Numbered from the stretch's first letter, positions 1 through 64,000 are shown. The stretch: DNA of 64,000 nt from Ottowia sp. (GCF_035325765.1 NZ_DAOKZG010000003.1:69998-133997); one strand, 5' to 3'. Translations and numbers: made by a program. The notes: generated by a model from the letters alone, not told the origin.

Positions 1-30
1 GCCGGGCGCCTTTCCAATCGGCCATTTGGC

Positions 31-1524
31 CTATGCGGCCTTGGCCGACGGCAGCTTCGACACCAGGCGCAGCGACACCGTCAGGCCCTCGAGCTGGTAG
101 TGCGGCTTGAGGAAGAACTTGGAGGTGTAGTAGCCGGGGTTGCCCTCGACTTCCTCAACCACCACTTCCGCTGCCGCCAGCGGGCGCTTGGACTTGGTGA
201 TTTCCGACGAGTTCGCGGGGTCGCCGTCGACGTAGTTCATGATCCACTTGTTGAGCCAGCGCTCCATTTCCTCGCGGCCCTTGAAGCTGCCGATCTTGTC
301 GCGCACGATGCACTTGAGGTAGTGCGCGAAGCGGTTGCAGGCGAACAGGTAGGGCAGGCGCGCCGCCAGGTTGGCGTTGGCCGTGGCGTCGGGGTCGTCG
401 TATTCGAACGGCTTGTTCAGGGACTGCGCGCCGATGAAGGCGGCGAAGTCGCTGTTCTTGCGGTGGATCAGTGACAGCAGGCCGGCCTTGGACAGTTCGG
501 CCTCGCGCCGGTCGCTGATGGCGATCTCGGTCGGGCACTTCTGGTCGACGCCGCCGTCGTCGCTCGGGAAGGTGTGCAGCGGCAGGTTCTCCACCGCGCC
601 GCCCGACTCGATGCCGCGGATGCGTGAACCCCACCCGTAGAGCTTGTACGAGCGGTTGATGTTGGTCGCCATGGCGTAGGCGGCGTTGGCCCACGAATAC
701 TTGGAATGGTCGGCGCCTGCGGTGTCCTCCTCGAAATCGAACTCCTCCACCGGGTTGGTGTTGGCGCCATAGGGAGCGCGCGCCAGGAAGCGCGGCATGC
801 ACAGACCGATGTACTTGGCGTCGTCCGACTCGCGCAGACTGCGCCAGGCCGCGTATTCGGGCGTCAGGAAGATCTTGGTGAGGTCGCGCGGGTTGGCCAG
901 CTCCTGCCAGCTTTCCATCTGCATCAGCGTCGGGCTGGCGCCACTGATGAAGGGCGCGTGCGCCGAAGCGGCGATCTTCGCCATCTCGCCCAGCAGTTCG
1001 ACGTCGGCCGGTGTCTGGTCGAAGAAATAGTCGCCGACGATGGCGCCGTAGGGTTCGCCGCCGAACTGGCCGTATTCCTGCTCGTAGACCTTCTTGAAGA
1101 TCGGGCTCTGGTCCCAGGCCGTGCCCTTGAATTTCTTGAGCGTCTTGGCCAGATCCTTCTTGGAGATGTCCAGCACCCTGATCTTCAGGTTCTCGTCAGT
1201 CTCGGTGTTGTTGACCATGTAGCTCAGGCCGCGCCAGGCGCTTTCGAGCTGCTGGAAGTCGGGGTGGTGGATGATCTTGTTGACCTGCTCGGTGAGCTTG
1301 GCGTCGATCGCGGCGATCATCGCCATGATCGACTGCGTGACGTCCTTGCCGATCAGCTGGGTCTGCGCCAGCGCCTGCTGCGCCAGCGTCTGCACTGCCA
1401 CCTCGACGGCGCTGCGGGCCTCGTCGCTGCGTGGCTTGAATTCCTTCTGCAGCAGGGCCGCGAATTCGCTGCCGGCGTATTCGACGCCCTGCAGCGGGCT
1501 TTGCTCGGTCTGGGTCTGTGCCAT
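31..1524 (-). CDS. tssC: T6SS contractile sheath large subunit (TssC/VipB)
   Basis: 497 aa; typical motifs FQQLESAWRGL, EYGQFGGEPYG and C-terminal PHYQLEGLTVSLRLV; directly follows tssB. Confidence 0.97.
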   Translation of the reverse strand: MAQTQTEQSPLQGVEYAGSEFAALLQKEFKPRSDEARSAVEVAVQTLAQQALAQTQLIGKDVTQSIMAMIAAIDAKLTEQVNKIIHHPDFQQLESAWRGLSYMVNNTETDENLKIRVLDISKKDLAKTLKKFKGTAWDQSPIFKKVYEQEYGQFGGEPYGAIVGDYFFDQTPADVELLGEMAKIAASAHAPFISGASPTLMQMESWQELANPRDLTKIFLTPEYAAWRSLRESDDAKYIGLCMPRFLARAPYGANTNPVEEFDFEEDTAGADHSKYSWANAAYAMATNINRSYKLYGWGSRIRGIESGGAVENLPLHTFPSDDGGVDQKCPTEIAISDRREAELSKAGLLSLIHRKNSDFAAFIGAQSLNKPFEYDDPDATANANLAARLPYLFACNRFAHYLKCIVRDKIGSFKGREEMERWLNKWIMNYVDGDPANSSEITKSKRPLAAAEVVVEEVEGNPGYYTSKFFLKPHYQLEGLTVSLRLVSKLPSAKAA

Positions 1525-1567
1525 CGTGTCCTCCGGATGCGGGTGTGCGGGGGCGTGCCGGGGCCGG

Positions 1568-2101
1568 TCAGCCGGCCGACGCTTCGCCTTCGCCGGCGGC
1601 GGGCGTGTCGGCAGGCTTGGCGGTGGCGGCCAGCGACTGCAGCAGCGCCGGGTCGTCCAGCACCTTGGCCAGGAGTTCCTCGGCGCCGCCCTTGCCGTCC
1701 ATGTAGGTGACCAGGTTGGAGAGCTGGTTGCGCGCCTCCAGCAGCTTGCTGAGCGCGTCCACCTTGCGCGCCACGGCGGCGGGCGAGAAGTCGTCCATGC
1801 TCTCGAAGGTGAGCTCGACCTTCAGCTCGCCTTCGCCGGTCAGCGTGTTCTCGACCGAGAACGCGGTGCGCGGCTTCATCGCCTTCATGCGCGACTCGAA
1901 GTTGTCGACGTCGAACTCCAGGAACTTGCGCTCGCCCACCTGGGGCAGGGGGTTTTCCGGCTTGCCCGAGAGGTCGGCCATCACGCCCATGACAAAGGGC
2001 AGCTGAATCTTCTTCTCGGCGCCGTAGAGCTCGACGTCGTATTCGATCTGCACCCGTGGCGCGCGGTTGCGGGCGATGAATTTCTGGCTGCTTTGTGCCA
2101 T
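1568..2101 (-). CDS. tssB: T6SS contractile sheath small subunit (TssB/VipA)
   Basis: N-terminus SQKFIARNRAPRVQIEYDVE...LPFVMGVMADLSG is characteristic. Confidence 0.97.
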   Translation of the reverse strand: MAQSSQKFIARNRAPRVQIEYDVELYGAEKKIQLPFVMGVMADLSGKPENPLPQVGERKFLEFDVDNFESRMKAMKPRTAFSVENTLTGEGELKVELTFESMDDFSPAAVARKVDALSKLLEARNQLSNLVTYMDGKGGAEELLAKVLDDPALLQSLAATAKPADTPAAGEGEASAG

Positions 2102-2118
2102 GGTGCGACTCCTTCGCT

Positions 2119-3141
2119 TCAGGATTCGGGCCGGGGCCCGGTGATGACTTCGATGGTTTCCAGCGCGTTCGGGGCCAGGTTGGCCATGATGTCCAGGAAG
2201 CTGACGCCGATCAGCTGCTTGGCGCGCGCGATCAGCAGCGGCGCGGGGTTGCCCGGCTCGGACTGCTCCAGGTAATGGATGACGCGGTCGAGCGCCAGCA
2301 GCGCGTCCTGCCGCGTGCGGATCTCGCCCGGCACGGCGGCGCGCGCGCCGGCCGGCGCGACGGCGGCTTCCGGGGCGGCGCCGTCCGCGTCTTGCGGCGC
2401 GGCCTCGGTGGCGCCCGGTGCGGCCTGGGCCAACAGATGGGTGATGCCCTTCAGGCGCCCGAGATCCAGGCCCTCGCCGCGCGCGCTGTGCTCGGCCACC
2501 AGCTCGGACAGCCGATCCAGCATCCGCCCCAGGCCGCGCATGGCGTCGGCCGTCTCGGGGACGCTTGCGAGGATGTCGTCCAATCCGCCCTGGACGGCCG
2601 CCGCCGACAAGGGCGAGGCGTCGTCGGCCGGCGTCAGCAGGCCGCGCGCGATCGCCAGGTCGCGCACGCGGATCGGGCCGATGCCCGCGGCAATGCCGAG
2701 CCGTGCCTCGTACAGGTCGCGCACCAGGGCGCTGTCGTCGTTCAGCGCTGCCAGCGCGTTCAGGCGCATGGTCGGGTCGTTGTCGTCGTCGGCGTCGAGC
2801 TGCGGATGCACGCTGTCCCAGAATCGCTCCAGCAGGCCGGTGAGCAGCTCCAGCCCGAGGCGCGTCCCGGCCAGGCCTTGCATGCGCGTTGCCGCGCGCA
2901 GCAGCAGCACGGCCGGGCGCAGGTCCCTGCTGCGCTCGAGCAGGGCCTGGGCCTGGGCCGCCACGTCGGCCCAGTCGGGCTCGACCGCCGCGATGATGGT
3001 CTCGCCGAACTGCTGCTCGGGCTTGCCCTCGGCCGCGACGGCCAGCGCCAGGAAGGCCGGGTCGTACTCCAGGTCCGGGCCGCTCGGGGCGTCGCCCGCA
3101 ATCGGCTCGAGCAGGGTGCCAACGAGGTCGGGGGTCAGCAT
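2119..3141 (-). CDS. tssA: T6SS TssA (ImpA family)
   Basis: ImpA N-domain (LLEPIAGDAPSGPDLEYDP...PDW...SRDLR) and C-terminal IRTRQDALLALDRVIHYLEQSEPGNPAP motif; upstream of tssB. Confidence 0.9.
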   Translation of the reverse strand: MLTPDLVGTLLEPIAGDAPSGPDLEYDPAFLALAVAAEGKPEQQFGETIIAAVEPDWADVAAQAQALLERSRDLRPAVLLLRAATRMQGLAGTRLGLELLTGLLERFWDSVHPQLDADDDNDPTMRLNALAALNDDSALVRDLYEARLGIAAGIGPIRVRDLAIARGLLTPADDASPLSAAAVQGGLDDILASVPETADAMRGLGRMLDRLSELVAEHSARGEGLDLGRLKGITHLLAQAAPGATEAAPQDADGAAPEAAVAPAGARAAVPGEIRTRQDALLALDRVIHYLEQSEPGNPAPLLIARAKQLIGVSFLDIMANLAPNALETIEVITGPRPES

Positions 3142-3214
3142 GTTGCCATTTCGCTTTTCACCACCGGATAATCAAAGAGGGCCCGCGCAGGGTCAATGCC
3201 ACAAAGGAGATAGC

Positions 3215-3733
3215 GTGTTGCAAGCTGATACTGTCCATTTGTCCTATATGTCGCCGGCGCCGCGCCCGGACCTGCACCGGCGTGCCTGGCTGGCTGCGGG
3301 AGCTGCACTGGGACTGGGGCTGATGGCCGGCTGCGCATCCAAGCCCGTGACGACCCCGGTGACGCTGCAGTTCGTCGCCGCGCCCGATGTCAACCCCGAC
3401 GCGCGCGGACGCGCCTCGCCCGTGCTGGCGCGCGTCTACGCGTTGAAGGCGCCGGGCGCCTTCGACGCGGCCGACTTCTTTTCACTGCAGGACAAGGACA
3501 GCGTCACGCTCGGTGCGGACCTGGTGCAGCGCGAGGAGCTGATCATGCGCCCTGGCGAGCAGAAGAGCCTGCAGCTGGTGCTGCCAGCCGACGTCGCCGC
3601 GCTCGGCTTCATCGGCGCCTACCGCGACCTGAACCGCGCGCGCTGGCGCCAGGGCGTGCCGGTGACGCCTGGCGCGCCGCTGGCGCTGGTGATCACCTAC
3701 GGCGCGCAGGGCATCGACGTGACGCGACGCTGA
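3215..3733 (+). CDS. tssJ: T6SS outer-membrane lipoprotein TssJ (VasD/SciN)
   Basis: Lipobox-like MAGC, NPDARGRASPVLARVYAL, GFIGAYRDL...WR. Start uncertain: GTG 3215 (after AAGGAG) or ATG 3248; the listed ORF 2279-3733 is over-extended. Confidence 0.85.
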   Translation: MLQADTVHLSYMSPAPRPDLHRRAWLAAGAALGLGLMAGCASKPVTTPVTLQFVAAPDVNPDARGRASPVLARVYALKAPGAFDAADFFSLQDKDSVTLGADLVQREELIMRPGEQKSLQLVLPADVAALGFIGAYRDLNRARWRQGVPVTPGAPLALVITYGAQGIDVTRR

Positions 3734-3985
3734 GCAGCGGGCCGCCCCGGTCGGCCGCGTCGCGGTGGATGCGGCGCCCGGCCAGGAGCGTGGGCGGCAG
3801 CAGGTGCGCCGGCTGCAACGCGCGAGAAACCGGCCCATCGAGGTGCTGCCGACCGCACCCAGGGGGCCACCCTGGGCGTGTCTAGGCCGTTTGGACGACC
3901 GTGGCCAGCTTGCCCGCGCGTGGCTTCGCGTTTATCGTGATCGGCACGAGCCGCGCCTCTTGCGTGCCCTTGCCGCCGACCCGCC

Positions 3986-4663
3986 ATGAAGATCCTGATT
4001 GCCGACGACCACCGCCTCATCATCGACGCGGTTGCCGACAAGCTGAGCGAGCTCGGGCCGGACGTCGAGGTGGTGTCGGCGGTCGACGTGCCCGGCCTGC
4101 TGGAATGCGTGGGCGCGCCGCTCGACCTGGCGCTGATCGACCTCAGCATGCCCGGCGCCGACGGCCTCAGCCACGTGCAGGAGGTGCTGCGGCGCGCGCC
4201 CGGCCTGCCCGTGATCGTGCTGTCCGGCCACGAGGAGCCCGGCATCATGCGCGACGTGCTCGACTGCGGCGCGCGCGGCTTCATCCCCAAGGCCTATTCC
4301 CCCGCCGTCATGGTGTCGGCCGTGCGGCTGGTGCTGGCGGGCGGCGTCTACGTGCCGCCGATGCTGCTGGCCGGCGTTGGCGAGGCGCGGGCGGCCGTCC
4401 CCGAGGGCGCGCCGCCGCATTCCGAGCAGGAACTCGATTCGCTGCGCGACCTGCTCACCGAGCGCCAGATCGACGTGCTGCGCCTGCTCTCGCAGGGCCA
4501 GCCCAACAAGGTGATCGGGCGCAGCCTGGGCATCAGCGAAGGCACCGTCAAGATCCACCTGGCCGCCATCTTCCGCGCCCTCAATGCGCGCAATCGCACC
4601 GAGGCCGTGATGACTGCGCGCGCCCTGGTCGACGGTCAGGCCCGCCCCTCGCGTGCCGTCTGA
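3986..4663 (+). CDS. NarL/LuxR-family response regulator
   Basis: REC domain (ILIADDH, LIDLSMPG, GFIPK) plus LuxR HTH (LTERQIDVL...NKVIGRSLGISEGTVKIH). Confidence 0.95.
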   Translation: MKILIADDHRLIIDAVADKLSELGPDVEVVSAVDVPGLLECVGAPLDLALIDLSMPGADGLSHVQEVLRRAPGLPVIVLSGHEEPGIMRDVLDCGARGFIPKAYSPAVMVSAVRLVLAGGVYVPPMLLAGVGEARAAVPEGAPPHSEQELDSLRDLLTERQIDVLRLLSQGQPNKVIGRSLGISEGTVKIHLAAIFRALNARNRTEAVMTARALVDGQARPSRAV

Positions 4664-4824
4664 GGCGACGCTGAACAAGTCTCCGTGATGCGGCGCACCC
4701 TGCATGGGGATGGGATGCAAGGCGCGAAGCGCAGCAATAGCCGAAGCTATTGCGAGCATTTGCAACGCCGCAGACCGCCGCAGGCAGGGATGCGCAGCGC
4801 GCGAGGGACTTGTTCAGCGCTGCC
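4664..4824. mobile_element. 161-bp MITE-like element, family A, copy 1
   Basis: Terminal inverted repeats GGCGACGCTGAACAAGTC / GACTTGTTCAGCGCTGCC; near-identical copy at 33625-33785; flanks CTGA/CTAA; internal hairpin GCAATAGC-CGAA-GCTATTGC. Confidence 0.8.
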
Positions 4825-4963
4825 CTAAGGTGGCCACCCCGGCCGGCGCCGCAGGGTGGGGCGTCCGGCGCAGCGGGTAGTATTGCCATTTTCCGGCGTG
4901 CCTCCGGCGCGCGGGTTCCTGCTTTCCTCTCGCCATTCCAGGCCATTCAAAGGAGCACACTGC

Positions 4964-6328
4964 ATGAGCACCCCGACCAAGTACCTGCTGCAGGAAAGCC
5001 AGATGCCCAAGTTCTGGTACAACATTCAGGCCGACCTGCCCAAGCCGGTGCCGCCGGTGCTCCACCCCGGAACCAAGCAGCCGATCGGGCCGGACGACCT
5101 GGCGCCGCTGTTCCCGATGGCCGTGATCCAGCAGGAGGTCAGCACCGAGCGCGAGATCGAGATTCCCGAGCCGGTGCGCGAGGTGTTCCGCCTGTGGCGC
5201 CCGTCGCCGCTGTTCCGCGCCCATCGCCTGGAGCAGGCCCTGGGCACGCCGGCCAAGATCTTCTACAAGTACGAGGGCGTCAGCCCGGCCGGCAGCCACA
5301 AGCCCAACTCGGCCATTCCGCAGGCCTTCTACAACGCCCAGGAGGGCGTCAAGCGCCTGGCCACCGAGACCGGCGCCGGCCAGTGGGGCAGCTCGCTGGC
5401 CCTGGCCGGGCAGATGTTCGGCCTCGACGTCACCGTGTTCCAGGTGCGCGTCAGCTACGACCAGAAGCCGTATCGTCGTGCGCTGATGGAGACCTATGGC
5501 GCGCGCTGCATTCCCTCGCCCAGCAACGAGACGGAGTACGGTCGCGCCGTGCTGGCGCAGCGCCCGGACCACCCCGGGAGTCTCGGCATCGCCATCAGCG
5601 AGGCGGTCGAGGTCGCGGCCAAGCACGACGACACCAAGTACGCGCTCGGTTCGGTGCTGAACCACGTGCTGCTGCACCAGACCATCATCGGCCTGGAGGC
5701 GATGGAGCAGATGCACATGGCCGACTGCTGGCCCGACGTGCTGGTGGGCTGCACCGGCGGCGGCAGCAACTTCGCCGGCCTGGCCTTTCCCTTCGTCGGC
5801 CACGGCCTGCGCGGCGGCGCCCGCCCGCGCGTGCTGGCGGTGGAGCCGGCTGCCTGCCCGAGCCTGACGCGCGGCAAGTACGCCTACGACTTCGGCGACA
5901 CCGCGCACCTGACGCCGCTGACCAAGATGCACACCCTGGGCAGCACCTTCACCCCACCGGGCTTCCACGCCGGCGGCCTGCGCTACCACGGCATGGCGCC
6001 GCTGGTCAGCCACCTGAAGGAGCTCGGCCTGCTGGAAGCCGTGGCCTACACCCAGGGCGAGTGCTTTGCCGCCGGCGTGGCCTTCGCGCGCGCCGAGGGC
6101 ATCGTGCCCGCGCCCGAGGCCAACCACGCCGTCAAGGGTGCCATCGAGGAGGCCCTGCGCTGCAAGCGCGAGGGCAAGTCCGAGACCATCCTGTTCAACC
6201 TCAGCGGCCACGGCCACTTCGACATGAGCGCCTATCAGGCCTACTTTGCCGGCCAGCTCAGGGACGAGCATTACGACGAGAAGGAACTGGCGCAGGCGCT
6301 GTCGGGGCTGCCAGCGGTGTCGGCCTGA
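4964..6328 (+). CDS. trpB: TrpB2-type (stand-alone) tryptophan synthase beta subunit
   Basis: PLP lysine motif [31 protein letters not shown]; N-terminal MPKFWYNI typical of TrpB2; start at ATG 4964. Confidence 0.93.
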
Positions 6329-6332
6329 GGGG

Positions 6333-7238
6333 ATGATGGCGGCAGCGCCCGGCGTCCCGTCGCAGGCACGGCCTGCCGCCGATGGGGGGCCAACCACGGA
6401 CCCGGGCTTCGACGAAGAAGCCTGGCGTGCCGCGATCGGCCCCGGCAAGCAGGGCTATTACCTGCCGCGCTTTCGTCGGCAGGCTACCACCGGTCAGCGG
6501 TCCTGGTGGCACTGGCCGGCGTTCTTCGTCACCCTGTACTGGCTGCTGTATCGCAAGCAGTGGGGCCTGGCGGCGCTTTATTTCATCCTGCCCAACGCCG
6601 TCGCGATCGGCATCGGCATGGCGACGGGTGGCGAGGAGGGCACGCGGGCGAGCCTGCTCGGCCTGGTGTTCGTGCTGGCGCTGTATTTCGGGCCGCCTCT
6701 GCTGGCCAATTCGCTCTACTACGCGCGCTGTCGCTCATTGATCGAGCGCTGCCGTGCCGAGGCCGGTTCGCGCCAGGAATTCCTGGCACTGCTCCAGGCC
6801 CGGGGCGGCACCAGCCGGGTCGTGCTGGCCATCGTGGTGGTGCTGATGAGCCTGTTCATCGTCGGTGTGATCGCCGGCGTGGCGGTGCCGGCCTATCGGG
6901 ACTACCTCGATCGCGCGAAGACCGCCGAGGCCTACCTGGCCGGCATGTCGGTGGCCCGGCTCGCGGGCGAGCACTACGAGCGTACGGGCCGCATGCCGGA
7001 GCGTCTCGACGAGTTGCAGGGTGCGGCGCCGTCCAGCCCGGCCATCGAGCGCATGGACATCGATCCGGCCAGCGGCGAGATCGAGCTGCGAATCGCCCTG
7101 GGCGCGCCGGCGGGCAGTGGCACGCTCCGGCTCGTTCCAGACATCAGCGCGGCGGGCGAGGTGTCCTGGTCGTGTCGAGCGGGTCCGGGGATGCTGCGGA
7201 TCGCTCCCCGCGCGTGTCGCGATATCGAAACTGAGTGA
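6333..7238 (+). CDS. Membrane protein: DUF2628-like N-domain fused to a pilin-like C-domain
   Basis: WHWPAFF...WLLYRKQW motif; then GVIAGVAVPAYRDYLDRAKTAEA pilin-type helix and a terminal Cys pair (WSC...PRAC). Confidence 0.75.
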   Translation: MMAAAPGVPSQARPAADGGPTTDPGFDEEAWRAAIGPGKQGYYLPRFRRQATTGQRSWWHWPAFFVTLYWLLYRKQWGLAALYFILPNAVAIGIGMATGGEEGTRASLLGLVFVLALYFGPPLLANSLYYARCRSLIERCRAEAGSRQEFLALLQARGGTSRVVLAIVVVLMSLFIVGVIAGVAVPAYRDYLDRAKTAEAYLAGMSVARLAGEHYERTGRMPERLDELQGAAPSSPAIERMDIDPASGEIELRIALGAPAGSGTLRLVPDISAAGEVSWSCRAGPGMLRIAPRACRDIETE

Positions 7239-7313
7239 GTCGGTAGCTACGAGCATCCATCAGGTCTGCGGAAGGTGTGGCGGCGAGCCACCGCTTCCGC
7301 CTGACCCGGAACT

Positions 7314-9152
7314 TCAGCCGGCGGGCCGCACCCCCGCCGTCAGCTCCATCAGCGCCGCCTCGTCCAGCGTCTCCTTCACCAGCAGCTCCCGCGCCGCCTT
7401 GTCAAGCACCTCGCGGTGCTCGGCCAGGATGGCGGTGGCGCCTTCGAAGGCGTCCATGACGATGCCGCGCACGGCGGTGTCGATGTGCTGCTGGGTCTGG
7501 GGGCTGACGCTGGGGCCGGGGGCGGGGTAGCCGGGCACGTCGAGGAAGCGCGGGCGCTGGGTTTCGTAGGCGATGTAGCCGAGCTCCTCGTCCATGCCGT
7601 AGCGCGTGACCATGTCGCGCGCGATGTCGGTGGCCTTGGCCAGGTCGTCGGCGGCACCGGTCGAGAGGTGATCGAACACCAGCTTTTCCGAGGCGCGGCC
7701 GCCCAGCAGCACCATGATCTTGCGTTCCAGCTCGGTGCGCGTCATCAGGAACCGGTCCTCGGTCGGGCGCTGCAGGGTGTAGCCGAGCGCGCCGATGCCG
7801 CGCGGGATGATCGAGACCTTGTGCACCGGGTCGGTGCCCGGCAGGGCCAGCGCCACCAGGGCGTGGCCCATCTCGTGGTAGGCGACCACCTCGCGCTCGC
7901 GTTCGCTGAGCACGCGGTTCTTCTTTTCCAGGCCGGCGACGATGCGCTCGATGGCGACGGTGAAGTCCTGCAGCGTGACTTCCTGGGCGTCGCGGCGCGT
8001 GGCGGCCAGCGCGGCCTCGTTGCACAGGTTGGCCAGGTCCGCGCCCGAGAAGCCGGTGGTGAGCTGGGCCACCTGCTCCAGGTCGACGCCGGCGGCCAGG
8101 CGGATCTTCTTGATGTGGACCTTGAGAATCTGCACGCGCCCGGGCTTGTCGGGGCGATCCACCAGCACCTGGCGGTCGAAGCGGCCGGCGCGCAGCAGCG
8201 CCGGGTCGAGGATCTCGGGGCGGTTGGTGGCGGCCAGCAGCACCACCCCCGAGGAACTGTCGAAGCCGTCGAGCTCGACCAGCAGCTGCTGCAGTGTCTG
8301 CTCGCGCTCGTCGTGCCCGCCGATCATGCCGCTGGAGCCGCGCGCGCGGCCCAGGGCATCGAGCTCGTCGATGAAGATGATGGCCGGTGCCTTGGCGCGC
8401 GCCTGCTCGAACAGGTCGCGCACGCGCGCGGCGCCCACGCCGACGAACATCTCGACGAACTCGCTGCCGCTGATGCTGAAGAACGGCACGGCGGCCTCGC
8501 CGGCGACGGCCTTGGCCAGCAGGGTCTTGCCGGTGCCTGGTGGGCCTACCAGCAGCACGCCCTTGGGCATGCGCGCGCCCAGGCGGCCATACCCTTGCGG
8601 GTCCTTCAGGAAGGCGATGATCTCCTGCAACTCGGCCTTGGCCTCGTCGACGCCGGCGACGTCGGCGAAGGTGACGCCGGTGTTCTGCTCGACATAGACC
8701 TTGGCGCGGCTCTTGCCGATGCTCATGAAGCCGCCGATGCCGCCACCGGCGCGCTCGGCAAAGCGGCGGATCAGGAAGAACCACAGACCGAAGAAGATCA
8801 CCGCCGGCAGCACCCAGCTCATCAGGTCGCGCAGCCAGGTGCTCTCGATGGCGCGCGAGTACGGCACGTCGTACTTGTCCATCCACTCGGCGGTGGGGGC
8901 GTCGACGCGGTTGGCGACGATCATGGTCTTGCCGGCGTCGGGGTCCTTTAGCTTGCCGGTGATGGTGTTCTCGCCGATCACTACCTCCGAAACGCGCTTC
9001 TGGGCCAGCGCCTGCTCGAACTCGCTGAACGGCACCGGCTCGATCGTGCGCGCCTGCCAAACGGTCTGCAGCATCAGCAGGGCGAGCAGGGCGATCAGCC
9101 AGTAGCCGACGTTCCACTGCATCTTGGGGTCTGGTTTGCGCGGCGTGGGCAT
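7314..9152 (-). CDS. ftsH: ATP-dependent zinc metalloprotease FtsH (paralog)
   Basis: Two TM segments, Walker A GPPGTGKT, Walker B IIFIDE, SRH region, HEMGH Zn motif; start set at ATG 9152 (MPTPRKP). Confidence 0.93.
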
Positions 9153-9350
9153 GGTGGGCTTCTTTCGCTCGGGTTCGGCGCGGCGTTGGCGGGCGTCGCG
9201 CGCATCAGGCGGGCGATGCGTTACCGTCTCGCCTGCACGATCCGAAAAGTGTAGGCGATCGACACCGCGGCGTCTCGTGGGCGCGGGCAGCGGACCGACC
9301 CGCGCGGTGGCCGAGGCCGCGCGCGGGCGCCGAGATGGAGAGATGTTGCG

Positions 9351-10166
9351 ATGTGTGAGCTGTATGCCATGTCCGCCAGCGCGCCGATGCGCGTGCGCTA
9401 CGACCTCGACCGTTTTGCGGCCGAAGGCGGCGAGCGGCACCAGAACCGCGATGGCTGGGGCATCGTGTTCTCGGACGGGCACGACGCGCACTGGTTTCGT
9501 GAGCCCGAGCCCGCCAGCAACAGCCCGCTGGATCGCTTCGTGCGCACGCACGCGGCGCCGCATCGGCTGGCACTGGCACATGTGCGACGCTCCTCGCAGG
9601 GCGTGCGCTCGCTCGCCAACACGCATCCGTTCCGGCGCGTGCGCCACGGCCGGGTCCAGCACTTCGCGCAGAACGGCACGCTGCACGGGCTGGAGCAATT
9701 GGCCGAGGCGGCGCCGCTGCTGGCCGAGCGCGTGGGTGAGACCGACAGCGAACTGGCCTTCCTGCTCCTGCTCGAGCGCCTGGAGCAGCAGGCGCCCGAA
9801 GGCTCGGATCGCCCCGCGCGCCAGCGCGTGTTCGCCGCGTTCTGCCGTGACATGGCGGCGCTCGGCCCGGCCAATTTCATCTGGCTCGACGGCGACACGC
9901 TGTTCGTGCACGCCGACCGCCGCCGCCACGAAACCGACCAGGGCCTGAGCGCGCCGCGCGCACCGGGCCTGCACATGCTGCGCTCCGAGGGCCACGCCCT
10001 GCGTGGGCGGCACGACTGCGCCGGCGCTGCGATCGAGAACTTGAGCGAGCACATCGTGCTGTTTGCCAGCGTGCCGCTCAGCCGCGGACCCTGGCAGCCG
10101 CTGCCGCAGGGCAGCGTGCTGGCGGTGGCGGACGGGCGGCTGCTGGAGCCATTCATCCTGGAATGA
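9351..10166 (+). CDS. Class II glutamine amidotransferase (YafJ-like)
   Basis: N-terminal MCEL (Ntn Cys2), DGWG, AHVR, NTHPF, FAQNG, GETDSE. Confidence 0.9.
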   Translation: MCELYAMSASAPMRVRYDLDRFAAEGGERHQNRDGWGIVFSDGHDAHWFREPEPASNSPLDRFVRTHAAPHRLALAHVRRSSQGVRSLANTHPFRRVRHGRVQHFAQNGTLHGLEQLAEAAPLLAERVGETDSELAFLLLLERLEQQAPEGSDRPARQRVFAAFCRDMAALGPANFIWLDGDTLFVHADRRRHETDQGLSAPRAPGLHMLRSEGHALRGRHDCAGAAIENLSEHIVLFASVPLSRGPWQPLPQGSVLAVADGRLLEPFILE

Positions 10167-10252
10167 CGATCGGCGATCAGCCTGCTGCGCGCAACCCGTT
10201 GACCCGTCATCGCGCGACGCCTCGGACGCCGCGTCAACCCCGTGCCGCGTGC

Positions 10253-10897
10253 TCAACCCGCACGCACGATCTGGCCGCAGGCGATGGGCAGCGTGGTGGT
10301 GGCCGGGATCGGCCCGAGTGACTGCACACTGTGGGGCAGCGGCGTGCTCGCCGGCACGCCGTGGATCAGCACCACGCGCCGGTCCAGGTCCAGCGCCTGG
10401 CCGGGGAAGGCCTTGGCGAAGGCGGCGTCCAGGGCCTTCAGCGATACCACCTGGTGGTAGTGGTAGCGGCCGTCGGGCCCGGCGCTCGGGTACTGGCCGT
10501 GCGCCACCTCCATGCTGGCCGGATCCTGCGTGAACGGCACCATGGTGGTGCCCGAGGCCGGGCCGGTTTCGATCAGGTCGACGATGCCGTCGTGATTGGC
10601 ATCGGCCGCCATCGTCGCGCAGCGCGCGCCGCCGGGGCCCGTGAGGCCGTGGAAGTGCTGCCAGTGCACGGTATTCGGCGGCGTGCCCTGGGCGTCGATG
10701 TCGATCGTCAGGCGGTCGCCGCTCACCGTGAAGCGCGCGGTGCCGGTGGCGGCAGTGCGTGTGACCGCCGTGTTCATCGGCTGCAGTTGCGCGATGTAGC
10801 TTTGCGTGGTGGGGGCGGAGTCGCTGCTGCTGACGCAGCCAGCCAGGCCGCCGGTGGCCAGCAACGCGGCAGCGAGCGCCGCAAGGGTTGGTTTCAT
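10253..10897 (-). CDS. Predicted lipoprotein with CHRD / Cu-Zn-SOD-like fold
   Basis: Signal peptide with LAGC lipobox; HWQHFHG, RVVLIHGV and PIACG motifs recall SOD-like beta-sandwich proteins; start ATG 10897. Confidence 0.65.
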   Translation of the reverse strand: MKPTLAALAAALLATGGLAGCVSSSDSAPTTQSYIAQLQPMNTAVTRTAATGTARFTVSGDRLTIDIDAQGTPPNTVHWQHFHGLTGPGGARCATMAADANHDGIVDLIETGPASGTTMVPFTQDPASMEVAHGQYPSAGPDGRYHYHQVVSLKALDAAFAKAFPGQALDLDRRVVLIHGVPASTPLPHSVQSLGPIPATTTLPIACGQIVRAG

Positions 10898-11039
10898 GTC
10901 GATGCTCCTCGGGCCGGGTCGCCCATGGGTCCTGATGCGCGTGGCACCACGGCGCAGTGATAGCACCGCGCGTGCCGCTCCGGCAGGCGTGTGGCAATGC
11001 AACTGCCGGGAGTGGGGTGTTCCGCCAGGCTGTCGGCGC

Positions 11040-11975
11040 TCAGCGCCGGGCGCCGTCGGGAAACTGCACGCGCTCGGGCGCTTCGTTGAGTGCCGGCAGG
11101 GCGTGCTGCAGGATGCGGTTGCGCCGGCCGGTGGTGTCTTCGGGCACGACCGGGTAGGTGACGACCGCCTCCAGCCAGGCGTAGGCGTTGACGCGGAAAT
11201 AGACGCTCGCAGCGCTGTCGTCCAGGCCGGAGTCGCCATGGCGCGCGCGAAAGTCGGCGTCGGCCGCCTCGGCGAGGCACGACTCGACGAAGCGCAGGTC
11301 GCTGGTGTAGGCGATCTGGATCGCGGTTTCGTTCCAGATGAAGGGCTTGCATGGCCCCGAATAGTTGATGACCTCGGAGCGCAGGATGGTGCTGTTGGGA
11401 AAGTGGATGATGCGCCCGCTGGCGCGGTCGTTGCCGAGGTAGTCGCCGCTGCATTCGCGGATCATGGTGTCCAGGTAGCCGATCTCCAGCACGTCACCGC
11501 GCAGCTTGCCCAGCTGGATGCGATCGCCCACCTGGTAGGGGCGGCGGAACACGATATAGATCCAGGCGATGAAGGAGGTGATCGGTGCCTGCAGGGCAAA
11601 GCCCAGCACCAGCGAGATCAGGCCGAAGCTGACGGCCGCCGCGTACAGGTTCTGGAACAGGAAGGACACCGCGACGATGGCCACCAGGGTGTAGGTGACC
11701 AGGTGCGTCAGGCGCACCAGGTTGTAGCGCACGCCCAGGGCGTTGCTCGAGCGGTCGATCAGGCGCTCGATCAGCTTGCCGACCAGGATGAGGACCGTGA
11801 TCGCGAACAGCGACAGGCTGAGCTTTTCCAGCAGCGGCAGGTACTGGTGCCAGCGCGCCGGGTGGCCCGCATCGATGCCGGCGGCGACGCCGAAGCGCAG
11901 CACGTAGTGGGCGACCAGGAAGGCGGCTGCCAGCAGCGCGGTGCTGCGCAGGCGGTAGTTGCGGCTTTCGCTCAT
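11040..11975 (-). CDS. MscS-family mechanosensitive channel
   Basis: TM helices then GFALQAPITSFIAW...RPYQVGDRI, FPNS motif. Confidence 0.88.
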   Translation of the reverse strand: MSESRNYRLRSTALLAAAFLVAHYVLRFGVAAGIDAGHPARWHQYLPLLEKLSLSLFAITVLILVGKLIERLIDRSSNALGVRYNLVRLTHLVTYTLVAIVAVSFLFQNLYAAAVSFGLISLVLGFALQAPITSFIAWIYIVFRRPYQVGDRIQLGKLRGDVLEIGYLDTMIRECSGDYLGNDRASGRIIHFPNSTILRSEVINYSGPCKPFIWNETAIQIAYTSDLRFVESCLAEAADADFRARHGDSGLDDSAASVYFRVNAYAWLEAVVTYPVVPEDTTGRRNRILQHALPALNEAPERVQFPDGARR

Positions 11976-12003
11976 GTCGGGGCGCGGGTGCTGGCCTGCG
12001 AGT

Positions 12004-12750
12004 TCACGCCTGGGTGCCTGTCTCGAAGATCTCCAGCAGGCGGTCGAGCCCGCCCAGGTCGATCGCCACCTTGGCGTGGGCGCGCAGGCGCGGCTTGGCG
12101 CGGTAGGCCACCGACAGGCCCACGGCGCTCATCATCTCGAGGTCGTTGGCGCCGTCGCCCATGGCGATCGCCTGGCTCGGCTCGCAACCGATCAGGCTGC
12201 AGGTCGTCAGCACGGTCTCGCGTTTCATGGCGCCATCGCAGATGTCGCCCCAGCTCTGCGGCAGGATCCGCCCGGTGAGACGCCCTTCCACGATCTCGAG
12301 CCGGTTGCTGCGCGCGAAGTCCAGTGCCAGGCGGTCGCGCAGGCGGTCGGCAAAGAAGGTGAAGCCGCCCGAGACCAGCAGCACCTTCAGGCCCGCGGCC
12401 TTGCACGCCAGCACCAGCTCGGCCGCGCCCGGGTTCAGGCGCAGGCGCGCGCGGTAGACCTGCATCAGATGCTCTTCCGTCACTCCCGCGAGCAGGGCCA
12501 CGCGCCGACGCAGGCTTTCCTTGTAGTCGCTGATCTCGCCCAGCATCGCCGCCTCGGTGATGGCCGCCACCTCGGCCTTGCGCCCGGCGGCGTCGGCGAT
12601 CTCGTCCACGCACTCGATGTTGATCAGCGTGGAGTCCATGTCGAAGGCGATCAGCTTGAAGTCGCCCAGCTTCAGCGGCGGCCGCAGGCCGCGCACCACG
12701 AGGCCGGGACTGATCTCGCGGGGCTTGTCGGTGCGTGGGGCAGGCGTCAT
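12004..12750 (-). CDS. serB: Phosphoserine phosphatase
   Basis: HAD motifs FDMDST, VSGGF, K, GDGANDL. Confidence 0.93.
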   Translation of the reverse strand: MTPAPRTDKPREISPGLVVRGLRPPLKLGDFKLIAFDMDSTLINIECVDEIADAAGRKAEVAAITEAAMLGEISDYKESLRRRVALLAGVTEEHLMQVYRARLRLNPGAAELVLACKAAGLKVLLVSGGFTFFADRLRDRLALDFARSNRLEIVEGRLTGRILPQSWGDICDGAMKRETVLTTCSLIGCEPSQAIAMGDGANDLEMMSAVGLSVAYRAKPRLRAHAKVAIDLGGLDRLLEIFETGTQA

Positions 12751-12801
12751 GGAAGGCGGGTGCGAAAGGCGTTGGAAGGTGGACGTGCAGCGCGAGACCG
12801 G

Positions 12802-13464
12802 TCAGGATGGCGGCAGCGCGATGCCGCGCGCGAACGGGAACACCTGCTCGATCGCGCGGGTCTCGGGCAGCACGTAGACGATGCCGGAGCGGCGCCGGAA
12901 CAGCGGCGCGATGGTGCGCTCATAGAAGGCCGGTGGCAGGTTGATGCAGCCAAACGAGATGCGGTTGTCGGCGGCGCTGGGCGTGCTCAGGCGCGCGGGG
13001 CGTTCTTCGCCCGGGACGTCGCGCACGCGGTGCATCGACAGGGCGGCATCGTAGTCGAGCCAGACGATGTCCTCGCCCCGCGTGTTGCGGCCGGGCTCGG
13101 TCGGGTAGCGGCCGGCGCTGGTGATCTTCTCGTGCGGCAGCACGTGCGCAAGCGGCCGGCTGCCGATGTCGGCCGGCGCGGTGTCGCCCCGCGCCGCGCC
13201 GAGCAGCACCGGCGCTTCGCCCAGCAGCCGTCCCTGGCGGTCGAACACCCACAGGTGCGCCGCCGGCTTGTCGAGCACGGCAAAGGCGCGCCCCTGCGCA
13301 TCGCCGCTGTGGTGGACCGCCGCCGCGAAGCGCGCGATGGGCGGCGGTGGCTCGGCCAGCGGCTGCGCGGCAGATGCCCCCAGCGTCAGTGCGAGACCGA
13401 CCGCCACGGCGGCCAGAGGGCGCGCCAGCGGGCAGGCGAGGATGGGGGCGGATCGCGGCATCAC
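12802..13464 (-). CDS. Exported L,D-transpeptidase-like (YkuD) protein
   Basis: Signal peptide; TSAGRY, SMHRV...NRISFGCIN catalytic His/Cys pattern. Confidence 0.75.
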   Translation of the reverse strand: MMPRSAPILACPLARPLAAVAVGLALTLGASAAQPLAEPPPPIARFAAAVHHSGDAQGRAFAVLDKPAAHLWVFDRQGRLLGEAPVLLGAARGDTAPADIGSRPLAHVLPHEKITSAGRYPTEPGRNTRGEDIVWLDYDAALSMHRVRDVPGEERPARLSTPSAADNRISFGCINLPPAFYERTIAPLFRRRSGIVYVLPETRAIEQVFPFARGIALPPS

Positions 13465-13636
13465 GACGAACGGGTTGCGCCGATCCTATCCGCTTCGCGC
13501 TGGCAGGTCCTTGCCGCGCGGCGTGGCTTGCCTCGGATGGCCAGCCTGTGGAATCATGGGCCTGTCCTGCGAACGCAGAAGCCCGTGGTGGGCGGGTCCG
13601 CCCCGGGTCTTGAAGAGCCGGGACGAGGAGACCATC

Positions 13637-14245
13637 ATGCGCATCGACGAGATGATTGCTGCCGTGCAAGGCGTGCTCGGCGTGACCGTGGACGGCAAGG
13701 CGGGGCCGGAGACCTGGGGCGCGATCTACGCGCGCCTGGTGCGCAAGCACATCGACGGCGTCGATCCGGCCGAGGCGATTGCGGAGGTCGACAGCCGCAG
13801 CGAGAAGAGCATCGCCACCCTGCAGCCCGAGGTGCGGCCGATGGCGCGTGCGCTGGTGCAGCGCGCCCGGGCCTCGGGCATCACGATCAAGGTCATCAGC
13901 GGCCTGCGCAGCTATGCCGAGCAGGATGCGCTGTATGCGCAAGGGCGCAGCGCGCCCGGCCCGGTGGTGACGAATGCACGCGCCGGCTATTCGAACCACA
14001 ATTTCGGCATCGCCTTCGACATCGGCGTGTTCGAGGGCAGCCGCTACCTGTCCGACTCACCCAAATACAAGGCGGTGGGCGTGCTCGGGGTCGACCTGGG
14101 GCTCGAGTGGGGCGGCAACTGGCGCACCATCGTGGATCAGCCGCACTACCAGCTGCGCCCGACCTGGGCGCTGGACCTGCCCGAGCGCCAGATGCTGGCC
14201 GAGCTGCGCGCGCGCCGCCAGCGTGGGCAGGGCGTCTACGCCTGA
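13637..14245 (+). CDS. M15-family (L-Ala-D-Glu type) peptidoglycan peptidase, endolysin-like
   Basis: SGLRSYAEQDALYAQGR, SNHNFGIAFD, LEWGGNW, DQPHYQ; N-terminal VDGKAGPETW recalls a PG-binding motif; RBS GAGGAG. Confidence 0.88.
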   Translation: MRIDEMIAAVQGVLGVTVDGKAGPETWGAIYARLVRKHIDGVDPAEAIAEVDSRSEKSIATLQPEVRPMARALVQRARASGITIKVISGLRSYAEQDALYAQGRSAPGPVVTNARAGYSNHNFGIAFDIGVFEGSRYLSDSPKYKAVGVLGVDLGLEWGGNWRTIVDQPHYQLRPTWALDLPERQMLAELRARRQRGQGVYA

Positions 14246-14428
14246 TGCCGCTTCGCGGATGACAAATGACGCCGGCAGGCGCCGGCATGACGAATGACGG
14301 CCTTGTCATGGATGCGCAGCGAAGGCATTCGCCACCCGTCGTTTTGAAGGTGAAGGCGAATTTGGACGCGCGGCGCGCTGGATGATCGCGGGCGCGCGCT
14401 CCGGCGCTCGCGCGGAGGCCATGCAATC

Positions 14429-14665
14429 ATCCTAGAAACGGCAGTTGGGCGCGTCCGCCCGTGCCGCTTTCGGCGTGTCCGGCGAGGCGGGAGGGCGCGG
14501 CAGGCAGCGCCTGCAAGGACGATCAACGACGCATGGCGCGGCGAGAGTGGTACTGGCGGGCGTGTGGCGTGCTCACCCATGTGGTGAACGGCAGAGAAGC
14601 TGCCAACGTCCATGGCCATGCGGGTTTGGAGAAGGTTGCAAGCGGTCAACTGCCGTTTCCAGGAT
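14429..14665. mobile_element. ~237-bp MITE-like element, family B, copy 1
   Basis: 19-bp terminal inverted repeats ATCCT(A/G)GAAACGGCAGTTG; diverged homolog in opposite orientation at 33790-34055. Confidence 0.65.
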
Positions 14666-15555
14666 CAGGCGCCGGCGTCGCTGGCCAGGCCCGGCCGCGT
14701 CGCCGGCTGGCGAAACACCAGGATCAATCCGGCCACGATGCCGGCCATCCCCGCCAGCGCCAGTGGCGGCATGGCATTGCCCAGCAGCAGGCAGTCGAGC
14801 ACCACGGTCGCCACGGGCACCAGATAGAACAGGCTGGTGACGTTCACCAGGTTGCCGCTGCGGATCAGCCGATACAGCAACAGCTGCGCGCCGACCGAAA
14901 TCACCAGCCCGAGCCACAGCAGCGGCAGGACGAAGCCCCAGTCGGCCTCGAAGTGCCAGGGTTGCAGCGGCGCCAGGCCGCCATACACCGCCAGCGTCAC
15001 CAGGTACTGCAAGGGCAGCACCCGGGATGGTGGCTGCCGCAGGCGCTTTTGCAGCAGGGCGCCGAAGGTGGCGCACAGCAAGGCGCCCAGGGTGCAGGCC
15101 AGGCCGAGCCACGACCGCCGCGCCTGCACCAGGCTCTGGTAGACCACCAGGGCGAGTCCCGCCAGCGCCAGCAGCAGGCCCAGCAGGCGCCACGGTGAGA
15201 ACCGTCGCTCGGTCAGCAGCAGCGTCAGGATCGGCTGCACGCCCAACAGCGTGGCCAGCAGTCCCGGCGTGATGCCGTGCGCCATGGCCTGGAAGTAGCC
15301 GACCGAATAGCCGGCGATCAGCAGCAGGCCGGCCGCGGCCGCGAGCCTGTGGGTGCCGGGCTGCGGCCAGACCGGCAGGCCCGACAGGCCGATCAGCAGC
15401 AGGGCGACGAGGGCCAGCGCGTAGCGCAGGATCAGCAGCGCGAAGACCGAGCCGTGGTCCAGGCCCCAGCGGGTGGCGATGGCGCCGCTGGCCCACAGCA
15501 GCACGAAGGTGGACATCGCCACGGCGGCGCTCCACGAGGAGGACTTCGAAGACAT
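14665..15555 (-). CDS. DMT/EamA-family transporter
   Basis: About 10 hydrophobic segments with internally duplicated EamA pattern. Confidence 0.9.
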   Translation of the reverse strand: MSSKSSSWSAAVAMSTFVLLWASGAIATRWGLDHGSVFALLILRYALALVALLLIGLSGLPVWPQPGTHRLAAAAGLLLIAGYSVGYFQAMAHGITPGLLATLLGVQPILTLLLTERRFSPWRLLGLLLALAGLALVVYQSLVQARRSWLGLACTLGALLCATFGALLQKRLRQPPSRVLPLQYLVTLAVYGGLAPLQPWHFEADWGFVLPLLWLGLVISVGAQLLLYRLIRSGNLVNVTSLFYLVPVATVVLDCLLLGNAMPPLALAGMAGIVAGLILVFRQPATRPGLASDAGA

Positions 15556-15922
15556 GCGATCTCATGGGTCAGAGGCGTGAACAGATCCCACCCCGCGCCT
15601 GACGCATGGCGTCGGGGTGTTTCATGAAAGCGGGGCAGGGACCGGGCGGCGGGCGGGATCAGCCCAGCGCGATCGGCCGCGCGGGGCGCTGCCAGGCCTG
15701 CGGGCGGTGCGGCAGATGAGATCGGGGGCGGGTTCGCGCCGCACCGCGCGCCCGCGGTGAAGCAGCAGACGGCGAGGTCGTGTGCGTCGGGGCGTGCAGG
15801 GGAAGCCATCGAGTGGGATCAGCGTCGCGCGGCGGTTGCGCCGCTGCTCAATGTGGCACGTGCAGGCCCGGGACAACGCGCGACGCGGGCATTGGTCCCG
15901 GCCTGCACGGCGCGGCACGGCA

Positions 15923-18900
15923 TCACGCCAGCGCCGCGGCCGTCTCCGCTGCGGTTTCGGATGCGCGCGGCTGGCCCAGGCTGCGCAGCACGTCGCGCAC
16001 CATCTGGGCGCGCGCGCGCGGTTCGGGCAGGGCCTTCTCGATGCGCAGCTTGTCGTTGCCGGCCAGCTTGACGTGACGGTTCTTCTGGATCAGGTGGATG
16101 ATGGCCAGCGGGTCGATCGGCGGATTGGGCTGGAAGCTGACGTGGATCACGCCCGGCGCTGCGTCGACCTTGAGCACGCCGTAGCGCTGCGCCAGCACGC
16201 GCAGGCGGTGCACGTCGATCAGGGTCTGGGCCGGCTTCGGCAGCTTGCCGAAACGGTCCACGATCTCCTCCACCAGGCGATCGAGCTGCTCGTCCGTGCG
16301 CGCCGTCGCCAGCCGCTTGTAGAACGACAGGCGCAGCTGCACGTCGCCGCAATAGTCGGTCGGCAGCAGGGCGGGGGCGTGCAGGTTGATGTCGGTCGCT
16401 GCCTGCATGGGCGCCAGCAGGTCGGGCTCGCGGCCGGCCTTCAGGCTGCGCACGGCTTCGGCCAGCATGTCGTTGTAGAGCTGGAAGCCGATCTCCATGA
16501 TGTTGCCGCTCTGGTGCTCGCCCAGCACCTCGCCGGCGCCGCGGATTTCCAGATCGTGCATGGCGAGGTAGAAGCCCGAGCCCAGCTCCTCCATCTGCTG
16601 AATGGCGTCGAGGCGCTGCTCGGCAGGCCTGGACAGGCTCTGCAGGTCGGGCACCAGCAGGTAGGCGTAGGCTTGGTGGTGGCTGCGGCCCACGCGCCCG
16701 CGCAGCTGGTGCAGCTGCGCCAGGCCGAACTTGTCGGCGCGCGTGATGACGATGGTGTTGGCGGTGGGCACGTCGATGCCGGTCTCGATGATGGTCGAGC
16801 ACAGCAGCAGGTTGTGCCGCTGCGCCACGAAGTCGCGCATCACGCGCTCGAGCTCGCGCTCGGGCATCTGGCCATGCGCCACGGCGATGCGCGCCTCGGG
16901 CAGGATCTTCTGCAGCGCTTCGCGGCGGTTCTGGATGGTCTCGACCTCGTTGTGCAGGAAGTAGACCTGGCCGCCGCGCTTCAACTCGCGCAGCACCGCC
17001 TCGCGAATGATGCCGTTGCTCTCGCTGCGCACGAAGGTCTTGATCGCCAGGCGTCGCTCGGGCGCGGTGGCGATCACCGACAGATCGCGCAGGCCTTCCA
17101 GCGCCATGCCCATGGTGCGCGGGATCGGCGTCGCCGTCAGCGTCAGCACGTCGACCTCGGCGCGCAGCTGCTTGATCGCCTCCTTCTGGCGCACGCCGAA
17201 GCGGTGCTCCTCGTCGATGATCAACAGGCCCAGGTTCTTGAACTGCGTCTTCTGGCTGAGCAGCTTGTGCGTGCCGACCACGATGTCGACGCTGCCATCC
17301 GCCAGGCCCTTGAGCGCCGCCGTGGTTTCCTTGCCCGAGGCGAAGCGGCTCATCTGCGCGATCTTCACCGGCCAGCGCGCAAAGCGGTCGGCCAGGGTCT
17401 GGTAATGCTGCTCGGCCAGCAGGGTGGTGGGCGCGAGCAGCGCCACCTGCTTGCCGCCGGTGACGGCGATGAAGGCGGCGCGCAGCGCCACCTCGGTCTT
17501 GCCGAAGCCGACGTCGCCGCACACCAGCCGGTCCATCGGCCGCGGGCTGATCAGATCCTGGATCACGGCGTGGATGGCGGCGTTCTGGTCCGGTGTCTCG
17601 TCGAAGCCGAAGTCGGCCGCGAATTGCTCGTAGTCGGGCGCGCTGAAGCGGAAGGCGTGGCCCGCGCGCGCGGCGCGCCGCGCGTAGATGTTGAGCAGCT
17701 CGGCGGCAGTGTCGCGCACCTGCTCGGCCGCCTTGCGCCGCGCCTTTTCCCACTGGTTGCCGCCGAGCCGGTGCAGCGGCGCCTCCTCGGCCGCGACGCC
17801 GGTGTAGCGGCTGATCAGGTGCAGCTGCGACACCGGAACGTAGAGCACCGCCTCCTTGGCGTATTCCAGGTGCAGGAATTCCTGCGGCGCCGGGCTGCCG
17901 TCAGGGTTGGTGGCGCCCACGTCGAGGTTGACCAGGCCGCGGTAGCGTCCGATGCCGTGCTGGGCGTGCACCACCGGGTCGCCCACCTTCAGCTCCGACA
18001 GGTCCTTGATCAGCGCCTCCAGGTCGCTGGCCTGCTCCTGGCGCCGGCGCCGGCGCGCGCCGGCGCTGCTGGCGAACAGCTCGGCCTCGGTGACGAAGTC
18101 GATGTCACCCTCGAGCCAGGCGAAGCCGGTGGCCAGGGCCGCGTGCGTGATGCCCAGGCGTGCGCCGCCGGCGCTCTCGAATTCGGCCAGCGAATCAAAG
18201 GACGGTGGATCGATGTGCGAGGCGCGCAGGAAGTCGAGCAGGCTCTCGCGCCGGCCCGCGCTCTCGGCGACGATCAGCACGCGCCGCGGCGTGGCGCGCA
18301 GGTGCGCGGCCAGGCGCCCGAGCGGATCCTCGGCGTTGCGCGCCACGCTCAGGTCGGGCAGGGCGGCAAATGGCGTGGATGCGGCGGGCGCCGGTGCGCC
18401 GTCCGGCTCGGCCGCGCGTACGCGTAGCGCGAGTTGGCGGTAGCCGCTGGCGTCGCGATAGAACGCCTCGGCCGACAGGAACAGGGCCTCGGGCGGCAGC
18501 ACCGGACGCTCGGGATCGCCCTGCGCCAGGCGCCAGCGCTCGCGCGTGTCCTGGGCGAACTGCTGGAAACTCGCTTCCAGATCGCCGTGCAACACGAGCG
18601 TGGCGTCTTCGCCGAGATAGTCGAACACCGTGGCCGTGTGCTCGAAGAACAGTGGCAGGTAGTACTCGATGCCGGCACTGGCCACGCCGTCGGCCATGTC
18701 CTTGTAGATGCGGCTGCGGGTCGGATCACCCTCCAGCAGTTCGCGCCAGCGGTGGCGAAAGCGCGCGCGCGCTTCCTCGTCCAGCGGGAACTCGCGCCCG
18801 GGCAGCAGGCGCACCTCGGGCACCGGATACAGGCTGCGCTGGGTGTCGGGGTCGAAGGCGCGGATCGAGTCGATCTCGTCGTCGAACAGGTCGACCCGCA

Positions 18901-19435
18901 GCGGCTGGGGCGAGCCCATCGGGAACAGGTCGATCAGGCCGCCGCGCACCGCGTATTCGCCCGGGCTCACCACCTGCGACACGTGGCTGTAGCCGGCCAG
19001 CGTGAGCTGGCTCTTCAGCGCCGCCTCGTCCAGCCGCTGCCCCTGCTTGAAGTGGAAGGTGTGGCCCGCGAGGAAGGCCGGCGGCGCCAGACGGTACAGC
19101 GCCGTGGTGGCGGGCAGCAACACCACGTCGGCCTGGCGCTGGCGGATCGCCCAGAGCGTGGCCAGGCGCTCGCTGATCAGGTCGTGGTGCGGCGAGAAGC
19201 TGTCGTAGGGCAGCGTTTCCCAGTCCGGGAACAGCGTCACGCGCAGGGTCGGCTCGAACAGCGCCAGCTCCCCCTGCAGGCGGCGCGCATCGGCGGCGTC
19301 GGCTGTGACGATGGCGCAGAGGCGGCCCGCGGCCTGCTCGCGCGCGGCCAGCCGCGCCAGCAGCAGCGCGTCGGCGGAGCCGGGCGGGCGGGGCAGGGCG
19401 TGGCGTTTGCCGGGGGTGAGCGAAGGCAGGTCCAT
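15923..19435 (-). CDS. mfd: Transcription-repair coupling factor Mfd
   Basis: 1170 aa; FPDWETLPYD, CarD-like GDPVVHAQHGIGRY, GDVGFGKT, DEEH, QLRGRVGR, TRG motif. Confidence 0.98.
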   Translation of the reverse strand: MDLPSLTPGKRHALPRPPGSADALLLARLAAREQAAGRLCAIVTADAADARRLQGELALFEPTLRVTLFPDWETLPYDSFSPHHDLISERLATLWAIRQRQADVVLLPATTALYRLAPPAFLAGHTFHFKQGQRLDEAALKSQLTLAGYSHVSQVVSPGEYAVRGGLIDLFPMGSPQPLRVDLFDDEIDSIRAFDPDTQRSLYPVPEVRLLPGREFPLDEEARARFRHRWRELLEGDPTRSRIYKDMADGVASAGIEYYLPLFFEHTATVFDYLGEDATLVLHGDLEASFQQFAQDTRERWRLAQGDPERPVLPPEALFLSAEAFYRDASGYRQLALRVRAAEPDGAPAPAASTPFAALPDLSVARNAEDPLGRLAAHLRATPRRVLIVAESAGRRESLLDFLRASHIDPPSFDSLAEFESAGGARLGITHAALATGFAWLEGDIDFVTEAELFASSAGARRRRRQEQASDLEALIKDLSELKVGDPVVHAQHGIGRYRGLVNLDVGATNPDGSPAPQEFLHLEYAKEAVLYVPVSQLHLISRYTGVAAEEAPLHRLGGNQWEKARRKAAEQVRDTAAELLNIYARRAARAGHAFRFSAPDYEQFAADFGFDETPDQNAAIHAVIQDLISPRPMDRLVCGDVGFGKTEVALRAAFIAVTGGKQVALLAPTTLLAEQHYQTLADRFARWPVKIAQMSRFASGKETTAALKGLADGSVDIVVGTHKLLSQKTQFKNLGLLIIDEEHRFGVRQKEAIKQLRAEVDVLTLTATPIPRTMGMALEGLRDLSVIATAPERRLAIKTFVRSESNGIIREAVLRELKRGGQVYFLHNEVETIQNRREALQKILPEARIAVAHGQMPERELERVMRDFVAQRHNLLLCSTIIETGIDVPTANTIVITRADKFGLAQLHQLRGRVGRSHHQAYAYLLVPDLQSLSRPAEQRLDAIQQMEELGSGFYLAMHDLEIRGAGEVLGEHQSGNIMEIGFQLYNDMLAEAVRSLKAGREPDLLAPMQAATDINLHAPALLPTDYCGDVQLRLSFYKRLATARTDEQLDRLVEEIVDRFGKLPKPAQTLIDVHRLRVLAQRYGVLKVDAAPGVIHVSFQPNPPIDPLAIIHLIQKNRHVKLAGNDKLRIEKALPEPRARAQMVRDVLRSLGQPRASETAAETAAALA

Positions 19436-19621
19436 GGAGCGCGCGCAAATGCGGAAACGACAAAAACCCCCGGCCGGGCTGGACGGGGGGATGAAACCGC
19501 AATTTTACGTTGCGCGCAGCCACCCGTCCGACCGCCGACGCACTGGTCGGGCGCCACCTGTCCACGGTCGCGCCGCGCCCTCTATAGTCCGAGGCTGGTC
19601 GGCCACTTGCACTTCAGCTCC

Positions 19622-22114
19622 ATGTCCCAAGCTCCCGAATCCATCGCCCGGCGTTTTGGCAGTGGCCAGGCCGTGTTGCGCCAGGAAGACGACGCCCTGC
19701 TGCAGGGGCGCGGCCGCTATGTCGACGATCTGGGGGAGGCGGGTGATGGCTGGCTGGTGCTGGTGCGTTCGCCCCATGCCCATGCGCGCATCGCCGGCAT
19801 CGATCTGGAGGCGGCGCGCGCCATGCCGGGCGTGCGCGGTGCCTGGAGCGGCGCCGACCTGGTGGCCGCGGGCGTGCCGGCACTCGATGCCGGCGCGCCC
19901 TTCAAGCGCGCCGACGGCAGCGCCTGCGCGACGCCGGCACGTCACGCGCTGGCCGTGGACGTGGTGCGCCACGTGGGCGAGGTGGTGGCCGCGGTAGTGG
20001 CGGACACGCTGCAGCAGGCGCGTGACGCCGCCGAGGCGGTATTCGTCGACTACGAGGCGTTGCCGGCCGTGCCCAGCCTGGCGGCAGCGCTGGCGGCCGA
20101 GCACTGCGTCACGCCCGAGGCTCCCGACAACATCGCCTGCGAGGCGCGCCACGGCGACGCCACGGCCACCGATGCCGCCTTCGCGCAGGCTGCGCACGTG
20201 GTGCGGCTGGACCTGACGCACCAGCGCGTCGCGGCGCTCACGCTGGAGCCGCGCGCCGCGCGGGCGCGCTGGGACGGCGCCAGCGGGCGCGTCGACATGC
20301 ATGTGTCGACCCAGATGCCGACGGCGGTGCGTCGCGCCGTCGCCGCCGCGCTCGGCCTGGAGCCCGAGGCGGTGCGGGTGCGCGTGGGCGACGTCGGCGG
20401 TGGCTTCGGCATGAAGATCTCGCCGTATCCCGAATACATCCTCACGGCCTGGGCGGCGCGCGCCACTGGCGGCGCCGTGCGCTGGAGCGGCGAGCGCGGC
20501 GAGGAGTTCCTGACCACCACCCACGGGCGCGACCTGCAGGCGCACCTGGAGCTGGCGCTGGCGGCGGATGGCCGCATCCTCGCCCTGCGCGTGCATTCCT
20601 GGGGCAACGTCGGCGCCTACGCGCTCGGCACCGGCGTCTCCATCCAGCTCCTGATCGGCCTGTGGGTGCAGACCAGCGTGTACGACGTACCGGTGGTCGA
20701 CTTCCACGCGCGCGCCGTGCTGACGCACCAGGCGCCGACCGGCGCCTACCGCGGGGCGGGCCGGCCCGAGGCGATCTTCAACATCGAACGCCTGCTGGAC
20801 GAGGCGGCGCGCCAGACCGGCATCGACCGCGTGCAGCTGCGCCGGCGCAACTTCATCCGCCCCGAGCAGATGCCCTACACCAACCCGATGGCCCAGACCT
20901 ACGATGTCGGCCGCTTCGAGCACGTGCTGGACCAGGCCCTGCCGCTGGCGGACTGGGACGGCTTTGAAGCGCGTGCCGCAGCGTCACGGGCGCGCGGCCT
21001 GTGGCGCGGGCTGGGCATCGCCACGTTTCTGGAGTGGACCGGTGGCAACGTGTTCGAGGAACGGGTCACGGTCGAGATCAAGGCCCCCACGCTCCCCGCT
21101 GCGCGTGGTTCGCCGGCCTTGCAGGCCGCGGAGCCGCCAGAGTCGGCTCCTCCTCGGACCGTCCAGGCGCGCACTGGCGAGCCTGGAGCCGGGGCCCCCA
21201 GCCCCGAGGGCGCCCTCGCGCCTCGGGGCGATCCGGAGGCGTTCGAAGCCGACGGCATCATCGAAGTGTTCTCCGCCGTCAACCAGATGGGCCAGGGCAT
21301 CGCCACCTCGCTGGCGCAACTGGTGGTCGATACCTTCCAGGTGCCGATCGAGCGCGTGCGCGTGGTGCTGGGCGACACCGATCGCGGCAACGGCTTCGGC
21401 AGCGCCGGCTCGCGCTCGCTCTTCACCGGTGGCTCGGCCATGCACGCGGGCGCCGAGCGCACGGTCGCGGAAGCGCGCCAGCTGGCGGCGCGCGAGCTGG
21501 AGGCAGCGCCCGAGGACGTGCAGTACGCCGCCGGGCGTTTCCGCGTCGCCGGGACCGACCACGCGATCGGCCTGTTCGAGCTGGCGGCCAGGCAGCCGGG
21601 CAGCCGCATCTTCGTTGACCACACGCACACCGTCGCTGGCCCGACCTGGCCCAACGGCGCCCACATCTGCGAAGTCGAGCTCGACCCGCGGACCGGTGCC
21701 ATCGCCGTGATCGCCTACGCCAGCGTCAACGACGTCGGCCGCGTGGTCAACCCGATGATCGTGCGCGGCCAGCTCGACGGCGGCGCGGTGCAGGGCATCG
21801 GCCAGGCCCTGCTCGAGCGCGTGGTGTACGACGACGCGGGCCAGTTGCTGACCGGCAGCCTGATGGACTATGCCGCGCCGCGGGCCGACGACATCGCGGC
21901 GTGCTTTCGCACCGAAATGGACGAGTCCACGCCCTGCACCAACAACGCCATGGGCGTCAAGGGCGTGGGCGAACTCGGCACCATTGGCGCCACGCCCTGC
22001 GTGGTCAACGCCGTGGCCGACGCGCTGGCGCGCGGCGGCCGTCCCGAGCTGGCGCCGCGCCTGCAGATGCCGCTCACGCCGGCGCGCCTGTGGGCGCTGC
22101 TGCATGAGGAGTGA
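19622..22114 (+). CDS. Xanthine dehydrogenase / CoxL-family molybdopterin-binding large subunit
   Basis: EDDALLQGRGRYVDDL, VGGGFGMK, AYRGAGRPE, GQG, GFGSAGSRS, GQLDGGAVQGIGQAL, KGVGELG; start ATG 19622. Confidence 0.92.
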   Translation: MSQAPESIARRFGSGQAVLRQEDDALLQGRGRYVDDLGEAGDGWLVLVRSPHAHARIAGIDLEAARAMPGVRGAWSGADLVAAGVPALDAGAPFKRADGSACATPARHALAVDVVRHVGEVVAAVVADTLQQARDAAEAVFVDYEALPAVPSLAAALAAEHCVTPEAPDNIACEARHGDATATDAAFAQAAHVVRLDLTHQRVAALTLEPRAARARWDGASGRVDMHVSTQMPTAVRRAVAAALGLEPEAVRVRVGDVGGGFGMKISPYPEYILTAWAARATGGAVRWSGERGEEFLTTTHGRDLQAHLELALAADGRILALRVHSWGNVGAYALGTGVSIQLLIGLWVQTSVYDVPVVDFHARAVLTHQAPTGAYRGAGRPEAIFNIERLLDEAARQTGIDRVQLRRRNFIRPEQMPYTNPMAQTYDVGRFEHVLDQALPLADWDGFEARAAASRARGLWRGLGIATFLEWTGGNVFEERVTVEIKAPTLPAARGSPALQAAEPPESAPPRTVQARTGEPGAGAPSPEGALAPRGDPEAFEADGIIEVFSAVNQMGQGIATSLAQLVVDTFQVPIERVRVVLGDTDRGNGFGSAGSRSLFTGGSAMHAGAERTVAEARQLAARELEAAPEDVQYAAGRFRVAGTDHAIGLFELAARQPGSRIFVDHTHTVAGPTWPNGAHICEVELDPRTGAIAVIAYASVNDVGRVVNPMIVRGQLDGGAVQGIGQALLERVVYDDAGQLLTGSLMDYAAPRADDIAACFRTEMDESTPCTNNAMGVKGVGELGTIGATPCVVNAVADALARGGRPELAPRLQMPLTPARLWALLHEE
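21083..21247. repeat. 165-bp palindrome-rich, REP-like insertion translated in frame within the Mo-enzyme
   Basis: 55 low-complexity residues between VTVEIK and ADGIIEV; four hairpins (21115-21127, 21130-21150, 21163-21186, 21201-21229). Confidence 0.65.
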
Positions 22115-22236
22115 CGAGATGATCTTGCTGCGCTTCGATGACGCGCCGGGTGGCGCGTGATGGTTGGAGATGCACGGGCCATGTGGTTTCGCTGCTCGCA
22201 TGACCACCGCAGGCAGCCCTCGGGCGCAGGTGTCTG

Positions 22237-22956
22237 ATGAACGCCGTGCCACCACGCTGCCACGCCCTCGTGCCCTGCGCCGGCAGCGGCTCGCGCGCCG
22301 GCACGCCGGGGCCAAAGCAGTACCAGTTCCTGGCTGGCCAGCCACTGGTGCGGCATACGCTGGCCGCGCTGGTCCGGGTGGCGCGCATCGAGCGCGTGCT
22401 GGTCGTGGCGGCGCCCGGTGACCTCACCCTGCGCGTGGCCGATGCGCCCTGGGACTGGGCCGATTGCGGCGGCGCCACGCGCGCCGAAAGCGTGTTCAAC
22501 GGCCTGGGGCGACTGCGCTCCGATGGCGTTCCCGATACCGACTGGGTGCTGGTGCACGATGCCGCGCGCTGCCTGGTCACGCCTGCCCTGGTCGATGCCC
22601 TGATCGACGCCTGCCTGCCCGACGCGGTGGGCGGCCTGCTCGCGCTGCCGTTGCCCGACACCCTCAAGAGCGAGGTCGGCGGGCGCGCTGCCGCCACCAT
22701 CGAGCGCGCCGGCAAATGGCTGGCGCAGACGCCGCAGATGTTTCGTCTCGGCACGCTGCACGCGGCGCTGGCGGCTCATGCGGCAAGCGGTTTTGCCGGC
22801 ATCACCGACGAGGCCAGTGCCATCGAGCGTGCCGGCCTGCGCCCACTGCTGGTGCGCGGCAGCGCGCAGAACATCAAGGTCACCTGGCCAGAGGATTTCG
22901 CGCTGGCCGAGGCGCTGCTGGCGGCGCGCGTGAAACAATCACCGGCGATGGAATGA
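22237..22956 (+). CDS. ispD: 2-C-methyl-D-erythritol 4-phosphate cytidylyltransferase
   Basis: PCAGSGSR, KQY, TRAESV, VLVHDAAR, AQTPQ, TDEASA, NIKVT. Confidence 0.95.
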   Translation: MNAVPPRCHALVPCAGSGSRAGTPGPKQYQFLAGQPLVRHTLAALVRVARIERVLVVAAPGDLTLRVADAPWDWADCGGATRAESVFNGLGRLRSDGVPDTDWVLVHDAARCLVTPALVDALIDACLPDAVGGLLALPLPDTLKSEVGGRAAATIERAGKWLAQTPQMFRLGTLHAALAAHAASGFAGITDEASAIERAGLRPLLVRGSAQNIKVTWPEDFALAEALLAARVKQSPAME

Positions 22957-23096
22957 CCGTGCTGGCACGCTGAGAGCCGGCCGCTGGCGCGGCCGGCCAT
23001 GGGCCGCGTATGGAGCCATGGCGTCATCGCCAGCGTGCCAGCGCCGCGGTCACTTCATCAATCCGTCATTTCGTCACCAACACAGGCAGACTGCTC

Positions 23097-23588
23097 ATGA
23101 ACCATCCAATGCCCTGGCGCATCGGCGAAGGCTGGGACGTGCACGCCCTGGTGCCGGGCCGCCCGCTCGTCGTTGGCGGCGTGACGCTGGCGCACGATCG
23201 CGGCGCGCTCGGCCATTCCGATGCCGACGTCCTGCTGCACGCGATCACCGATGCGCTGCTCGGCGCGGCCGGCCTGGGCGACATCGGCACGCACTTTCCC
23301 GACAGCGATCCGGCCTTCCGGGGGGTCGATTCTTCCAGTCTGCTGGCCGAGGCCATGCGACGCGTGGGCGCGGCGGGCTGGCGCGTGGGCAACGTCGACG
23401 CCACCGTCATCGCGCAGGCGCCGCGCCTGGCGCCGCACCGCGCCGCCATGGTGGCGGCCATCGCGCGCGCGCTGGGCGTCGCCGCCGGGCAGGTCAACGT
23501 CAAGGCCAAGACTGCCGAGCGCCTGGGGCCGGTGGGGCAGGGCGCGGCGATCGAGGCACGCGCCGTGGTGCTGCTGGTGCGCGGCTGA
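23097..23588 (+). CDS. ispF: 2-C-methyl-D-erythritol 2,4-cyclodiphosphate synthase
   Basis: [36 protein letters not shown]; start 23097 or 23109. Confidence 0.95.
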
Positions 23589-25019
23589 TCAGCCCCTGGT
23601 GAGCCGGATCACCGCCATCAGTCCGCCGCTCGGGCTGTTCACGAGTTGCAGCGTGCCGCCCATGTTCTCCACCATCTTGACGACGATCGCCAGTCCCAGG
23701 CCGGCGCCGGAGGCCGAGGTGCGCGCGCTGTCGCCGCGGTAGAACGGCCGCGTCAGATCCGCCAGCTGCTCGGCGGGCACGCCCGGGCCGTGGTCGCGCA
23801 CGCGCAGAACGACCCAGTTGTCCTGCAGCGTGGCGGCGATGCGCACGCGCGTCACGCCGTCGTTGGACTGACCGTAGCGGCGCGCGTTTTCCAGCAGGTT
23901 GGAGAGCACGCGCGACAGCTCGATCTCGTCGCCCACAACGCGGTACTCGGGCGGGATCGTGACCTGCACCTGCATGTCCTCGCGGCCGGTGAAGGGCAGC
24001 ACGCTGGCTTTCACGACCTCCGCCAGCGGCATAGTCTCCAGCGCGATGTGGTCCGGGCGCGCGTAGTCGAGGAACTTGCTGATGATGGTGTCGACCTGGC
24101 TGATGTCGGCCGCCATGTGCTCGCGCGCTTCGGCGTCGGGCACGCTCATCTCGGTTTCCAGCCGCAGCCGGGCCAGCGGCGTGCGCAGGTCGTGCGAGAT
24201 GCCGGCCAGCATCTCGGCGCGCTCCTGCTCGATCTTGGAGAGCTGCTCGGCCATGCGGTTGAAGCCGATGTTGACCTCGCGGATCTCGCTTGACAGCGCG
24301 CCCTCGTCCAGCCGGTGGCGCAGGTAGTCGCCCTCGCGCACGCGCGCTGCCGCCAGCGAGAGCTGCCTGAGCGGCTGGTTGATCAGGCGCGCCAGGATCG
24401 CCGCCCCCACCAGCGAGAGCGCGCCGATGGTGGCCAGCCAGAGCAGCCAGGTCGGCCCGCCCACCAGCGCGCCCACGCGCGAGCGATCCATCAGCAGCCA
24501 GTAGGAGTCGCCCTCGATGGAGAAGCCGACCCACAGGCCGTCTTCGCCATTGACATTGCGCGCCACCACCGTGCCCGGGCCCAGGCGCGTCTGCAGTTCG
24601 CGACTCATGCCCTGCTCCAGCTCGTTCAGGGCGAACGGCTCGAACCGGTCGCCCGGCTCGCGTGGCAGGATGCGCACCTTTTCCTGCTCGGCCAGGGTCT
24701 TGATCAGCGACACCCGGGCAATCGCGTCCGAGTGGATCAGCGCAGCACGCGAGAGGTTCACCAGGGACGCGATCTGGCGGGAATTGTCGATCACGCGGGG
24801 CTCGTATTCGAGCGTACGGAACAACTGGTACCAGCCCAGGGTGCTGCCCACCAGCAGCAGGATCAGCAGGAAGAAGGTGCGCCAGAACAGGCTGACGCTG
24901 ACGCGCGGTGGACGCGGGCCGGGCTCGAGCTCGAGCGGCGCGTTCATCGAGTCGCCCAGCTGGTCGGGGCGGGTCGGCTCGATGGCGCCCGTTTGGGATG
25001 GCGACGTGGCCGCGCTCAT
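23589..25019 (-). CDS. EnvZ-like sensor histidine kinase
   Basis: Two TMs, HAMP, H-box AGISHDLRTPL, N-box NLLENA, DHGPG, GAGLGL; start 25019 or 24947. Confidence 0.92.
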   Translation of the reverse strand: MSAATSPSQTGAIEPTRPDQLGDSMNAPLELEPGPRPPRVSVSLFWRTFFLLILLLVGSTLGWYQLFRTLEYEPRVIDNSRQIASLVNLSRAALIHSDAIARVSLIKTLAEQEKVRILPREPGDRFEPFALNELEQGMSRELQTRLGPGTVVARNVNGEDGLWVGFSIEGDSYWLLMDRSRVGALVGGPTWLLWLATIGALSLVGAAILARLINQPLRQLSLAAARVREGDYLRHRLDEGALSSEIREVNIGFNRMAEQLSKIEQERAEMLAGISHDLRTPLARLRLETEMSVPDAEAREHMAADISQVDTIISKFLDYARPDHIALETMPLAEVVKASVLPFTGREDMQVQVTIPPEYRVVGDEIELSRVLSNLLENARRYGQSNDGVTRVRIAATLQDNWVVLRVRDHGPGVPAEQLADLTRPFYRGDSARTSASGAGLGLAIVVKMVENMGGTLQLVNSPSGGLMAVIRLTRG

Positions 25020-25051
25020 CTCCGGCGGGAGAGGGGAGGGGACGGTGGGGG

Positions 25052-25783
25052 TCAGGAGCTGCCGTCCGGTACGAACACGTAGCCCACGCCCCACACGGTC
25101 TGGATGAACCTCGGGTTGGCCGGGTCCTGCTCGATCAGCTTGCGCAGGCGCGAGACCTGCACGTCCAGGCTGCGATCGAACGGCTCGAACTCGCGCCCGC
25201 GCGCCAGCTGCGCCAGCTTTTCGCGCGACAGCGGCTGGCGCGGGTGGCGCACCAGCGCCTTGAGCATGGCAAATTCGCCCGTCGTCAGGGAGATCTCCTC
25301 GCCATTCTTGTGCAGCGCGCGCGCGCCCAGGTCGAACTGGAACGGCCCGAAGGCGACGGACTCGTTTTCGGCCGACGGCGCGCCCGGGGCCTCCTGGGGC
25401 GGGCGACGGCGCAGCACGGCATGGATGCGCGCCAGCAGTTCGCGCGGGTTGAACGGCTTGCCCAGGTAGTCGTCGGCGCCCACTTCCAGGCCGACGATGC
25501 GGTCCACGTCCTCGCCCTTGGCCGTGAGCATGATGATGGGCGTCTTGTCGCCTGCCGCGCGCAGCCGCCGGCACACCGACAGGCCGTCTTCGCCGGGCAT
25601 CATCAGATCCAGCACGATCAGGTCGATGGTGTCACGCAGCATGATGCGCGACAAGGCCTTGGCGTCCTCGGCCACGATGACTTCAAAGCCTTCCTGGGCC
25701 AGGTAGCGGCGCAGCAGGTCGCGGATGCGTGCGTCGTCATCGACGACGACGATCTTGTCGGTGCGGTGGGTGGTCTGGTTCAT
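25052..25783 (-). CDS. ompR: OmpR-family response regulator
   Basis: VVDDD, LDLMMPGEDG, GADDYLGKPF, wHTH DRSLDVQVSRLR...QTVWGVGY; start ATG 25783. Confidence 0.9.
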   Translation of the reverse strand: MNQTTHRTDKIVVVDDDARIRDLLRRYLAQEGFEVIVAEDAKALSRIMLRDTIDLIVLDLMMPGEDGLSVCRRLRAAGDKTPIIMLTAKGEDVDRIVGLEVGADDYLGKPFNPRELLARIHAVLRRRPPQEAPGAPSAENESVAFGPFQFDLGARALHKNGEEISLTTGEFAMLKALVRHPRQPLSREKLAQLARGREFEPFDRSLDVQVSRLRKLIEQDPANPRFIQTVWGVGYVFVPDGSS

Positions 25784-25958
25784 GTGTGCTTCAGTCCGGG
25801 TCCCGAAAATGTAACAAGCCCATTGTGACCCGGATACCACGCGGGACCCGGGGTTTTCGCCTTGATTTTCAGCATGTTACATCTGTTGCCCCGACAAGCG
25901 CGGATGAAGCGGACTTCGACGCGGCGGCTGTGAGATGGTTGCAGCTGCAGGATTTGTC

Positions 25959-26291
25959 ATGAAGCGATTTGTTTTTATCCCCTTGGTCGCGGGTCTGGCG
26001 CTGCCGCTGGCCGGATGGGGGCAGGCTGTCGGTGAGTCGGCGGCGACGCCCGCGGCTGCCACGCCGCCCGGTGCGGCGCAGGTCGACGAGGCAGCGGCCC
26101 AACGCAGCGCGCTGTGGAAGATCATCGAGGCGCAGAGCCGCCCGGACGATGCACAGGTGCTGGCCCAGGATCGGCGACTCACGCCCGAGCAGCGGCTTGA
26201 ACTGCGCGAACAGGTCCGCCAGGCCTGGCATGGCCTGCATGCCGGCCAGGCCACCGCTTCGGCCGCCGATCAGGTGCCCATCCAGCCCTGA
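25959..26291 (+). CDS. Small exported helical protein with LTxxQ motif (Spy/CpxP-like?)
   Basis: Signal peptide MKRFVFIPLVAGLALPLAGWG; LTPEQR motif; divergent from ompR. Confidence 0.65.
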   Translation: MKRFVFIPLVAGLALPLAGWGQAVGESAATPAAATPPGAAQVDEAAAQRSALWKIIEAQSRPDDAQVLAQDRRLTPEQRLELREQVRQAWHGLHAGQATASAADQVPIQP

Positions 26292-26474
26292 CGGACCCAG
26301 CGGCCGCGCACGAATCCCCCGTTGCGCCCGGCCCCGAGGCAGTCATGCCGCCGATGCGGGGGGCGGCCGGCCATGGCGCCGGGCAGCCAGCCTGCCGGAA
26401 ATTCCCGTTTGTCTTAGCATCCAGGCTGCAGGTCGTGCGGTTTTCGCCGCGCCCTGCCCAGCCCGCTGAGCGCC

Positions 26475-27410
26475 ATGTCGGACCCCACGCTTTGCCACCT
26501 CGCCTGCCCCGATCCGGGGGGCGAGCACCGCATGGCCTGGTGGCAGTGGGGCGACGCGCGGGCACCGCACGCCGTGCTGTGCGTGCATGGCCTGACGCGC
26601 CAGGGGCGTGACTTCGACGTGCTGGCGCGGGCCCTGCTGGCGCGCACGCAGGCCCGGGGGCGCAGCCTGCGTGTCATCTGCCCGGACGTGGTGGGACGTG
26701 GGCGCAGCGACTGGCTGCGCGACCCTGCCGGCTACGACTACCCCCTCTACGTGGCCGACCTGCTGACCCTGCTGGGGCAACTGCACGAACAGGCGCCGCT
26801 GGCCGGCTTCGACTGGGTCGGCACCAGCATGGGCGGCATCATCGGCATGACGCTGGCCGGCATGTCCGGACTGCCGTTGCCGGCCCCGCTTGGCCGCCTG
26901 CTGCTCAACGACGTCGGGCCGCGCATCGAGTGGCCGGCCATCGCCCAGATGCGCGACTACGTCGGCCGGGCGCCGGACTTCGACACGCTGCAGGCGGGCG
27001 TCGCCTACCTGCGCACGCTGTCGCAGGGCTTCGGGCCGTGCAGCGACGCCGACTGGCTCGATTTTTCGCGGCCCATGCTCCGGCAGGGCGCGGACGGGCG
27101 CTGGCGCCTGCATTACGACCCGGCGATCGCCGCGCCGATGGCCGGGCTCACGCCTGCGGCGCTGGCGCAGGCCGAGCAGCTGCTGTGGCGCCTGTACGAC
27201 CAGATCACGGCCGAAACCCTGCTGCTGCACGGCGCCGAGTCGGACCTGCTGTCGGCTGCCACGGCACATGCCATGACCCAGCGCGGGCCGCGTGCGCGCT
27301 GCATCCAGATCCGCGGCGTCGGGCATGCACCGATGCTGCGCGACCCGGACCAGGTGCAGTGCGTGCTGGATTTCCTGTTGCCGCCGGCGGCGCGGGAGGG
27401 GCAGCCGTGA
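26475..27410 (+). CDS. Alpha/beta hydrolase
   Basis: CVHGLTR, GTSMGG nucleophile elbow, GVGHAP. Confidence 0.92.
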   Translation: MSDPTLCHLACPDPGGEHRMAWWQWGDARAPHAVLCVHGLTRQGRDFDVLARALLARTQARGRSLRVICPDVVGRGRSDWLRDPAGYDYPLYVADLLTLLGQLHEQAPLAGFDWVGTSMGGIIGMTLAGMSGLPLPAPLGRLLLNDVGPRIEWPAIAQMRDYVGRAPDFDTLQAGVAYLRTLSQGFGPCSDADWLDFSRPMLRQGADGRWRLHYDPAIAAPMAGLTPAALAQAEQLLWRLYDQITAETLLLHGAESDLLSAATAHAMTQRGPRARCIQIRGVGHAPMLRDPDQVQCVLDFLLPPAAREGQP

Positions 27411-29614
27411 TGAAGCCGGTCGAGCGCAACGCGCCCGGCGAGACCGCGCTGGCGGAAGTCGTGGTCGCGGTCAACGAGCCGCTGGCCCAGGCCGGAGTCT
27501 GCGCGCGCGCGCGGGCCTTTGCCGAGCCGCTGCTGGCAGGAGAATCCACGCACTCCGGCGAGAACCTGCTGGCGCACGCCGACGGGGTGGCGGGCATCCT
27601 GGCGGGCATCGGCGGCGACGAGACGGTGCAGGCGGCCGCCTACCTGAGCTACGCCAGCGCCCAGCTGAACCGGCCCGAGGAGGTGATCGCCAAGGCCTTC
27701 GGACCGGGTTTTGCCCGCCTGGCGATCGAGACCGCCAAGCTCGAGCGCCTGCAACGCCGTTCGCGCGACGGCCGGGCGGAGCGCGTCGACGATGCCAGCG
27801 ACGCGGCCGAGCAGACCGAGTCGGTGCGCAAGATGCTGCTGGCGTTCTCGCGCGACCTGCGCGTGATCCTGCTGCGCCTGGCCTCGCGCCTGCAGACGCT
27901 GCGCTTCTGCACGGCTACGCGCCAGCCGCCGGCGCCGAGCCTGCTGCGCGAGGCGCACGAGGTGTTCGCGCCGCTGGCCAACCGCCTGGGCATCTGGCAG
28001 ATCAAGTGGGAAATGGAAGACCTGATCTTCCGTGCCCAGGAGCCCGAGGCCTACCGCGAGATCGCACGCCTGCTGGATGCCAAGCGCTCCGAGCGCGAGG
28101 CCGCGCTGGAGCAGCGCCGGGCCGAGATCGAGCGCGCGCTGCGTGCGCAGGGCATCGAGGCCGTGGTCACCGGCCGGCCCAAGCACATCAGCTCGATCGT
28201 GCGCAAGATGCGCGGCAAGGGCCTGGCGTTCGACCAGGTGTTCGACATCCGTGCGCTGCGCGTCATCGTGCCGAGCGTCGCCGACTGCTACCTCACGCTC
28301 GACTGGGTGCACCAGCACTACGCCGCCGTGGCGGGCGAGTTCGACGACTACATCGCGCGGCCCAAGATCAACGGCTACCAGTCGCTGCACACCGTGGTGC
28401 GCGACGCGGACGGCCGCGCCTGGGAGATCCAGATCCGCACCCAGGCCATGCACGAGCACGCCGAGCACGGCGTGGCCGCGCACTGGGCCTACAAGGAGGC
28501 GGGCACCAAGGGCTATGGCGGCGTGTCGGCCAGCAGCGACTACGACGCCAAGATCGCCGTGCTGCGCCAGCTGCTGGCCTGGGAGCGCGACCTGTCGGGG
28601 GCGGCGGCGCAGGGCCTGTTCGACGACCGCATCTACGTGCTCACCCCCGAAGCGGCGGTGGTCGAGCTGCCCGCCGGCGCCACGCCGGTCGACTTCGCCT
28701 ACGCCGTGCACACCGAACTCGGCCACCGCTGTCGCGGCGCGCGCGTCGACGGCGCCATGGTGCCGCTCAACACCCCGCTGCAGAACGGCCAGACGGTGGC
28801 GATCACGGCGGCCAAGGAGGGCGGCCCCTCGCGCGACTGGCTGAACGCCGAGCTCGGCTACCTGGCCTCGCCGCGCGCGCGCGCCAAGGTGCGCGCCTGG
28901 TTCAACGCCCAGCACGCGCGCGAGACCATCGCGCGCGGCCGCGAGATGGTCGAGAAGCTGCTGCAGCGCCAGGGCCGCACCGCACTGTCGCTCGACCAGC
29001 TCGCCGCCGATCTGGGCTTCAAGTCGCACGACGCGCTGTTCGAGACCGTGGGCAAGGACGAGCTGTCGCTGCGCAGCATCGAGGCCGTGCTGCACCCGCC
29101 CGAGCCGGCGCCCGACCCCGATGCCCAACTGCTGCAGCGCAAGCTGCCGGCCGAGCGCAAGGCACGCGGCGGCGTGCTGGTGGTGGGGCAGGACTCGCTG
29201 CTCACCCAACCGGCACGTTGCTGCAAGCCGGCGCCGCCCGACGAGATTGCCGGCTACGTCACGCGCGGGCGCGGCGTCACCGTGCACCGGCGCGACTGCC
29301 CGAGCTTTCGCGACCTCGCCGCGCGCGAGCCCGAGCGCGTGATCGAGGTCGACTGGAGCACGCCGGCCTCGGGTCGCGCGCCGTCCTACCCGGTCGACGT
29401 CTCGGTCGAGGCGGTCGATCGCCAGGGCCTGCTGCGCGACATCTCCGAAGTGTTCTCGCGCGAGAAGATGAACGTGATCGGCGTGCGCACCCAGACCGTG
29501 CGCGGCTGGGCGCAGATGACCTTCGTGGTCGAGGTCGACGACACGCGGCGCCTGGCCCAGGTGCTGCGCCAGGTGCAGGAAGTGGCCGGCGTGCGCCGCG
29601 CGCGCCGGCGCTGA
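27410..29614 (+). CDS. relA: Long RSH (p)ppGpp synthetase, RelA type
   Basis: Degenerate HD domain, synthetase GRPKH...DIRALR...NGYQSLHT...EIQIRT, TGS, CC (CCKPAPPD...HRRDC) and ACT domains. Confidence 0.93.
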   Translation: MKPVERNAPGETALAEVVVAVNEPLAQAGVCARARAFAEPLLAGESTHSGENLLAHADGVAGILAGIGGDETVQAAAYLSYASAQLNRPEEVIAKAFGPGFARLAIETAKLERLQRRSRDGRAERVDDASDAAEQTESVRKMLLAFSRDLRVILLRLASRLQTLRFCTATRQPPAPSLLREAHEVFAPLANRLGIWQIKWEMEDLIFRAQEPEAYREIARLLDAKRSEREAALEQRRAEIERALRAQGIEAVVTGRPKHISSIVRKMRGKGLAFDQVFDIRALRVIVPSVADCYLTLDWVHQHYAAVAGEFDDYIARPKINGYQSLHTVVRDADGRAWEIQIRTQAMHEHAEHGVAAHWAYKEAGTKGYGGVSASSDYDAKIAVLRQLLAWERDLSGAAAQGLFDDRIYVLTPEAAVVELPAGATPVDFAYAVHTELGHRCRGARVDGAMVPLNTPLQNGQTVAITAAKEGGPSRDWLNAELGYLASPRARAKVRAWFNAQHARETIARGREMVEKLLQRQGRTALSLDQLAADLGFKSHDALFETVGKDELSLRSIEAVLHPPEPAPDPDAQLLQRKLPAERKARGGVLVVGQDSLLTQPARCCKPAPPDEIAGYVTRGRGVTVHRRDCPSFRDLAAREPERVIEVDWSTPASGRAPSYPVDVSVEAVDRQGLLRDISEVFSREKMNVIGVRTQTVRGWAQMTFVVEVDDTRRLAQVLRQVQEVAGVRRARRR

Positions 29615-29658
29615 AGCGCCTCGTTTCTGCTAAACTTGCGCGCTTCGAATCGATCTTC

Positions 29659-29735
29659 AGGCGCGTAGCTCAGCTGGTTAGAGCACCACCTTGACATGGT
29701 GGGGGTCGTTGGTTCGAGTCCAATCGCGCCTACCA
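29659..29735 (+). tRNA. tRNA-Val(GAC)
   Basis: Acceptor AGGCGCG/CGCGCCT, anticodon arm CCACC-TTGACAT-GGTGG, GGTTCGAGTCC T-arm, encoded CCA. Confidence 0.97.
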
Positions 29736-29742
29736 ATTGCGG

Positions 29743-29776
29743 CCCCAACGAGACTGACGTCTTGTTGGGGTTTCTT
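29743..29776 (+). terminator. Rho-independent terminator after tRNA-Val
   Basis: CCCCAAC...GTTGGGG stem followed by TTTCTT. Confidence 0.7.
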
Positions 29777-29790
29777 GCTTCTGGAGCGGC

Positions 29791-30807
29791 ATGCAGGGGA
29801 TGGATGCATCGGCTTTGTCACATGTGGTCCTGCTGGGAACGGGTGGCACCATTGCCGGCGCCGGTGGTGGCGCGACGACCGGGGCCGGTTCGGCCGCCTA
29901 CCAGGCTGCGGTGGTCACCATCGACGAGCTGGCGCGCCAGGTGCCCGGCCTGCGCCAGCTCGCGCGGCTGCGCGCCGAGCAGCTGTTCCAGATCGACTCG
30001 GCCGATTTCACCGACGAGCGCCTGCTGCAGCTGGCGCGCAAGGTGGCGGCGCTGTGCAGGCAGGATGATGTCGATGCCGTGGTCATCACGCACGGCACCG
30101 ACACGCTGGAAGAAACGGCATACTTCCTGCACCTGACGGTGCATTCGTCCAAGCCGATCGTGCTGACGGGCTCGATGCGCCCCGGCACGGCAGTGTCGGC
30201 CGACGGGCCGGCCAATCTGCTGCACGCGGTGGCGGTGGCGGCGCAGCCATCGTCCGCCGGGCGCGGCGTGCTGGTCGTGATGGACGAGCAGGTGCACAGC
30301 GCGCGCGACGTCGCCAAGACGCACAGCCAGCGCGTCGAAGCATTTGCGTCGCCCCACGGTCCCCTCGGGCTGGTGGTGGAAGGCATGCCGCGCTGGTACC
30401 GGGCGCTGGAGCGCCCGCACACGGTGGCCAGCGCATTCGACATCGAAGACATCGAGGCCTTGCCGCTGGTCGGCGTGGTGACCAGCCACGGCAACATGCG
30501 GCGCGAGATCTACGACCAATGGGCCAGCCTGGGTGCGCGCGCCATCGTGCACGCCGGCTTTGGCGGCGGCACGGTGCCCGCATACCTGAAGGCGCCGCTG
30601 GCCGAGCTGCGCGCGCGCGGCGTGCTGCTGGTGCGCGCCTCGCGCACCGGCGGGCCGCTGGCGCGCGGTGGCTGCGTGGACGACGAAGCGCTCGGCTGGG
30701 TCGTCACCGACGACCAGAATCCGCAGCGCGCGCGACTGCTGGCCGCCCTGGCGCTCACGCAGGAGCGCGATCCGGAGCGGATCCAGCAGGTGTTCTGGCG
30801 CTATTGA
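29791..30807 (+). CDS. L-asparaginase/glutaminase family
   Basis: LGTGGTIAG, THGTDTLEET, VLTGSMRP, RDVAKTH; start uncertain (29791 or 29800). Confidence 0.92.
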   Translation: MQGMDASALSHVVLLGTGGTIAGAGGGATTGAGSAAYQAAVVTIDELARQVPGLRQLARLRAEQLFQIDSADFTDERLLQLARKVAALCRQDDVDAVVITHGTDTLEETAYFLHLTVHSSKPIVLTGSMRPGTAVSADGPANLLHAVAVAAQPSSAGRGVLVVMDEQVHSARDVAKTHSQRVEAFASPHGPLGLVVEGMPRWYRALERPHTVASAFDIEDIEALPLVGVVTSHGNMRREIYDQWASLGARAIVHAGFGGGTVPAYLKAPLAELRARGVLLVRASRTGGPLARGGCVDDEALGWVVTDDQNPQRARLLAALALTQERDPERIQQVFWRY

Positions 30808-31415
30808 GGCAGCCGTGCCAGGGCGACGCGCGCGGCGGCAGCCTGGCCGCGCACGACGCAACCCTCGGCGTGGCCGTTCACCAGCCCCATCGCCAGCAGG
30901 AAGGCCTGCAGCGTGGTCGGGCCGACGAACCGCCAACCGCGCCGCTTCAATTCGCGCGACAGGGCGATCGAGGTGGGCGAGGTGGGCGCGTGGCGACACG
31001 CGGCCTGTTCGTCGGCGTTCGGCTCGTGGCGCCAGAAGTAGGCCGCCAGGGAGCCCTCCGCCCGCGCCAGTTCCTGCGCCCGGCGCGCGTTGTTCAGCGT
31101 CGCCTCGATCTTGCCGCGGTGGCGCACGATGCCGGCGTCCCGCAGCAGACGCGCCACCTCCGGCTCGCCCCAGCGTGCGAGCTGGTCGAAGTCGAAGCCG
31201 GCAAAGGCACGGCGGAACTGCTCGCGTTTTTCCAGGATGGTGCGCCACGACAGGCCGGCCTGGAAGCCTTCGAGGCACAGCTTCTCGAACAGGCGCCGAT
31301 CCTCGGTCACCGGAAAGCCCCATTCGGTGTCGTGGTAGGCGAGGTACTGCGGCGTGGCCAGGCACCAGCCGCAGCGTTCCAGGCCGTCCGGGCCGGGCAG
31401 GGTGGGCGGGCTCAT
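30801..31415 (-). CDS. tag: DNA-3-methyladenine glycosylase I
   Basis: RCGWC, YHDTEWG, LEGFQAGLSW, IVRHRGKI, FVGPT, H..GC; start ATG 31415. Confidence 0.93.
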   Translation of the reverse strand: MSPPTLPGPDGLERCGWCLATPQYLAYHDTEWGFPVTEDRRLFEKLCLEGFQAGLSWRTILEKREQFRRAFAGFDFDQLARWGEPEVARLLRDAGIVRHRGKIEATLNNARRAQELARAEGSLAAYFWRHEPNADEQAACRHAPTSPTSIALSRELKRRGWRFVGPTTLQAFLLAMGLVNGHAEGCVVRGQAAAARVALARLPQ

Positions 31416-32452
31416 GCGCCGCCCGCTCCCGGGTTTGCGCGGGGGCGCGCCAGGTCGTCGGCCGCGGGCAGCCACGAGCCGTCCAGGCGCAGGCTGTGCG
31501 CCGCGCGCACGGCATTGGCGCAGGCCTGCGCCACCGCCTCGGCGGCCATGATGCACAGTACGTTGAAGTCCAGTGCCGGTGCCTGGCCGGTGGCCAGGGC
31601 AAACAGGGTGTCGCCGTCGCTCAGGGTGTGCACGGGCCGGATGGCGCGTGCCAGGCCGTCGTGGCCGGCGCCGGCCAGGCGGCGCGCGCGCGCCTTGCCA
31701 AGCGGGGCGTCGGTGGCGATGACGCCGATGGTGGTGTTGCTGCCCGCCAGGATGGCCAGCGGCGGCTCCCCCGCCAACGCTGCGCGCACGCTGTGGCGCA
31801 AGCCCCGGCCATCGTCGCTGCGGGCGCCGGCCAGCACTGCGCCGGTGGCCGGATCGACCACGTCGCCGAGCGCGTTGACGGCGACCAGCGCGCCCACCGT
31901 GGTTCCGGCCAGGGTCACACTGGCGCTGCCGATGCCGCCCTTCATCGCGTGTGCCATGCCGAACAGCTTGCCCACGCTGGCCCCGGCGCCGGCGCCGACG
32001 TTGCCCTGCGCCGGGGCCTCCGCGCTGGCCGCCTGGCAGGCCGCATAGCCGGCGCGGGCATCGGGCCGGATGCGCGCATCGCCCAGGTGCAGGTCGAACA
32101 GCACCGCGGCCGGCACGATCGGCACGCGCTGGCCCGGCGCGTCGCCGACCGTCAGGCCACGGCCCTGCTCGTCCAGCCAGCGCATCACGCCGGCTGCGGC
32201 GTCCAGGCCCCAGGCGCTGCCGCCGGCCAGCAGCACGGCATGCACCTCGCCGACCAGGTTGGCCGGGTCCAGCAGATCGGTCTCCCGGGTACCGGGCGCG
32301 GCGCCGCGCACGTCCACGCCACCGACGGCGCCGCCGCCACTCGCGCCGTGCGCCAGCACCACGCTGCAGCCGGTCGGGCGGCGCGCGTCGGTATGGTGGC
32401 CGACCCGGATGCCGCGGACGTCGGTGATGGCTCCGGATTCCCGTGCTGCCAT
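31412..32452 (-). CDS. P1/S58 family peptidase (DmpA-like)
   Basis: ITDVRGIRVGH, DVRGAAPGTRETD, GNVGAGAG, NTTIGVIATDA, SDGDTLF; start ATG 32452. Confidence 0.9.
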   Translation of the reverse strand: MAARESGAITDVRGIRVGHHTDARRPTGCSVVLAHGASGGGAVGGVDVRGAAPGTRETDLLDPANLVGEVHAVLLAGGSAWGLDAAAGVMRWLDEQGRGLTVGDAPGQRVPIVPAAVLFDLHLGDARIRPDARAGYAACQAASAEAPAQGNVGAGAGASVGKLFGMAHAMKGGIGSASVTLAGTTVGALVAVNALGDVVDPATGAVLAGARSDDGRGLRHSVRAALAGEPPLAILAGSNTTIGVIATDAPLGKARARRLAGAGHDGLARAIRPVHTLSDGDTLFALATGQAPALDFNVLCIMAAEAVAQACANAVRAAHSLRLDGSWLPAADDLARPRANPGAGGA

Positions 32453-32454
32453 GC

Positions 32455-32910
32455 TCACGCCGCCTCGCCCCGGCGCAGCGCCGCGCGCAACTGCGCGGCG
32501 TAGCCTTCCAGCACCGCCGGACCGGGCTCCTTGCGCGGCCAGGCCAGGTCGACGCCGTCGCCCGCATGGCGCGGCAACACGTGCAGGTGGAAATGACGTA
32601 CCGTCTGGCTGGCCACGGCGCCGTTGGCCTGCAGCACGGTGAAGCCCTCTGGCGCGAACGCCGCCTGTGCCGCGAGCGCGATGCGGCGCGCCGTGCACAT
32701 GGCCGCGCCGGCTTCTTCCGGCGTGATGTCCAGCAGGGTCTCGGCGTGGCGCTTGGTGGCCACCAGCACGTGGCCGGGGTTGACCTGGCCCAGGTCCATG
32801 AAGGCCAGGGTCAACTCGTCTTCGTGGACGCGGGCGGCGGGGATCTGGCCGGCCACCAGCCTGCAGAAGATGCATTCGCCCGGTGGCGAGGGGTCGACGA
32901 ATTCGGGCAT
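32455..32910 (-). CDS. HIT-family hydrolase
   Basis: CIFCRL, GHVLV, HFHLHVLP histidine triad. Confidence 0.93.
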   Translation of the reverse strand: MPEFVDPSPPGECIFCRLVAGQIPAARVHEDELTLAFMDLGQVNPGHVLVATKRHAETLLDITPEEAGAAMCTARRIALAAQAAFAPEGFTVLQANGAVASQTVRHFHLHVLPRHAGDGVDLAWPRKEPGPAVLEGYAAQLRAALRRGEAA

Positions 32911-33112
32911 GGGAATCGGTTCCTGTGAGTGGAGTGGGCGATGGCGCGCCTTCCAGCGCGGCGCGGCGCCGGGCCATCATCGCGCGCCGGCGTTGCACCC
33001 GTCCATGATATAAACCCTGCCGACCGCAGGCGTTGCGCGGCTCCAGCCCGGCTCCTTGCCGGAAGGTCTGGCGTGCAAGCGCGGCACGGCCGAACCAGGA
33101 GGAACAATACGG

Positions 33113-33523
33113 ATGCCGAATTCCACCGCCGATGATCTGGGCAAGCTGGTCCTGCGCCTGACGCTGGGCATCCTGCTGCTGCTGCACGGGATCGCCAAGC
33201 TGCGCTACGGCGTCGACTGGCTGGAAGGGCCGCTCAAGGCGCGCGGCCTGCCAGCCTTCGTGTCCTACGGCGTATACGCCGGCGAAGTGCTGGCGCCCGT
33301 GCTCATCATCCTGGGGCTGTTTTCACGCGTCGGGGCGCTGCTGGCCATTGTCAGCATGTTGTTTGCCATTGGCCTGATGCACATGGATCACCTGTGGGCG
33401 ATCGGCAAGACCGGTGGCTGGGAACTGGAACTGCAGGGCTTTTACCTGCTGATGAGCGTGGTGTTGCTGCTGCAGGGCGCGGGCCGCTTCAGCCTGGGCG
33501 GGGTGAGCGGGCGCTGGAATTGA
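33113..33523 (+). CDS. DoxX-family membrane protein
   Basis: LRLTLGILLLLHGIAKL, GGWELE, GAGRFSL; RBS AGGAGG. Confidence 0.9.
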   Translation: MPNSTADDLGKLVLRLTLGILLLLHGIAKLRYGVDWLEGPLKARGLPAFVSYGVYAGEVLAPVLIILGLFSRVGALLAIVSMLFAIGLMHMDHLWAIGKTGGWELELQGFYLLMSVVLLLQGAGRFSLGGVSGRWN

Positions 33524-33624
33524 AGGCCCAGGCGCGCTGCCGCCTGATACCCTTGCGGCGCTGAAAGACATGAGGCGTGGCGCTGGGCCATGCGGGCAAG
33601 GTGAATGGCCGCCTTGTCATTGAA

Positions 33625-33785
33625 GGCGACGCTGAATAAGTCTCCGTGATGCGGCGCACCCTGCATGGGGATGGGATGCAAGGCGCGAAGCGCAGCAATA
33701 GCCGAAGCTATTGCGAGCATTTGCAACGCCGCAGACCGCCGCAGGCAGGGATGCGCAGCGCGCGAGGGACTTGTTCAGCGTTGCC
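33625..33785. mobile_element. 161-bp MITE-like element, family A, copy 2
   Basis: Near-identical to 4664-4824; flanked by exact 4-bp direct repeat TGAA (33621-33624, 33786-33789). Confidence 0.82.
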
Positions 33786-33789
33786 TGAA

Positions 33790-34055
33790 CCTAAAAACGG
33801 CAGTTGACCGCTTGGTGACTTCTCGAGCGCCGCATGCGCATCGAGCCTGGACGCTTCGATCACGCGCACCGGTTGGGTGAGCGCGCCATGCACCCGCCAG
33901 CACCACCCTCGCCGCGCCATGGGACGTGGCGCGTCGCGCGGCACACCCGTTCGCTTCGCCCAGGGGCGCGCATGCCCCTTTGGGGCAGCGGTGCTCGCCC
34001 CGGCCTGGCACGCCGAGGACGGCACCGACGGGCGTATCCAGCTGCGGGATTTGGG
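33790..34055. mobile_element. Degenerate MITE-like element, family B, copy 2, with a ~30-50 bp REP-like internal insert
   Basis: Starts CCTAAAAACGGCAGTTGACCGCTTG matching the reverse complement of 14663 end; shared core GGGTGAGC..GCCA..CCCGCCAG.ACCAC.CTCGCCGCGCCATG; eroded right end. Confidence 0.6.
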
Positions 34056-34268
34056 TTGACGCGCAGCAAGGTCTTCTGACGCTGGTCGCGGGGAACGCGC
34101 GTTCGTCCCCATGGCTCCGCCGCGGCTCGTGCCGCTTGCGCTGCATGAGGGAGCACCGCTGCGTTGGCCGTGGAGCAGGCCAGCCGGTGCGCGCAGGGGC
34201 ACGGCTCCCCTGGCCACGGATGCGTTTCCCCTTGGGAGGATGGCGCGCAGCGACGCAGGGGTGTCGCT

Positions 34269-35624
34269 TCAGCCGCGCTGCGCCTTGAGCAGATCCGCCA
34301 CCAGGAAGGCCAGCTCCAGGCTCTGCGAGCCGTTCAGCCGCGGATCGCAGGCGCTGGTGTAGCGCCGCGCCAGGTCGTCGTCTCCCAGGTTCTGCCCGCC
34401 GCCGCGACATTCGGTCACGTCCAGGCCGGTGAGCTCGACGTGCAGGCCGCCGGCCACCGTGCCGCAGGCCGCGTGCGCGGCGAAGAACCCGCGCACCTCC
34501 TGCACGATGCGGCCGAAGTCGCGCGTCTTCACGCCGTGGCTGCTGGTGACGGTGTTGCCGTGCATCGGGTCGCAGCTCCACACCACCGGGTGGCCGCTGT
34601 GCCGGACCGCCTCCAGCAGGGGTGGCAGGCGCTCGGGCAGTCGGCCGGCGCCCATGCGCGTGATCAGCACGACGCGGCCCGGAGCGCGCGCGGGGTTGAG
34701 GCGCTCGAGCAGGGCCAGCACGTCGTCCGGGGGCGCGCCTGGCCCGATCTTCACGCCCACGGGGTTGGCGATGCCGCGCAGGTATTCGACGTGTGCCGCG
34801 TCGGGCTGGCGCGTGCGCTCGCCCAGCCACAGCAGGTGCGCCGAGGTGGCATGCCAGTCCCCGACCGCGTCGTCCCGGCGCGTCAGCGCTTCCTCATAGG
34901 GCAGCAGCAGGGCCTCGTGCGAGGTGTAGAAGCGCACCGCACGCAGCGGCGCAGCGCTGTCCTGGGTGAACCCGCAGGCCGCCATGAAGGCCAGCGCCTC
35001 GCCGATGCGATCGGCCAGTTGCGCATAGCGCTGGCCCTGCGGGCTGGCGCGCACGAAGTCGCTGGTCCAGCGGTGCAGCTGGTGCAAGTCGGCAAAGCCG
35101 CCCTGGGTCAGCGCGCGCAGCAGGTTGAGCGTCGCGGCGCTGGCCGAATACGCGCGCAGCAGGCGCTGCGGGTCGGGCATGCGCGCGGCCGCGCTGAACT
35201 CGGCGCCGTTGACGATGTCGCCGCGATAGCTCGGCAGGGTGACGCCGTCCCGGGTCTCGGTGTCGGCCGAGCGCGGCTTGGCGTACTGGCCGGCGATGCG
35301 GCCGACCTTCACGACCGGGCGCGCCGCGCCATAGGTCAGCACCACCGCCATCTGCAGCAGCACGCGCAGGGTCTCGCGCGCCGGCGTGCCGCCTTGCGCA
35401 TCGAGGTCCTCGGCGCAGTCGCCGCCCTGCAGCAGGAAGGCGCGGCCAGCCGCGACCTCGGCCAGGTCGGCGCGCAGGGCGGCGACCTCGCTCTCGGCCA
35501 CGAGCGGCGGGAAGGCGCCGAGCTGCTGGCACGCGTCGGCCAGCGCAGCGGGATCCGGATATGCGGGCAGCTGACGCGCCGGCTTTTCGCGCCAGCTTGC
35601 AGGGTACCAGGGCAGGATGTTCAC
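34269..35624 (-). CDS. Class II DAHP synthase (3-deoxy-7-phosphoheptulonate synthase)
   Basis: WYPASWR, LLQGGDCAE, GRIAGQYAKPRS, SYRGDIVN, WLGERTRQ, CDPMHGNT, CDPRLN; start GTG 35624 or ATG 35759. Confidence 0.93.
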   Translation of the reverse strand: MNILPWYPASWREKPARQLPAYPDPAALADACQQLGAFPPLVAESEVAALRADLAEVAAGRAFLLQGGDCAEDLDAQGGTPARETLRVLLQMAVVLTYGAARPVVKVGRIAGQYAKPRSADTETRDGVTLPSYRGDIVNGAEFSAAARMPDPQRLLRAYSASAATLNLLRALTQGGFADLHQLHRWTSDFVRASPQGQRYAQLADRIGEALAFMAACGFTQDSAAPLRAVRFYTSHEALLLPYEEALTRRDDAVGDWHATSAHLLWLGERTRQPDAAHVEYLRGIANPVGVKIGPGAPPDDVLALLERLNPARAPGRVVLITRMGAGRLPERLPPLLEAVRHSGHPVVWSCDPMHGNTVTSSHGVKTRDFGRIVQEVRGFFAAHAACGTVAGGLHVELTGLDVTECRGGGQNLGDDDLARRYTSACDPRLNGSQSLELAFLVADLLKAQRG

Positions 35625-35755
35625 GGTCGGGTTCGGCGGCAACAAATGGACAGGAACGAAATCCGGCGTCGAGACTGGCCCAGAGTGCCAGGAAAATCCG
35701 GCAGTACGTGGCCAGTGGAGGCGGGGGCGATCACGACGCTCGGCTCGGGTCGGCT

Positions 35756-36253
35756 TCATCCATCGGGCGTCAGGCACTTCTGCATCAGCAGTGCCTGGCC
35801 TGCGTCTGGATCCAGCACATAGGGTGCGAAGCCAAAACGCGCATAGCTGCGCAGGGCGCGGGTGTTGCCCTGGAGCACCTCCAGCGTCAGCTTGCAGCAG
35901 CCCTGCTGGCGTGCATGGGCCTCGCAGGCGCCCAGCAGGGCCTGGGCGATGCCGCGTCCCCGGTGCGCGGGCAATACCGCAATGTCGTGCACGTTGAGCA
36001 GCGGTCGCGCCTTGAAGGTGGAATAGCCTGCGAACGTGTTGACCAGGCCCACCGGCTCGCGGTCCATCCAGGCGATGAAGCTGGCGGCCGTGGCCAGGCG
36101 CGCCAGGTCGTCGCACAGGCGGGCCTTCACCTCGTCGGCGAGCGCCACGCCGCCGCCCATGGGGTCGCGCGCGTAGGCATCGAGCAGGGCGACGAGCGCC
36201 GCGCGGTCCGGTGCGCTGGCGTAGTCGACGCGGCGGACGGTCACTTGCGCCAT
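35756..36253 (-). CDS. GNAT-family N-acetyltransferase
   Basis: NVHDIAVLPAHRGRGIAQALL acetyl-CoA motif, KLTLEV, YARFGF; start ATG 36253. Confidence 0.92.
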   Translation of the reverse strand: MAQVTVRRVDYASAPDRAALVALLDAYARDPMGGGVALADEVKARLCDDLARLATAASFIAWMDREPVGLVNTFAGYSTFKARPLLNVHDIAVLPAHRGRGIAQALLGACEAHARQQGCCKLTLEVLQGNTRALRSYARFGFAPYVLDPDAGQALLMQKCLTPDG

Positions 36254-36281
36254 GAAGCGGGCGTGGATGGCAAGGTCTGGC

Positions 36282-36767
36282 CTACGACGCGGGGGGCGCC
36301 TGCATGCGCATGCCGTCGCTTCCGACGTCAACGTGATCCACTCTCGCCAGCAGGTCGGGGAAGCTGTCGAACCCGTATTCCTGCCAGTTCCAGCGCGGTT
36401 TCACGTATTTCTCGACCACATCCAGGTTGGCCCAGCCCTTGGCGCTCCTGAACTTGTTGAAGGCTTCATCGAGCAGCTTGACGAGATCGATGAAGGGGAT
36501 TTTTCGGCAATACATCCGGTTGGCCTCGTCGGTCGCGTCCTTGCCCCTGGTATAGGCGAACTGCTGGATCGGCACGAGCGCGTGCTTCAGGAGGATGCTG
36601 CGCCAGCCGCCCAGCGCCGGGCTGCTCCAGTCTCCATAGATGCGCTTGACGTTGGCAATGCCGTACTTCGCGATCTCCTCCAGCAGGTCCTGCGCGCATG
36701 CGGCGGTCGTGTTGTCGGCGTCGATCAGGACGGCCAGCTTCTCCGGTTTCAGATTTTCGCTGGGCAT
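36282..36767 (-). pseudogene. NYN-domain/OST-HTH gene with apparent in-frame internal deletion
   Basis: LAVLIDADN, KRIYGDW, QFAYTRGKDATD then jumps to a C-terminal OST-HTH-like segment (GWANL...EYGFDSFPDLL); lacks the usual IDAMDLL...SSDSDF part. Confidence 0.6.
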
Positions 36768-36792
36768 CCCGGGACTCCCGTGCGCGACGGCG

Positions 36793-39687
<2,895 letters not shown>

Positions 39688-39743
39688 GGCGGTGTGAAGC
39701 AAAAGAGTGGGGGCCGGAGGTATGCAAGCGGGATGCGAAAAAA

Positions 39744-39849
39744 CATCCATGCGCAGGGGGCGCAGGGATTTCGCGGAGGACGCGGAAAAAACGTTTGAAG
39801 TCTCTTCTGCGTCCTCTGCGTGACCTTCGCGTCCTCTGCGTACGGATGC
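39744..39849. repeat. ~105-bp imperfect palindrome made of CGCAGAGGACGC-like units between gcvH and gcvP
   Basis: Left arm CATCCATGCGCAGGGGGCGCAG...CGCGGAGGACGCGGAA; right arm TTCTGCGTCCTCTGCG...CGCGTCCTCTGCGTACGGATG. Confidence 0.65.
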
Positions 39850-39887
39850 TCTGTTCTCGATGCCGGGTCCCATTGGACCCGCGCGAG

Positions 39888-40256
39888 TCACCCCGCGCTG
39901 AAGGCGCGGTAGGCGGCCTCGTCCATCAGTGCGTCCAGCTGCGCGGGATCGCTGAGCCTGACCTTGAAGAACCAGCCGGCGCCCAGCGGGTCGCTGTTGG
40001 CCAGGCTGGGCTCGGCACGCAGGGTTTCGTTCACCTCGGTGACCTCGCCGCCGACCGGCATGTAGATGTCGGCGGCGGCCTTCACGCTTTCGACCACCCC
40101 GGCAGTCTCTTTCTGAGCGTAGTTCTGGCCGACCTCGGGCAGGTCGACGAATACCACGTCGCCCAGGGCGTCCTGGGCATGTTCGGTGATGCCGACCGTG
40201 GCGATGTCGCCCTCGACGCGGATCCATTCATGGTCTTCGGTGTACTTGAGGCTCAT
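39888..40256 (-). CDS. gcvH: Glycine cleavage system H protein
   Basis: [23 protein letters not shown], lipoyl motif VESVKAA. Confidence 0.97.
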
Positions 40257-40307
40257 GCTTGCTCCTGAAAAAGAGAGGGTGGGTGTCGGGAATCGATGCG
40301 CGCTGGC

Positions 40308-41435
40308 TCAGCCGCGGTAATAGCGCGTCGGCACGAACGGCGTGGCGACGACCTCCATGGGCACCGGCTTGCCGCGCACCATGGCGAACAGCTCGGTGCC
40401 GATGGTGGCGTAGCCCGGTCGCACGTAGCCCATGGCGATCGGCCGATCGAGCGTGGGACTGAGCAGGCCACTGGTGACCTGGCCGACGCTCTGGCCGTCC
40501 AGGTTCTGCAACTCGGCTGGCTCGCGCACGGGCACCCGCTGCCTGGCCATCAGGGCGATGCGCTGGCGCGCCAGCGGCGTGCGGCCCTCGAGCTGGGCCA
40601 GGATGCGTTCCGCGCCCGGAAAGCCGCCAGCGCGTGCGCCGCCGCTGCGCCGGGCCTTTTGCAGCGCCCAGTTCAGCCCGGCTTCGATCGGCGTGGTGGT
40701 GGTGTCGATGTCGTTGCCGTAGAGGCACAGGCCGGCTTCCAGCCGCAGCGAGTTGCGCGCGCCCAGGCCGATCGGCCGGACTTCGGACTGCGCCAGCAGG
40801 GCGCGTGCAAAGGCCTCGGCGCGCTCGCCCGGCAGCGAAATCTCGAAGCCGTCCTCGCCGGTGTAGCCGCTGCGCGTGACGTAGAGCGGCGTGCCCTGCC
40901 AGTTGTAGGCGCCGCCGGTCATGAACACCAGCGCGCGCACGCCCGGCACCAGGCGCTCCAGCGCCAGCGCTGCCTGGGGCCCCTGCAAGGCCAGCAGCGC
41001 CTGCTCCGGCATGGGGCGCACTTCGCAGCGATCGCCGATGCGCGCCTGGATGTGGGCGATGTCGGCCGCCTTGCAGGCGCCGTTGACGATCAGGAACAGC
41101 CGGTCACCGCCGCGGTTGACGAACATCAGGTCGTCCAGGATCGTGCCTTCCTCCGACAGCAGCAGGCCGTAGCGCTGCCGGTCGATGGCCAGGCCCAGCA
41201 CGTCGACCGGCATCAGGGTTTCCAGGGCCGCCGCGGCATCGGGGCCGAGCAGTTCGAGCTGGCCCATGTGCGAGACGTCGAACAGGCCGGCGGCCTCGCG
41301 CGTGTGCTTGTGCTCCGCGATCAGGCCGCTCGGATATTGCACCGGCATCGCGTAGCCGGCAAAGGGCACCAGGCGCGCGCCCAGTTCGACGTGCAGCGCG
41401 TGCAGCGGGGTCTTCTTCAGTTCGGCGTCGGACAT
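40308..41435 (-). CDS. gcvT: Glycine cleavage system aminomethyltransferase T
   Basis: KTPLHALH, GLFDVSHMG, RSGYTGEDGFE, GLGARNSLRLEAG; start ATG 41435. Confidence 0.96.
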   Translation of the reverse strand: MSDAELKKTPLHALHVELGARLVPFAGYAMPVQYPSGLIAEHKHTREAAGLFDVSHMGQLELLGPDAAAALETLMPVDVLGLAIDRQRYGLLLSEEGTILDDLMFVNRGGDRLFLIVNGACKAADIAHIQARIGDRCEVRPMPEQALLALQGPQAALALERLVPGVRALVFMTGGAYNWQGTPLYVTRSGYTGEDGFEISLPGERAEAFARALLAQSEVRPIGLGARNSLRLEAGLCLYGNDIDTTTTPIEAGLNWALQKARRSGGARAGGFPGAERILAQLEGRTPLARQRIALMARQRVPVREPAELQNLDGQSVGQVTSGLLSPTLDRPIAMGYVRPGYATIGTELFAMVRGKPVPMEVVATPFVPTRYYRG

Positions 41436-41489
41436 GCTGGGGGTCTCCTTCATGAAGGGGCAACCCACGACCCTTGCAGGTCGTGGCCA

Positions 41490-41700
41490 TGCCCGGCTGT
41501 CCGCTTTACCTGAGAGATTCGCGTCGGCGATGCGGCGCTTGCTCCTTCGGTGGAAGGCCGCTGGCGCGGCCTTCTCTCTCCAGCAGGGGACGCCCGGGTC
41601 GCCCCGGACGCTTGCCAGTCCTTTTGCCTGAGCGTTTTGGCCGCGCCTCGCGCCTTCGGCGGCGTCACCGACGGCGGGTGGCGCACTCTCCTGACAGAGG
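41490..41700 (-). promoter_or_regulatory. Tandem glycine riboswitch
   Basis: Minus strand shows two aptamers: GGAGAG...CCGAAG...CTCAGG-CAAAAGGAC and CTGGAGAG...CACCGAAGGAGCAA...AATCTCTCAGGTAAAGCGGACAG, directly upstream of gcvT. Confidence 0.93.
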
Positions 41701-41713
41701 CGGATTCTACGTG

Positions 41714-42991
41714 CTAACCGCGATACACCAGATCGCGCAGTGCCAGCGAGATCCAGGGCACGTAGGTGATCACCATCAGGCAACCCAGCACCACCAGCAC
41801 GAAGGGCACGAGGTGCCTGATGATGCGGTCGAGCGAGACCCTGGCCACGGTGCAGACCGCGAACAGGTTGACGCCAAAGGGCGGCGTGATCATGCCCAGC
41901 GCCAGGTTGACCACCATGATCAGCCCGAAGTGCACCGGATCGACGCCGAAGTGCGCCGCCACCGGCGCCAGGATCGGCCCGAGCACGATGATGGCGGCGC
42001 TGGTTTCGATGAACATGCCGATGACGAACAGCGCGGCATTGACGCCGAGCAGGAACCAGTGCGGCGACTTCAACGTTTCGGCCAGCCACAGACCGATCGC
42101 CTCGGGGATGCCGGCGCGCGTGATGAGGAAGGCGAACAGGCCGGCATTGGCGATGATGAACATGATCACGGTCGACGAGATCACCGACTTGCGCAGCGCC
42201 TCGGCCAGGTCCTTGAGGCCGATCTCGCGGTGGATGCCGACGCCGATCACGAGGGCGTAGAGCACGGCCACCGCCGCCGCCTCGGTCGGGGTGAAGACGC
42301 CGCCGTAGATGCCGCCCAGCACCACCACCGGCATGAGCAGGGCCCAGACGGCCTTGCGCGTGGCCGCCAGCACGCCCATGCGGCCGTCGCCGTCGTGCTT
42401 GCCCCAGCCCTTGACCTTGCAGTAGAGCCAGATGAACAGCATCAGGCCACCGGCGATCACGATGCCGGGGCCGAAGCCGGCAATGAACAGCTCGCCGATA
42501 GAGACCTCGGCCGCCACGCCGTAGAGGATCATCGGGATCGAGGGCGGCACGATCACGCCGAGCTCGGCGCTGGTGGCCTGCAGCGCCGCGGCCCAGGTGG
42601 TCGGGTAGCCGGCCTTGATCAGCGCCGGGATCAGGATCGCGCCGATCGCGAAGGTGGTGGCCACCGACGAGCCCGAGACCGCGGCAAAGATCATGCAGGT
42701 GAGCACGCAGGTCATCGGCAGGCCGCCCTGGATGCCGCCGACGATGCTCTTGGCAAAGTCGACCAGGCGGCGCGAGATGCCGCCGGTCTCCATCAGGTTG
42801 CCGGCCAGGATGAAGAAGGGGATGGCGGCAAGCGGAAACTTGTTCAGCGCGTTGAACATCTCCTTGACGGAGATGAGCATCGGCGCGTGGTTGACCTGCA
42901 TGCCGACGATGGCCGCGAGGCCGATCGACACCGCGACCGAGACGCTGAGCACGAAGCCCAGCATCATGGTGATGAGCATGGCGCCGGTCAT
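41714..42991 (-). CDS. TRAP transporter large permease DctM
   Basis: LAAIPFFILAG, FAAVSGSS, IVPPSIPMI, FTPTEA, GMITPPFG. Confidence 0.95.
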   Translation of the reverse strand: MTGAMLITMMLGFVLSVSVAVSIGLAAIVGMQVNHAPMLISVKEMFNALNKFPLAAIPFFILAGNLMETGGISRRLVDFAKSIVGGIQGGLPMTCVLTCMIFAAVSGSSVATTFAIGAILIPALIKAGYPTTWAAALQATSAELGVIVPPSIPMILYGVAAEVSIGELFIAGFGPGIVIAGGLMLFIWLYCKVKGWGKHDGDGRMGVLAATRKAVWALLMPVVVLGGIYGGVFTPTEAAAVAVLYALVIGVGIHREIGLKDLAEALRKSVISSTVIMFIIANAGLFAFLITRAGIPEAIGLWLAETLKSPHWFLLGVNAALFVIGMFIETSAAIIVLGPILAPVAAHFGVDPVHFGLIMVVNLALGMITPPFGVNLFAVCTVARVSLDRIIRHLVPFVLVVLGCLMVITYVPWISLALRDLVYRG

Positions 42992-43049
42992 GGCGTGCTA
43001 CCGCTGGTGGCGCTCGGGCGCGCAATGACGCGGGTTTCGGGGCTGCCGC

Positions 43050-43544
43050 TCATTGCGCCGTCTCCAGTTCGAGGTGGCGCGGATCCAGGTAGTGGGCCAC
43101 GATGCCCAGCATCGAGGACACCGCGCCCACCGGCAGCGCGATGTAGGCCCAGAACATCGAGATCGATTCCAGTCCGGCCATGCTCTGCACGCGACCGCGC
43201 AGCGCGTAGTCCCAGCCCCACCACAGGATGATCACCATCAGCGTCAGCGCCGCCAGCGAGATCACGAGGTCGAGCACGCGGCGCAGGCGCGGCGGCACGG
43301 CGCGGTAGAGCGCGTCGACGCTGATCATGGAGCCCTGGCGGAAGGCGATCGGGCAGGCCAGGAACACCATCCAGATGAGCGAGAAGCGGATCAGGACCTC
43401 GGTCCATTCGGCCGGCTGCTCGAGCACGAAGCGCATGAACACCTGGAACACGCCCAGGCCCGAGGCGATGGCCAGCATGGCGCAGGCCAGCACCAGGGCG
43501 ATGCGGCTGGTCCAGTGTTCCACGCGCAGGATCAGGATTCTCAT
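43050..43544 (-). CDS. TRAP transporter small permease DctQ
   Basis: Four TMs, QVFMRF, WTEVLIR..LIWMVF. Confidence 0.92.
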   Translation of the reverse strand: MRILILRVEHWTSRIALVLACAMLAIASGLGVFQVFMRFVLEQPAEWTEVLIRFSLIWMVFLACPIAFRQGSMISVDALYRAVPPRLRRVLDLVISLAALTLMVIILWWGWDYALRGRVQSMAGLESISMFWAYIALPVGAVSSMLGIVAHYLDPRHLELETAQ

Positions 43545-43646
43545 GATGCTTGGTGGCAGACGAAAACGCCCGCCGCGCGGTGCGGACGGGCGCTGTCGGC
43601 GGTCACGCCGGGGCGTGCCGCGCGGCGGACTGCTGGTCGCCGGGCA

Positions 43647-44618
43647 TTACTTGTAGTTGCGGATGCGATCCAGGTTGTCCTTGCCGAATTCCTTCTCGAA
43701 CTGCGCGTTCACCGGCGCCAGTGCGGCGACGAACTTGGACTTGTCGAGATCGTCGATCACCGTCATGCCCTTGCTGCGCAGGTCGGCCACGCCCTTGGCG
43801 TCATCCTCGTCCACGCGCGCGCGGTTGGCCTTGGTGCCTTCCTTGGCGGCCTCGATGAAGGCCTGCTTGTCCTCGGCGCTGAGCTTGTCGAAGGCTTCCT
43901 TGTTCATCAGGAAGATGCAGGGCGAGTACACGTGGCCGGTCAGCGACAGGTGCTTCTGCACCTGGTCGAACTTGGCCGAGATGATGACCGGCAGCGGGTT
44001 TTCCTGCCCGTCGACCGTGCCCTGCTGCAGGGCGGTGAACACCTCGGGGAAGGCCATCGGCGTGGTGATGATGCCGAAGCCCTTGTAGGCGGCGATGTGC
44101 ACCGGGTTCTCCATGGTGCGCATCTTCAGGCCCTTGAGGTCCTCGGGCGTGCGCACGTCACGCTTGCTGTTGGTCATGTGGCGGAAGCCGTTTTCGGCCC
44201 AGGCCAGGCCGACCATGCCCTTGGGCTCGAACTTCTTGAGCAGGTCCTGGCCGATCGGGCCGTCGAGCACGGCGCGCGCGTGTGCCTTGTCGCGGAACAG
44301 GAACGGCACGTCGAGGATCTTGGTTTCGGGCACGAAGTTGGGGATCGGCCCGGTGGAGGTGAAGGTCAGCTCCTGCGTGCCCAGCTGCACGGCCTCGACC
44401 GATTCGCGCTCGCCGCCCAGGGCCCCGTTGTAGAAGGTCTGGATCTTGTAGCGGCCGTTGGTGCGCTTCTCCACCTCCTGCGCGAAGGTGTCGATGGCGA
44501 TGCCCTGGTGCGAGTTCTGCGCCACGGAAATGTTGATGCGCATGGAGGTTTGCGCGCTGACACCGGCGGTCAGGCCGAGCGTCAGGGCGACACCAAGAAC
44601 CAAAGCGTGAAGTTTCAT
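43647..44618 (-). CDS. TRAP substrate-binding protein DctP (copy 1)
   Basis: Signal peptide; GGERE, ENGFRH, DLKGLKMR, LQQGTVDGQENP; start ATG 44618. Confidence 0.95.
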   Translation of the reverse strand: MKLHALVLGVALTLGLTAGVSAQTSMRINISVAQNSHQGIAIDTFAQEVEKRTNGRYKIQTFYNGALGGERESVEAVQLGTQELTFTSTGPIPNFVPETKILDVPFLFRDKAHARAVLDGPIGQDLLKKFEPKGMVGLAWAENGFRHMTNSKRDVRTPEDLKGLKMRTMENPVHIAAYKGFGIITTPMAFPEVFTALQQGTVDGQENPLPVIISAKFDQVQKHLSLTGHVYSPCIFLMNKEAFDKLSAEDKQAFIEAAKEGTKANRARVDEDDAKGVADLRSKGMTVIDDLDKSKFVAALAPVNAQFEKEFGKDNLDRIRNYK

Positions 44619-44803
44619 GGAAGGGAACTCCTGAAGAGATGGCGGATGGGGATGACCGGGCGCAGGCAGACGCGCGCCACGCAGGTCGGCCATTATGGGC
44701 ATGCAACGGCGACGCCGGTACGGGGTTTTCGCGTATTTCCCCACCGCTGGTGCTGGCAGTCACGCCTGCGTGCGCGGTGCCGCGGCGGGCCGCTGCCGCG
44801 GCT

Positions 44804-45784
44804 TCAGGAGCCTTTGTGGTCGCGAATGCGCTGGATGTTTTCGGCGCCGAAATCCTTCTCGAACTGCGCATTCACCCGGGCCAGGGCGTCGACGAATCGG
44901 CCCTTGTCGACGTTCTCGATGACCTGCACGCCATGCGAGCGGAAATATGCGACGCCGGAGGCGTCGTCCTTGTCGACGCGCTCCCGGTTGGCGCGGGTGC
45001 CCTCGCGCGCGGCGTCCAGGAAGGCCTGCTGGTCGGCCGCGCTCAGCTGGGCCCAGGCGCCCGGATTCATCAGCCAGACGCAGGGCGAATAGACGTGGCC
45101 GGTGAGCGTCAGGTATTTCTGCACCTGGTCGAACTTGCCGGCGATCATGATCGAGAGCGGGTTTTCCTGCCCGTCCACCGTGCCCTGCTGCAGTGCCGTG
45201 AAGACTTCGGGAAAAGCCATCGGCGTGGTGATGATCCCGAGGCCCTTGAATGCTGCCATGTGGACCGGGTTTTCCATGGTGCGCATCTTGAGCCCCTTGA
45301 CGTCGGCCGGCTGGTTGATGGGGCGCACGTTGTTCGTCATGTGCCGGACCCCGTTCTCGCCCCAGCCCAGCGCCTTGAAGCCGTGCTTCTCGAACTTCGC
45401 CAGCAGCTCCTGGCCGATGGGTCCGTCCAGCACGGCGCGCGCGTGCGCCTTGTCGCGGAACAGGAAGGGCATGTCGAGGATCTTGGTCTCGGGCACGAAA
45501 TTCGGGATCGGCCCCGTGGTGGAGAAGGCCAGTTCCTGCGTGCCCAGTTGCACCGCCTCGTCGTACTCGCGTTCGCCCCCGAGCGCGCCGCTGTAGAAGG
45601 TCTTGATGACGTAGCGCCCCTGGGTGCGTTGCTCCACCTCGCGCGCGAAGGTGTCGATGGCCACGCCCTGGTGCGAGTCCTGCGAAGTGGCGATGCTGAT
45701 GCGCATCACCGTCTGTGCCTGGCTGGCACCGCAGGCCAGGCCCAGGGCGAGGCACAGGCCGATCAGGAAGTTGCGTGATTTCAT
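44804..45784 (-). CDS. TRAP substrate-binding protein DctP (copy 2, paralog)
   Basis: Same motifs as copy 1 with long identical stretches; start ATG 45784. Confidence 0.93.
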   Translation of the reverse strand: MKSRNFLIGLCLALGLACGASQAQTVMRISIATSQDSHQGVAIDTFAREVEQRTQGRYVIKTFYSGALGGEREYDEAVQLGTQELAFSTTGPIPNFVPETKILDMPFLFRDKAHARAVLDGPIGQELLAKFEKHGFKALGWGENGVRHMTNNVRPINQPADVKGLKMRTMENPVHMAAFKGLGIITTPMAFPEVFTALQQGTVDGQENPLSIMIAGKFDQVQKYLTLTGHVYSPCVWLMNPGAWAQLSAADQQAFLDAAREGTRANRERVDKDDASGVAYFRSHGVQVIENVDKGRFVDALARVNAQFEKDFGAENIQRIRDHKGS

Positions 45785-45875
45785 GATGTCTCCGTTGGCG
45801 AGGTGTCGTGGCTTGCCGTCGCGGCCGCTCGGACCGGTGGGTGCGCGGGCTGCATCGGGAACCCGGTTGCCGCGG

Positions 45876-46460
45876 TCAGCCGGCACCGCGCATGCGATCG
45901 ACCAGGGCGCGCACGGTTGCCTCGCTGGCCCCGACGATGCGCGCGTTCGGCCGCCCCGTGCCGAAAGCCACGGCCAGCACGATTTCATCGGCGCGCGGCG
46001 CGCCCGGGATCCGGACTTCCAGCGTGTCCATCGCGTCGTAGTGCCAGCCGTCATCGATGCCGCCCAGCACCACGTCGAGTGAAGCTCCGGGTCCGCCACG
46101 CTTGGCGTTGCCGGGGATCAGCGCGTAGCCGGCCCGGATTGCCGACCGCATCGCCAGCCCGATCCGGCAGTGGATCATCGCGGCGCCCTGCTCGAGGTCG
46201 CCGGCTTCGCCCACCAGCACGCCCTTGCCGAAGGCGATCGGCTTGCGCTCGCCCATCGCCTGCAGGCATTTCTGCACCAGGATCTCGCCGATGCGTGCCG
46301 ACTCGGCGGCGCACTCGTCCAGGATCGCGGTGCTCGCGCTGCCCTGGTGCGGGTTGTGCAGCACCGCGCACGCGGCGACCTTGAGCGCCGGCGGAGCGAC
46401 GGGCGTGCCCGAGGGCGGGTGGCTCTCGGCGACGATGAGATGCAGTTCTCGAATGTCCAT
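45876..46460 (-). CDS. Amino-acid-synthesis family protein (DUF1185-like)
   Basis: AACAVLHNP, FGKGVLVGEAGDLEQGAAMIH, AKRGGPGASLDV, PRADEIV...GRPNAR; start ATG 46460. Confidence 0.8.
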   Translation of the reverse strand: MDIRELHLIVAESHPPSGTPVAPPALKVAACAVLHNPHQGSASTAILDECAAESARIGEILVQKCLQAMGERKPIAFGKGVLVGEAGDLEQGAAMIHCRIGLAMRSAIRAGYALIPGNAKRGGPGASLDVVLGGIDDGWHYDAMDTLEVRIPGAPRADEIVLAVAFGTGRPNARIVGASEATVRALVDRMRGAG

Positions 46461-46613
46461 GATGCTCCGCTGCGGGTTGGAAGATCGCCACGGCAAGTGG
46501 TGCAGTACCCGATCACCGCCCGCCGCGCGGGGTATGCGCAGGCGGTCGGGGTCGACCATCCGAACCATGGTCCATGCTGGCTGGGTGGCTGCAATCGATG
46601 ATAGGAGCAGCCG

Positions 46614-46637
46614 ACGCGTGGTCCTAGAACCACGCGT
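46614..46637. promoter_or_regulatory. Putative operator palindrome upstream of the DUF1185-dctP genes
   Basis: Perfect inverted repeat ACGCGTGGT-CCTAGA-ACCACGCGT plus extra (T/G)GGTCC half-sites nearby. Confidence 0.45.
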
Positions 46638-46756
46638 GGTCCAGGCGATGGGTCCAGGCCGGTGCCTGCGCGTGCCGCGGGTGAGCGGCGTCACGCGCGC
46701 GTCGTGCCTTCGTGGTGTCTTGCGGCAGTGCGCCGCGGCGTCTCGGCGGTCGTGCC

Positions 46757-47551
46757 TCAGCCGAGCAGCAGGGCGTCGTCGGCCAGCTCCTCGCCGCGCA
46801 CCCTGGCGAACATGCGCAGCAGGTCGGGCACGTCCATGCGGGCACGCTCCTCGCCGGAGACGTCCAGCACCACCTGGCCCTGGTGCAGCATCACGGTGCG
46901 TTCGCCGACGTCCAGCGCCTGGCGCATGCTGTGCGTGACCATCATCGTGGTCAGCTGGTTCTCCTCGACGATCCGGCAGGTCAGGCGCAGCACGAAGTCG
47001 GCGGTGCGCGGATCGAGCGCGGCGGTGTGCTCGTCGAGCAGCAGGATGCGCGAGGGCTGGAGTGACGCCATCAGCAGGCTGACGGCCTGGCGCTGGCCGC
47101 CCGAGAGCAGGCCGATGCGGTCCGTGAGGCGGTTCTCCAGCCCCAGGCCGAGGGTGGCCAGGCGCTCCCGGAAGCGCGCGCGCTCGGCGCTCTTGACGGC
47201 ACTGCGCAGGCCGCGGCGCGTGCCGCGCTGCTGCGCCAGTGCCATGTTCTCCTCGATCGTCAGGTCTTCGCAGGTGCCGGCCATCGGATCCTGGAACACG
47301 CGTGCCACGCGCTGCGCGCGCGACCACACGGGCTCGCGCGTGACGTCCAGCCCGTCGATCACGATGCGCCCCGAGTCGACGCTCAGGTTGCCCGAGATGG
47401 CATTCAGGAAGGTCGACTTGCCGGCGCCGTTGGAGCCGATCACGGTGACGAACTGGCCGGCCGGGATTTCCAGCGACATGCCGCACAAGGCGCGCGTCTC
47501 GATCGGCGTGCCGGCGTTGAAGGTGATGTGCAGGTCCTGGGCGCTCAGCAT
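46757..47551 (-). CDS. ABC transporter ATP-binding protein
   Basis: GSNGAGKS, LSGGQRQ, LLLDEHTAALDP. Confidence 0.95.
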   Translation of the reverse strand: MLSAQDLHITFNAGTPIETRALCGMSLEIPAGQFVTVIGSNGAGKSTFLNAISGNLSVDSGRIVIDGLDVTREPVWSRAQRVARVFQDPMAGTCEDLTIEENMALAQQRGTRRGLRSAVKSAERARFRERLATLGLGLENRLTDRIGLLSGGQRQAVSLLMASLQPSRILLLDEHTAALDPRTADFVLRLTCRIVEENQLTTMMVTHSMRQALDVGERTVMLHQGQVVLDVSGEERARMDVPDLLRMFARVRGEELADDALLLG

Positions 47552-47564
47552 GTCGGGTCTCCGC

Positions 47565-48458
47565 TCACAGGCTGCGCGGCGCTTCCGCCGTCTTGCGCTT
47601 GAGCTGCGGGATGATGAGGGCGATCGTCACCAGCACGGCGGTCACCAGGTTCAGGTCCTGGGCCTTCAGGCCGATGAAGTCGCTGTTCAGCGCCATGGCG
47701 ATGAAGAAGCGGTAGACGATGGCGCCGAGGATGGCGCCCAGCGTCGCCAGCACGATGCGGCGCGAGAAGATGATGCTCTCGCCGACGATCACCGCGGCCA
47801 GGCCGATGACGATGGTGCCGATACCCATCGAGATGTCGGCGCCGCCCTGGGTCTGCGCGAACAGCGCGCCGGCCAGGCCCACCAGGGCGTTGGAAAAGGC
47901 CATGCCCAGCAGCACCATGGCACCGGTGTTGATGCCCTGCGCACGCGCCATGCGCGGGTTGGAGCCGGTGGCGCGGATGGCCAGGCCGCGCTCGGTGGAG
48001 AAGAACCAGTCGGTGACCAGCTTGCAGCCGATCACGATCAGCAGCATCAGGGTCGGGCGCCACCAGAAGTCATCCATCCCGACCGGCTGGGTCTGGTTGA
48101 ACACCGTGGGGTCGTTGATCAGCGGGATGTTGGGTCCGCCCATGATGCGCAGGTTGACCGAAAACAGCGCGATCATCATCAGGATCGAGGCCAGCAGGTC
48201 CATGATCTTCAGGCGCACGTTCAGCCATCCGGTGATGAACCCGGCCACGGCGCCGGCCAGGGTGGCCGCCACGGTGGCGGTGAACGGATCGCTGCCGCGG
48301 GAGATCAGCACCGCGCACACCGCGCCACCGAGCGGGAAGCTGCCGTCCACCGTCAGGTCAGGGAAGCGCAGCAGGCGAAACGAGATGAAGACGCCCAGCG
48401 ACACCAGCGCAAAAATCAGGCCGATCTCGACGGCGCCCAGGATCGAAAACAGGGACAT
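47565..48458 (-). CDS. ABC transporter permease
   Basis: FPDLTVDGSFPLG, GLAIRATGSN, MGIGTIVIGLA. Confidence 0.93.
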   Translation of the reverse strand: MSLFSILGAVEIGLIFALVSLGVFISFRLLRFPDLTVDGSFPLGGAVCAVLISRGSDPFTATVAATLAGAVAGFITGWLNVRLKIMDLLASILMMIALFSVNLRIMGGPNIPLINDPTVFNQTQPVGMDDFWWRPTLMLLIVIGCKLVTDWFFSTERGLAIRATGSNPRMARAQGINTGAMVLLGMAFSNALVGLAGALFAQTQGGADISMGIGTIVIGLAAVIVGESIIFSRRIVLATLGAILGAIVYRFFIAMALNSDFIGLKAQDLNLVTAVLVTIALIIPQLKRKTAEAPRSL

Positions 48459-48543
48459 GGTGGAGTCGCGAAAGAAAAAGCAGGAGCCATGATGTCATGG
48501 CTCCTGCGTGCGTGGAATAGCGGCTTACCCCAGCCGCCTGCCG

Positions 48544-49509
48544 TCACTTGACCACTTCGGTGGCCGACTTGACCAGGTCCTCGGACAGTTTCACGCCCTG
48601 CTTCTCGGCCGCCCCGGGGTTGACGAACAGCTCCAGCTTGGTGCTGGTCTCGGGCTTGATGTCGCCGGGCTTCTCGCCCTTGAGGATGCGCGCCACCATG
48701 CGGCCGGTCTGCTCGCCCAGGTCGCGGTAGTTGATGCCCAGCGCCGCGATGGCGCCGCGCTTGACGCTGTCGGTGTCCGACGCGACCAGCGGCAGCTTGG
48801 CTTCCTGGCCGACCTTGACCAGCGACTCGTAGGCCGACACCACGTTGTTGTCGGTGTTGGTGTAGACCACGTCGACCTTGCCGATCAGGCTGCGCGCGGC
48901 GCTGCCGACGTCGACCGAGCGCGGTGCCGAGGCCTCGACCAGGTTCATGCCCTGCTTGGGCAGCAGTTCCTTGAGCTGGTTCACCACCACCACCGAGTTC
49001 GCCTCGCCCGGGTTGTACACCATGCCCACGCGCTTGGCGCCCGGCACCACCTGCTTGATCAGGTCGATCTGCTTGTCCAGCGCCAGCAGGTCGGACACGC
49101 CGGTCACGTTCGTGTGCGAGGCGTCCCAGTTCGGCACCAGCTTGGCAGCGACCGGGTCGGTGACGGCAGAGAACACCACCGGCACCGTCTTGGTGGCTGC
49201 CACCACGGCCTGGGCCGACGGCGTGGCGATGGCGACGATGGCATCCGGGTTGTCACCGACGAACTTGCGCGCGATCTGCGCCGCCGTGCCGGTGTTGCCC
49301 TGTGCGCTCTGGTACTGCCACTTGAGGTTCTTGCCCTCTTCGTAGCCGGCCTCCTTGAGCGCGGCCTTCACGCCGTCGCGCACGGCGTCGAGCGCCGGGT
49401 GCTCGACGATGGCCGTCACCGCGACCGATTTTTCCTGCGCGCTGGCCGGGGCGATGGCTGCCATGGCCAGCGCCAGTGCACCCAGGGTCATCCATGGCAA
49501 CTTCTTCAT
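48544..49509 (-). CDS. ABC substrate-binding protein (ABC_sub_bind, TrpX-like aromatic amino acid family)
   Basis: Signal peptide; IVEHPALD, AIATPSAQ, FSAVTDP, NVTGVSD, YNPGEANS; start ATG 49509. Confidence 0.92.
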   Translation of the reverse strand: MKKLPWMTLGALALAMAAIAPASAQEKSVAVTAIVEHPALDAVRDGVKAALKEAGYEEGKNLKWQYQSAQGNTGTAAQIARKFVGDNPDAIVAIATPSAQAVVAATKTVPVVFSAVTDPVAAKLVPNWDASHTNVTGVSDLLALDKQIDLIKQVVPGAKRVGMVYNPGEANSVVVVNQLKELLPKQGMNLVEASAPRSVDVGSAARSLIGKVDVVYTNTDNNVVSAYESLVKVGQEAKLPLVASDTDSVKRGAIAALGINYRDLGEQTGRMVARILKGEKPGDIKPETSTKLELFVNPGAAEKQGVKLSEDLVKSATEVVK

Positions 49510-49658
49510 TCGTTCATCTCCTGAATCTGTGTATTGAGCCGGTAGGGAACGGGCCACCGCAGGCGGCACCGGGCCCGAAGTGTACGACGCCCGGCGTGTC
49601 GCGTGAAAAGCGGCAGTGCCGGACCGTGCTCGCAGCGGGGGCGCGCCGGCGTCATCGC

Positions 49659-51359
49659 TCACATCTCCGCGTAGTTCGGGCCGCCGCCACCCTCGGGCGT
49701 GACCCAGACGATGTTCTGCGTCGGGTCCTTGATGTCGCAGGTCTTGCAGTGCACGCAGTTCTGCGCGTTGATCTGCAGCCGCATGGCACCGCCGCCCTTG
49801 GCCTCGTCGGGCACGAACTCGTACACGCCGGCGGGGCAGTAGCGGCCCTCCGGACCGGCGAACTTGGCCAGGTTGACGTTGACCGGCACGCTGGCGTCCT
49901 TCAGCGTCAGGTGCGAGGGCTGGTTTTCCTCGTGGTTGGTGTTGCTGATGAAGACGCTGGAAAGGCGGTCGAAGGTCAGCTCGCCGTCCGGCTTGGGGTA
50001 GTCGATCGGCTGGCACTCGGCGGCCGGCCTGAGCTGCACGTGGTCCGGCAGCTTGCGGTGCAGGGTCCAGGGCATGTGGCCGCGCAGCGCGTACTGCTCG
50101 AAGCCGTTCATCACCGTCCCCACCGTCAGGCCGTGCTTGAACCAGTTCTTGAAGTTGCGGTCCTTGTTCAGCTCGGCCGCCAGCCAGCTCTGGTTGAAGG
50201 CCTCCGGGTAGGCCGTGAGTTCATCGTGCTGGCGCCCGGCCTGGATCGCGTCGAAGGCGGCGTCACCCGCCAGCGAGCCGGTCTTGATGGCGGCGTGGCT
50301 GCCCTTGATGCGCCCGACGTTCAGGTAGCCGGCGTCGCAGCCGACCAGCGCGCCGCCCGGGAACACGGTCTTCGGCAGTGCCAGGATGCCGCCCGCGGTG
50401 ATGGCGCGCGCGCCGTAGGACAGGCGCTTGGCGTTGACCTTGCCGGCCTTGTCGGTGAAGTACCAGCGGATGCGCGGATGCGTCTTCCAGCGCTGGAATT
50501 CCTCGAACGGGCTGAGGTAGGGGTTCTTGTAGTTGAGTCCGACGACGAAGCCGCAGTAGATCTTGTGGTCCTCGGCGTGGTACATGAAGGCGCCGCCGTA
50601 GGTGTGTTCGTCCATCGGCCAGCCGGCGGTGTGCATCACCATGCCGGGGGTGTGGCGGCTGGGGTCGACTTCCCACACCTCCTTGATGCCGATGGCGTAG
50701 CTCTGCGGGTCACTCAGCTCGTCGAGCTTGTAGCGCGCGATCAGCTGCTTGCCCAGGTGGCCGCGCGAGCCCTCGGCGAAGATCGTGTACTTGGCGTGCA
50801 GCTCCATGCCGAGCTGGAAGTTCTCGGTCGGCTCGCCGTCCTTGCCGATGCCGACGTTGCCGGTGGCCACGCCCTTGACGCTGCCGTCCTCGTTGTAAAG
50901 GATCTCGGCGGCGGCAAAGCCGGGGAAGATCTCCACGCCCAGGGCCTCGGCCTGCTCGGCCAGCCAGCGCACCACCCGCCCCAGGCTGGCGATGTAGTTG
51001 CCGTGGTTCTGCGCGAACGGCGGCAGGAACAGCCCCGGCACGCGCACGCCGCCCTTCTCGCTCAGGAACACGTAGGCATCGTCGGTGACGGGCTGGTGCA
51101 GCGGCGCGCCCTTCTCCTTCCAGTCGGGGATCAGCTCGCTCAGGGCCCTGGGATCGATCACCGCGCCCGACAGGATGTGGGCGCCTGGCTCCGAGCCCTT
51201 TTCCAACACCACGACCGAGACGTCCTGACCCTTCTCGGCGGCGCGCTGCTTGATGCGGATGGCGGCCGACAGGCCGCCCGGGCCGGCACCGACGATCACC
51301 ACGTCGTAGTCCATGGCTTCGCGCGGGCCGTACTGCTGAAGGATTTGCTCGGGGGTCAT
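49659..51359 (-). CDS. Electron transfer flavoprotein-ubiquinone oxidoreductase
   Basis: GAGPGGL, EKGSEPGAHILSG, KGSHAAIK, Fe-S CPAGVYE...NCVHCKTCDIKDP. Confidence 0.96.
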   Translation of the reverse strand: MTPEQILQQYGPREAMDYDVVIVGAGPGGLSAAIRIKQRAAEKGQDVSVVVLEKGSEPGAHILSGAVIDPRALSELIPDWKEKGAPLHQPVTDDAYVFLSEKGGVRVPGLFLPPFAQNHGNYIASLGRVVRWLAEQAEALGVEIFPGFAAAEILYNEDGSVKGVATGNVGIGKDGEPTENFQLGMELHAKYTIFAEGSRGHLGKQLIARYKLDELSDPQSYAIGIKEVWEVDPSRHTPGMVMHTAGWPMDEHTYGGAFMYHAEDHKIYCGFVVGLNYKNPYLSPFEEFQRWKTHPRIRWYFTDKAGKVNAKRLSYGARAITAGGILALPKTVFPGGALVGCDAGYLNVGRIKGSHAAIKTGSLAGDAAFDAIQAGRQHDELTAYPEAFNQSWLAAELNKDRNFKNWFKHGLTVGTVMNGFEQYALRGHMPWTLHRKLPDHVQLRPAAECQPIDYPKPDGELTFDRLSSVFISNTNHEENQPSHLTLKDASVPVNVNLAKFAGPEGRYCPAGVYEFVPDEAKGGGAMRLQINAQNCVHCKTCDIKDPTQNIVWVTPEGGGGPNYAEM

Positions 51360-51579
51360 GGGCAGGTCCTGGAAGGGGATTTGACGAAATGCCGAATCGG
51401 CCGGCTCGGCGGGCCGTCATGCGCGCCGGCCGCTGGGCCGATTCTATGCACCGGCGGGGCGCCCGGGTACGCCTGGGCGACAGGGTTGCCGGCGCCGCCC
51501 ATCACCTCGGGTATTCTGCGCAGTTCCGGTCCCGGCATTTCCGGCCGTCGCGCACGTCCATCCTTTCCAAGGCATTCGC

Positions 51580-52014
51580 ATGAAGATCGACCTCCCCGAA
51601 CAGAAGAAGCTGGTCTACGAGATGACCATCCCCATCCGCTGGGGCGACATGGATGCGATGGGGCACATCAACAATGCCGTGTATTTCCGCTACATGGAGA
51701 CCGCGCGCATCGACTGGTTCACCTCGCTCGGCCTGCAACCCGACCCGAAAGGCGAGGGCATCGTGATCGTCAACGCCTTCTGCAACTTCATCCGCCAGTT
51801 CGAGTATCCCGGCACGGTGCTGATCAGGACCTTTGTCAGCAACCCCGGACGCAGTTCGTTCGACACCTGGGCCACCATGGAACGTGCCGACCAGCCCGGC
51901 ATCCTGTGCGCCAGCGGCGGTGCGACCATCGTCTGGGTCGACTTCCCGGCGCAGAAATCGGCCCCGCTGCCGGGCTGGCTGCTGGAGGCCGTGGGCTTGG
52001 CCGCGCCACGCTGA
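51580..52014 (+). CDS. 4-hydroxybenzoyl-CoA-like acyl-CoA thioesterase
   Basis: RWGDMDAMGHINNAVYFRYMETAR hot-dog motif. Confidence 0.93.
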   Translation: MKIDLPEQKKLVYEMTIPIRWGDMDAMGHINNAVYFRYMETARIDWFTSLGLQPDPKGEGIVIVNAFCNFIRQFEYPGTVLIRTFVSNPGRSSFDTWATMERADQPGILCASGGATIVWVDFPAQKSAPLPGWLLEAVGLAAPR

Positions 52015-52045
52015 GCCCACTGCCGGGGTCGGCGCAAGGCCCATG

Positions 52046-52077
52046 AAAAAAACCCGCACGGCGCGCGCCGGCGGGTT
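52046..52077 (-). terminator. Rho-independent terminator downstream of the att copy (likely original tRNA-His terminator)
   Basis: Minus strand AACCCGC...GCGGGTT stem followed by T-run. Confidence 0.65.
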
Positions 52078-52088
52078 CCTTCAAATCC

Positions 52089-52139
52089 TGGGGTGGCTGA
52101 TGGGACTCGAACCCACGACAACCGGAATCACAATCCGGG
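52089..52139 (-). repeat. att site: 51-bp duplication of the tRNA-His 3' end
   Basis: Identical to 61297-61347; match stops just 5' of the anticodon arm. Confidence 0.95.
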
Positions 52140-52186
52140 GTTGTTGGTGTTTACGTGCGTTGATTGGTGTAGGTAAAATCCATGAA

Positions 52187-52199
52187 AATCAATGTCTTA
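52187..52199 (+). promoter_or_regulatory. IHF-binding consensus in att arm
   Basis: AATCAATGTCTTA matches WATCAANNNNTTR, between att core and arm repeats. Confidence 0.55.
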
Positions 52200-52254
52200 T
52201 CTGGTTTGTAGCCCGGACATGCGTTGATTGAAATACCGCAATATGGCGTCAAAA

Positions 52255-52287
52255 TGCCTACAGATTGCCTACAGATTGCCTACAGAT
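52255..52287 (+). repeat. Three tandem 11-bp repeats TGCCTACAGAT (putative integrase arm sites)
   Basis: Exact triplication ending at the integrase ATG; related pair at 61219-61240. Confidence 0.75.
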
Positions 52288-53643
52288 ATGAAAACGCCAC
52301 CGAGCAAAACCCGCCTGACAGTCCCCAAAATTGCCGCGTTCTCGTGTCCCGCAGGACGGGGACAAGCCTTCCTTTGGGACACACAAACGCCCGGCCTGGC
52401 GCTGCGCGTCAGTGCTCAAGGTCGGAAATCCTTTGTCCTGGAGGCACGCCTACGCGGCAAAACGATGCGCCTGACGATTGGCGACCCTGCGGCCTGGCCG
52501 CTGGGCGCCGCCCGCATCGAGGCCATGCGCCTAAAAATGCTGATCGACGCAGGCCACGACCCGCGCGAACTGGCCCGCCAGCAGGACGCCGAGCGCGAAG
52601 CCACCGAAGCTCAGGCCGAAGCCGAGCGCAAGGCTGCCGAAGCGCAGGCCGTAACCGTGGGCGAAATCTGGGGCCGCTACTTGACCGAGCGCCGCCCGCA
52701 CTGGGGCGAGCGTCACTATCAGGACCACCTAGACATGATGCGCGCCGGTGGCGAACCCAAGAAGCGCGGCAAGGGCGTCACGACGCCCGGCCCGTTGCAT
52801 CAGTTCGCCGCCGTGCGTCTGGTTGATATGGAGCCTGAGGCTGTGCAGGCATGGGCTGCCGAGGAAGCGCAGAGCCGCCCGACCCGCGCGCGCCTGGCGC
52901 TGCACCTGCTGCACGCCTTCCTGGCCTGGTGCACCGAGCAGCGCGACCTTGCCGACCTGGTGCCAGACAAGAACCCGGCCCGCAACCGCCGCGCGCGCGA
53001 AGTGCTGGGCAAGCCCCAGGCCAAGCGCGATGCGCTGCTGAAGGAGCAACTGCCGGCCTGGTTCGCCGCTGTGCGCGACATGAACAACCCGGCGCACGCG
53101 GCCTACCTGCAGGCGCTGCTGCTGACTGGCGCCCGGCCCGGCGAGCTGCAAGCCCTGTGCTGGGAGGATGTGGATAGCCGCTGGCGCAGCGTGGCCCTGC
53201 GCGACAAGGACGAATCCAAAGGCGGGCGCGATGGCTTCCGCCTGGTGCCCCTGACGCCCTACGTGCACTACCTGCTGGCGGGCCTGCCGCGCCGCAGCCT
53301 GTTCGTGTTCGCTGGTGCGACTGGTGCGCCGCTGCACCGGCCCAACGTGCAGCACACGAAGGCCTGCCGCATCGCTGGAATCGAGGGTCTGACACTGCAC
53401 GGCCTGCGCCGCAGCTTCGGCACGCTGGCCGAGTGGCAAGAAGTACCCGCGGGCGTGGTGGCGCAAATCATGGGCCACAAGCCCAGCGCCACCGCCGAAA
53501 AACACTACCGCGTGCGGCCGCTGGACCTGCTGCGCGTGCACCATGAGAAGCTGGAGCGCTGGATTCTGGAGCAGGCTGGCGTGCAGTTCGACGCCAGCAA
53601 GGAGCCCGGCAAGCTGCGCGCCGTTATTGCGTCAATATCTTAA
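52288..53643 (+). CDS. Tyrosine integrase with N-terminal arm-DNA-binding domain
   Basis: FLWDTQTPGLALRV...GRKSF arm domain; catalytic TGARPGE, HGLRR, MGH, HY; start ATG 52288. Confidence 0.95.
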   Translation: MKTPPSKTRLTVPKIAAFSCPAGRGQAFLWDTQTPGLALRVSAQGRKSFVLEARLRGKTMRLTIGDPAAWPLGAARIEAMRLKMLIDAGHDPRELARQQDAEREATEAQAEAERKAAEAQAVTVGEIWGRYLTERRPHWGERHYQDHLDMMRAGGEPKKRGKGVTTPGPLHQFAAVRLVDMEPEAVQAWAAEEAQSRPTRARLALHLLHAFLAWCTEQRDLADLVPDKNPARNRRAREVLGKPQAKRDALLKEQLPAWFAAVRDMNNPAHAAYLQALLLTGARPGELQALCWEDVDSRWRSVALRDKDESKGGRDGFRLVPLTPYVHYLLAGLPRRSLFVFAGATGAPLHRPNVQHTKACRIAGIEGLTLHGLRRSFGTLAEWQEVPAGVVAQIMGHKPSATAEKHYRVRPLDLLRVHHEKLERWILEQAGVQFDASKEPGKLRAVIASIS

Positions 53644-53655
53644 AAAAGGCATAAT

Positions 53656-53979
53656 ATGGATGCTTGGACGGTAGCACTGCACCCGCTGGCCGAATCCGAA
53701 TTGCTGGCCCTGCCTGCCGACATGCAAGCGCGATTCCTGCGCATTGCGGAGCTGCTGGAGGAATTCGGGCCGCAGCGTGTGGGCCTGCCCCATGTGCGCC
53801 CGCTGGAAAGCAAGCTGTGGGAGATGCGCATGAAAGGCAGGGACGGCATCGCCCGCGCCGTGTACGCCGCCGTCCAGGGCCGCTGCCTGCTGGTGCTGCA
53901 TGTGTTCGTCAAGAAGACCCAGGCGACACCACGCAAGGCGATAGACACCGCCCTGCAACGCTTGAAGGACGCCGCATGA
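53656..53979 (+). CDS. RelE/HigB-like toxin (Gp49/DUF891 type)
   Basis: LPHVRPL..KLWEMR...IARAVY...LHVFVKKTQATP. Confidence 0.88.
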   Translation: MDAWTVALHPLAESELLALPADMQARFLRIAELLEEFGPQRVGLPHVRPLESKLWEMRMKGRDGIARAVYAAVQGRCLLVLHVFVKKTQATPRKAIDTALQRLKDAA

Positions 53980-54254
53980 AGACGCTGAAAGACCTGAAGA
54001 CCGAACTGCTGGAGCACCCCGACACCCGCGCCGAATACGACGCCCTGGCCGATGAATCCGCCATGGCACGCGAGCTGATTGCTGCCCGCACCAGAGCCGG
54101 CCTGACGCAAGCCGAGGTGGCCGCGCGCATGGGCACCGGACAGAGCACGGTGGCCCGGCTGGAAAGCGGCAGGGGCACGCCATCGCTGCGCAGCGTGCAA
54201 CGCTACGCCCAGGCCGTGGGCTATCGCGCCGTGGTGCGCCTGGTGCACGGCTGA
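53976..54254 (+). CDS. XRE-family HTH antitoxin (HigA-like)
   Basis: ATGA overlap with toxin; RAEYDAL, ARTRAGLTQAEVAARMGTGQSTVARLESG. Confidence 0.9.
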   Translation: MKTLKDLKTELLEHPDTRAEYDALADESAMARELIAARTRAGLTQAEVAARMGTGQSTVARLESGRGTPSLRSVQRYAQAVGYRAVVRLVHG

Positions 54255-54360
54255 CCGAATCGCCCCAGCTAGGCAGGGCCGCAATCCTGCCGAAAAGCCA
54301 GTTCTCCCGCTGGCCTGCTGGGGCACTACAGACGGGAGCGCACCGGGGAGGGTGCAAGCC

Positions 54361-55128
54361 ATGAGCACAGAAAAGACATTCACGCGCCGAGAGCTGCTGG
54401 ATGCATTGTTGTCAGTGGGTGACGACGGTGACCCCTACAAATTCGAGCCAGACGGCATTTGGCTGGATAGCCCCCGTTCTGATTGGCACTCGCTCACACC
54501 GCAAGAGCAAGAAGACATCGCCGGATTTGACAGTGCAACAGCCAAGGATCACCCGCGCGACCCCGACCGCCTGCTTGTAGGGAGACCGCCGGCACCAGGC
54601 GACATGCTCCCTCTTCCGCTGCTGCCGTTCCCATTCACTTGCGTCGAGCTGCTGGAGTTTGAAGACGCCACAGGCAACGAGCTACGCAGCCGCTTACCGG
54701 CAGACGACGGCGAAGCACTGAAGCGGGCCGGCCATCTGAGGCAGCCGCAAGACCCAAGGCGCGAAGTCAAGCCCAACGCCGCCGACATTGTTCGCCTGCT
54801 CATCGGCGACCTGCGGCCCGAGGACATGGAGCCAGATGGGGACGAGGACGCCCAGGCGGCGCAAGCCGAGGCGAGCGCAGGCACTGCCAAGCGCGCTGCA
54901 CTGGTGGCGCGCCTGGAACACGAATGGCCCACGATTGAAGCCGACTTGAACGAGGCCAGCCGCAACGGGCTGGGCAAGGCTGCCCGTGCTGGAACGCGCG
55001 GATTCTGGCGCGTGGAAAAGGCGCGCGAGTGGGCGCAGCAGCGCGGCAAGCTGCGACAGCAAGCATCCGTGCGCCCACTGAACAGCCCCTGGCCCGGGGC
55101 CGTGCGCAAGCACCGGATGGAGGTCTGA
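54361..55128 (+). CDS. Hypothetical protein (acidic N-region, basic helical C-region)
   Basis: 255-aa open frame; C-terminal EWPTIEADLNEASRNGL...WRVEKAREWAQQRGKL looks folded; no family recognised. Confidence 0.7.
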   Translation: MSTEKTFTRRELLDALLSVGDDGDPYKFEPDGIWLDSPRSDWHSLTPQEQEDIAGFDSATAKDHPRDPDRLLVGRPPAPGDMLPLPLLPFPFTCVELLEFEDATGNELRSRLPADDGEALKRAGHLRQPQDPRREVKPNAADIVRLLIGDLRPEDMEPDGDEDAQAAQAEASAGTAKRAALVARLEHEWPTIEADLNEASRNGLGKAARAGTRGFWRVEKAREWAQQRGKLRQQASVRPLNSPWPGAVRKHRMEV

Positions 55129-55139
55129 ACTGGCGCCCC

Positions 55140-55204
55140 GAATCCGGGGCGAGTCTGGGCTTTTCATGGGCTTTTCATGGGCTTTTGCCGGATGAATCCG
55201 GGGC
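55140..55204. promoter_or_regulatory. Repeat cluster upstream of the replication operon
   Basis: TGGGCTTTTCA x2 plus partial third copy (55156-55186), bracketed by GAATCCGGGGC at 55140 and 55194. Confidence 0.55.
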
Positions 55205-55221
55205 CGGAATAGTCCGCTGCC

Positions 55222-55482
55222 ATGTCCTTCACCAATCGACATGGCACTATGGAAATCGCAGCATCCGAATCCCGCGCCGCTGGCGTGCAGCAGCCGCCGC
55301 TGGCGAGCATCACTCGCCCGACCGTTGACACGAATGCGGCAGCCTACTACCTGAATCGACGCCCCCAGACCCTGCGCGGCTGGGCATCTGCGGAGACATA
55401 CCCGGAGGGCTTGGCCCCTATCCGCATCAATGGCCGCCTGGCCTGGCCGGTGGCAGGCATCCGCGCGGCGCTCGGGGTGTGA
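55222..55482 (+). CDS. Excisionase/AlpA-like wHTH protein
   Basis: VDTNAAAYYLNRRPQTLRGWAS...PIRINGRLAWPV MerR-like pattern; start 55222 or 55249. Confidence 0.75.
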   Translation: MSFTNRHGTMEIAASESRAAGVQQPPLASITRPTVDTNAAAYYLNRRPQTLRGWASAETYPEGLAPIRINGRLAWPVAGIRAALGV

Positions 55483-55483
55483 C

Positions 55484-55849
55484 ATGGCCCCGGCAAACAA
55501 AAACGCCCCGGAGCTGCAACCCCGAGGCGTCAAACAAACAACCACCAAGCGCCATCATTTTAATAGCACGGGCGACCGGTTTCAAGGCACCGACAACCCG
55601 CGCCACCTGCGCGCCATCGCCGCCCTCCTGCGGCGCCCCATCAGCCGGCAGGAACTCGATAGCCGCTCGGGTGCTGCCAATGGCCCCGACCTGGTGGCCG
55701 AGCTGCGCGCCCGCGGCCTGGAGGTGCCTTGCCAGCGGATCAGGTTCATCGACCGTGACGGCCGCGTGTGCCGCCCAGGCGTCTACTCGTTCACTGCCGT
55801 CGACCGGCGCAAGGTGTATCAGTGGCAGGCCCGTAAGGGTGCCGCATGA
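55484..55849 (+). CDS. Small putative HTH protein
   Basis: In operon between excisionase-like gene and primase (ATGA overlap at 55846); PISRQELD...GPDLVAELRARGL. Confidence 0.65.
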   Translation: MAPANKNAPELQPRGVKQTTTKRHHFNSTGDRFQGTDNPRHLRAIAALLRRPISRQELDSRSGAANGPDLVAELRARGLEVPCQRIRFIDRDGRVCRPGVYSFTAVDRRKVYQWQARKGAA

Positions 55850-58038
55850 TGACCCCGGACATCGAGCGCGCCCGCGCCGCGCTGGCTGCAATTCCTGCCG
55901 ACCTGCCGCGCGATGAATGGGTGCAGGCTGGCATGGCTGCACAAGCCGCCGGCCTTGACTTCGACGCCTTCAACGACTGGAGCGCCCAGGCTGGCAACTA
56001 CAACGCCCGGGACGCACGCGACACCTGGCGCAGTTTCAAACCCGGCAAGGGCATCGGCGCTGGCACCTTGTTTCGCATGGCTGCCGAACACGGACACCAC
56101 GCCGCCGACAAGCCCCAGCAGAAAAGCCCCAGCAAGGCCCCTTCCCGGCCCGTGGCGGCGATTCGCCGGTCGGCCGCTGGGCAAGGCGCTGCTGAAGTTT
56201 GGGCGCGCTGTGAACCCGTTTCCGACCAGCACCCCTACGCCCATGCAAAGCGCCTGTCTGGTGAACCACTGGCCGGGCTGAGGCAAACGCCCCATGGCGA
56301 CAGCCTGCGCATTGCCGGGCAGTCTGTGGCGGGTTGGTTGGTGGTGCCAGCGCATGGCGCCGATGGTGAGCTGCAGAGCTTGCAGTTCATTCCGCCACCC
56401 GGGGTTGGCAAGAAGCTGAACCTGCCCGGCGCCAGTATGGCCGGCGCCCGGTTCACCGTGGGCACGCCCGAACTGGGACAGCCAGTCTACTTGGCCGAGG
56501 GCATCGGGGCCGCATGGGCCTGCTGGCAAGCGACTGGCTGCGCTGCAGTGTGCTGCTTCGGCTGGGGCAACGTCGCCCGTGTGGCCGCTGACCTGCGCCA
56601 GCGTGACGCATCGGCCAGCCTTGTGCTGATACCCGACACCGGCAAGGAGGCCGACGCCGACGAAATCGCACGCGAGCATGATTGCCTTGTCGCCAAGCTG
56701 CCCGATGGCCGGCCGGACAACTTCGACGCGAACGACTACGCCCAGACCGAAGATGGCGACGCGCTGGCCCAGTTGCTGGAACAAGCCAGCGAACCGCCAA
56801 GCCCGCTGGAATCGCACCCGCTGGCGCAATTCGTGGAGCCGACCGCCGAGCCTGTCCCACCGCGCTGGCTGCTGCCGGGCTTCATTGCCGAAGGCCTGGC
56901 CGTGGTTGCTGGTGGGCATGGATTCGGCAAGACAACTGCCCTGCTGCCGCTGGCCCTGGCCGCCGCAGGCATCCATGAGCCGGGCTATCCGCTGGCTCCG
57001 AAGCACTGGCGCCATGTGGTCTACGTGACCGAGGATGTGCCCCAGGCGCAGCGCATCATTGCTGGCCTGACGAGCTGGCTGGGCGTGGCGCGCGAGCTGG
57101 TGGCCGAGCGCCTGCACCTGGTGGAGGCGCGCCGCCTGCCGCCCCAGGAAGTGGCCCAGGTGGGCGCGCTGTATCGTCGGCGCTTCACGCGCACCGCGCA
57201 AGGTGTGGAGCTGCCGCCGCTGGTGGTCCTGGACACTCAGGCTGCCGTGCTGGCCGTCGAGTCCGAAAACGACAACGCCGAGCTGTCCGCCGCCATTGCG
57301 GCATTGAAGCAGCAATTTGCCGGCCTGCCTGTGTGGTTGGTGGCGCACGTGGCCAAGGCAGCCATGAACCGCAGCGATGCCTTGAGCGCGAGGGGCGCGA
57401 GCGCAATCGAGGGCGACGCCCATCAGGTCCTGTTCCTGGTCAAGGAAGGCACCGACCACGACGCCACCCGCTGGCTGGTGCGCGGCAAAACACGCTTTGA
57501 AGCCCGCTGGCCCGAGCTGCAGGTGCACAGCTACATCGAGACTGTGCAGGCCCTGGACGCCTGGGGCGAGCCGGAGGAACTGGCGCTGCGCTGGGCGATT
57601 GCACGGCCGCCGGAAGGCACACGCCGGGAACTGGCCGACAAGGCGCGGCAGGAGGCCCGCCAGCGCGAGGAATCGGAGCTGCGGATGGCTGTTCGTGACG
57701 CCGTCCAGATGGCCTGGCAGGAGGGACACCCGCTAAGCCGCCGCGGCCTGCGTGGCAAGGTGCGCGGCAAGACCGCCGAAGTGGCGGGCTGCATCGAGGC
57801 TCTGCTGTCAGAGTCGTGGCTGGTGGAAATCCACGTTCCCGCGAAGGAGCGCGCCAATCCAGCCCGCTCGAATTTCCTGGTGAACCTGACCACCGATGAG
57901 CGCGACGCATTGCGCCGTGGTGAGCCCCTGCCAACGGAAAAAACCGCCGTTCCCGAGAGCTGGAAAAAGCCAATTCCGCTGGTTCCCGAGCCGGAGGCCG
58001 AAAACGAACCAGAAAGCGAGAAAGAGGCCACTGAATGA
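55846..58038 (+). CDS. Primase-helicase: PriCT-2 + TOPRIM-like + AAA_25/RepA-like helicase + possible C-terminal wHTH
   Basis: DEWVQAGMA...FNDWS (PriCT-2); YLAEG, LIPDT, DAND (TOPRIM); GGHGFGKT Walker A, VVLDT Walker B, ARGASA motif. Confidence 0.88.
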   Translation: MMTPDIERARAALAAIPADLPRDEWVQAGMAAQAAGLDFDAFNDWSAQAGNYNARDARDTWRSFKPGKGIGAGTLFRMAAEHGHHAADKPQQKSPSKAPSRPVAAIRRSAAGQGAAEVWARCEPVSDQHPYAHAKRLSGEPLAGLRQTPHGDSLRIAGQSVAGWLVVPAHGADGELQSLQFIPPPGVGKKLNLPGASMAGARFTVGTPELGQPVYLAEGIGAAWACWQATGCAAVCCFGWGNVARVAADLRQRDASASLVLIPDTGKEADADEIAREHDCLVAKLPDGRPDNFDANDYAQTEDGDALAQLLEQASEPPSPLESHPLAQFVEPTAEPVPPRWLLPGFIAEGLAVVAGGHGFGKTTALLPLALAAAGIHEPGYPLAPKHWRHVVYVTEDVPQAQRIIAGLTSWLGVARELVAERLHLVEARRLPPQEVAQVGALYRRRFTRTAQGVELPPLVVLDTQAAVLAVESENDNAELSAAIAALKQQFAGLPVWLVAHVAKAAMNRSDALSARGASAIEGDAHQVLFLVKEGTDHDATRWLVRGKTRFEARWPELQVHSYIETVQALDAWGEPEELALRWAIARPPEGTRRELADKARQEARQREESELRMAVRDAVQMAWQEGHPLSRRGLRGKVRGKTAEVAGCIEALLSESWLVEIHVPAKERANPARSNFLVNLTTDERDALRRGEPLPTEKTAVPESWKKPIPLVPEPEAENEPESEKEATE

Positions 58039-58192
58039 CACCCCGCGCCGCTGGTTCCCGTTCCGCTGGTTCCCCTAAGGAAAAACCAGCGGGAACCAGC
58101 GGGAATGGGCTTGGTTGCCCCATTCCCCGCTGTGGTGGTTCCCATGACTTCTGGAACCACCGGGAACCACCGGGAACCACCGGGAACCACCG
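57976..58192. repeat. Iteron-like array, putative replication origin
   Basis: About 10 copies of GGAACCA(C/G)CG in both orientations, including exact GGAACCACCG x4 at 58153-58192. Confidence 0.8.
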
Positions 58193-58254
58193 GGCCAATT
58201 CTGACGGGTATTTGCTGGCGGCCCACGACAGCCAGCACGACGAGGACAGCAAGC

Positions 58255-58647
58255 ATGATTGACGCATTGATCCAAGGTCGCCTGCACGGCGCACCCCAGC
58301 AGCGCACGGGTTCATCCGGCAAACCTTTCACCACCGCCAAGGTCCGGGCACCGGCCGGCAACGGTGACAGCTTCTTTGTCAACGTCATCGTTTTCAGCAC
58401 GACAGCGCAGACGGCATTGCTGGCACTGGGCGACGGCGACAGCGTGGCGTTGTCCGGCGAGATGACGCCAAAGGTCTGGCAGCCCAAGGACGGTGGCGAG
58501 CCACGCCCAGCCCTGGACCTGCTGGCGCACGCCGTGCTGACCCCCTATCACGTCAAGCGCCGGCGCGACGCCGTGGCGCCAGCGAAAGCCGAGCGCGCCA
58601 CGGATGAAAGCTGGCACGCAGGCGCGCCGGAGTCGCTGGATTTCTGA
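58255..58647 (+). CDS. Single-stranded DNA-binding protein (SSB-like)
   Basis: GRL..APQQRTGSSGKPF, GDSVALSG OB-fold pattern, acidic tail ending ESLDF; start ATG 58255. Confidence 0.8.
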   Translation: MIDALIQGRLHGAPQQRTGSSGKPFTTAKVRAPAGNGDSFFVNVIVFSTTAQTALLALGDGDSVALSGEMTPKVWQPKDGGEPRPALDLLAHAVLTPYHVKRRRDAVAPAKAERATDESWHAGAPESLDF

Positions 58648-58678
58648 GGCCCGCCTCTATTCTTGAAGGAGAAAACCC

Positions 58679-59206
58679 ATGACCACTGCCCTGAAGTACG
58701 TCCATCAGCAACTGGCATCCACCGGCTTCGTCATCATCGACATCGAGGCCGCCATCACCCTGCGCCCTGACCTGTTCAACACCGGCATGGAAGCAGGTTT
58801 TCTGCTGGGAGAAGCCAAAGCGCGCAACCAATTCGCAGACGGGAACCTCAAGGTCAGCACGTACTGCGCTGAGTTGGAGGAACTCGGCCGCACCGTCACC
58901 GTGTTGGCGCGCTCCCGGCAGCGGCTGGAAGAACGCATCACCGAGCTGACGGGCTACACCGTGCTGGGGCTGCAGGCCGAGCGCCCGGATGACACTCGAC
59001 CGAGCCAGGCCGAAGTCGCTGCGCAAGCACAACTCGAACGCGAACGGCACCGACAGGCGAAAGAGGCCGGGGAATTGGCCAAGCTGCGCGCCACGGCAGC
59101 GAAGGAACCGCCGGCACACGACTGTCCGCTGCGAAGGGAAATCCTGCGAGCACGTCAGGAAGTCAGCCGACGTGAGGAATCTGAACTGCGCCGGCCATCG
59201 CCATGA
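58679..59206 (+). CDS. Hypothetical protein with coiled-coil C-terminus
   Basis: Strong RBS GAAGGAG; GC3-rich codons; E/R/Q-rich C-terminal half. Confidence 0.75.
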   Translation: MTTALKYVHQQLASTGFVIIDIEAAITLRPDLFNTGMEAGFLLGEAKARNQFADGNLKVSTYCAELEELGRTVTVLARSRQRLEERITELTGYTVLGLQAERPDDTRPSQAEVAAQAQLERERHRQAKEAGELAKLRATAAKEPPAHDCPLRREILRARQEVSRREESELRRPSP

Positions 59207-59263
59207 TTGCCGTCAGCGTGCAGGCATTGGAGAATGTGTTTCCTTCTTCGAGGCTGATTGAAT

Positions 59264-59530
59264 ATGACCCCGACAGACGATTCTTCCGACGCGCCGATAC
59301 CGGGCAGCAACTATCGCGAGAGCAATTGGCTCGCATGGTTGGACAATCCATCCGAACGCGACGTGGCTTGGCTGGCAGCCCGCCAGGAAAAGGTGAGGCA
59401 GGCTGGCGAACGGTTGCGCGCGCGGCTGTCTTCCGTGCCCTTCTACGCGAAGCGGGCAGCGGAGTGCAAGGAGACCGAGGGCTCGGAAGCTCCGTATTGG
59501 GAGGGCCTGGTGACGGGAACCTACAACTAG
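59264..59530 (+). CDS. Hypothetical small protein
   Basis: GC3-rich codons in this frame versus the overlapping 59203 frame; Trp-rich NWLAWLD. Confidence 0.6.
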   Translation: MTPTDDSSDAPIPGSNYRESNWLAWLDNPSERDVAWLAARQEKVRQAGERLRARLSSVPFYAKRAAECKETEGSEAPYWEGLVTGTYN

Positions 59531-59603
59531 GCGTCCCGCTGATCCGGGCCATCATCCCGGCGAACTTGCCAAGTGATTTGGGGAAGCCCCTCCCGGCAGG
59601 GGG

Positions 59604-60185
59604 ATGATGATGGGCAGCGGACGCAAGTACGGGAAGCGCTGCACCGACAACATGCGCAGCGTGGACGTGCGGAACCTGCGACGTGATGGGCTGCTCAAGC
59701 CGGGCTCGGTTTTCGAGCTGAGTTGGACGTGGCGCGGCAAGGCGGAGGCAGCCATCGCCGTGGCTGTGACTGCGGACCGAGTGCGGTTCGTCTATTGCAA
59801 CAGTGAGCGTGGCGGCCCCTGGGAGGATGTGGATTGCACCGCCATGCTGGACCACACACCCATGCACTTCGGTGGCGTCCAGACTTGGTGGCGCTGCCCC
59901 TGCTGTCATCGGCGCGCGGCGCTGCTCTACGTGGGCCGCACGATGGCCTGCCGCCACTGCTGGAATTTGGCCTATCGGAGCGAGCGTGAGACGGAGGAAG
60001 ACCGCGCATTGCGCCGAGCAGGTCGGATCCGCCGTCGCCTGGGCTGGGAGCCTGGCATTGCCAACGGGCGGGGTACCAAGCCCAAGGGGATGCATTGGCG
60101 AACGTTCTGGAAGCTGTGCGCCGAACACGACGCCTACGCGAATCAGGCGCTGGGGATGTTGCAGGCGTGGCTGCGGCGCAGGTAG
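59604..60185 (+). CDS. Hypothetical basic protein with Zn-ribbon-like Cys motifs
   Basis: WRCPCC...ACRHC..LAY.SE; KPKGMHWRTF; Arg/Trp rich. Confidence 0.8.
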   Translation: MMMGSGRKYGKRCTDNMRSVDVRNLRRDGLLKPGSVFELSWTWRGKAEAAIAVAVTADRVRFVYCNSERGGPWEDVDCTAMLDHTPMHFGGVQTWWRCPCCHRRAALLYVGRTMACRHCWNLAYRSERETEEDRALRRAGRIRRRLGWEPGIANGRGTKPKGMHWRTFWKLCAEHDAYANQALGMLQAWLRRR

Positions 60186-60257
60186 ACCCTGGACCTGATG
60201 CCCGCCCCGGTGCCGGCAGACAGGCCAAAGGTCAGGCCTGAACCCTGGCGTCATCAG

Positions 60258-60539
60258 TCAAAACCCGCTGCTGGCCCACAGTTGCGCCTGGCGAGGCGTC
60301 AGCACGTTGTCGGCTGTGATCCATTGCAGCCGGCTGCCGGTGCGCACGCCGACCTGCACCGTCCCCAGCACCAGGCGAACAGCCACAAGCGGGCCGGCCT
60401 TGCTGGGCCAGGGATGCAACGCCCAGCGTGTCGGGGCGACGGTTGCGGCCACGCGTTCCTGTCTGGAAGGTTCAAGCGCTGGCTGAACAGGAAGCGGATC
60501 ATCACGCCAGCAATAGGCGCGCGGAGTGCGGACATACAT
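60258..60539 (-). CDS. Hypothetical 93-aa protein, convergent to the main operon
   Basis: RBS GGAG before ATG 60539; GC3-rich codons in the C-terminal half. Confidence 0.55.
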   Translation of the reverse strand: MYVRTPRAYCWRDDPLPVQPALEPSRQERVAATVAPTRWALHPWPSKAGPLVAVRLVLGTVQVGVRTGSRLQWITADNVLTPRQAQLWASSGF

Positions 60540-60714
60540 GAAAGCTCCAGTCACAGCACCACACCCGCACGGGACCATCCCATGGGGCGGCAGGTGCTCA
60601 ACTGGAATGGGTGCTAGTGCTCGGCTTTCATGGCAGCACGAATGGTAGCGCGATGGACGAACAAATTGAATCGCGGCGCATGTGAATCAGTGACGCGTGA
60701 AAGTGGCTTCAGGC

Positions 60715-60856
60715 CTATGTCGGCTGCAGTCGGTTTCCCGTTGTTTCTTTCCGGAACATCGGGGCCACGCCTGAGTGAATCTGCCTTGGTTGCGACCTCG
60801 CCGCGCGCCTGAGCCGCGTCGTATTCATCAGCCAGCCGCATCTTGGCCCGCGCTTG
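60715..60856 (-). pseudogene. Fragment of a phage-type protein (RLADEYDAAQARGEVA motif)
   Basis: Motif recalled from prophage proteins; no plausible start, truncated at both ends. Confidence 0.4.
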
Positions 60857-61081
60857 TACGTGGAGGAGGTTCGCACAGGCCGCGCTGAATTGGCGGCTGT
60901 GTCGGTGAGGAAATATCCCGCCACGATGAATGCCGAGAAAATTATCTCGACCCTGCATCCCAACGCCCGAAGCGATGGCAAGGACGCTCTCATTGTAATT
61001 GCCCCGACCTGGAGCCCGGCATCAGCCAGAGCTTCGCCGAGCGCCAGCCTGGCGACTACACGACCGCCGATGAGGCAATGA
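60857..61081 (+). pseudogene. C-terminal fragment of a possible RelE/BECR-like nuclease domain
   Basis: YVEEVRTGRAELAAVSVRKYP recalls the C-terminal strands of RelE/BECR-fold domains; N-terminus missing. Confidence 0.3.
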
Positions 61082-61218
61082 ATGCAGCGCTCGCGCTACT
61101 CAAGGACCACCCCGAGGCCATCGGCGCCACGGCCCTGCGCAAATCCTGACCCATCCGCGCTGGTGGCGGCATCACCGCCCCGGCGCACAGTTCACGCTCG
61201 GCCTGAATTTGGCGAAAG

Positions 61219-61240
61219 TGCCTACGATGTGCCTACAGCA
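61219..61240 (+). repeat. Two 11-bp arm-type repeats (TGCCTACGATG, TGCCTACAGCA)
   Basis: Same TGCCTAC core and 11-bp period as 52255-52287, ~57 bp inside the tRNA-side att. Confidence 0.7.
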
Positions 61241-61296
61241 CCCCGGAAAAGAAGAAGAACGCTATGCAAATGCTAGCGGGCTTTCATCATTGGGTG

Positions 61297-61373
61297 TGGG
61301 GTGGCTGATGGGACTCGAACCCACGACAACCGGAATCACAATCCGGGACTCTACCAACTGAGCTACAGCCACC
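61297..61373 (-). tRNA. tRNA-His(GTG), integration target
   Basis: Minus strand GGTGGCTGTAGCTCAGTTGGTAGAG...CCGGA-TTGTGAT-TCCGG...GGTTCGAGTCCC...CCA, includes G-1. Confidence 0.97.
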
Positions 61374-61475
61374 GTAGCAAACCCTGAATTATAACGGCCA
61401 AGCGGCACGTCGAGCGCGCTGCGCTGCTTGTGGCGAGGTGCCCGGTCGCGCTGCCGGCGCCCTGCCGGTCGGGAC

Positions 61476-61498
61476 AAAAAAGCCCCCGACCGGGGGCT
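61476..61498 (-). terminator. Rho-independent terminator after the BI-1/YccA gene
   Basis: AGCCCCC-GACC-GGGGGCT stem with T-run on the minus strand. Confidence 0.8.
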
Positions 61499-61538
61499 GG
61501 TTTCGGCCGGCGTCGCATGAGACGCCTGCCGGCGCGTC

Positions 61539-62231
61539 TCAGTCGTTGCTGCCGCCCATGCCCAGCAGCACCAGCAGGCCCTGGAACACGTTGAACAGGT
61601 CCAGGTAGAGCGCCAGCGTGGCGCTGATGTAGTTGGTCTCGCCGCCGTCGATGATGCGCTTGAGGTCGTACAGCATGTAGAGGCTGAACACCCCAACGAG
61701 CAGCGTGCTGATGACCATCATGCCCGCGCTGGAACCGACGAAGACGTTGACGATGGCGCCGACGAACACCACCAGGGCACCCACGAACAGCCATTTGCCC
61801 AGGCCCGAGAGGTCGCGCTTGATGACGCTGGCCAGGCTGGCCATCACGAAGAACACGCCGGCGGTGCCGCCCATGGCGGTCATCACCAGTTCGCTGCCGT
61901 TCTTGAAGCCCAGCACGATGGCGATCAGGCGCGACAGCATCAGGCCCATGAAGAAGGTGAAGGCAAGCAGGGCCACCACGCCCATGGCCGAGTTCTTGGT
62001 CTTCTCGATCACGAACATCAGGCCGAAGGCGCCCACCAGGAACACCATCAGGCCGACGCCTGGCGTCAGCGTGGTGGTGATGCCCGTGGCCACCCCCAGC
62101 CAGGCGCCCAGCACGGTGGGCAGCAGGCTCAGGGCGAGCAGCCAGTAGGTGTTGCGCAGCACCTTGTTGCGCTCGGCCTGCGCCAGGGCGCCGCCTGCCG
62201 CGTAGCCGAATGGGGTCATGCGTTGATTCAT
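61539..62231 (-). CDS. Bax inhibitor-1/YccA family membrane protein
   Basis: NKVLRNTYWLL, LYDLKRIIDGGETNYISATLALYLDLFNVF; start ATG 62231. Confidence 0.93.
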   Translation of the reverse strand: MNQRMTPFGYAAGGALAQAERNKVLRNTYWLLALSLLPTVLGAWLGVATGITTTLTPGVGLMVFLVGAFGLMFVIEKTKNSAMGVVALLAFTFFMGLMLSRLIAIVLGFKNGSELVMTAMGGTAGVFFVMASLASVIKRDLSGLGKWLFVGALVVFVGAIVNVFVGSSAGMMVISTLLVGVFSLYMLYDLKRIIDGGETNYISATLALYLDLFNVFQGLLVLLGMGGSND

Positions 62232-62443
62232 GGGGGTGATTCTCCTTGCGTGATCACGGTCCGGACTGGCGTGCTTCGCCCGCCTTTGTCGCCAATTGTA
62301 TGTAGAGTCCTGTTGCAACAGAAAATTCCCTTGCGCGGTCCGCGCCGCTTGGCGGCCGGAGGGGGCACCTTGCCATGCGTGCGCTATCCTTGCGCCGTGG
62401 GCACGGGCCGGATGGGCTGGCCTGCCTGAGCGGAAAGGCACGG

Positions 62444-62851
62444 ATGAAGACCCAGTTTGTACTCGAAGCGGCCGATGTCAAGGCCATCGCTGAGGCGGCC
62501 GAGGCCGAGGCTCGGCGCAACCAGTGGGCGGTCTCGATCGCCGTGGTCGATGCCGGCGGGCACCTGCTGCACCTGCACCGCCTCGATGGCGCAGCGCCGA
62601 TGACGGCGCGCATCGCGCCCGCCAAGGCGCACAGTTCGGCCATGGGGCGGCGCGAGAGCAAGGGTTTCGAGGATGTGATCAACGGCGGGCGCACGGCCTT
62701 CCTCTCGGTGCCCGGACTGGACGCGCTGATGGAGGGCGGGGTTCCGATCATCAAGGACGGCCAGTGCATCGGGGCCGTCGGCGTGAGCGGGGTGAAGTCC
62801 TCCGAGGACGCCCAGATCGCCCGTGCCGGCATCGCGGCGCTGGGCCTGTGA
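62444..62851 (+). CDS. GlcG/HbpS-family heme-binding protein
   Basis: SIAVVDAGGHL...RLDGA, KAHSS, GGVPI...GAVGVSG...D. Confidence 0.9.
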   Translation: MKTQFVLEAADVKAIAEAAEAEARRNQWAVSIAVVDAGGHLLHLHRLDGAAPMTARIAPAKAHSSAMGRRESKGFEDVINGGRTAFLSVPGLDALMEGGVPIIKDGQCIGAVGVSGVKSSEDAQIARAGIAALGL

Positions 62852-62905
62852 TTCCGCGCCGGTTGTGACGCGCGGCGTGGCGCCGCACCGGGCGTTCCGG
62901 CCGGA

Positions 62906-63718
62906 TCAGCGCTCCGGGCGCACCGCCTGCAGGATGGTGGTGGCGATCTCCTCGATCGACTTGGTGGTGGTCGACAGCCAGCGGATGCCGGCGCGGCGCA
63001 TCATGGCCTCGGCCTCGGATACTTCCATGCGGCAGTTGTCCAGCGCGGCGTAGCGCGAGTTGGGACGCCGCTCGGCGCGGATTTCGGCGAGCCGCTCGGG
63101 CGCGATGGTGAGGCCGAAGATCTTCTTGCGGTAGGGGATCAGCGCCGGGGGCAGCTGGCGGCGCTCGAAGTCCTCCGGGATCAGCGGATAGTTGGCCGCC
63201 TTCAGGCCGAATTGCATCGCCAGGTACAGGCTGGTGGGCGTCTTGCCGCTGCGGCTGACTCCCACCAGGATGACATCTGCACCCTCCAGGTCGCGGTTGC
63301 TCTGGCCGTCGTCGTGCGCCAGACTGAAGTTGATGGCCTCGATGCGGTCGTGGTAGGCCTGGTCGCGGCTGATGTCCGAGAAGCGCCCGACGCGGTGCAT
63401 GCTCTTGAGGCCGAGTTCGGTCTCCAGCGGCTGCACGAAGGTGCCGAACATGTCCAGCAGCAGGCCCTTGCAACCCGCACGCAGCACCTGCAACACCTCG
63501 GGATCGACCAGGGTGCTGAATACCACGGGGCGCTGGCCTTCGAGTTCGAACGTGTGGTTGATCTGGCGCACCACCTGGTGCGCCTTGTCGGGCGTGTCGG
63601 TGAACGGCAGGCGCACCAGGCGCGGCTTGATCTCGAACTGCGCCAGGATGGCGGTGCCGAAGGTCTCGGCGGTGATGCCGGTGCCGTCTGAGACGTAGAA
63701 AACGGTGCGGTGGCTCAT
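62906..63718 (-). CDS. ppsR: PEP synthase regulatory protein (kinase/pyrophosphorylase)
   Basis: FYVSDGTGITAET, RIEAINFSLAHDDG, GVSRSGKTPTSLYLA; divergent from ppsA. Confidence 0.95.
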   Translation of the reverse strand: MSHRTVFYVSDGTGITAETFGTAILAQFEIKPRLVRLPFTDTPDKAHQVVRQINHTFELEGQRPVVFSTLVDPEVLQVLRAGCKGLLLDMFGTFVQPLETELGLKSMHRVGRFSDISRDQAYHDRIEAINFSLAHDDGQSNRDLEGADVILVGVSRSGKTPTSLYLAMQFGLKAANYPLIPEDFERRQLPPALIPYRKKIFGLTIAPERLAEIRAERRPNSRYAALDNCRMEVSEAEAMMRRAGIRWLSTTTKSIEEIATTILQAVRPER

Positions 63719-63918
63719 GGCGTGCGTGTTCCTGCGGCGGGGCCCCCCTTGGGCACCCGCTTCCCTACAATGGCGGGCATTATGCGAATTTGCACGCCGC
63801 AGACCGAATGGAGGCCGCCGGCGCAGCTGGCCGCCGCCTCGCTCTGCCGCCCCGCGCGCGCTGGCCGGCCCAGGGCCCCGCGCGCCGCACGCCGCTTTTC
63901 AAACTCCGGAGCCTTCCC

Positions 63919-64000
63919 ATGTCTGCACGTTTCGAGGCGACCGCACTGGTCGTACCGTTTGAGAACCTGAGGATGACCGATGTCGAGGCGGTCGGCGGCA
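63919..64000 (+). CDS. ppsA: Phosphoenolpyruvate synthase, 5' end (truncated by window)
   Basis: MSARFEATALVVPFENLRMTDVEAVGG, next to ppsR. Confidence 0.85.
   Translation, partial: MSARFEATALVVPFENLRMTDVEAVGG

Follow-up and report, generated by a model that had tools for sequence, protein, structure and literature searches.

A tRNA-His island of Ottowia sp. belongs to a family of integrative, replicative elements and may be a phage satellite

The 64,000-nt stretch of Ottowia sp. DNA analysed here (GCF_035325765.1, NZ_DAOKZG010000003.1:69998-133997; hereafter the window) contains an island of 9,208 bp that entered the chromosome by site-specific recombination into the 3' end of tRNA-His, and that is very probably a functional integrative, replicative mobile element. 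Its close relatives occur naturally as closed circles whose attP matches the joined ends of the island, and the element family to which they belong is widespread, mainly in Comamonadaceae and other Burkholderiales, and unstudied. The best explanation overall, which we favour at about even likelihood, is an integrated, excisable, self-replicating "hitcher" that would be transferred by phage packaging.

Most genomic islands have no known means of moving, and small int-xis-primase hitchers may make up a large share of them. PICI and P4 are helper-dependent; to our knowledge, hitchers of this kind have been tested only in a few families (P4, PICI, PLE and PICMI), nearly all of them from Enterobacteria, Vibrio and Firmicutes. 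The island described here offers a clean example with defined boundaries that appears to be intact; it comes from the Comamonadaceae, a group common in wastewater and freshwater.

Results

Island boundaries and integrase binding sites

An exact 51-nt direct repeat (51/51 identical) is present at 52089-52139 and 61297-61347, a spacing of 9208. The proximal copy forms the 3'-terminal 51 nt of tRNA-His(gtg) (61297-61372, minus strand); the distal copy is the displaced tRNA-His 3' end, and it abuts the terminator of a chromosomal thioesterase gene. Three arm-type integrase sites, TGCCTACAGAT, with an 11-bp period lie immediately 5' of the int ATG (52255-52287, plus strand), and two more, TGCCTACG and TGCCTACA, with the same period, lie 60 bp from the att core at the other end (61219-61237, plus strand). 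TGCCTACR has seven matches in the window, five of them at the two island ends, and a count of seven was reached in 0 of 100 shuffles. The genome carries a single copy of the island, whose genes have a GC3 of 0.72-0.81 versus 0.88-0.89 in both flanking host genes. The right-arm region (60198-61218) is gene-poor, holding short ORFs and pseudogene-like fragments with a weak codon-position signal and no family matches; codon-position signal and family searches revealed no convincing gene in the 1.1 kb at 60198-61296, and the region could harbour a cis site such as pac, cos or oriT.

Integrase, toxin-antitoxin pair and int-alpA RNA

The genes and the RNA motif described from here on all lie on the plus strand. 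The tyrosine integrase (52288-53643; the longest ORF begins at 52228, and the ATG at 52288 is the probable start) has an arm-binding N-terminal domain (PF13356, Arm-DNA-bind_3), matches PF00589 (Phage_integrase) at 2.4e-13 and phrog_1 at 5e-42, and retains the catalytic R...HxxR...Y residues in its translation (TGARPGE, LHGLRR, EKHY). Judged from its sequence it is an intact, arm-binding enzyme with arm sites at both island ends, and the integrases of nine related loci are 38-57% identical to it. It is followed by a Gp49-family (HigB/RelE-like) toxin (53656-53979; PF05973 at 2.6e-28) and by an XRE-type HTH antitoxin that overlaps the toxin stop (53976-54254; HTH_3 at 5e-13, phrog_1373 at 3.5e-24). 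At the 3' end of this int-TA unit lies an int-alpA RNA motif (Rfam RF02996; 54262-54336) that scores 48.7 bits, above the gathering score of 35.8; the same RNA is found in nine of 11 related elements, just 3' of int or of the TA pair.

Excisionase-like gene, replication module and origin

The next gene, orf258 (54352-55128; GC3 0.72), was assigned no function or protein family by family search; it has 12 homologues among 5.8 billion proteins, and only its C-terminal ~78 aa are common to three related islands. It precedes orf86 (55222-55482), whose AlphaFold (AF2) model has the fold of an excisionase/MerR-type winged-helix protein and resembles BldC, Pukovnik Xis and the RdfS excisionase with a match probability of 0.99-1.0. 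Homologues of orf86 are present at 12 of 24 loci from genomes and at 51 of 83 from metagenomes. Neither Pfam model of AlpA/HTH_17 (PF05930, PF12728) matches it even at E<=0.1, and hhalign against a true AlpA gives a probability of 2.5%; orf86 is a putative functional analogue of AlpA/Xis, with Xis likeness at the fold level only.

Directly 5' of the primase, orf139 (55430-55849; true start probably internal) carries a ~90-aa C-terminal domain, DNA-binding-like and conserved among relatives, which is kept in eight genome loci with 22 invariant residues; the protein has no match in Pfam, PHROG or PDB. The primase-helicase itself (55846-58038) combines PriCT_2 with a Toprim-like primase core and a RepA-like helicase of the AAA_25 type, as detected with Pfam and primase PHROGs, and its relatives lie at 24 loci in genomes and at least 137 in metagenomes. 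The candidate replication origin is an iteron array (57977-58192) with nine copies of GGGAACCA[GC]CG, four reverse and five forward; when this motif was searched across the whole window with <=1 mismatch, 9/9 matches fell inside the array. An SSB-like OB-fold protein follows (58255-58647, beginning MIDAL). With its start moved to 58255 it passes PF00436 marginally, scoring 26.6 bits where the cut-off is 26, and homologues 59-66% identical to it lie 3' of the primases in three relatives (L012, L026 and L027).

These results bear on a first-pass annotation that had been made from the sequence of the window. The 51-bp att duplication at tRNA-His, the intact-looking integrase, the TA pair, the primase-helicase and the iterons that it had listed all hold up, on the repeat identity, the domains, phrog_1 match and catalytic residues, the Gp49 and XRE Pfam matches, the PriCT_2 and AAA_25 domains with primase PHROG matches, and the confinement of every window match to a single cluster, respectively. 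Two of its calls stand in part: the excisionase-like, AlpA-like gene has a modelled Xis fold but leaves the AlpA Pfam model unmatched, and the SSB scores just over the PF00436 cut-off and has homologues behind primases, but its signal is marginal.

Remaining genes and the orf193 family

The replication operon continues with orf175 (58679-59206; GC3 0.72), a near-orphan with two database matches only, one of which is the window's own protein, and a 41% match in the O. beijingensis relative L012, and with orf90 (59258-59530; GC3 0.75), an orphan of uncertain coding status for which family searches gave no match. Its last gene, orf193 (59604-60185), encodes a Zn-ribbon protein of the C4 type that carries the motif KPKGMHW; it has 79 homologues, and its four Cys are invariant. 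The family comprises 17,592 cluster representatives at E<=1e-3 and has no Pfam model, and the AF2 model of orf193 (pLDDT 87) found no fold match in PDB or BFVD. Homologues sit at the ends of island primase operons, terminate AlpA-Toprim_3/DUF3987-SSB operons in L027 and L029, and also occur on circular IMG/VR contigs of ~10 kb and on small Rep/ParA plasmids typed as non-mobilisable.

The block of orphan genes noted in the first-pass annotation is orphan in part: the last of them belongs to a very large conserved family. The accompanying proposal that the orphans provide helper exploitation is weakened, because relatives of orf193, the best conserved of them, sit on small Rep/ParA plasmids. We consider it distinctly unlikely that the orf193 family would be a general packaging/transfer factor of small helper-dependent replicons and that the island typifies undescribed betaproteobacterial phage satellites hijacking helpers without terS, rpp, sid, psu or cpm.

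Relatives, circular forms and distribution

Islands of 7-9 kb that are related to this one and have its core are found at other tRNA genes in Comamonadaceae and other Burkholderiales. Those that could be bounded measure 7.1-8.9 kb, carry 48-50-nt tRNA repeats and lie at tRNA-Lys, Met and His; the core common to the family is int, orf86, wHTH and primase in the same order. Of 251 genomes of the bacterial family, about 14, spread over genera, carry a close homologue of the primase. VRR-NUC, which matches phage endonuclease/resolvase PHROGs, is present at 27 of 83 loci of relatives, and one relative (L066) is held in IMG/VR. Seven congeneric genomes have a tRNA-His without the island and with the same right flank, so that the comparison of tRNA-His loci proposed at first pass shows an element that is not fixed in the genus.

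Three relatives from metagenomes (L116, L122 and L146) are closed circles of 6.8-8.2 kb that hold the whole gene set and no flanking host genes. Their circularity was called from 77/127-nt terminal overlaps, and they prove circular DNA rather than encapsidation. L116 and L122 each have, 160-230 bp 5' of int, a tRNA-3'-like core with arm repeats on both sides; the arm repeat of L122 is identical to that of the island and has the same position before int, and the right-hand arm sites of the island have the same layout as in these two circles. The attP of the circles is ordered arm sites, tRNA-like core, arm sites, int, as it would be if the island's two ends were joined. The island shows every trait of a family of tRNA-integrating int/Xis-fold/wHTH/PriCT_2-AAA_25 islands, namely core order, tRNA-3' repeats, arm sites and a matching circular attP. 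The bounded relatives, the circles with matching attP and the conserved int-alpA RNA take the family evidence beyond the earlier reading.

Discussion

How the island would move

The excisionase-fold protein orf86 would act with the integrase to excise the element as a circle, which the primase-helicase would replicate from the iteron origin just 3' of its own gene, probably with help from orf139, the wHTH protein, and from the SSB-like protein. The Gp49/XRE pair may stabilise the element or serve as defence cargo, and the int-alpA RNA may end or regulate the int-TA unit. When island ORFs were scanned with Pfam, PHROGs, NCBIfam and PADLOC, none matched a structural, packaging, Sid/Psu/Delta, relaxase or T4SS family, and these profile searches agree with the first-pass annotation, which had recognised no capsid, portal, terminase, tail, Sid/Psu/delta or relaxase/T4SS gene. 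Lacking genes of its own for a capsid, packaging, a relaxase or a T4SS, the island would need a helper for cell-to-cell transfer. The layout (co-oriented int, RNA, Xis/AlpA analogue, primase and ori in 7-9 kb) is like that of Gram-negative PICI, P4 and PICMI, and a helper phage is therefore favoured, an identification that stands slightly short of an even prospect; such a phage would package the element, probably as multimers. A phage-satellite reading of the island is, on this analysis, plausible.

The assembly searched for helper genes comprises 104 contigs and is 96% complete; it has no match to PF05065 (Phage_capsid), PF03354 (TerL_ATPase), PF03237 (Terminase_6N) or PF04860 (Phage_portal). 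The island has no DNA in common with the rest of the genome, and for this reason no common cos/pac site was seen. One contig (C46) carries some phage-like virion genes.

An alternative is an integrative mobilisable element, in which an unrecognised oriT, perhaps in 60198-61296, would let a conjugative element in the same cell act on the island with its relaxase and T4SS. The primase would fit, as a PriCT_2/Toprim N-terminal domain with an AAA_25 helicase is typical of plasmid and ICE replication and 1159 of the 1212 plasmid records matching the primase (by its N-terminal domain) are conjugative; Trb-type T4SS genes (VirB8, TrbI) lie on contig C46; and orf193 homologues reside on small plasmids that are typed as non-mobilisable. 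A phage link is absent for the island genes queried in 50,697 phage records, where nothing meaningful matches orf139, orf175, orf193 or the DUF5681 gene found in relatives, and the primase has partial matches only, at about 30% identity. Against this, the assembly yielded no VirB4 match, neither the island nor any of the bounded relatives and circles that were examined carries a relaxase, a coupling protein or any known mobilisation gene, and the layout with its int-alpA RNA fits int-alpA satellite-type islands and not known IMEs. We judge mobilisation unlikely.

The element might also be an integrative, plasmid-like episome with no dedicated helper, alternating between chromosome and free circle, persisting through its TA pair and spreading by chance through generalised transduction, vesicles or transformation. 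It has a complete replication module and origin as well as the TA pair, the free circles of relatives are abundant enough for assembly, and orf193 relatives are found on true small plasmids with Rep and ParA. However, partition and multimer-resolution genes are missing, and the family extends across many genera and tRNA sites, which, it can be argued, implies efficient horizontal transfer. The elements of like layout tested so far (PICMI, PICI and P4) are moreover helper-dependent (PMC10803314 for PICMI). An episome of this kind is improbable to a similar degree.

That the island is a fixed, inactive remnant that no longer excises or replicates is very unlikely: its gene-poor, pseudogene-like right arm of 1.1 kb, its marginal SSB signal and a decayed relative in O. 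beijingensis (L012, interrupted by transposase-like ORFs) would suit a remnant, but the att repeats are identical, all core ORFs are full length relative to relatives, the integrase keeps its catalytic residues, the arm sites are intact at both ends and the island is missing from congeners.

The phage-packaged hitcher is the favoured account, and the family, its natural circles and its attP architecture make a directly testable system, in which the int-alpA RNA and the orf193 family, both without an explained role, could gain a function. A phage helper, if true, would extend satellite biology to a new host group and a marker-free hijack strategy; a conjugative helper, if true, would mean that a satellite-like layout is no guide to phage dependence.

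Comparison with known satellites and islands

Measured against the published marker sets, the island does not qualify as PICMI, P4, PICI or cfPICI and is a type outside published satellite models, which bears out the earlier description of it as unclassified. The markers of a cfPICI or prophage are lacking, with no capsid, portal, head-tail connector or TerL match in the island, and so are the markers of an ICE or IME, with no relaxase, coupling protein or T4SS family match on the island ORFs.

PICMI, the phage-inducible chromosomal minimalist islands of Vibrionaceae, are defined by an integrase (PF00589/PF00239/PF07508), AlpA (PF05930/PF12728), a primase (PF13148/PF19263) and a fis site, and their int, alpA and prim suffice for excision, replication and transfer, concatemers being packaged (PMC10803314). 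Like them, the island has co-oriented int, a small Xis/AlpA-type protein, one small gene and primase within 6-9 kb, no capsid-remodelling or packaging genes, gene-poor stretches and space for defence or TA cargo. Of the PICMI markers it has the integrase (PF00589), whereas its regulator misses the AlpA Pfam models, its primase is PriCT_2/AAA_25 and not DUF3987/DUF5906, and it lies at a tRNA gene rather than beside fis; its host is betaproteobacterial, and no iolg-type gene overlaps int. With Gram-negative PICI of the EcCICFT073 type it has in common the order int, regulator, primase-replicase and origin, site-specific integration and the lack of an evident Stl-type repressor, but it has no terS, rpp, ppi or capsid-morphogenesis gene. 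At most three of the five PICI components (int, alpA/merR/stl regulator, pri-rep, capsid morphogenesis, terS) are present, the regulator at fold level only. Because only int, regulator and primase are there, the gene content would make it at best a "Type C PICI" in SatelliteFinder terms, a class excluded as unreliable by the SatelliteFinder authors (PMC10085698). Satellite phage P4 likewise has an arm-binding (P4-type) integrase at a tRNA gene and an origin beside a multidomain primase-helicase in about 10 kb, but the island has no psu, delta, sid or epsilon, and its helicase is RepA-like AAA_25, not D5/SF3. A search for P4 immunity RNA (C4/isrK; C4/CI at the Rfam threshold) returned only isrK, whose 20.7 bits fall short of the gathering score of 50, and no P2-type prophage markers were detected.

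Two further groups resemble the island in other ways. The int-alpA RNA islands (RF02996, an RNA named after the int and alpA genes) and CP4-57-type int-alpA-primase islands share with it an above-threshold int-alpA RNA 3' of int, but have bona fide AlpA and DUF3987 primases. Tycheposons of Prochlorococcus, some of them PICI-like and some found in viral-fraction DNA (bioRxiv 10.1101/2020.12.28.424599), belong to another phylum and differ in their nutrient-acquisition cargo, which the island does not carry; the two have in common an inward-facing, tRNA-targeting tyrosine integrase at one end, a small primase/helicase replication module, an excisionase and the absence of transfer genes, a likeness of layout.

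Boundaries and chromosomal site

The 9,208-bp island (its interior plus one repeat) is delimited by an exact 51-nt direct repeat at 52089-52139 and 61297-61347, the second copy being the 3' 51 nt of the tRNA-His(gtg) gene (61297-61372, minus strand); the 51-bp att duplication at tRNA-His described in the first-pass annotation is therefore confirmed, with one copy inside the tRNA gene. Third-position GC is 0.72-0.81 in the island genes versus 0.88-0.89 in the host genes on both sides. The element is present as a single copy in the 3.38-Mb, 104-contig assembly, and blastn against the whole genome revealed no DNA common to the island and the rest of the genome beyond tRNA-like bits; the idea of a cos or pac site shared with a resident helper was dropped on this result.

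Comparison of the tRNA-His loci of relatives shows that the element is not fixed across the genus: in seven congeneric genomes tRNA-His is flanked on the right by the same gene, and within 8-18 kb of that tRNA there is neither an island gene nor a further copy of the repeat. On the left flank, the thioesterase gene bordering the distal att copy (51580-52088) does not adjoin tRNA-His in any congener examined (loci L058-L065), and several congeners instead have a tRNA-Val(tac) gene 2-5 kb beyond tRNA-His. Either the site was rearranged in this Ottowia lineage, or other islands came and went there; because the thioesterase gene does not flank tRNA-His in these congeners, the comparison demonstrates absence of the island rather than an empty site with both flanks.

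Gene content of the island

All island genes are on the + strand. The integrase gene (52228-53643, +, likely start ATG 52288) encodes Arm-DNA-bind_3 and Phage_integrase domains, and the catalytic R, HxxR and Y are recognisable in its translation, in agreement with the intact-looking enzyme first described. It is followed by a Gp49-family toxin gene and an overlapping XRE antitoxin gene, both identified by family matches, which upholds the toxin-antitoxin (TA) pair read from the sequence. The 730-aa primase-helicase, likewise upheld, combines PriCT_2 and AAA_25 helicase domains with a primase core that resembles phage primase PHROGs by profile match. The SSB-like gene, starting at 58255, does pass the Pfam threshold, but barely, so that assignment stands by a slight margin. 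The C-terminal domain of the orf139 product (about 90 aa) is conserved but matches no known family, and orf193 (59604-60185) encodes a C4 Zn-ribbon protein. The rare orf258 has no assigned function; together with orf175 and orf90 it is a near-orphan for which our searches gave no functional lead.

The excisionase-like gene, orf86, divides the evidence: its sequence matches no AlpA or HTH_17 model in Pfam, NCBIfam, hhalign or PDB profile searches, and its identification as AlpA by sequence accordingly failed, whereas its AlphaFold model (pLDDT 75) has a strand-helix-helix-wing-helix topology resembling BldC, the Xis of mycobacteriophage Pukovnik and the RdfS excisionase (probability 0.99-1.0). 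The predicted fold thus suggests a Xis-type protein.

Across four profile libraries (Pfam, PHROGs, NCBIfam and PADLOC), none of the island ORFs matched a structural, packaging, Sid/Psu/Delta, relaxase, T4SS or recognised defence-system gene, as had been noted by eye for capsid, packaging, P4 hijack, relaxase and T4SS functions. The PADLOC matches were generic HTH and toxin only, and a defence-island reading was set aside.

Cis elements and the right arm

One part missing from the original inventory is an int-alpA RNA (Rfam RF02996) at 54262-54336 (+), scoring 48.7 bits against a gathering score of 35.8 and located directly after the antitoxin stop, ahead of orf258. Of the 11 relatives tested, 9 have the motif immediately 3' of int or the TA pair, and it is therefore a conserved part of the family. 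Since the consensus of the model comprises an outer stem and then a U-rich tail, the RNA may be a terminator or the 3' end of an sRNA.

The iterons of the first-pass annotation are real as a cluster: all nine window matches to GGGAACCA[GC]CG fall, in both orientations, within 216 bp at the 3' end of the primase gene and immediately beyond it. No 9-mer cluster of this kind was detected behind the primases of relatives. The arm repeat TGCCTACAGAT, a candidate arm-type site of the integrase, is present in three copies directly before int and in two, one of them variant, 60 bp from the other att copy; TGCCTACR is matched 7 times in the window, 5 of them at the island ends. The tRNA-like core is separated from the int-proximal arm sites by an AT-rich conserved segment (52150-52230) with TTGATTG...AATCAA inverted elements, which is found at the same place in two circular relatives (L116 and L122, below) and might be bound by Xis or by a host factor such as IHF.

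The right arm (60198-61296), which makes up the final 1.1 kb ahead of the tRNA, holds no convincing gene, only short ORFs with weak codon signal. Among them are a 114-aa minus-strand ORF (60614-60958) and a frame that lacks a start and terminates at 61149 (...DYTTADEAMNAALALLKDHPEA...). These ORFs look like pseudogene remnants, and the right arm could house an unrecognised cis site (pac, cos or oriT).

A family of related islands and its circular forms

Relatives of the primase occur at 24 loci in species-representative genomes, from genera that include Aquabacterium, Polaromonas, Rhodoferax, Ottowia, Caenimonas and Malikia, and at no fewer than 137 loci in metagenomes; a close homologue is present in about 14 of 251 sampled genomes of the taxonomic family, scattered over genera. 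The family shares a core of constant order: int, an orf86-like gene, wHTH genes from either or both of two families, and then the primase. Four relatives have tRNA-3' repeats at both ends, at tRNA-Lys (L004, 7.1 kb, 49-nt repeat; L016, 7.5 kb, 49 nt), tRNA-Met (L015, 7.3 kb, 48 nt) and tRNA-His (L025, 8.9 kb, 50 nt). Gene content 3' of the primase is variable: over 83 metagenome and IMG/VR loci, we counted a VRR-NUC nuclease at 27, DUF5681 at 7, an SSB-like gene at 6, a Gp49/XRE pair at 5 and an orf193-like gene at 3. DUF5681 was considered as a small terminase and dropped, as its PHROG matches are all of unknown function, it has no PDB match and only one marginal phage match was obtained. Ottowia beijingensis GCS-AN-3 has two loci (L012 and L026) at the two ends of a 4.0-Mb contig, each with primase and SSB-like genes, one also with an orf175-like gene, neither with a family-type integrase, and L012 with transposase-like ORFs preceding the primase; both loci have the appearance of decayed or captured replication modules.

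Three metagenome contigs, L116 (8,315 nt), L122 (6,952 nt) and L146 (7,638 nt), have terminal overlaps of 77 or 127 nt, which we take as the mark of circular assembly. Each carries int, wHTH, primase and VRR-NUC genes; L116 and L122 also have an orf86-like gene, and L122 has DUF5681 as well. All three lack host genes and a complete tRNA. Both L116 and L122 have, 160-230 bp upstream of int, a segment resembling a tRNA 3' end with two arm repeats on either side, and the repeat of L122, TTGCCTACAGA, is that of the window. This layout (arm repeats, tRNA-like core, arm repeats, int) is the expected product of joining the ends of the Ottowia island; it follows that elements of this family excise precisely and are maintained in nature as circles, and by inference the Ottowia island itself would do the same.

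The orf193 family

The first-pass annotation proposed that the orphan genes may serve helper exploitation or interference, a role that fits orf193 poorly, since it looks like a general small-replicon gene rather than a satellite-specific one. Its 79 word-indexed homologues, none Pfam-annotated, share four invariant Cys and an invariant KPKGMHW motif, and a profile search recovered 17,592 cluster representatives (50%-identity clusters) at E<=1e-3 and 10,869 at 1e-10. Homologues are the last gene of AlpA-Toprim_3/DUF3987-SSB operons in other islands, occur in three members of the island's own family, and are found on small Rep/ParA plasmids typed as non-mobilisable (Rhodobacteraceae and others). 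More distant ones are on two circular, low-GC IMG/VR contigs of about 10 kb, the annotated one of which (L043) is arranged like a PICI, with int, repressor and cro genes, a PriCT_1 primase and a D5 helicase. Across loci L027, L029, L042, L043 and L149-L151 the family is seen at the end of primase or HTH operons in islands, on the small plasmids and on the circular contigs. There was no match in 50,697 phage records, none in Pfam, PHROGs, NCBIfam or PADLOC, and no fold match in PDB or BFVD for the confident structure model (pLDDT 87); the idea of a small HUH relaxase or an Ogr/Delta-type activator is unsupported.

Proposed mechanism and candidate helpers

The island is integrated at tRNA-His and its family can circularise; from domain content and position we infer the remaining steps. 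Int and orf86 would carry out excision, the primase-helicase would replicate the element from the iterons with orf139 and the SSB-like protein, and the TA pair would stabilise it. Because the island has no transfer genes, a helper would be needed.

We give a phage helper close to an even chance. The island's layout is that of Gram-negative PICIs, P4 and PICMI, and PICMI demonstrates that a satellite packaged as concatemers may need no more than int, alpA and prim (PMC10803314); however, no queried island gene ties the element to sequenced phages, and prophage hallmark families were not found in the assembly. A Pfam search of the assembly for HK97 capsid, TerL_ATPase, Terminase_6N, Phage_portal and VirB4 gave no match, and a resident helper was set aside, although some T4SS and virion genes are present on C46, another contig of the assembly (26,933 nt). 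C46 carries Trb-type T4SS genes (VirB8, TrbI; 12-5344), a phage-like block (about 8810-14048) that includes podovirus internal-virion proteins (phrog_992, phrog_418), a second PriCT_2 and AAA_25 protein (16912-19005, -), an integrase (20225-21337, -) and a bona fide AlpA (PF05930; 26410-26631); its parts may represent helpers, or another hitcher, within this genome.

Mobilisation by a conjugative helper is unlikely: the Trb-type genes of C46 speak for it, as does the primase N-terminal domain, which is common on conjugative plasmids, but the island has no relaxase. That the island is an integrative episome living without any helper is similarly improbable, and an inactive remnant is more doubtful still.

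Comparison with known systems

The description as an unclassified satellite-like element holds, in that the island falls outside the published marker definitions of PICMI, P4, PICI and cfPICI. Full-text searches covering DUF5681, int-alpA, and PICMI- and SatelliteFinder-type satellites yielded no description of its family. The presence of the int-alpA RNA of Rfam shows that elements combining int and alpA had already come to attention. Four plasmid records of about 9 kb from Proteus, E. coli and Salmonella (H13, H16, H21 and H22) encode PriCT-2/toprim proteins with DUF5906 or VapE proteins, and may be excised satellite-type elements deposited as plasmids. The island would surprise specialists only if a helper and a new hijack mechanism were demonstrated. 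It is solid and well bounded, offers useful experimental handles, and corresponds in general outline to tycheposon-like or PICI-like hitchers.
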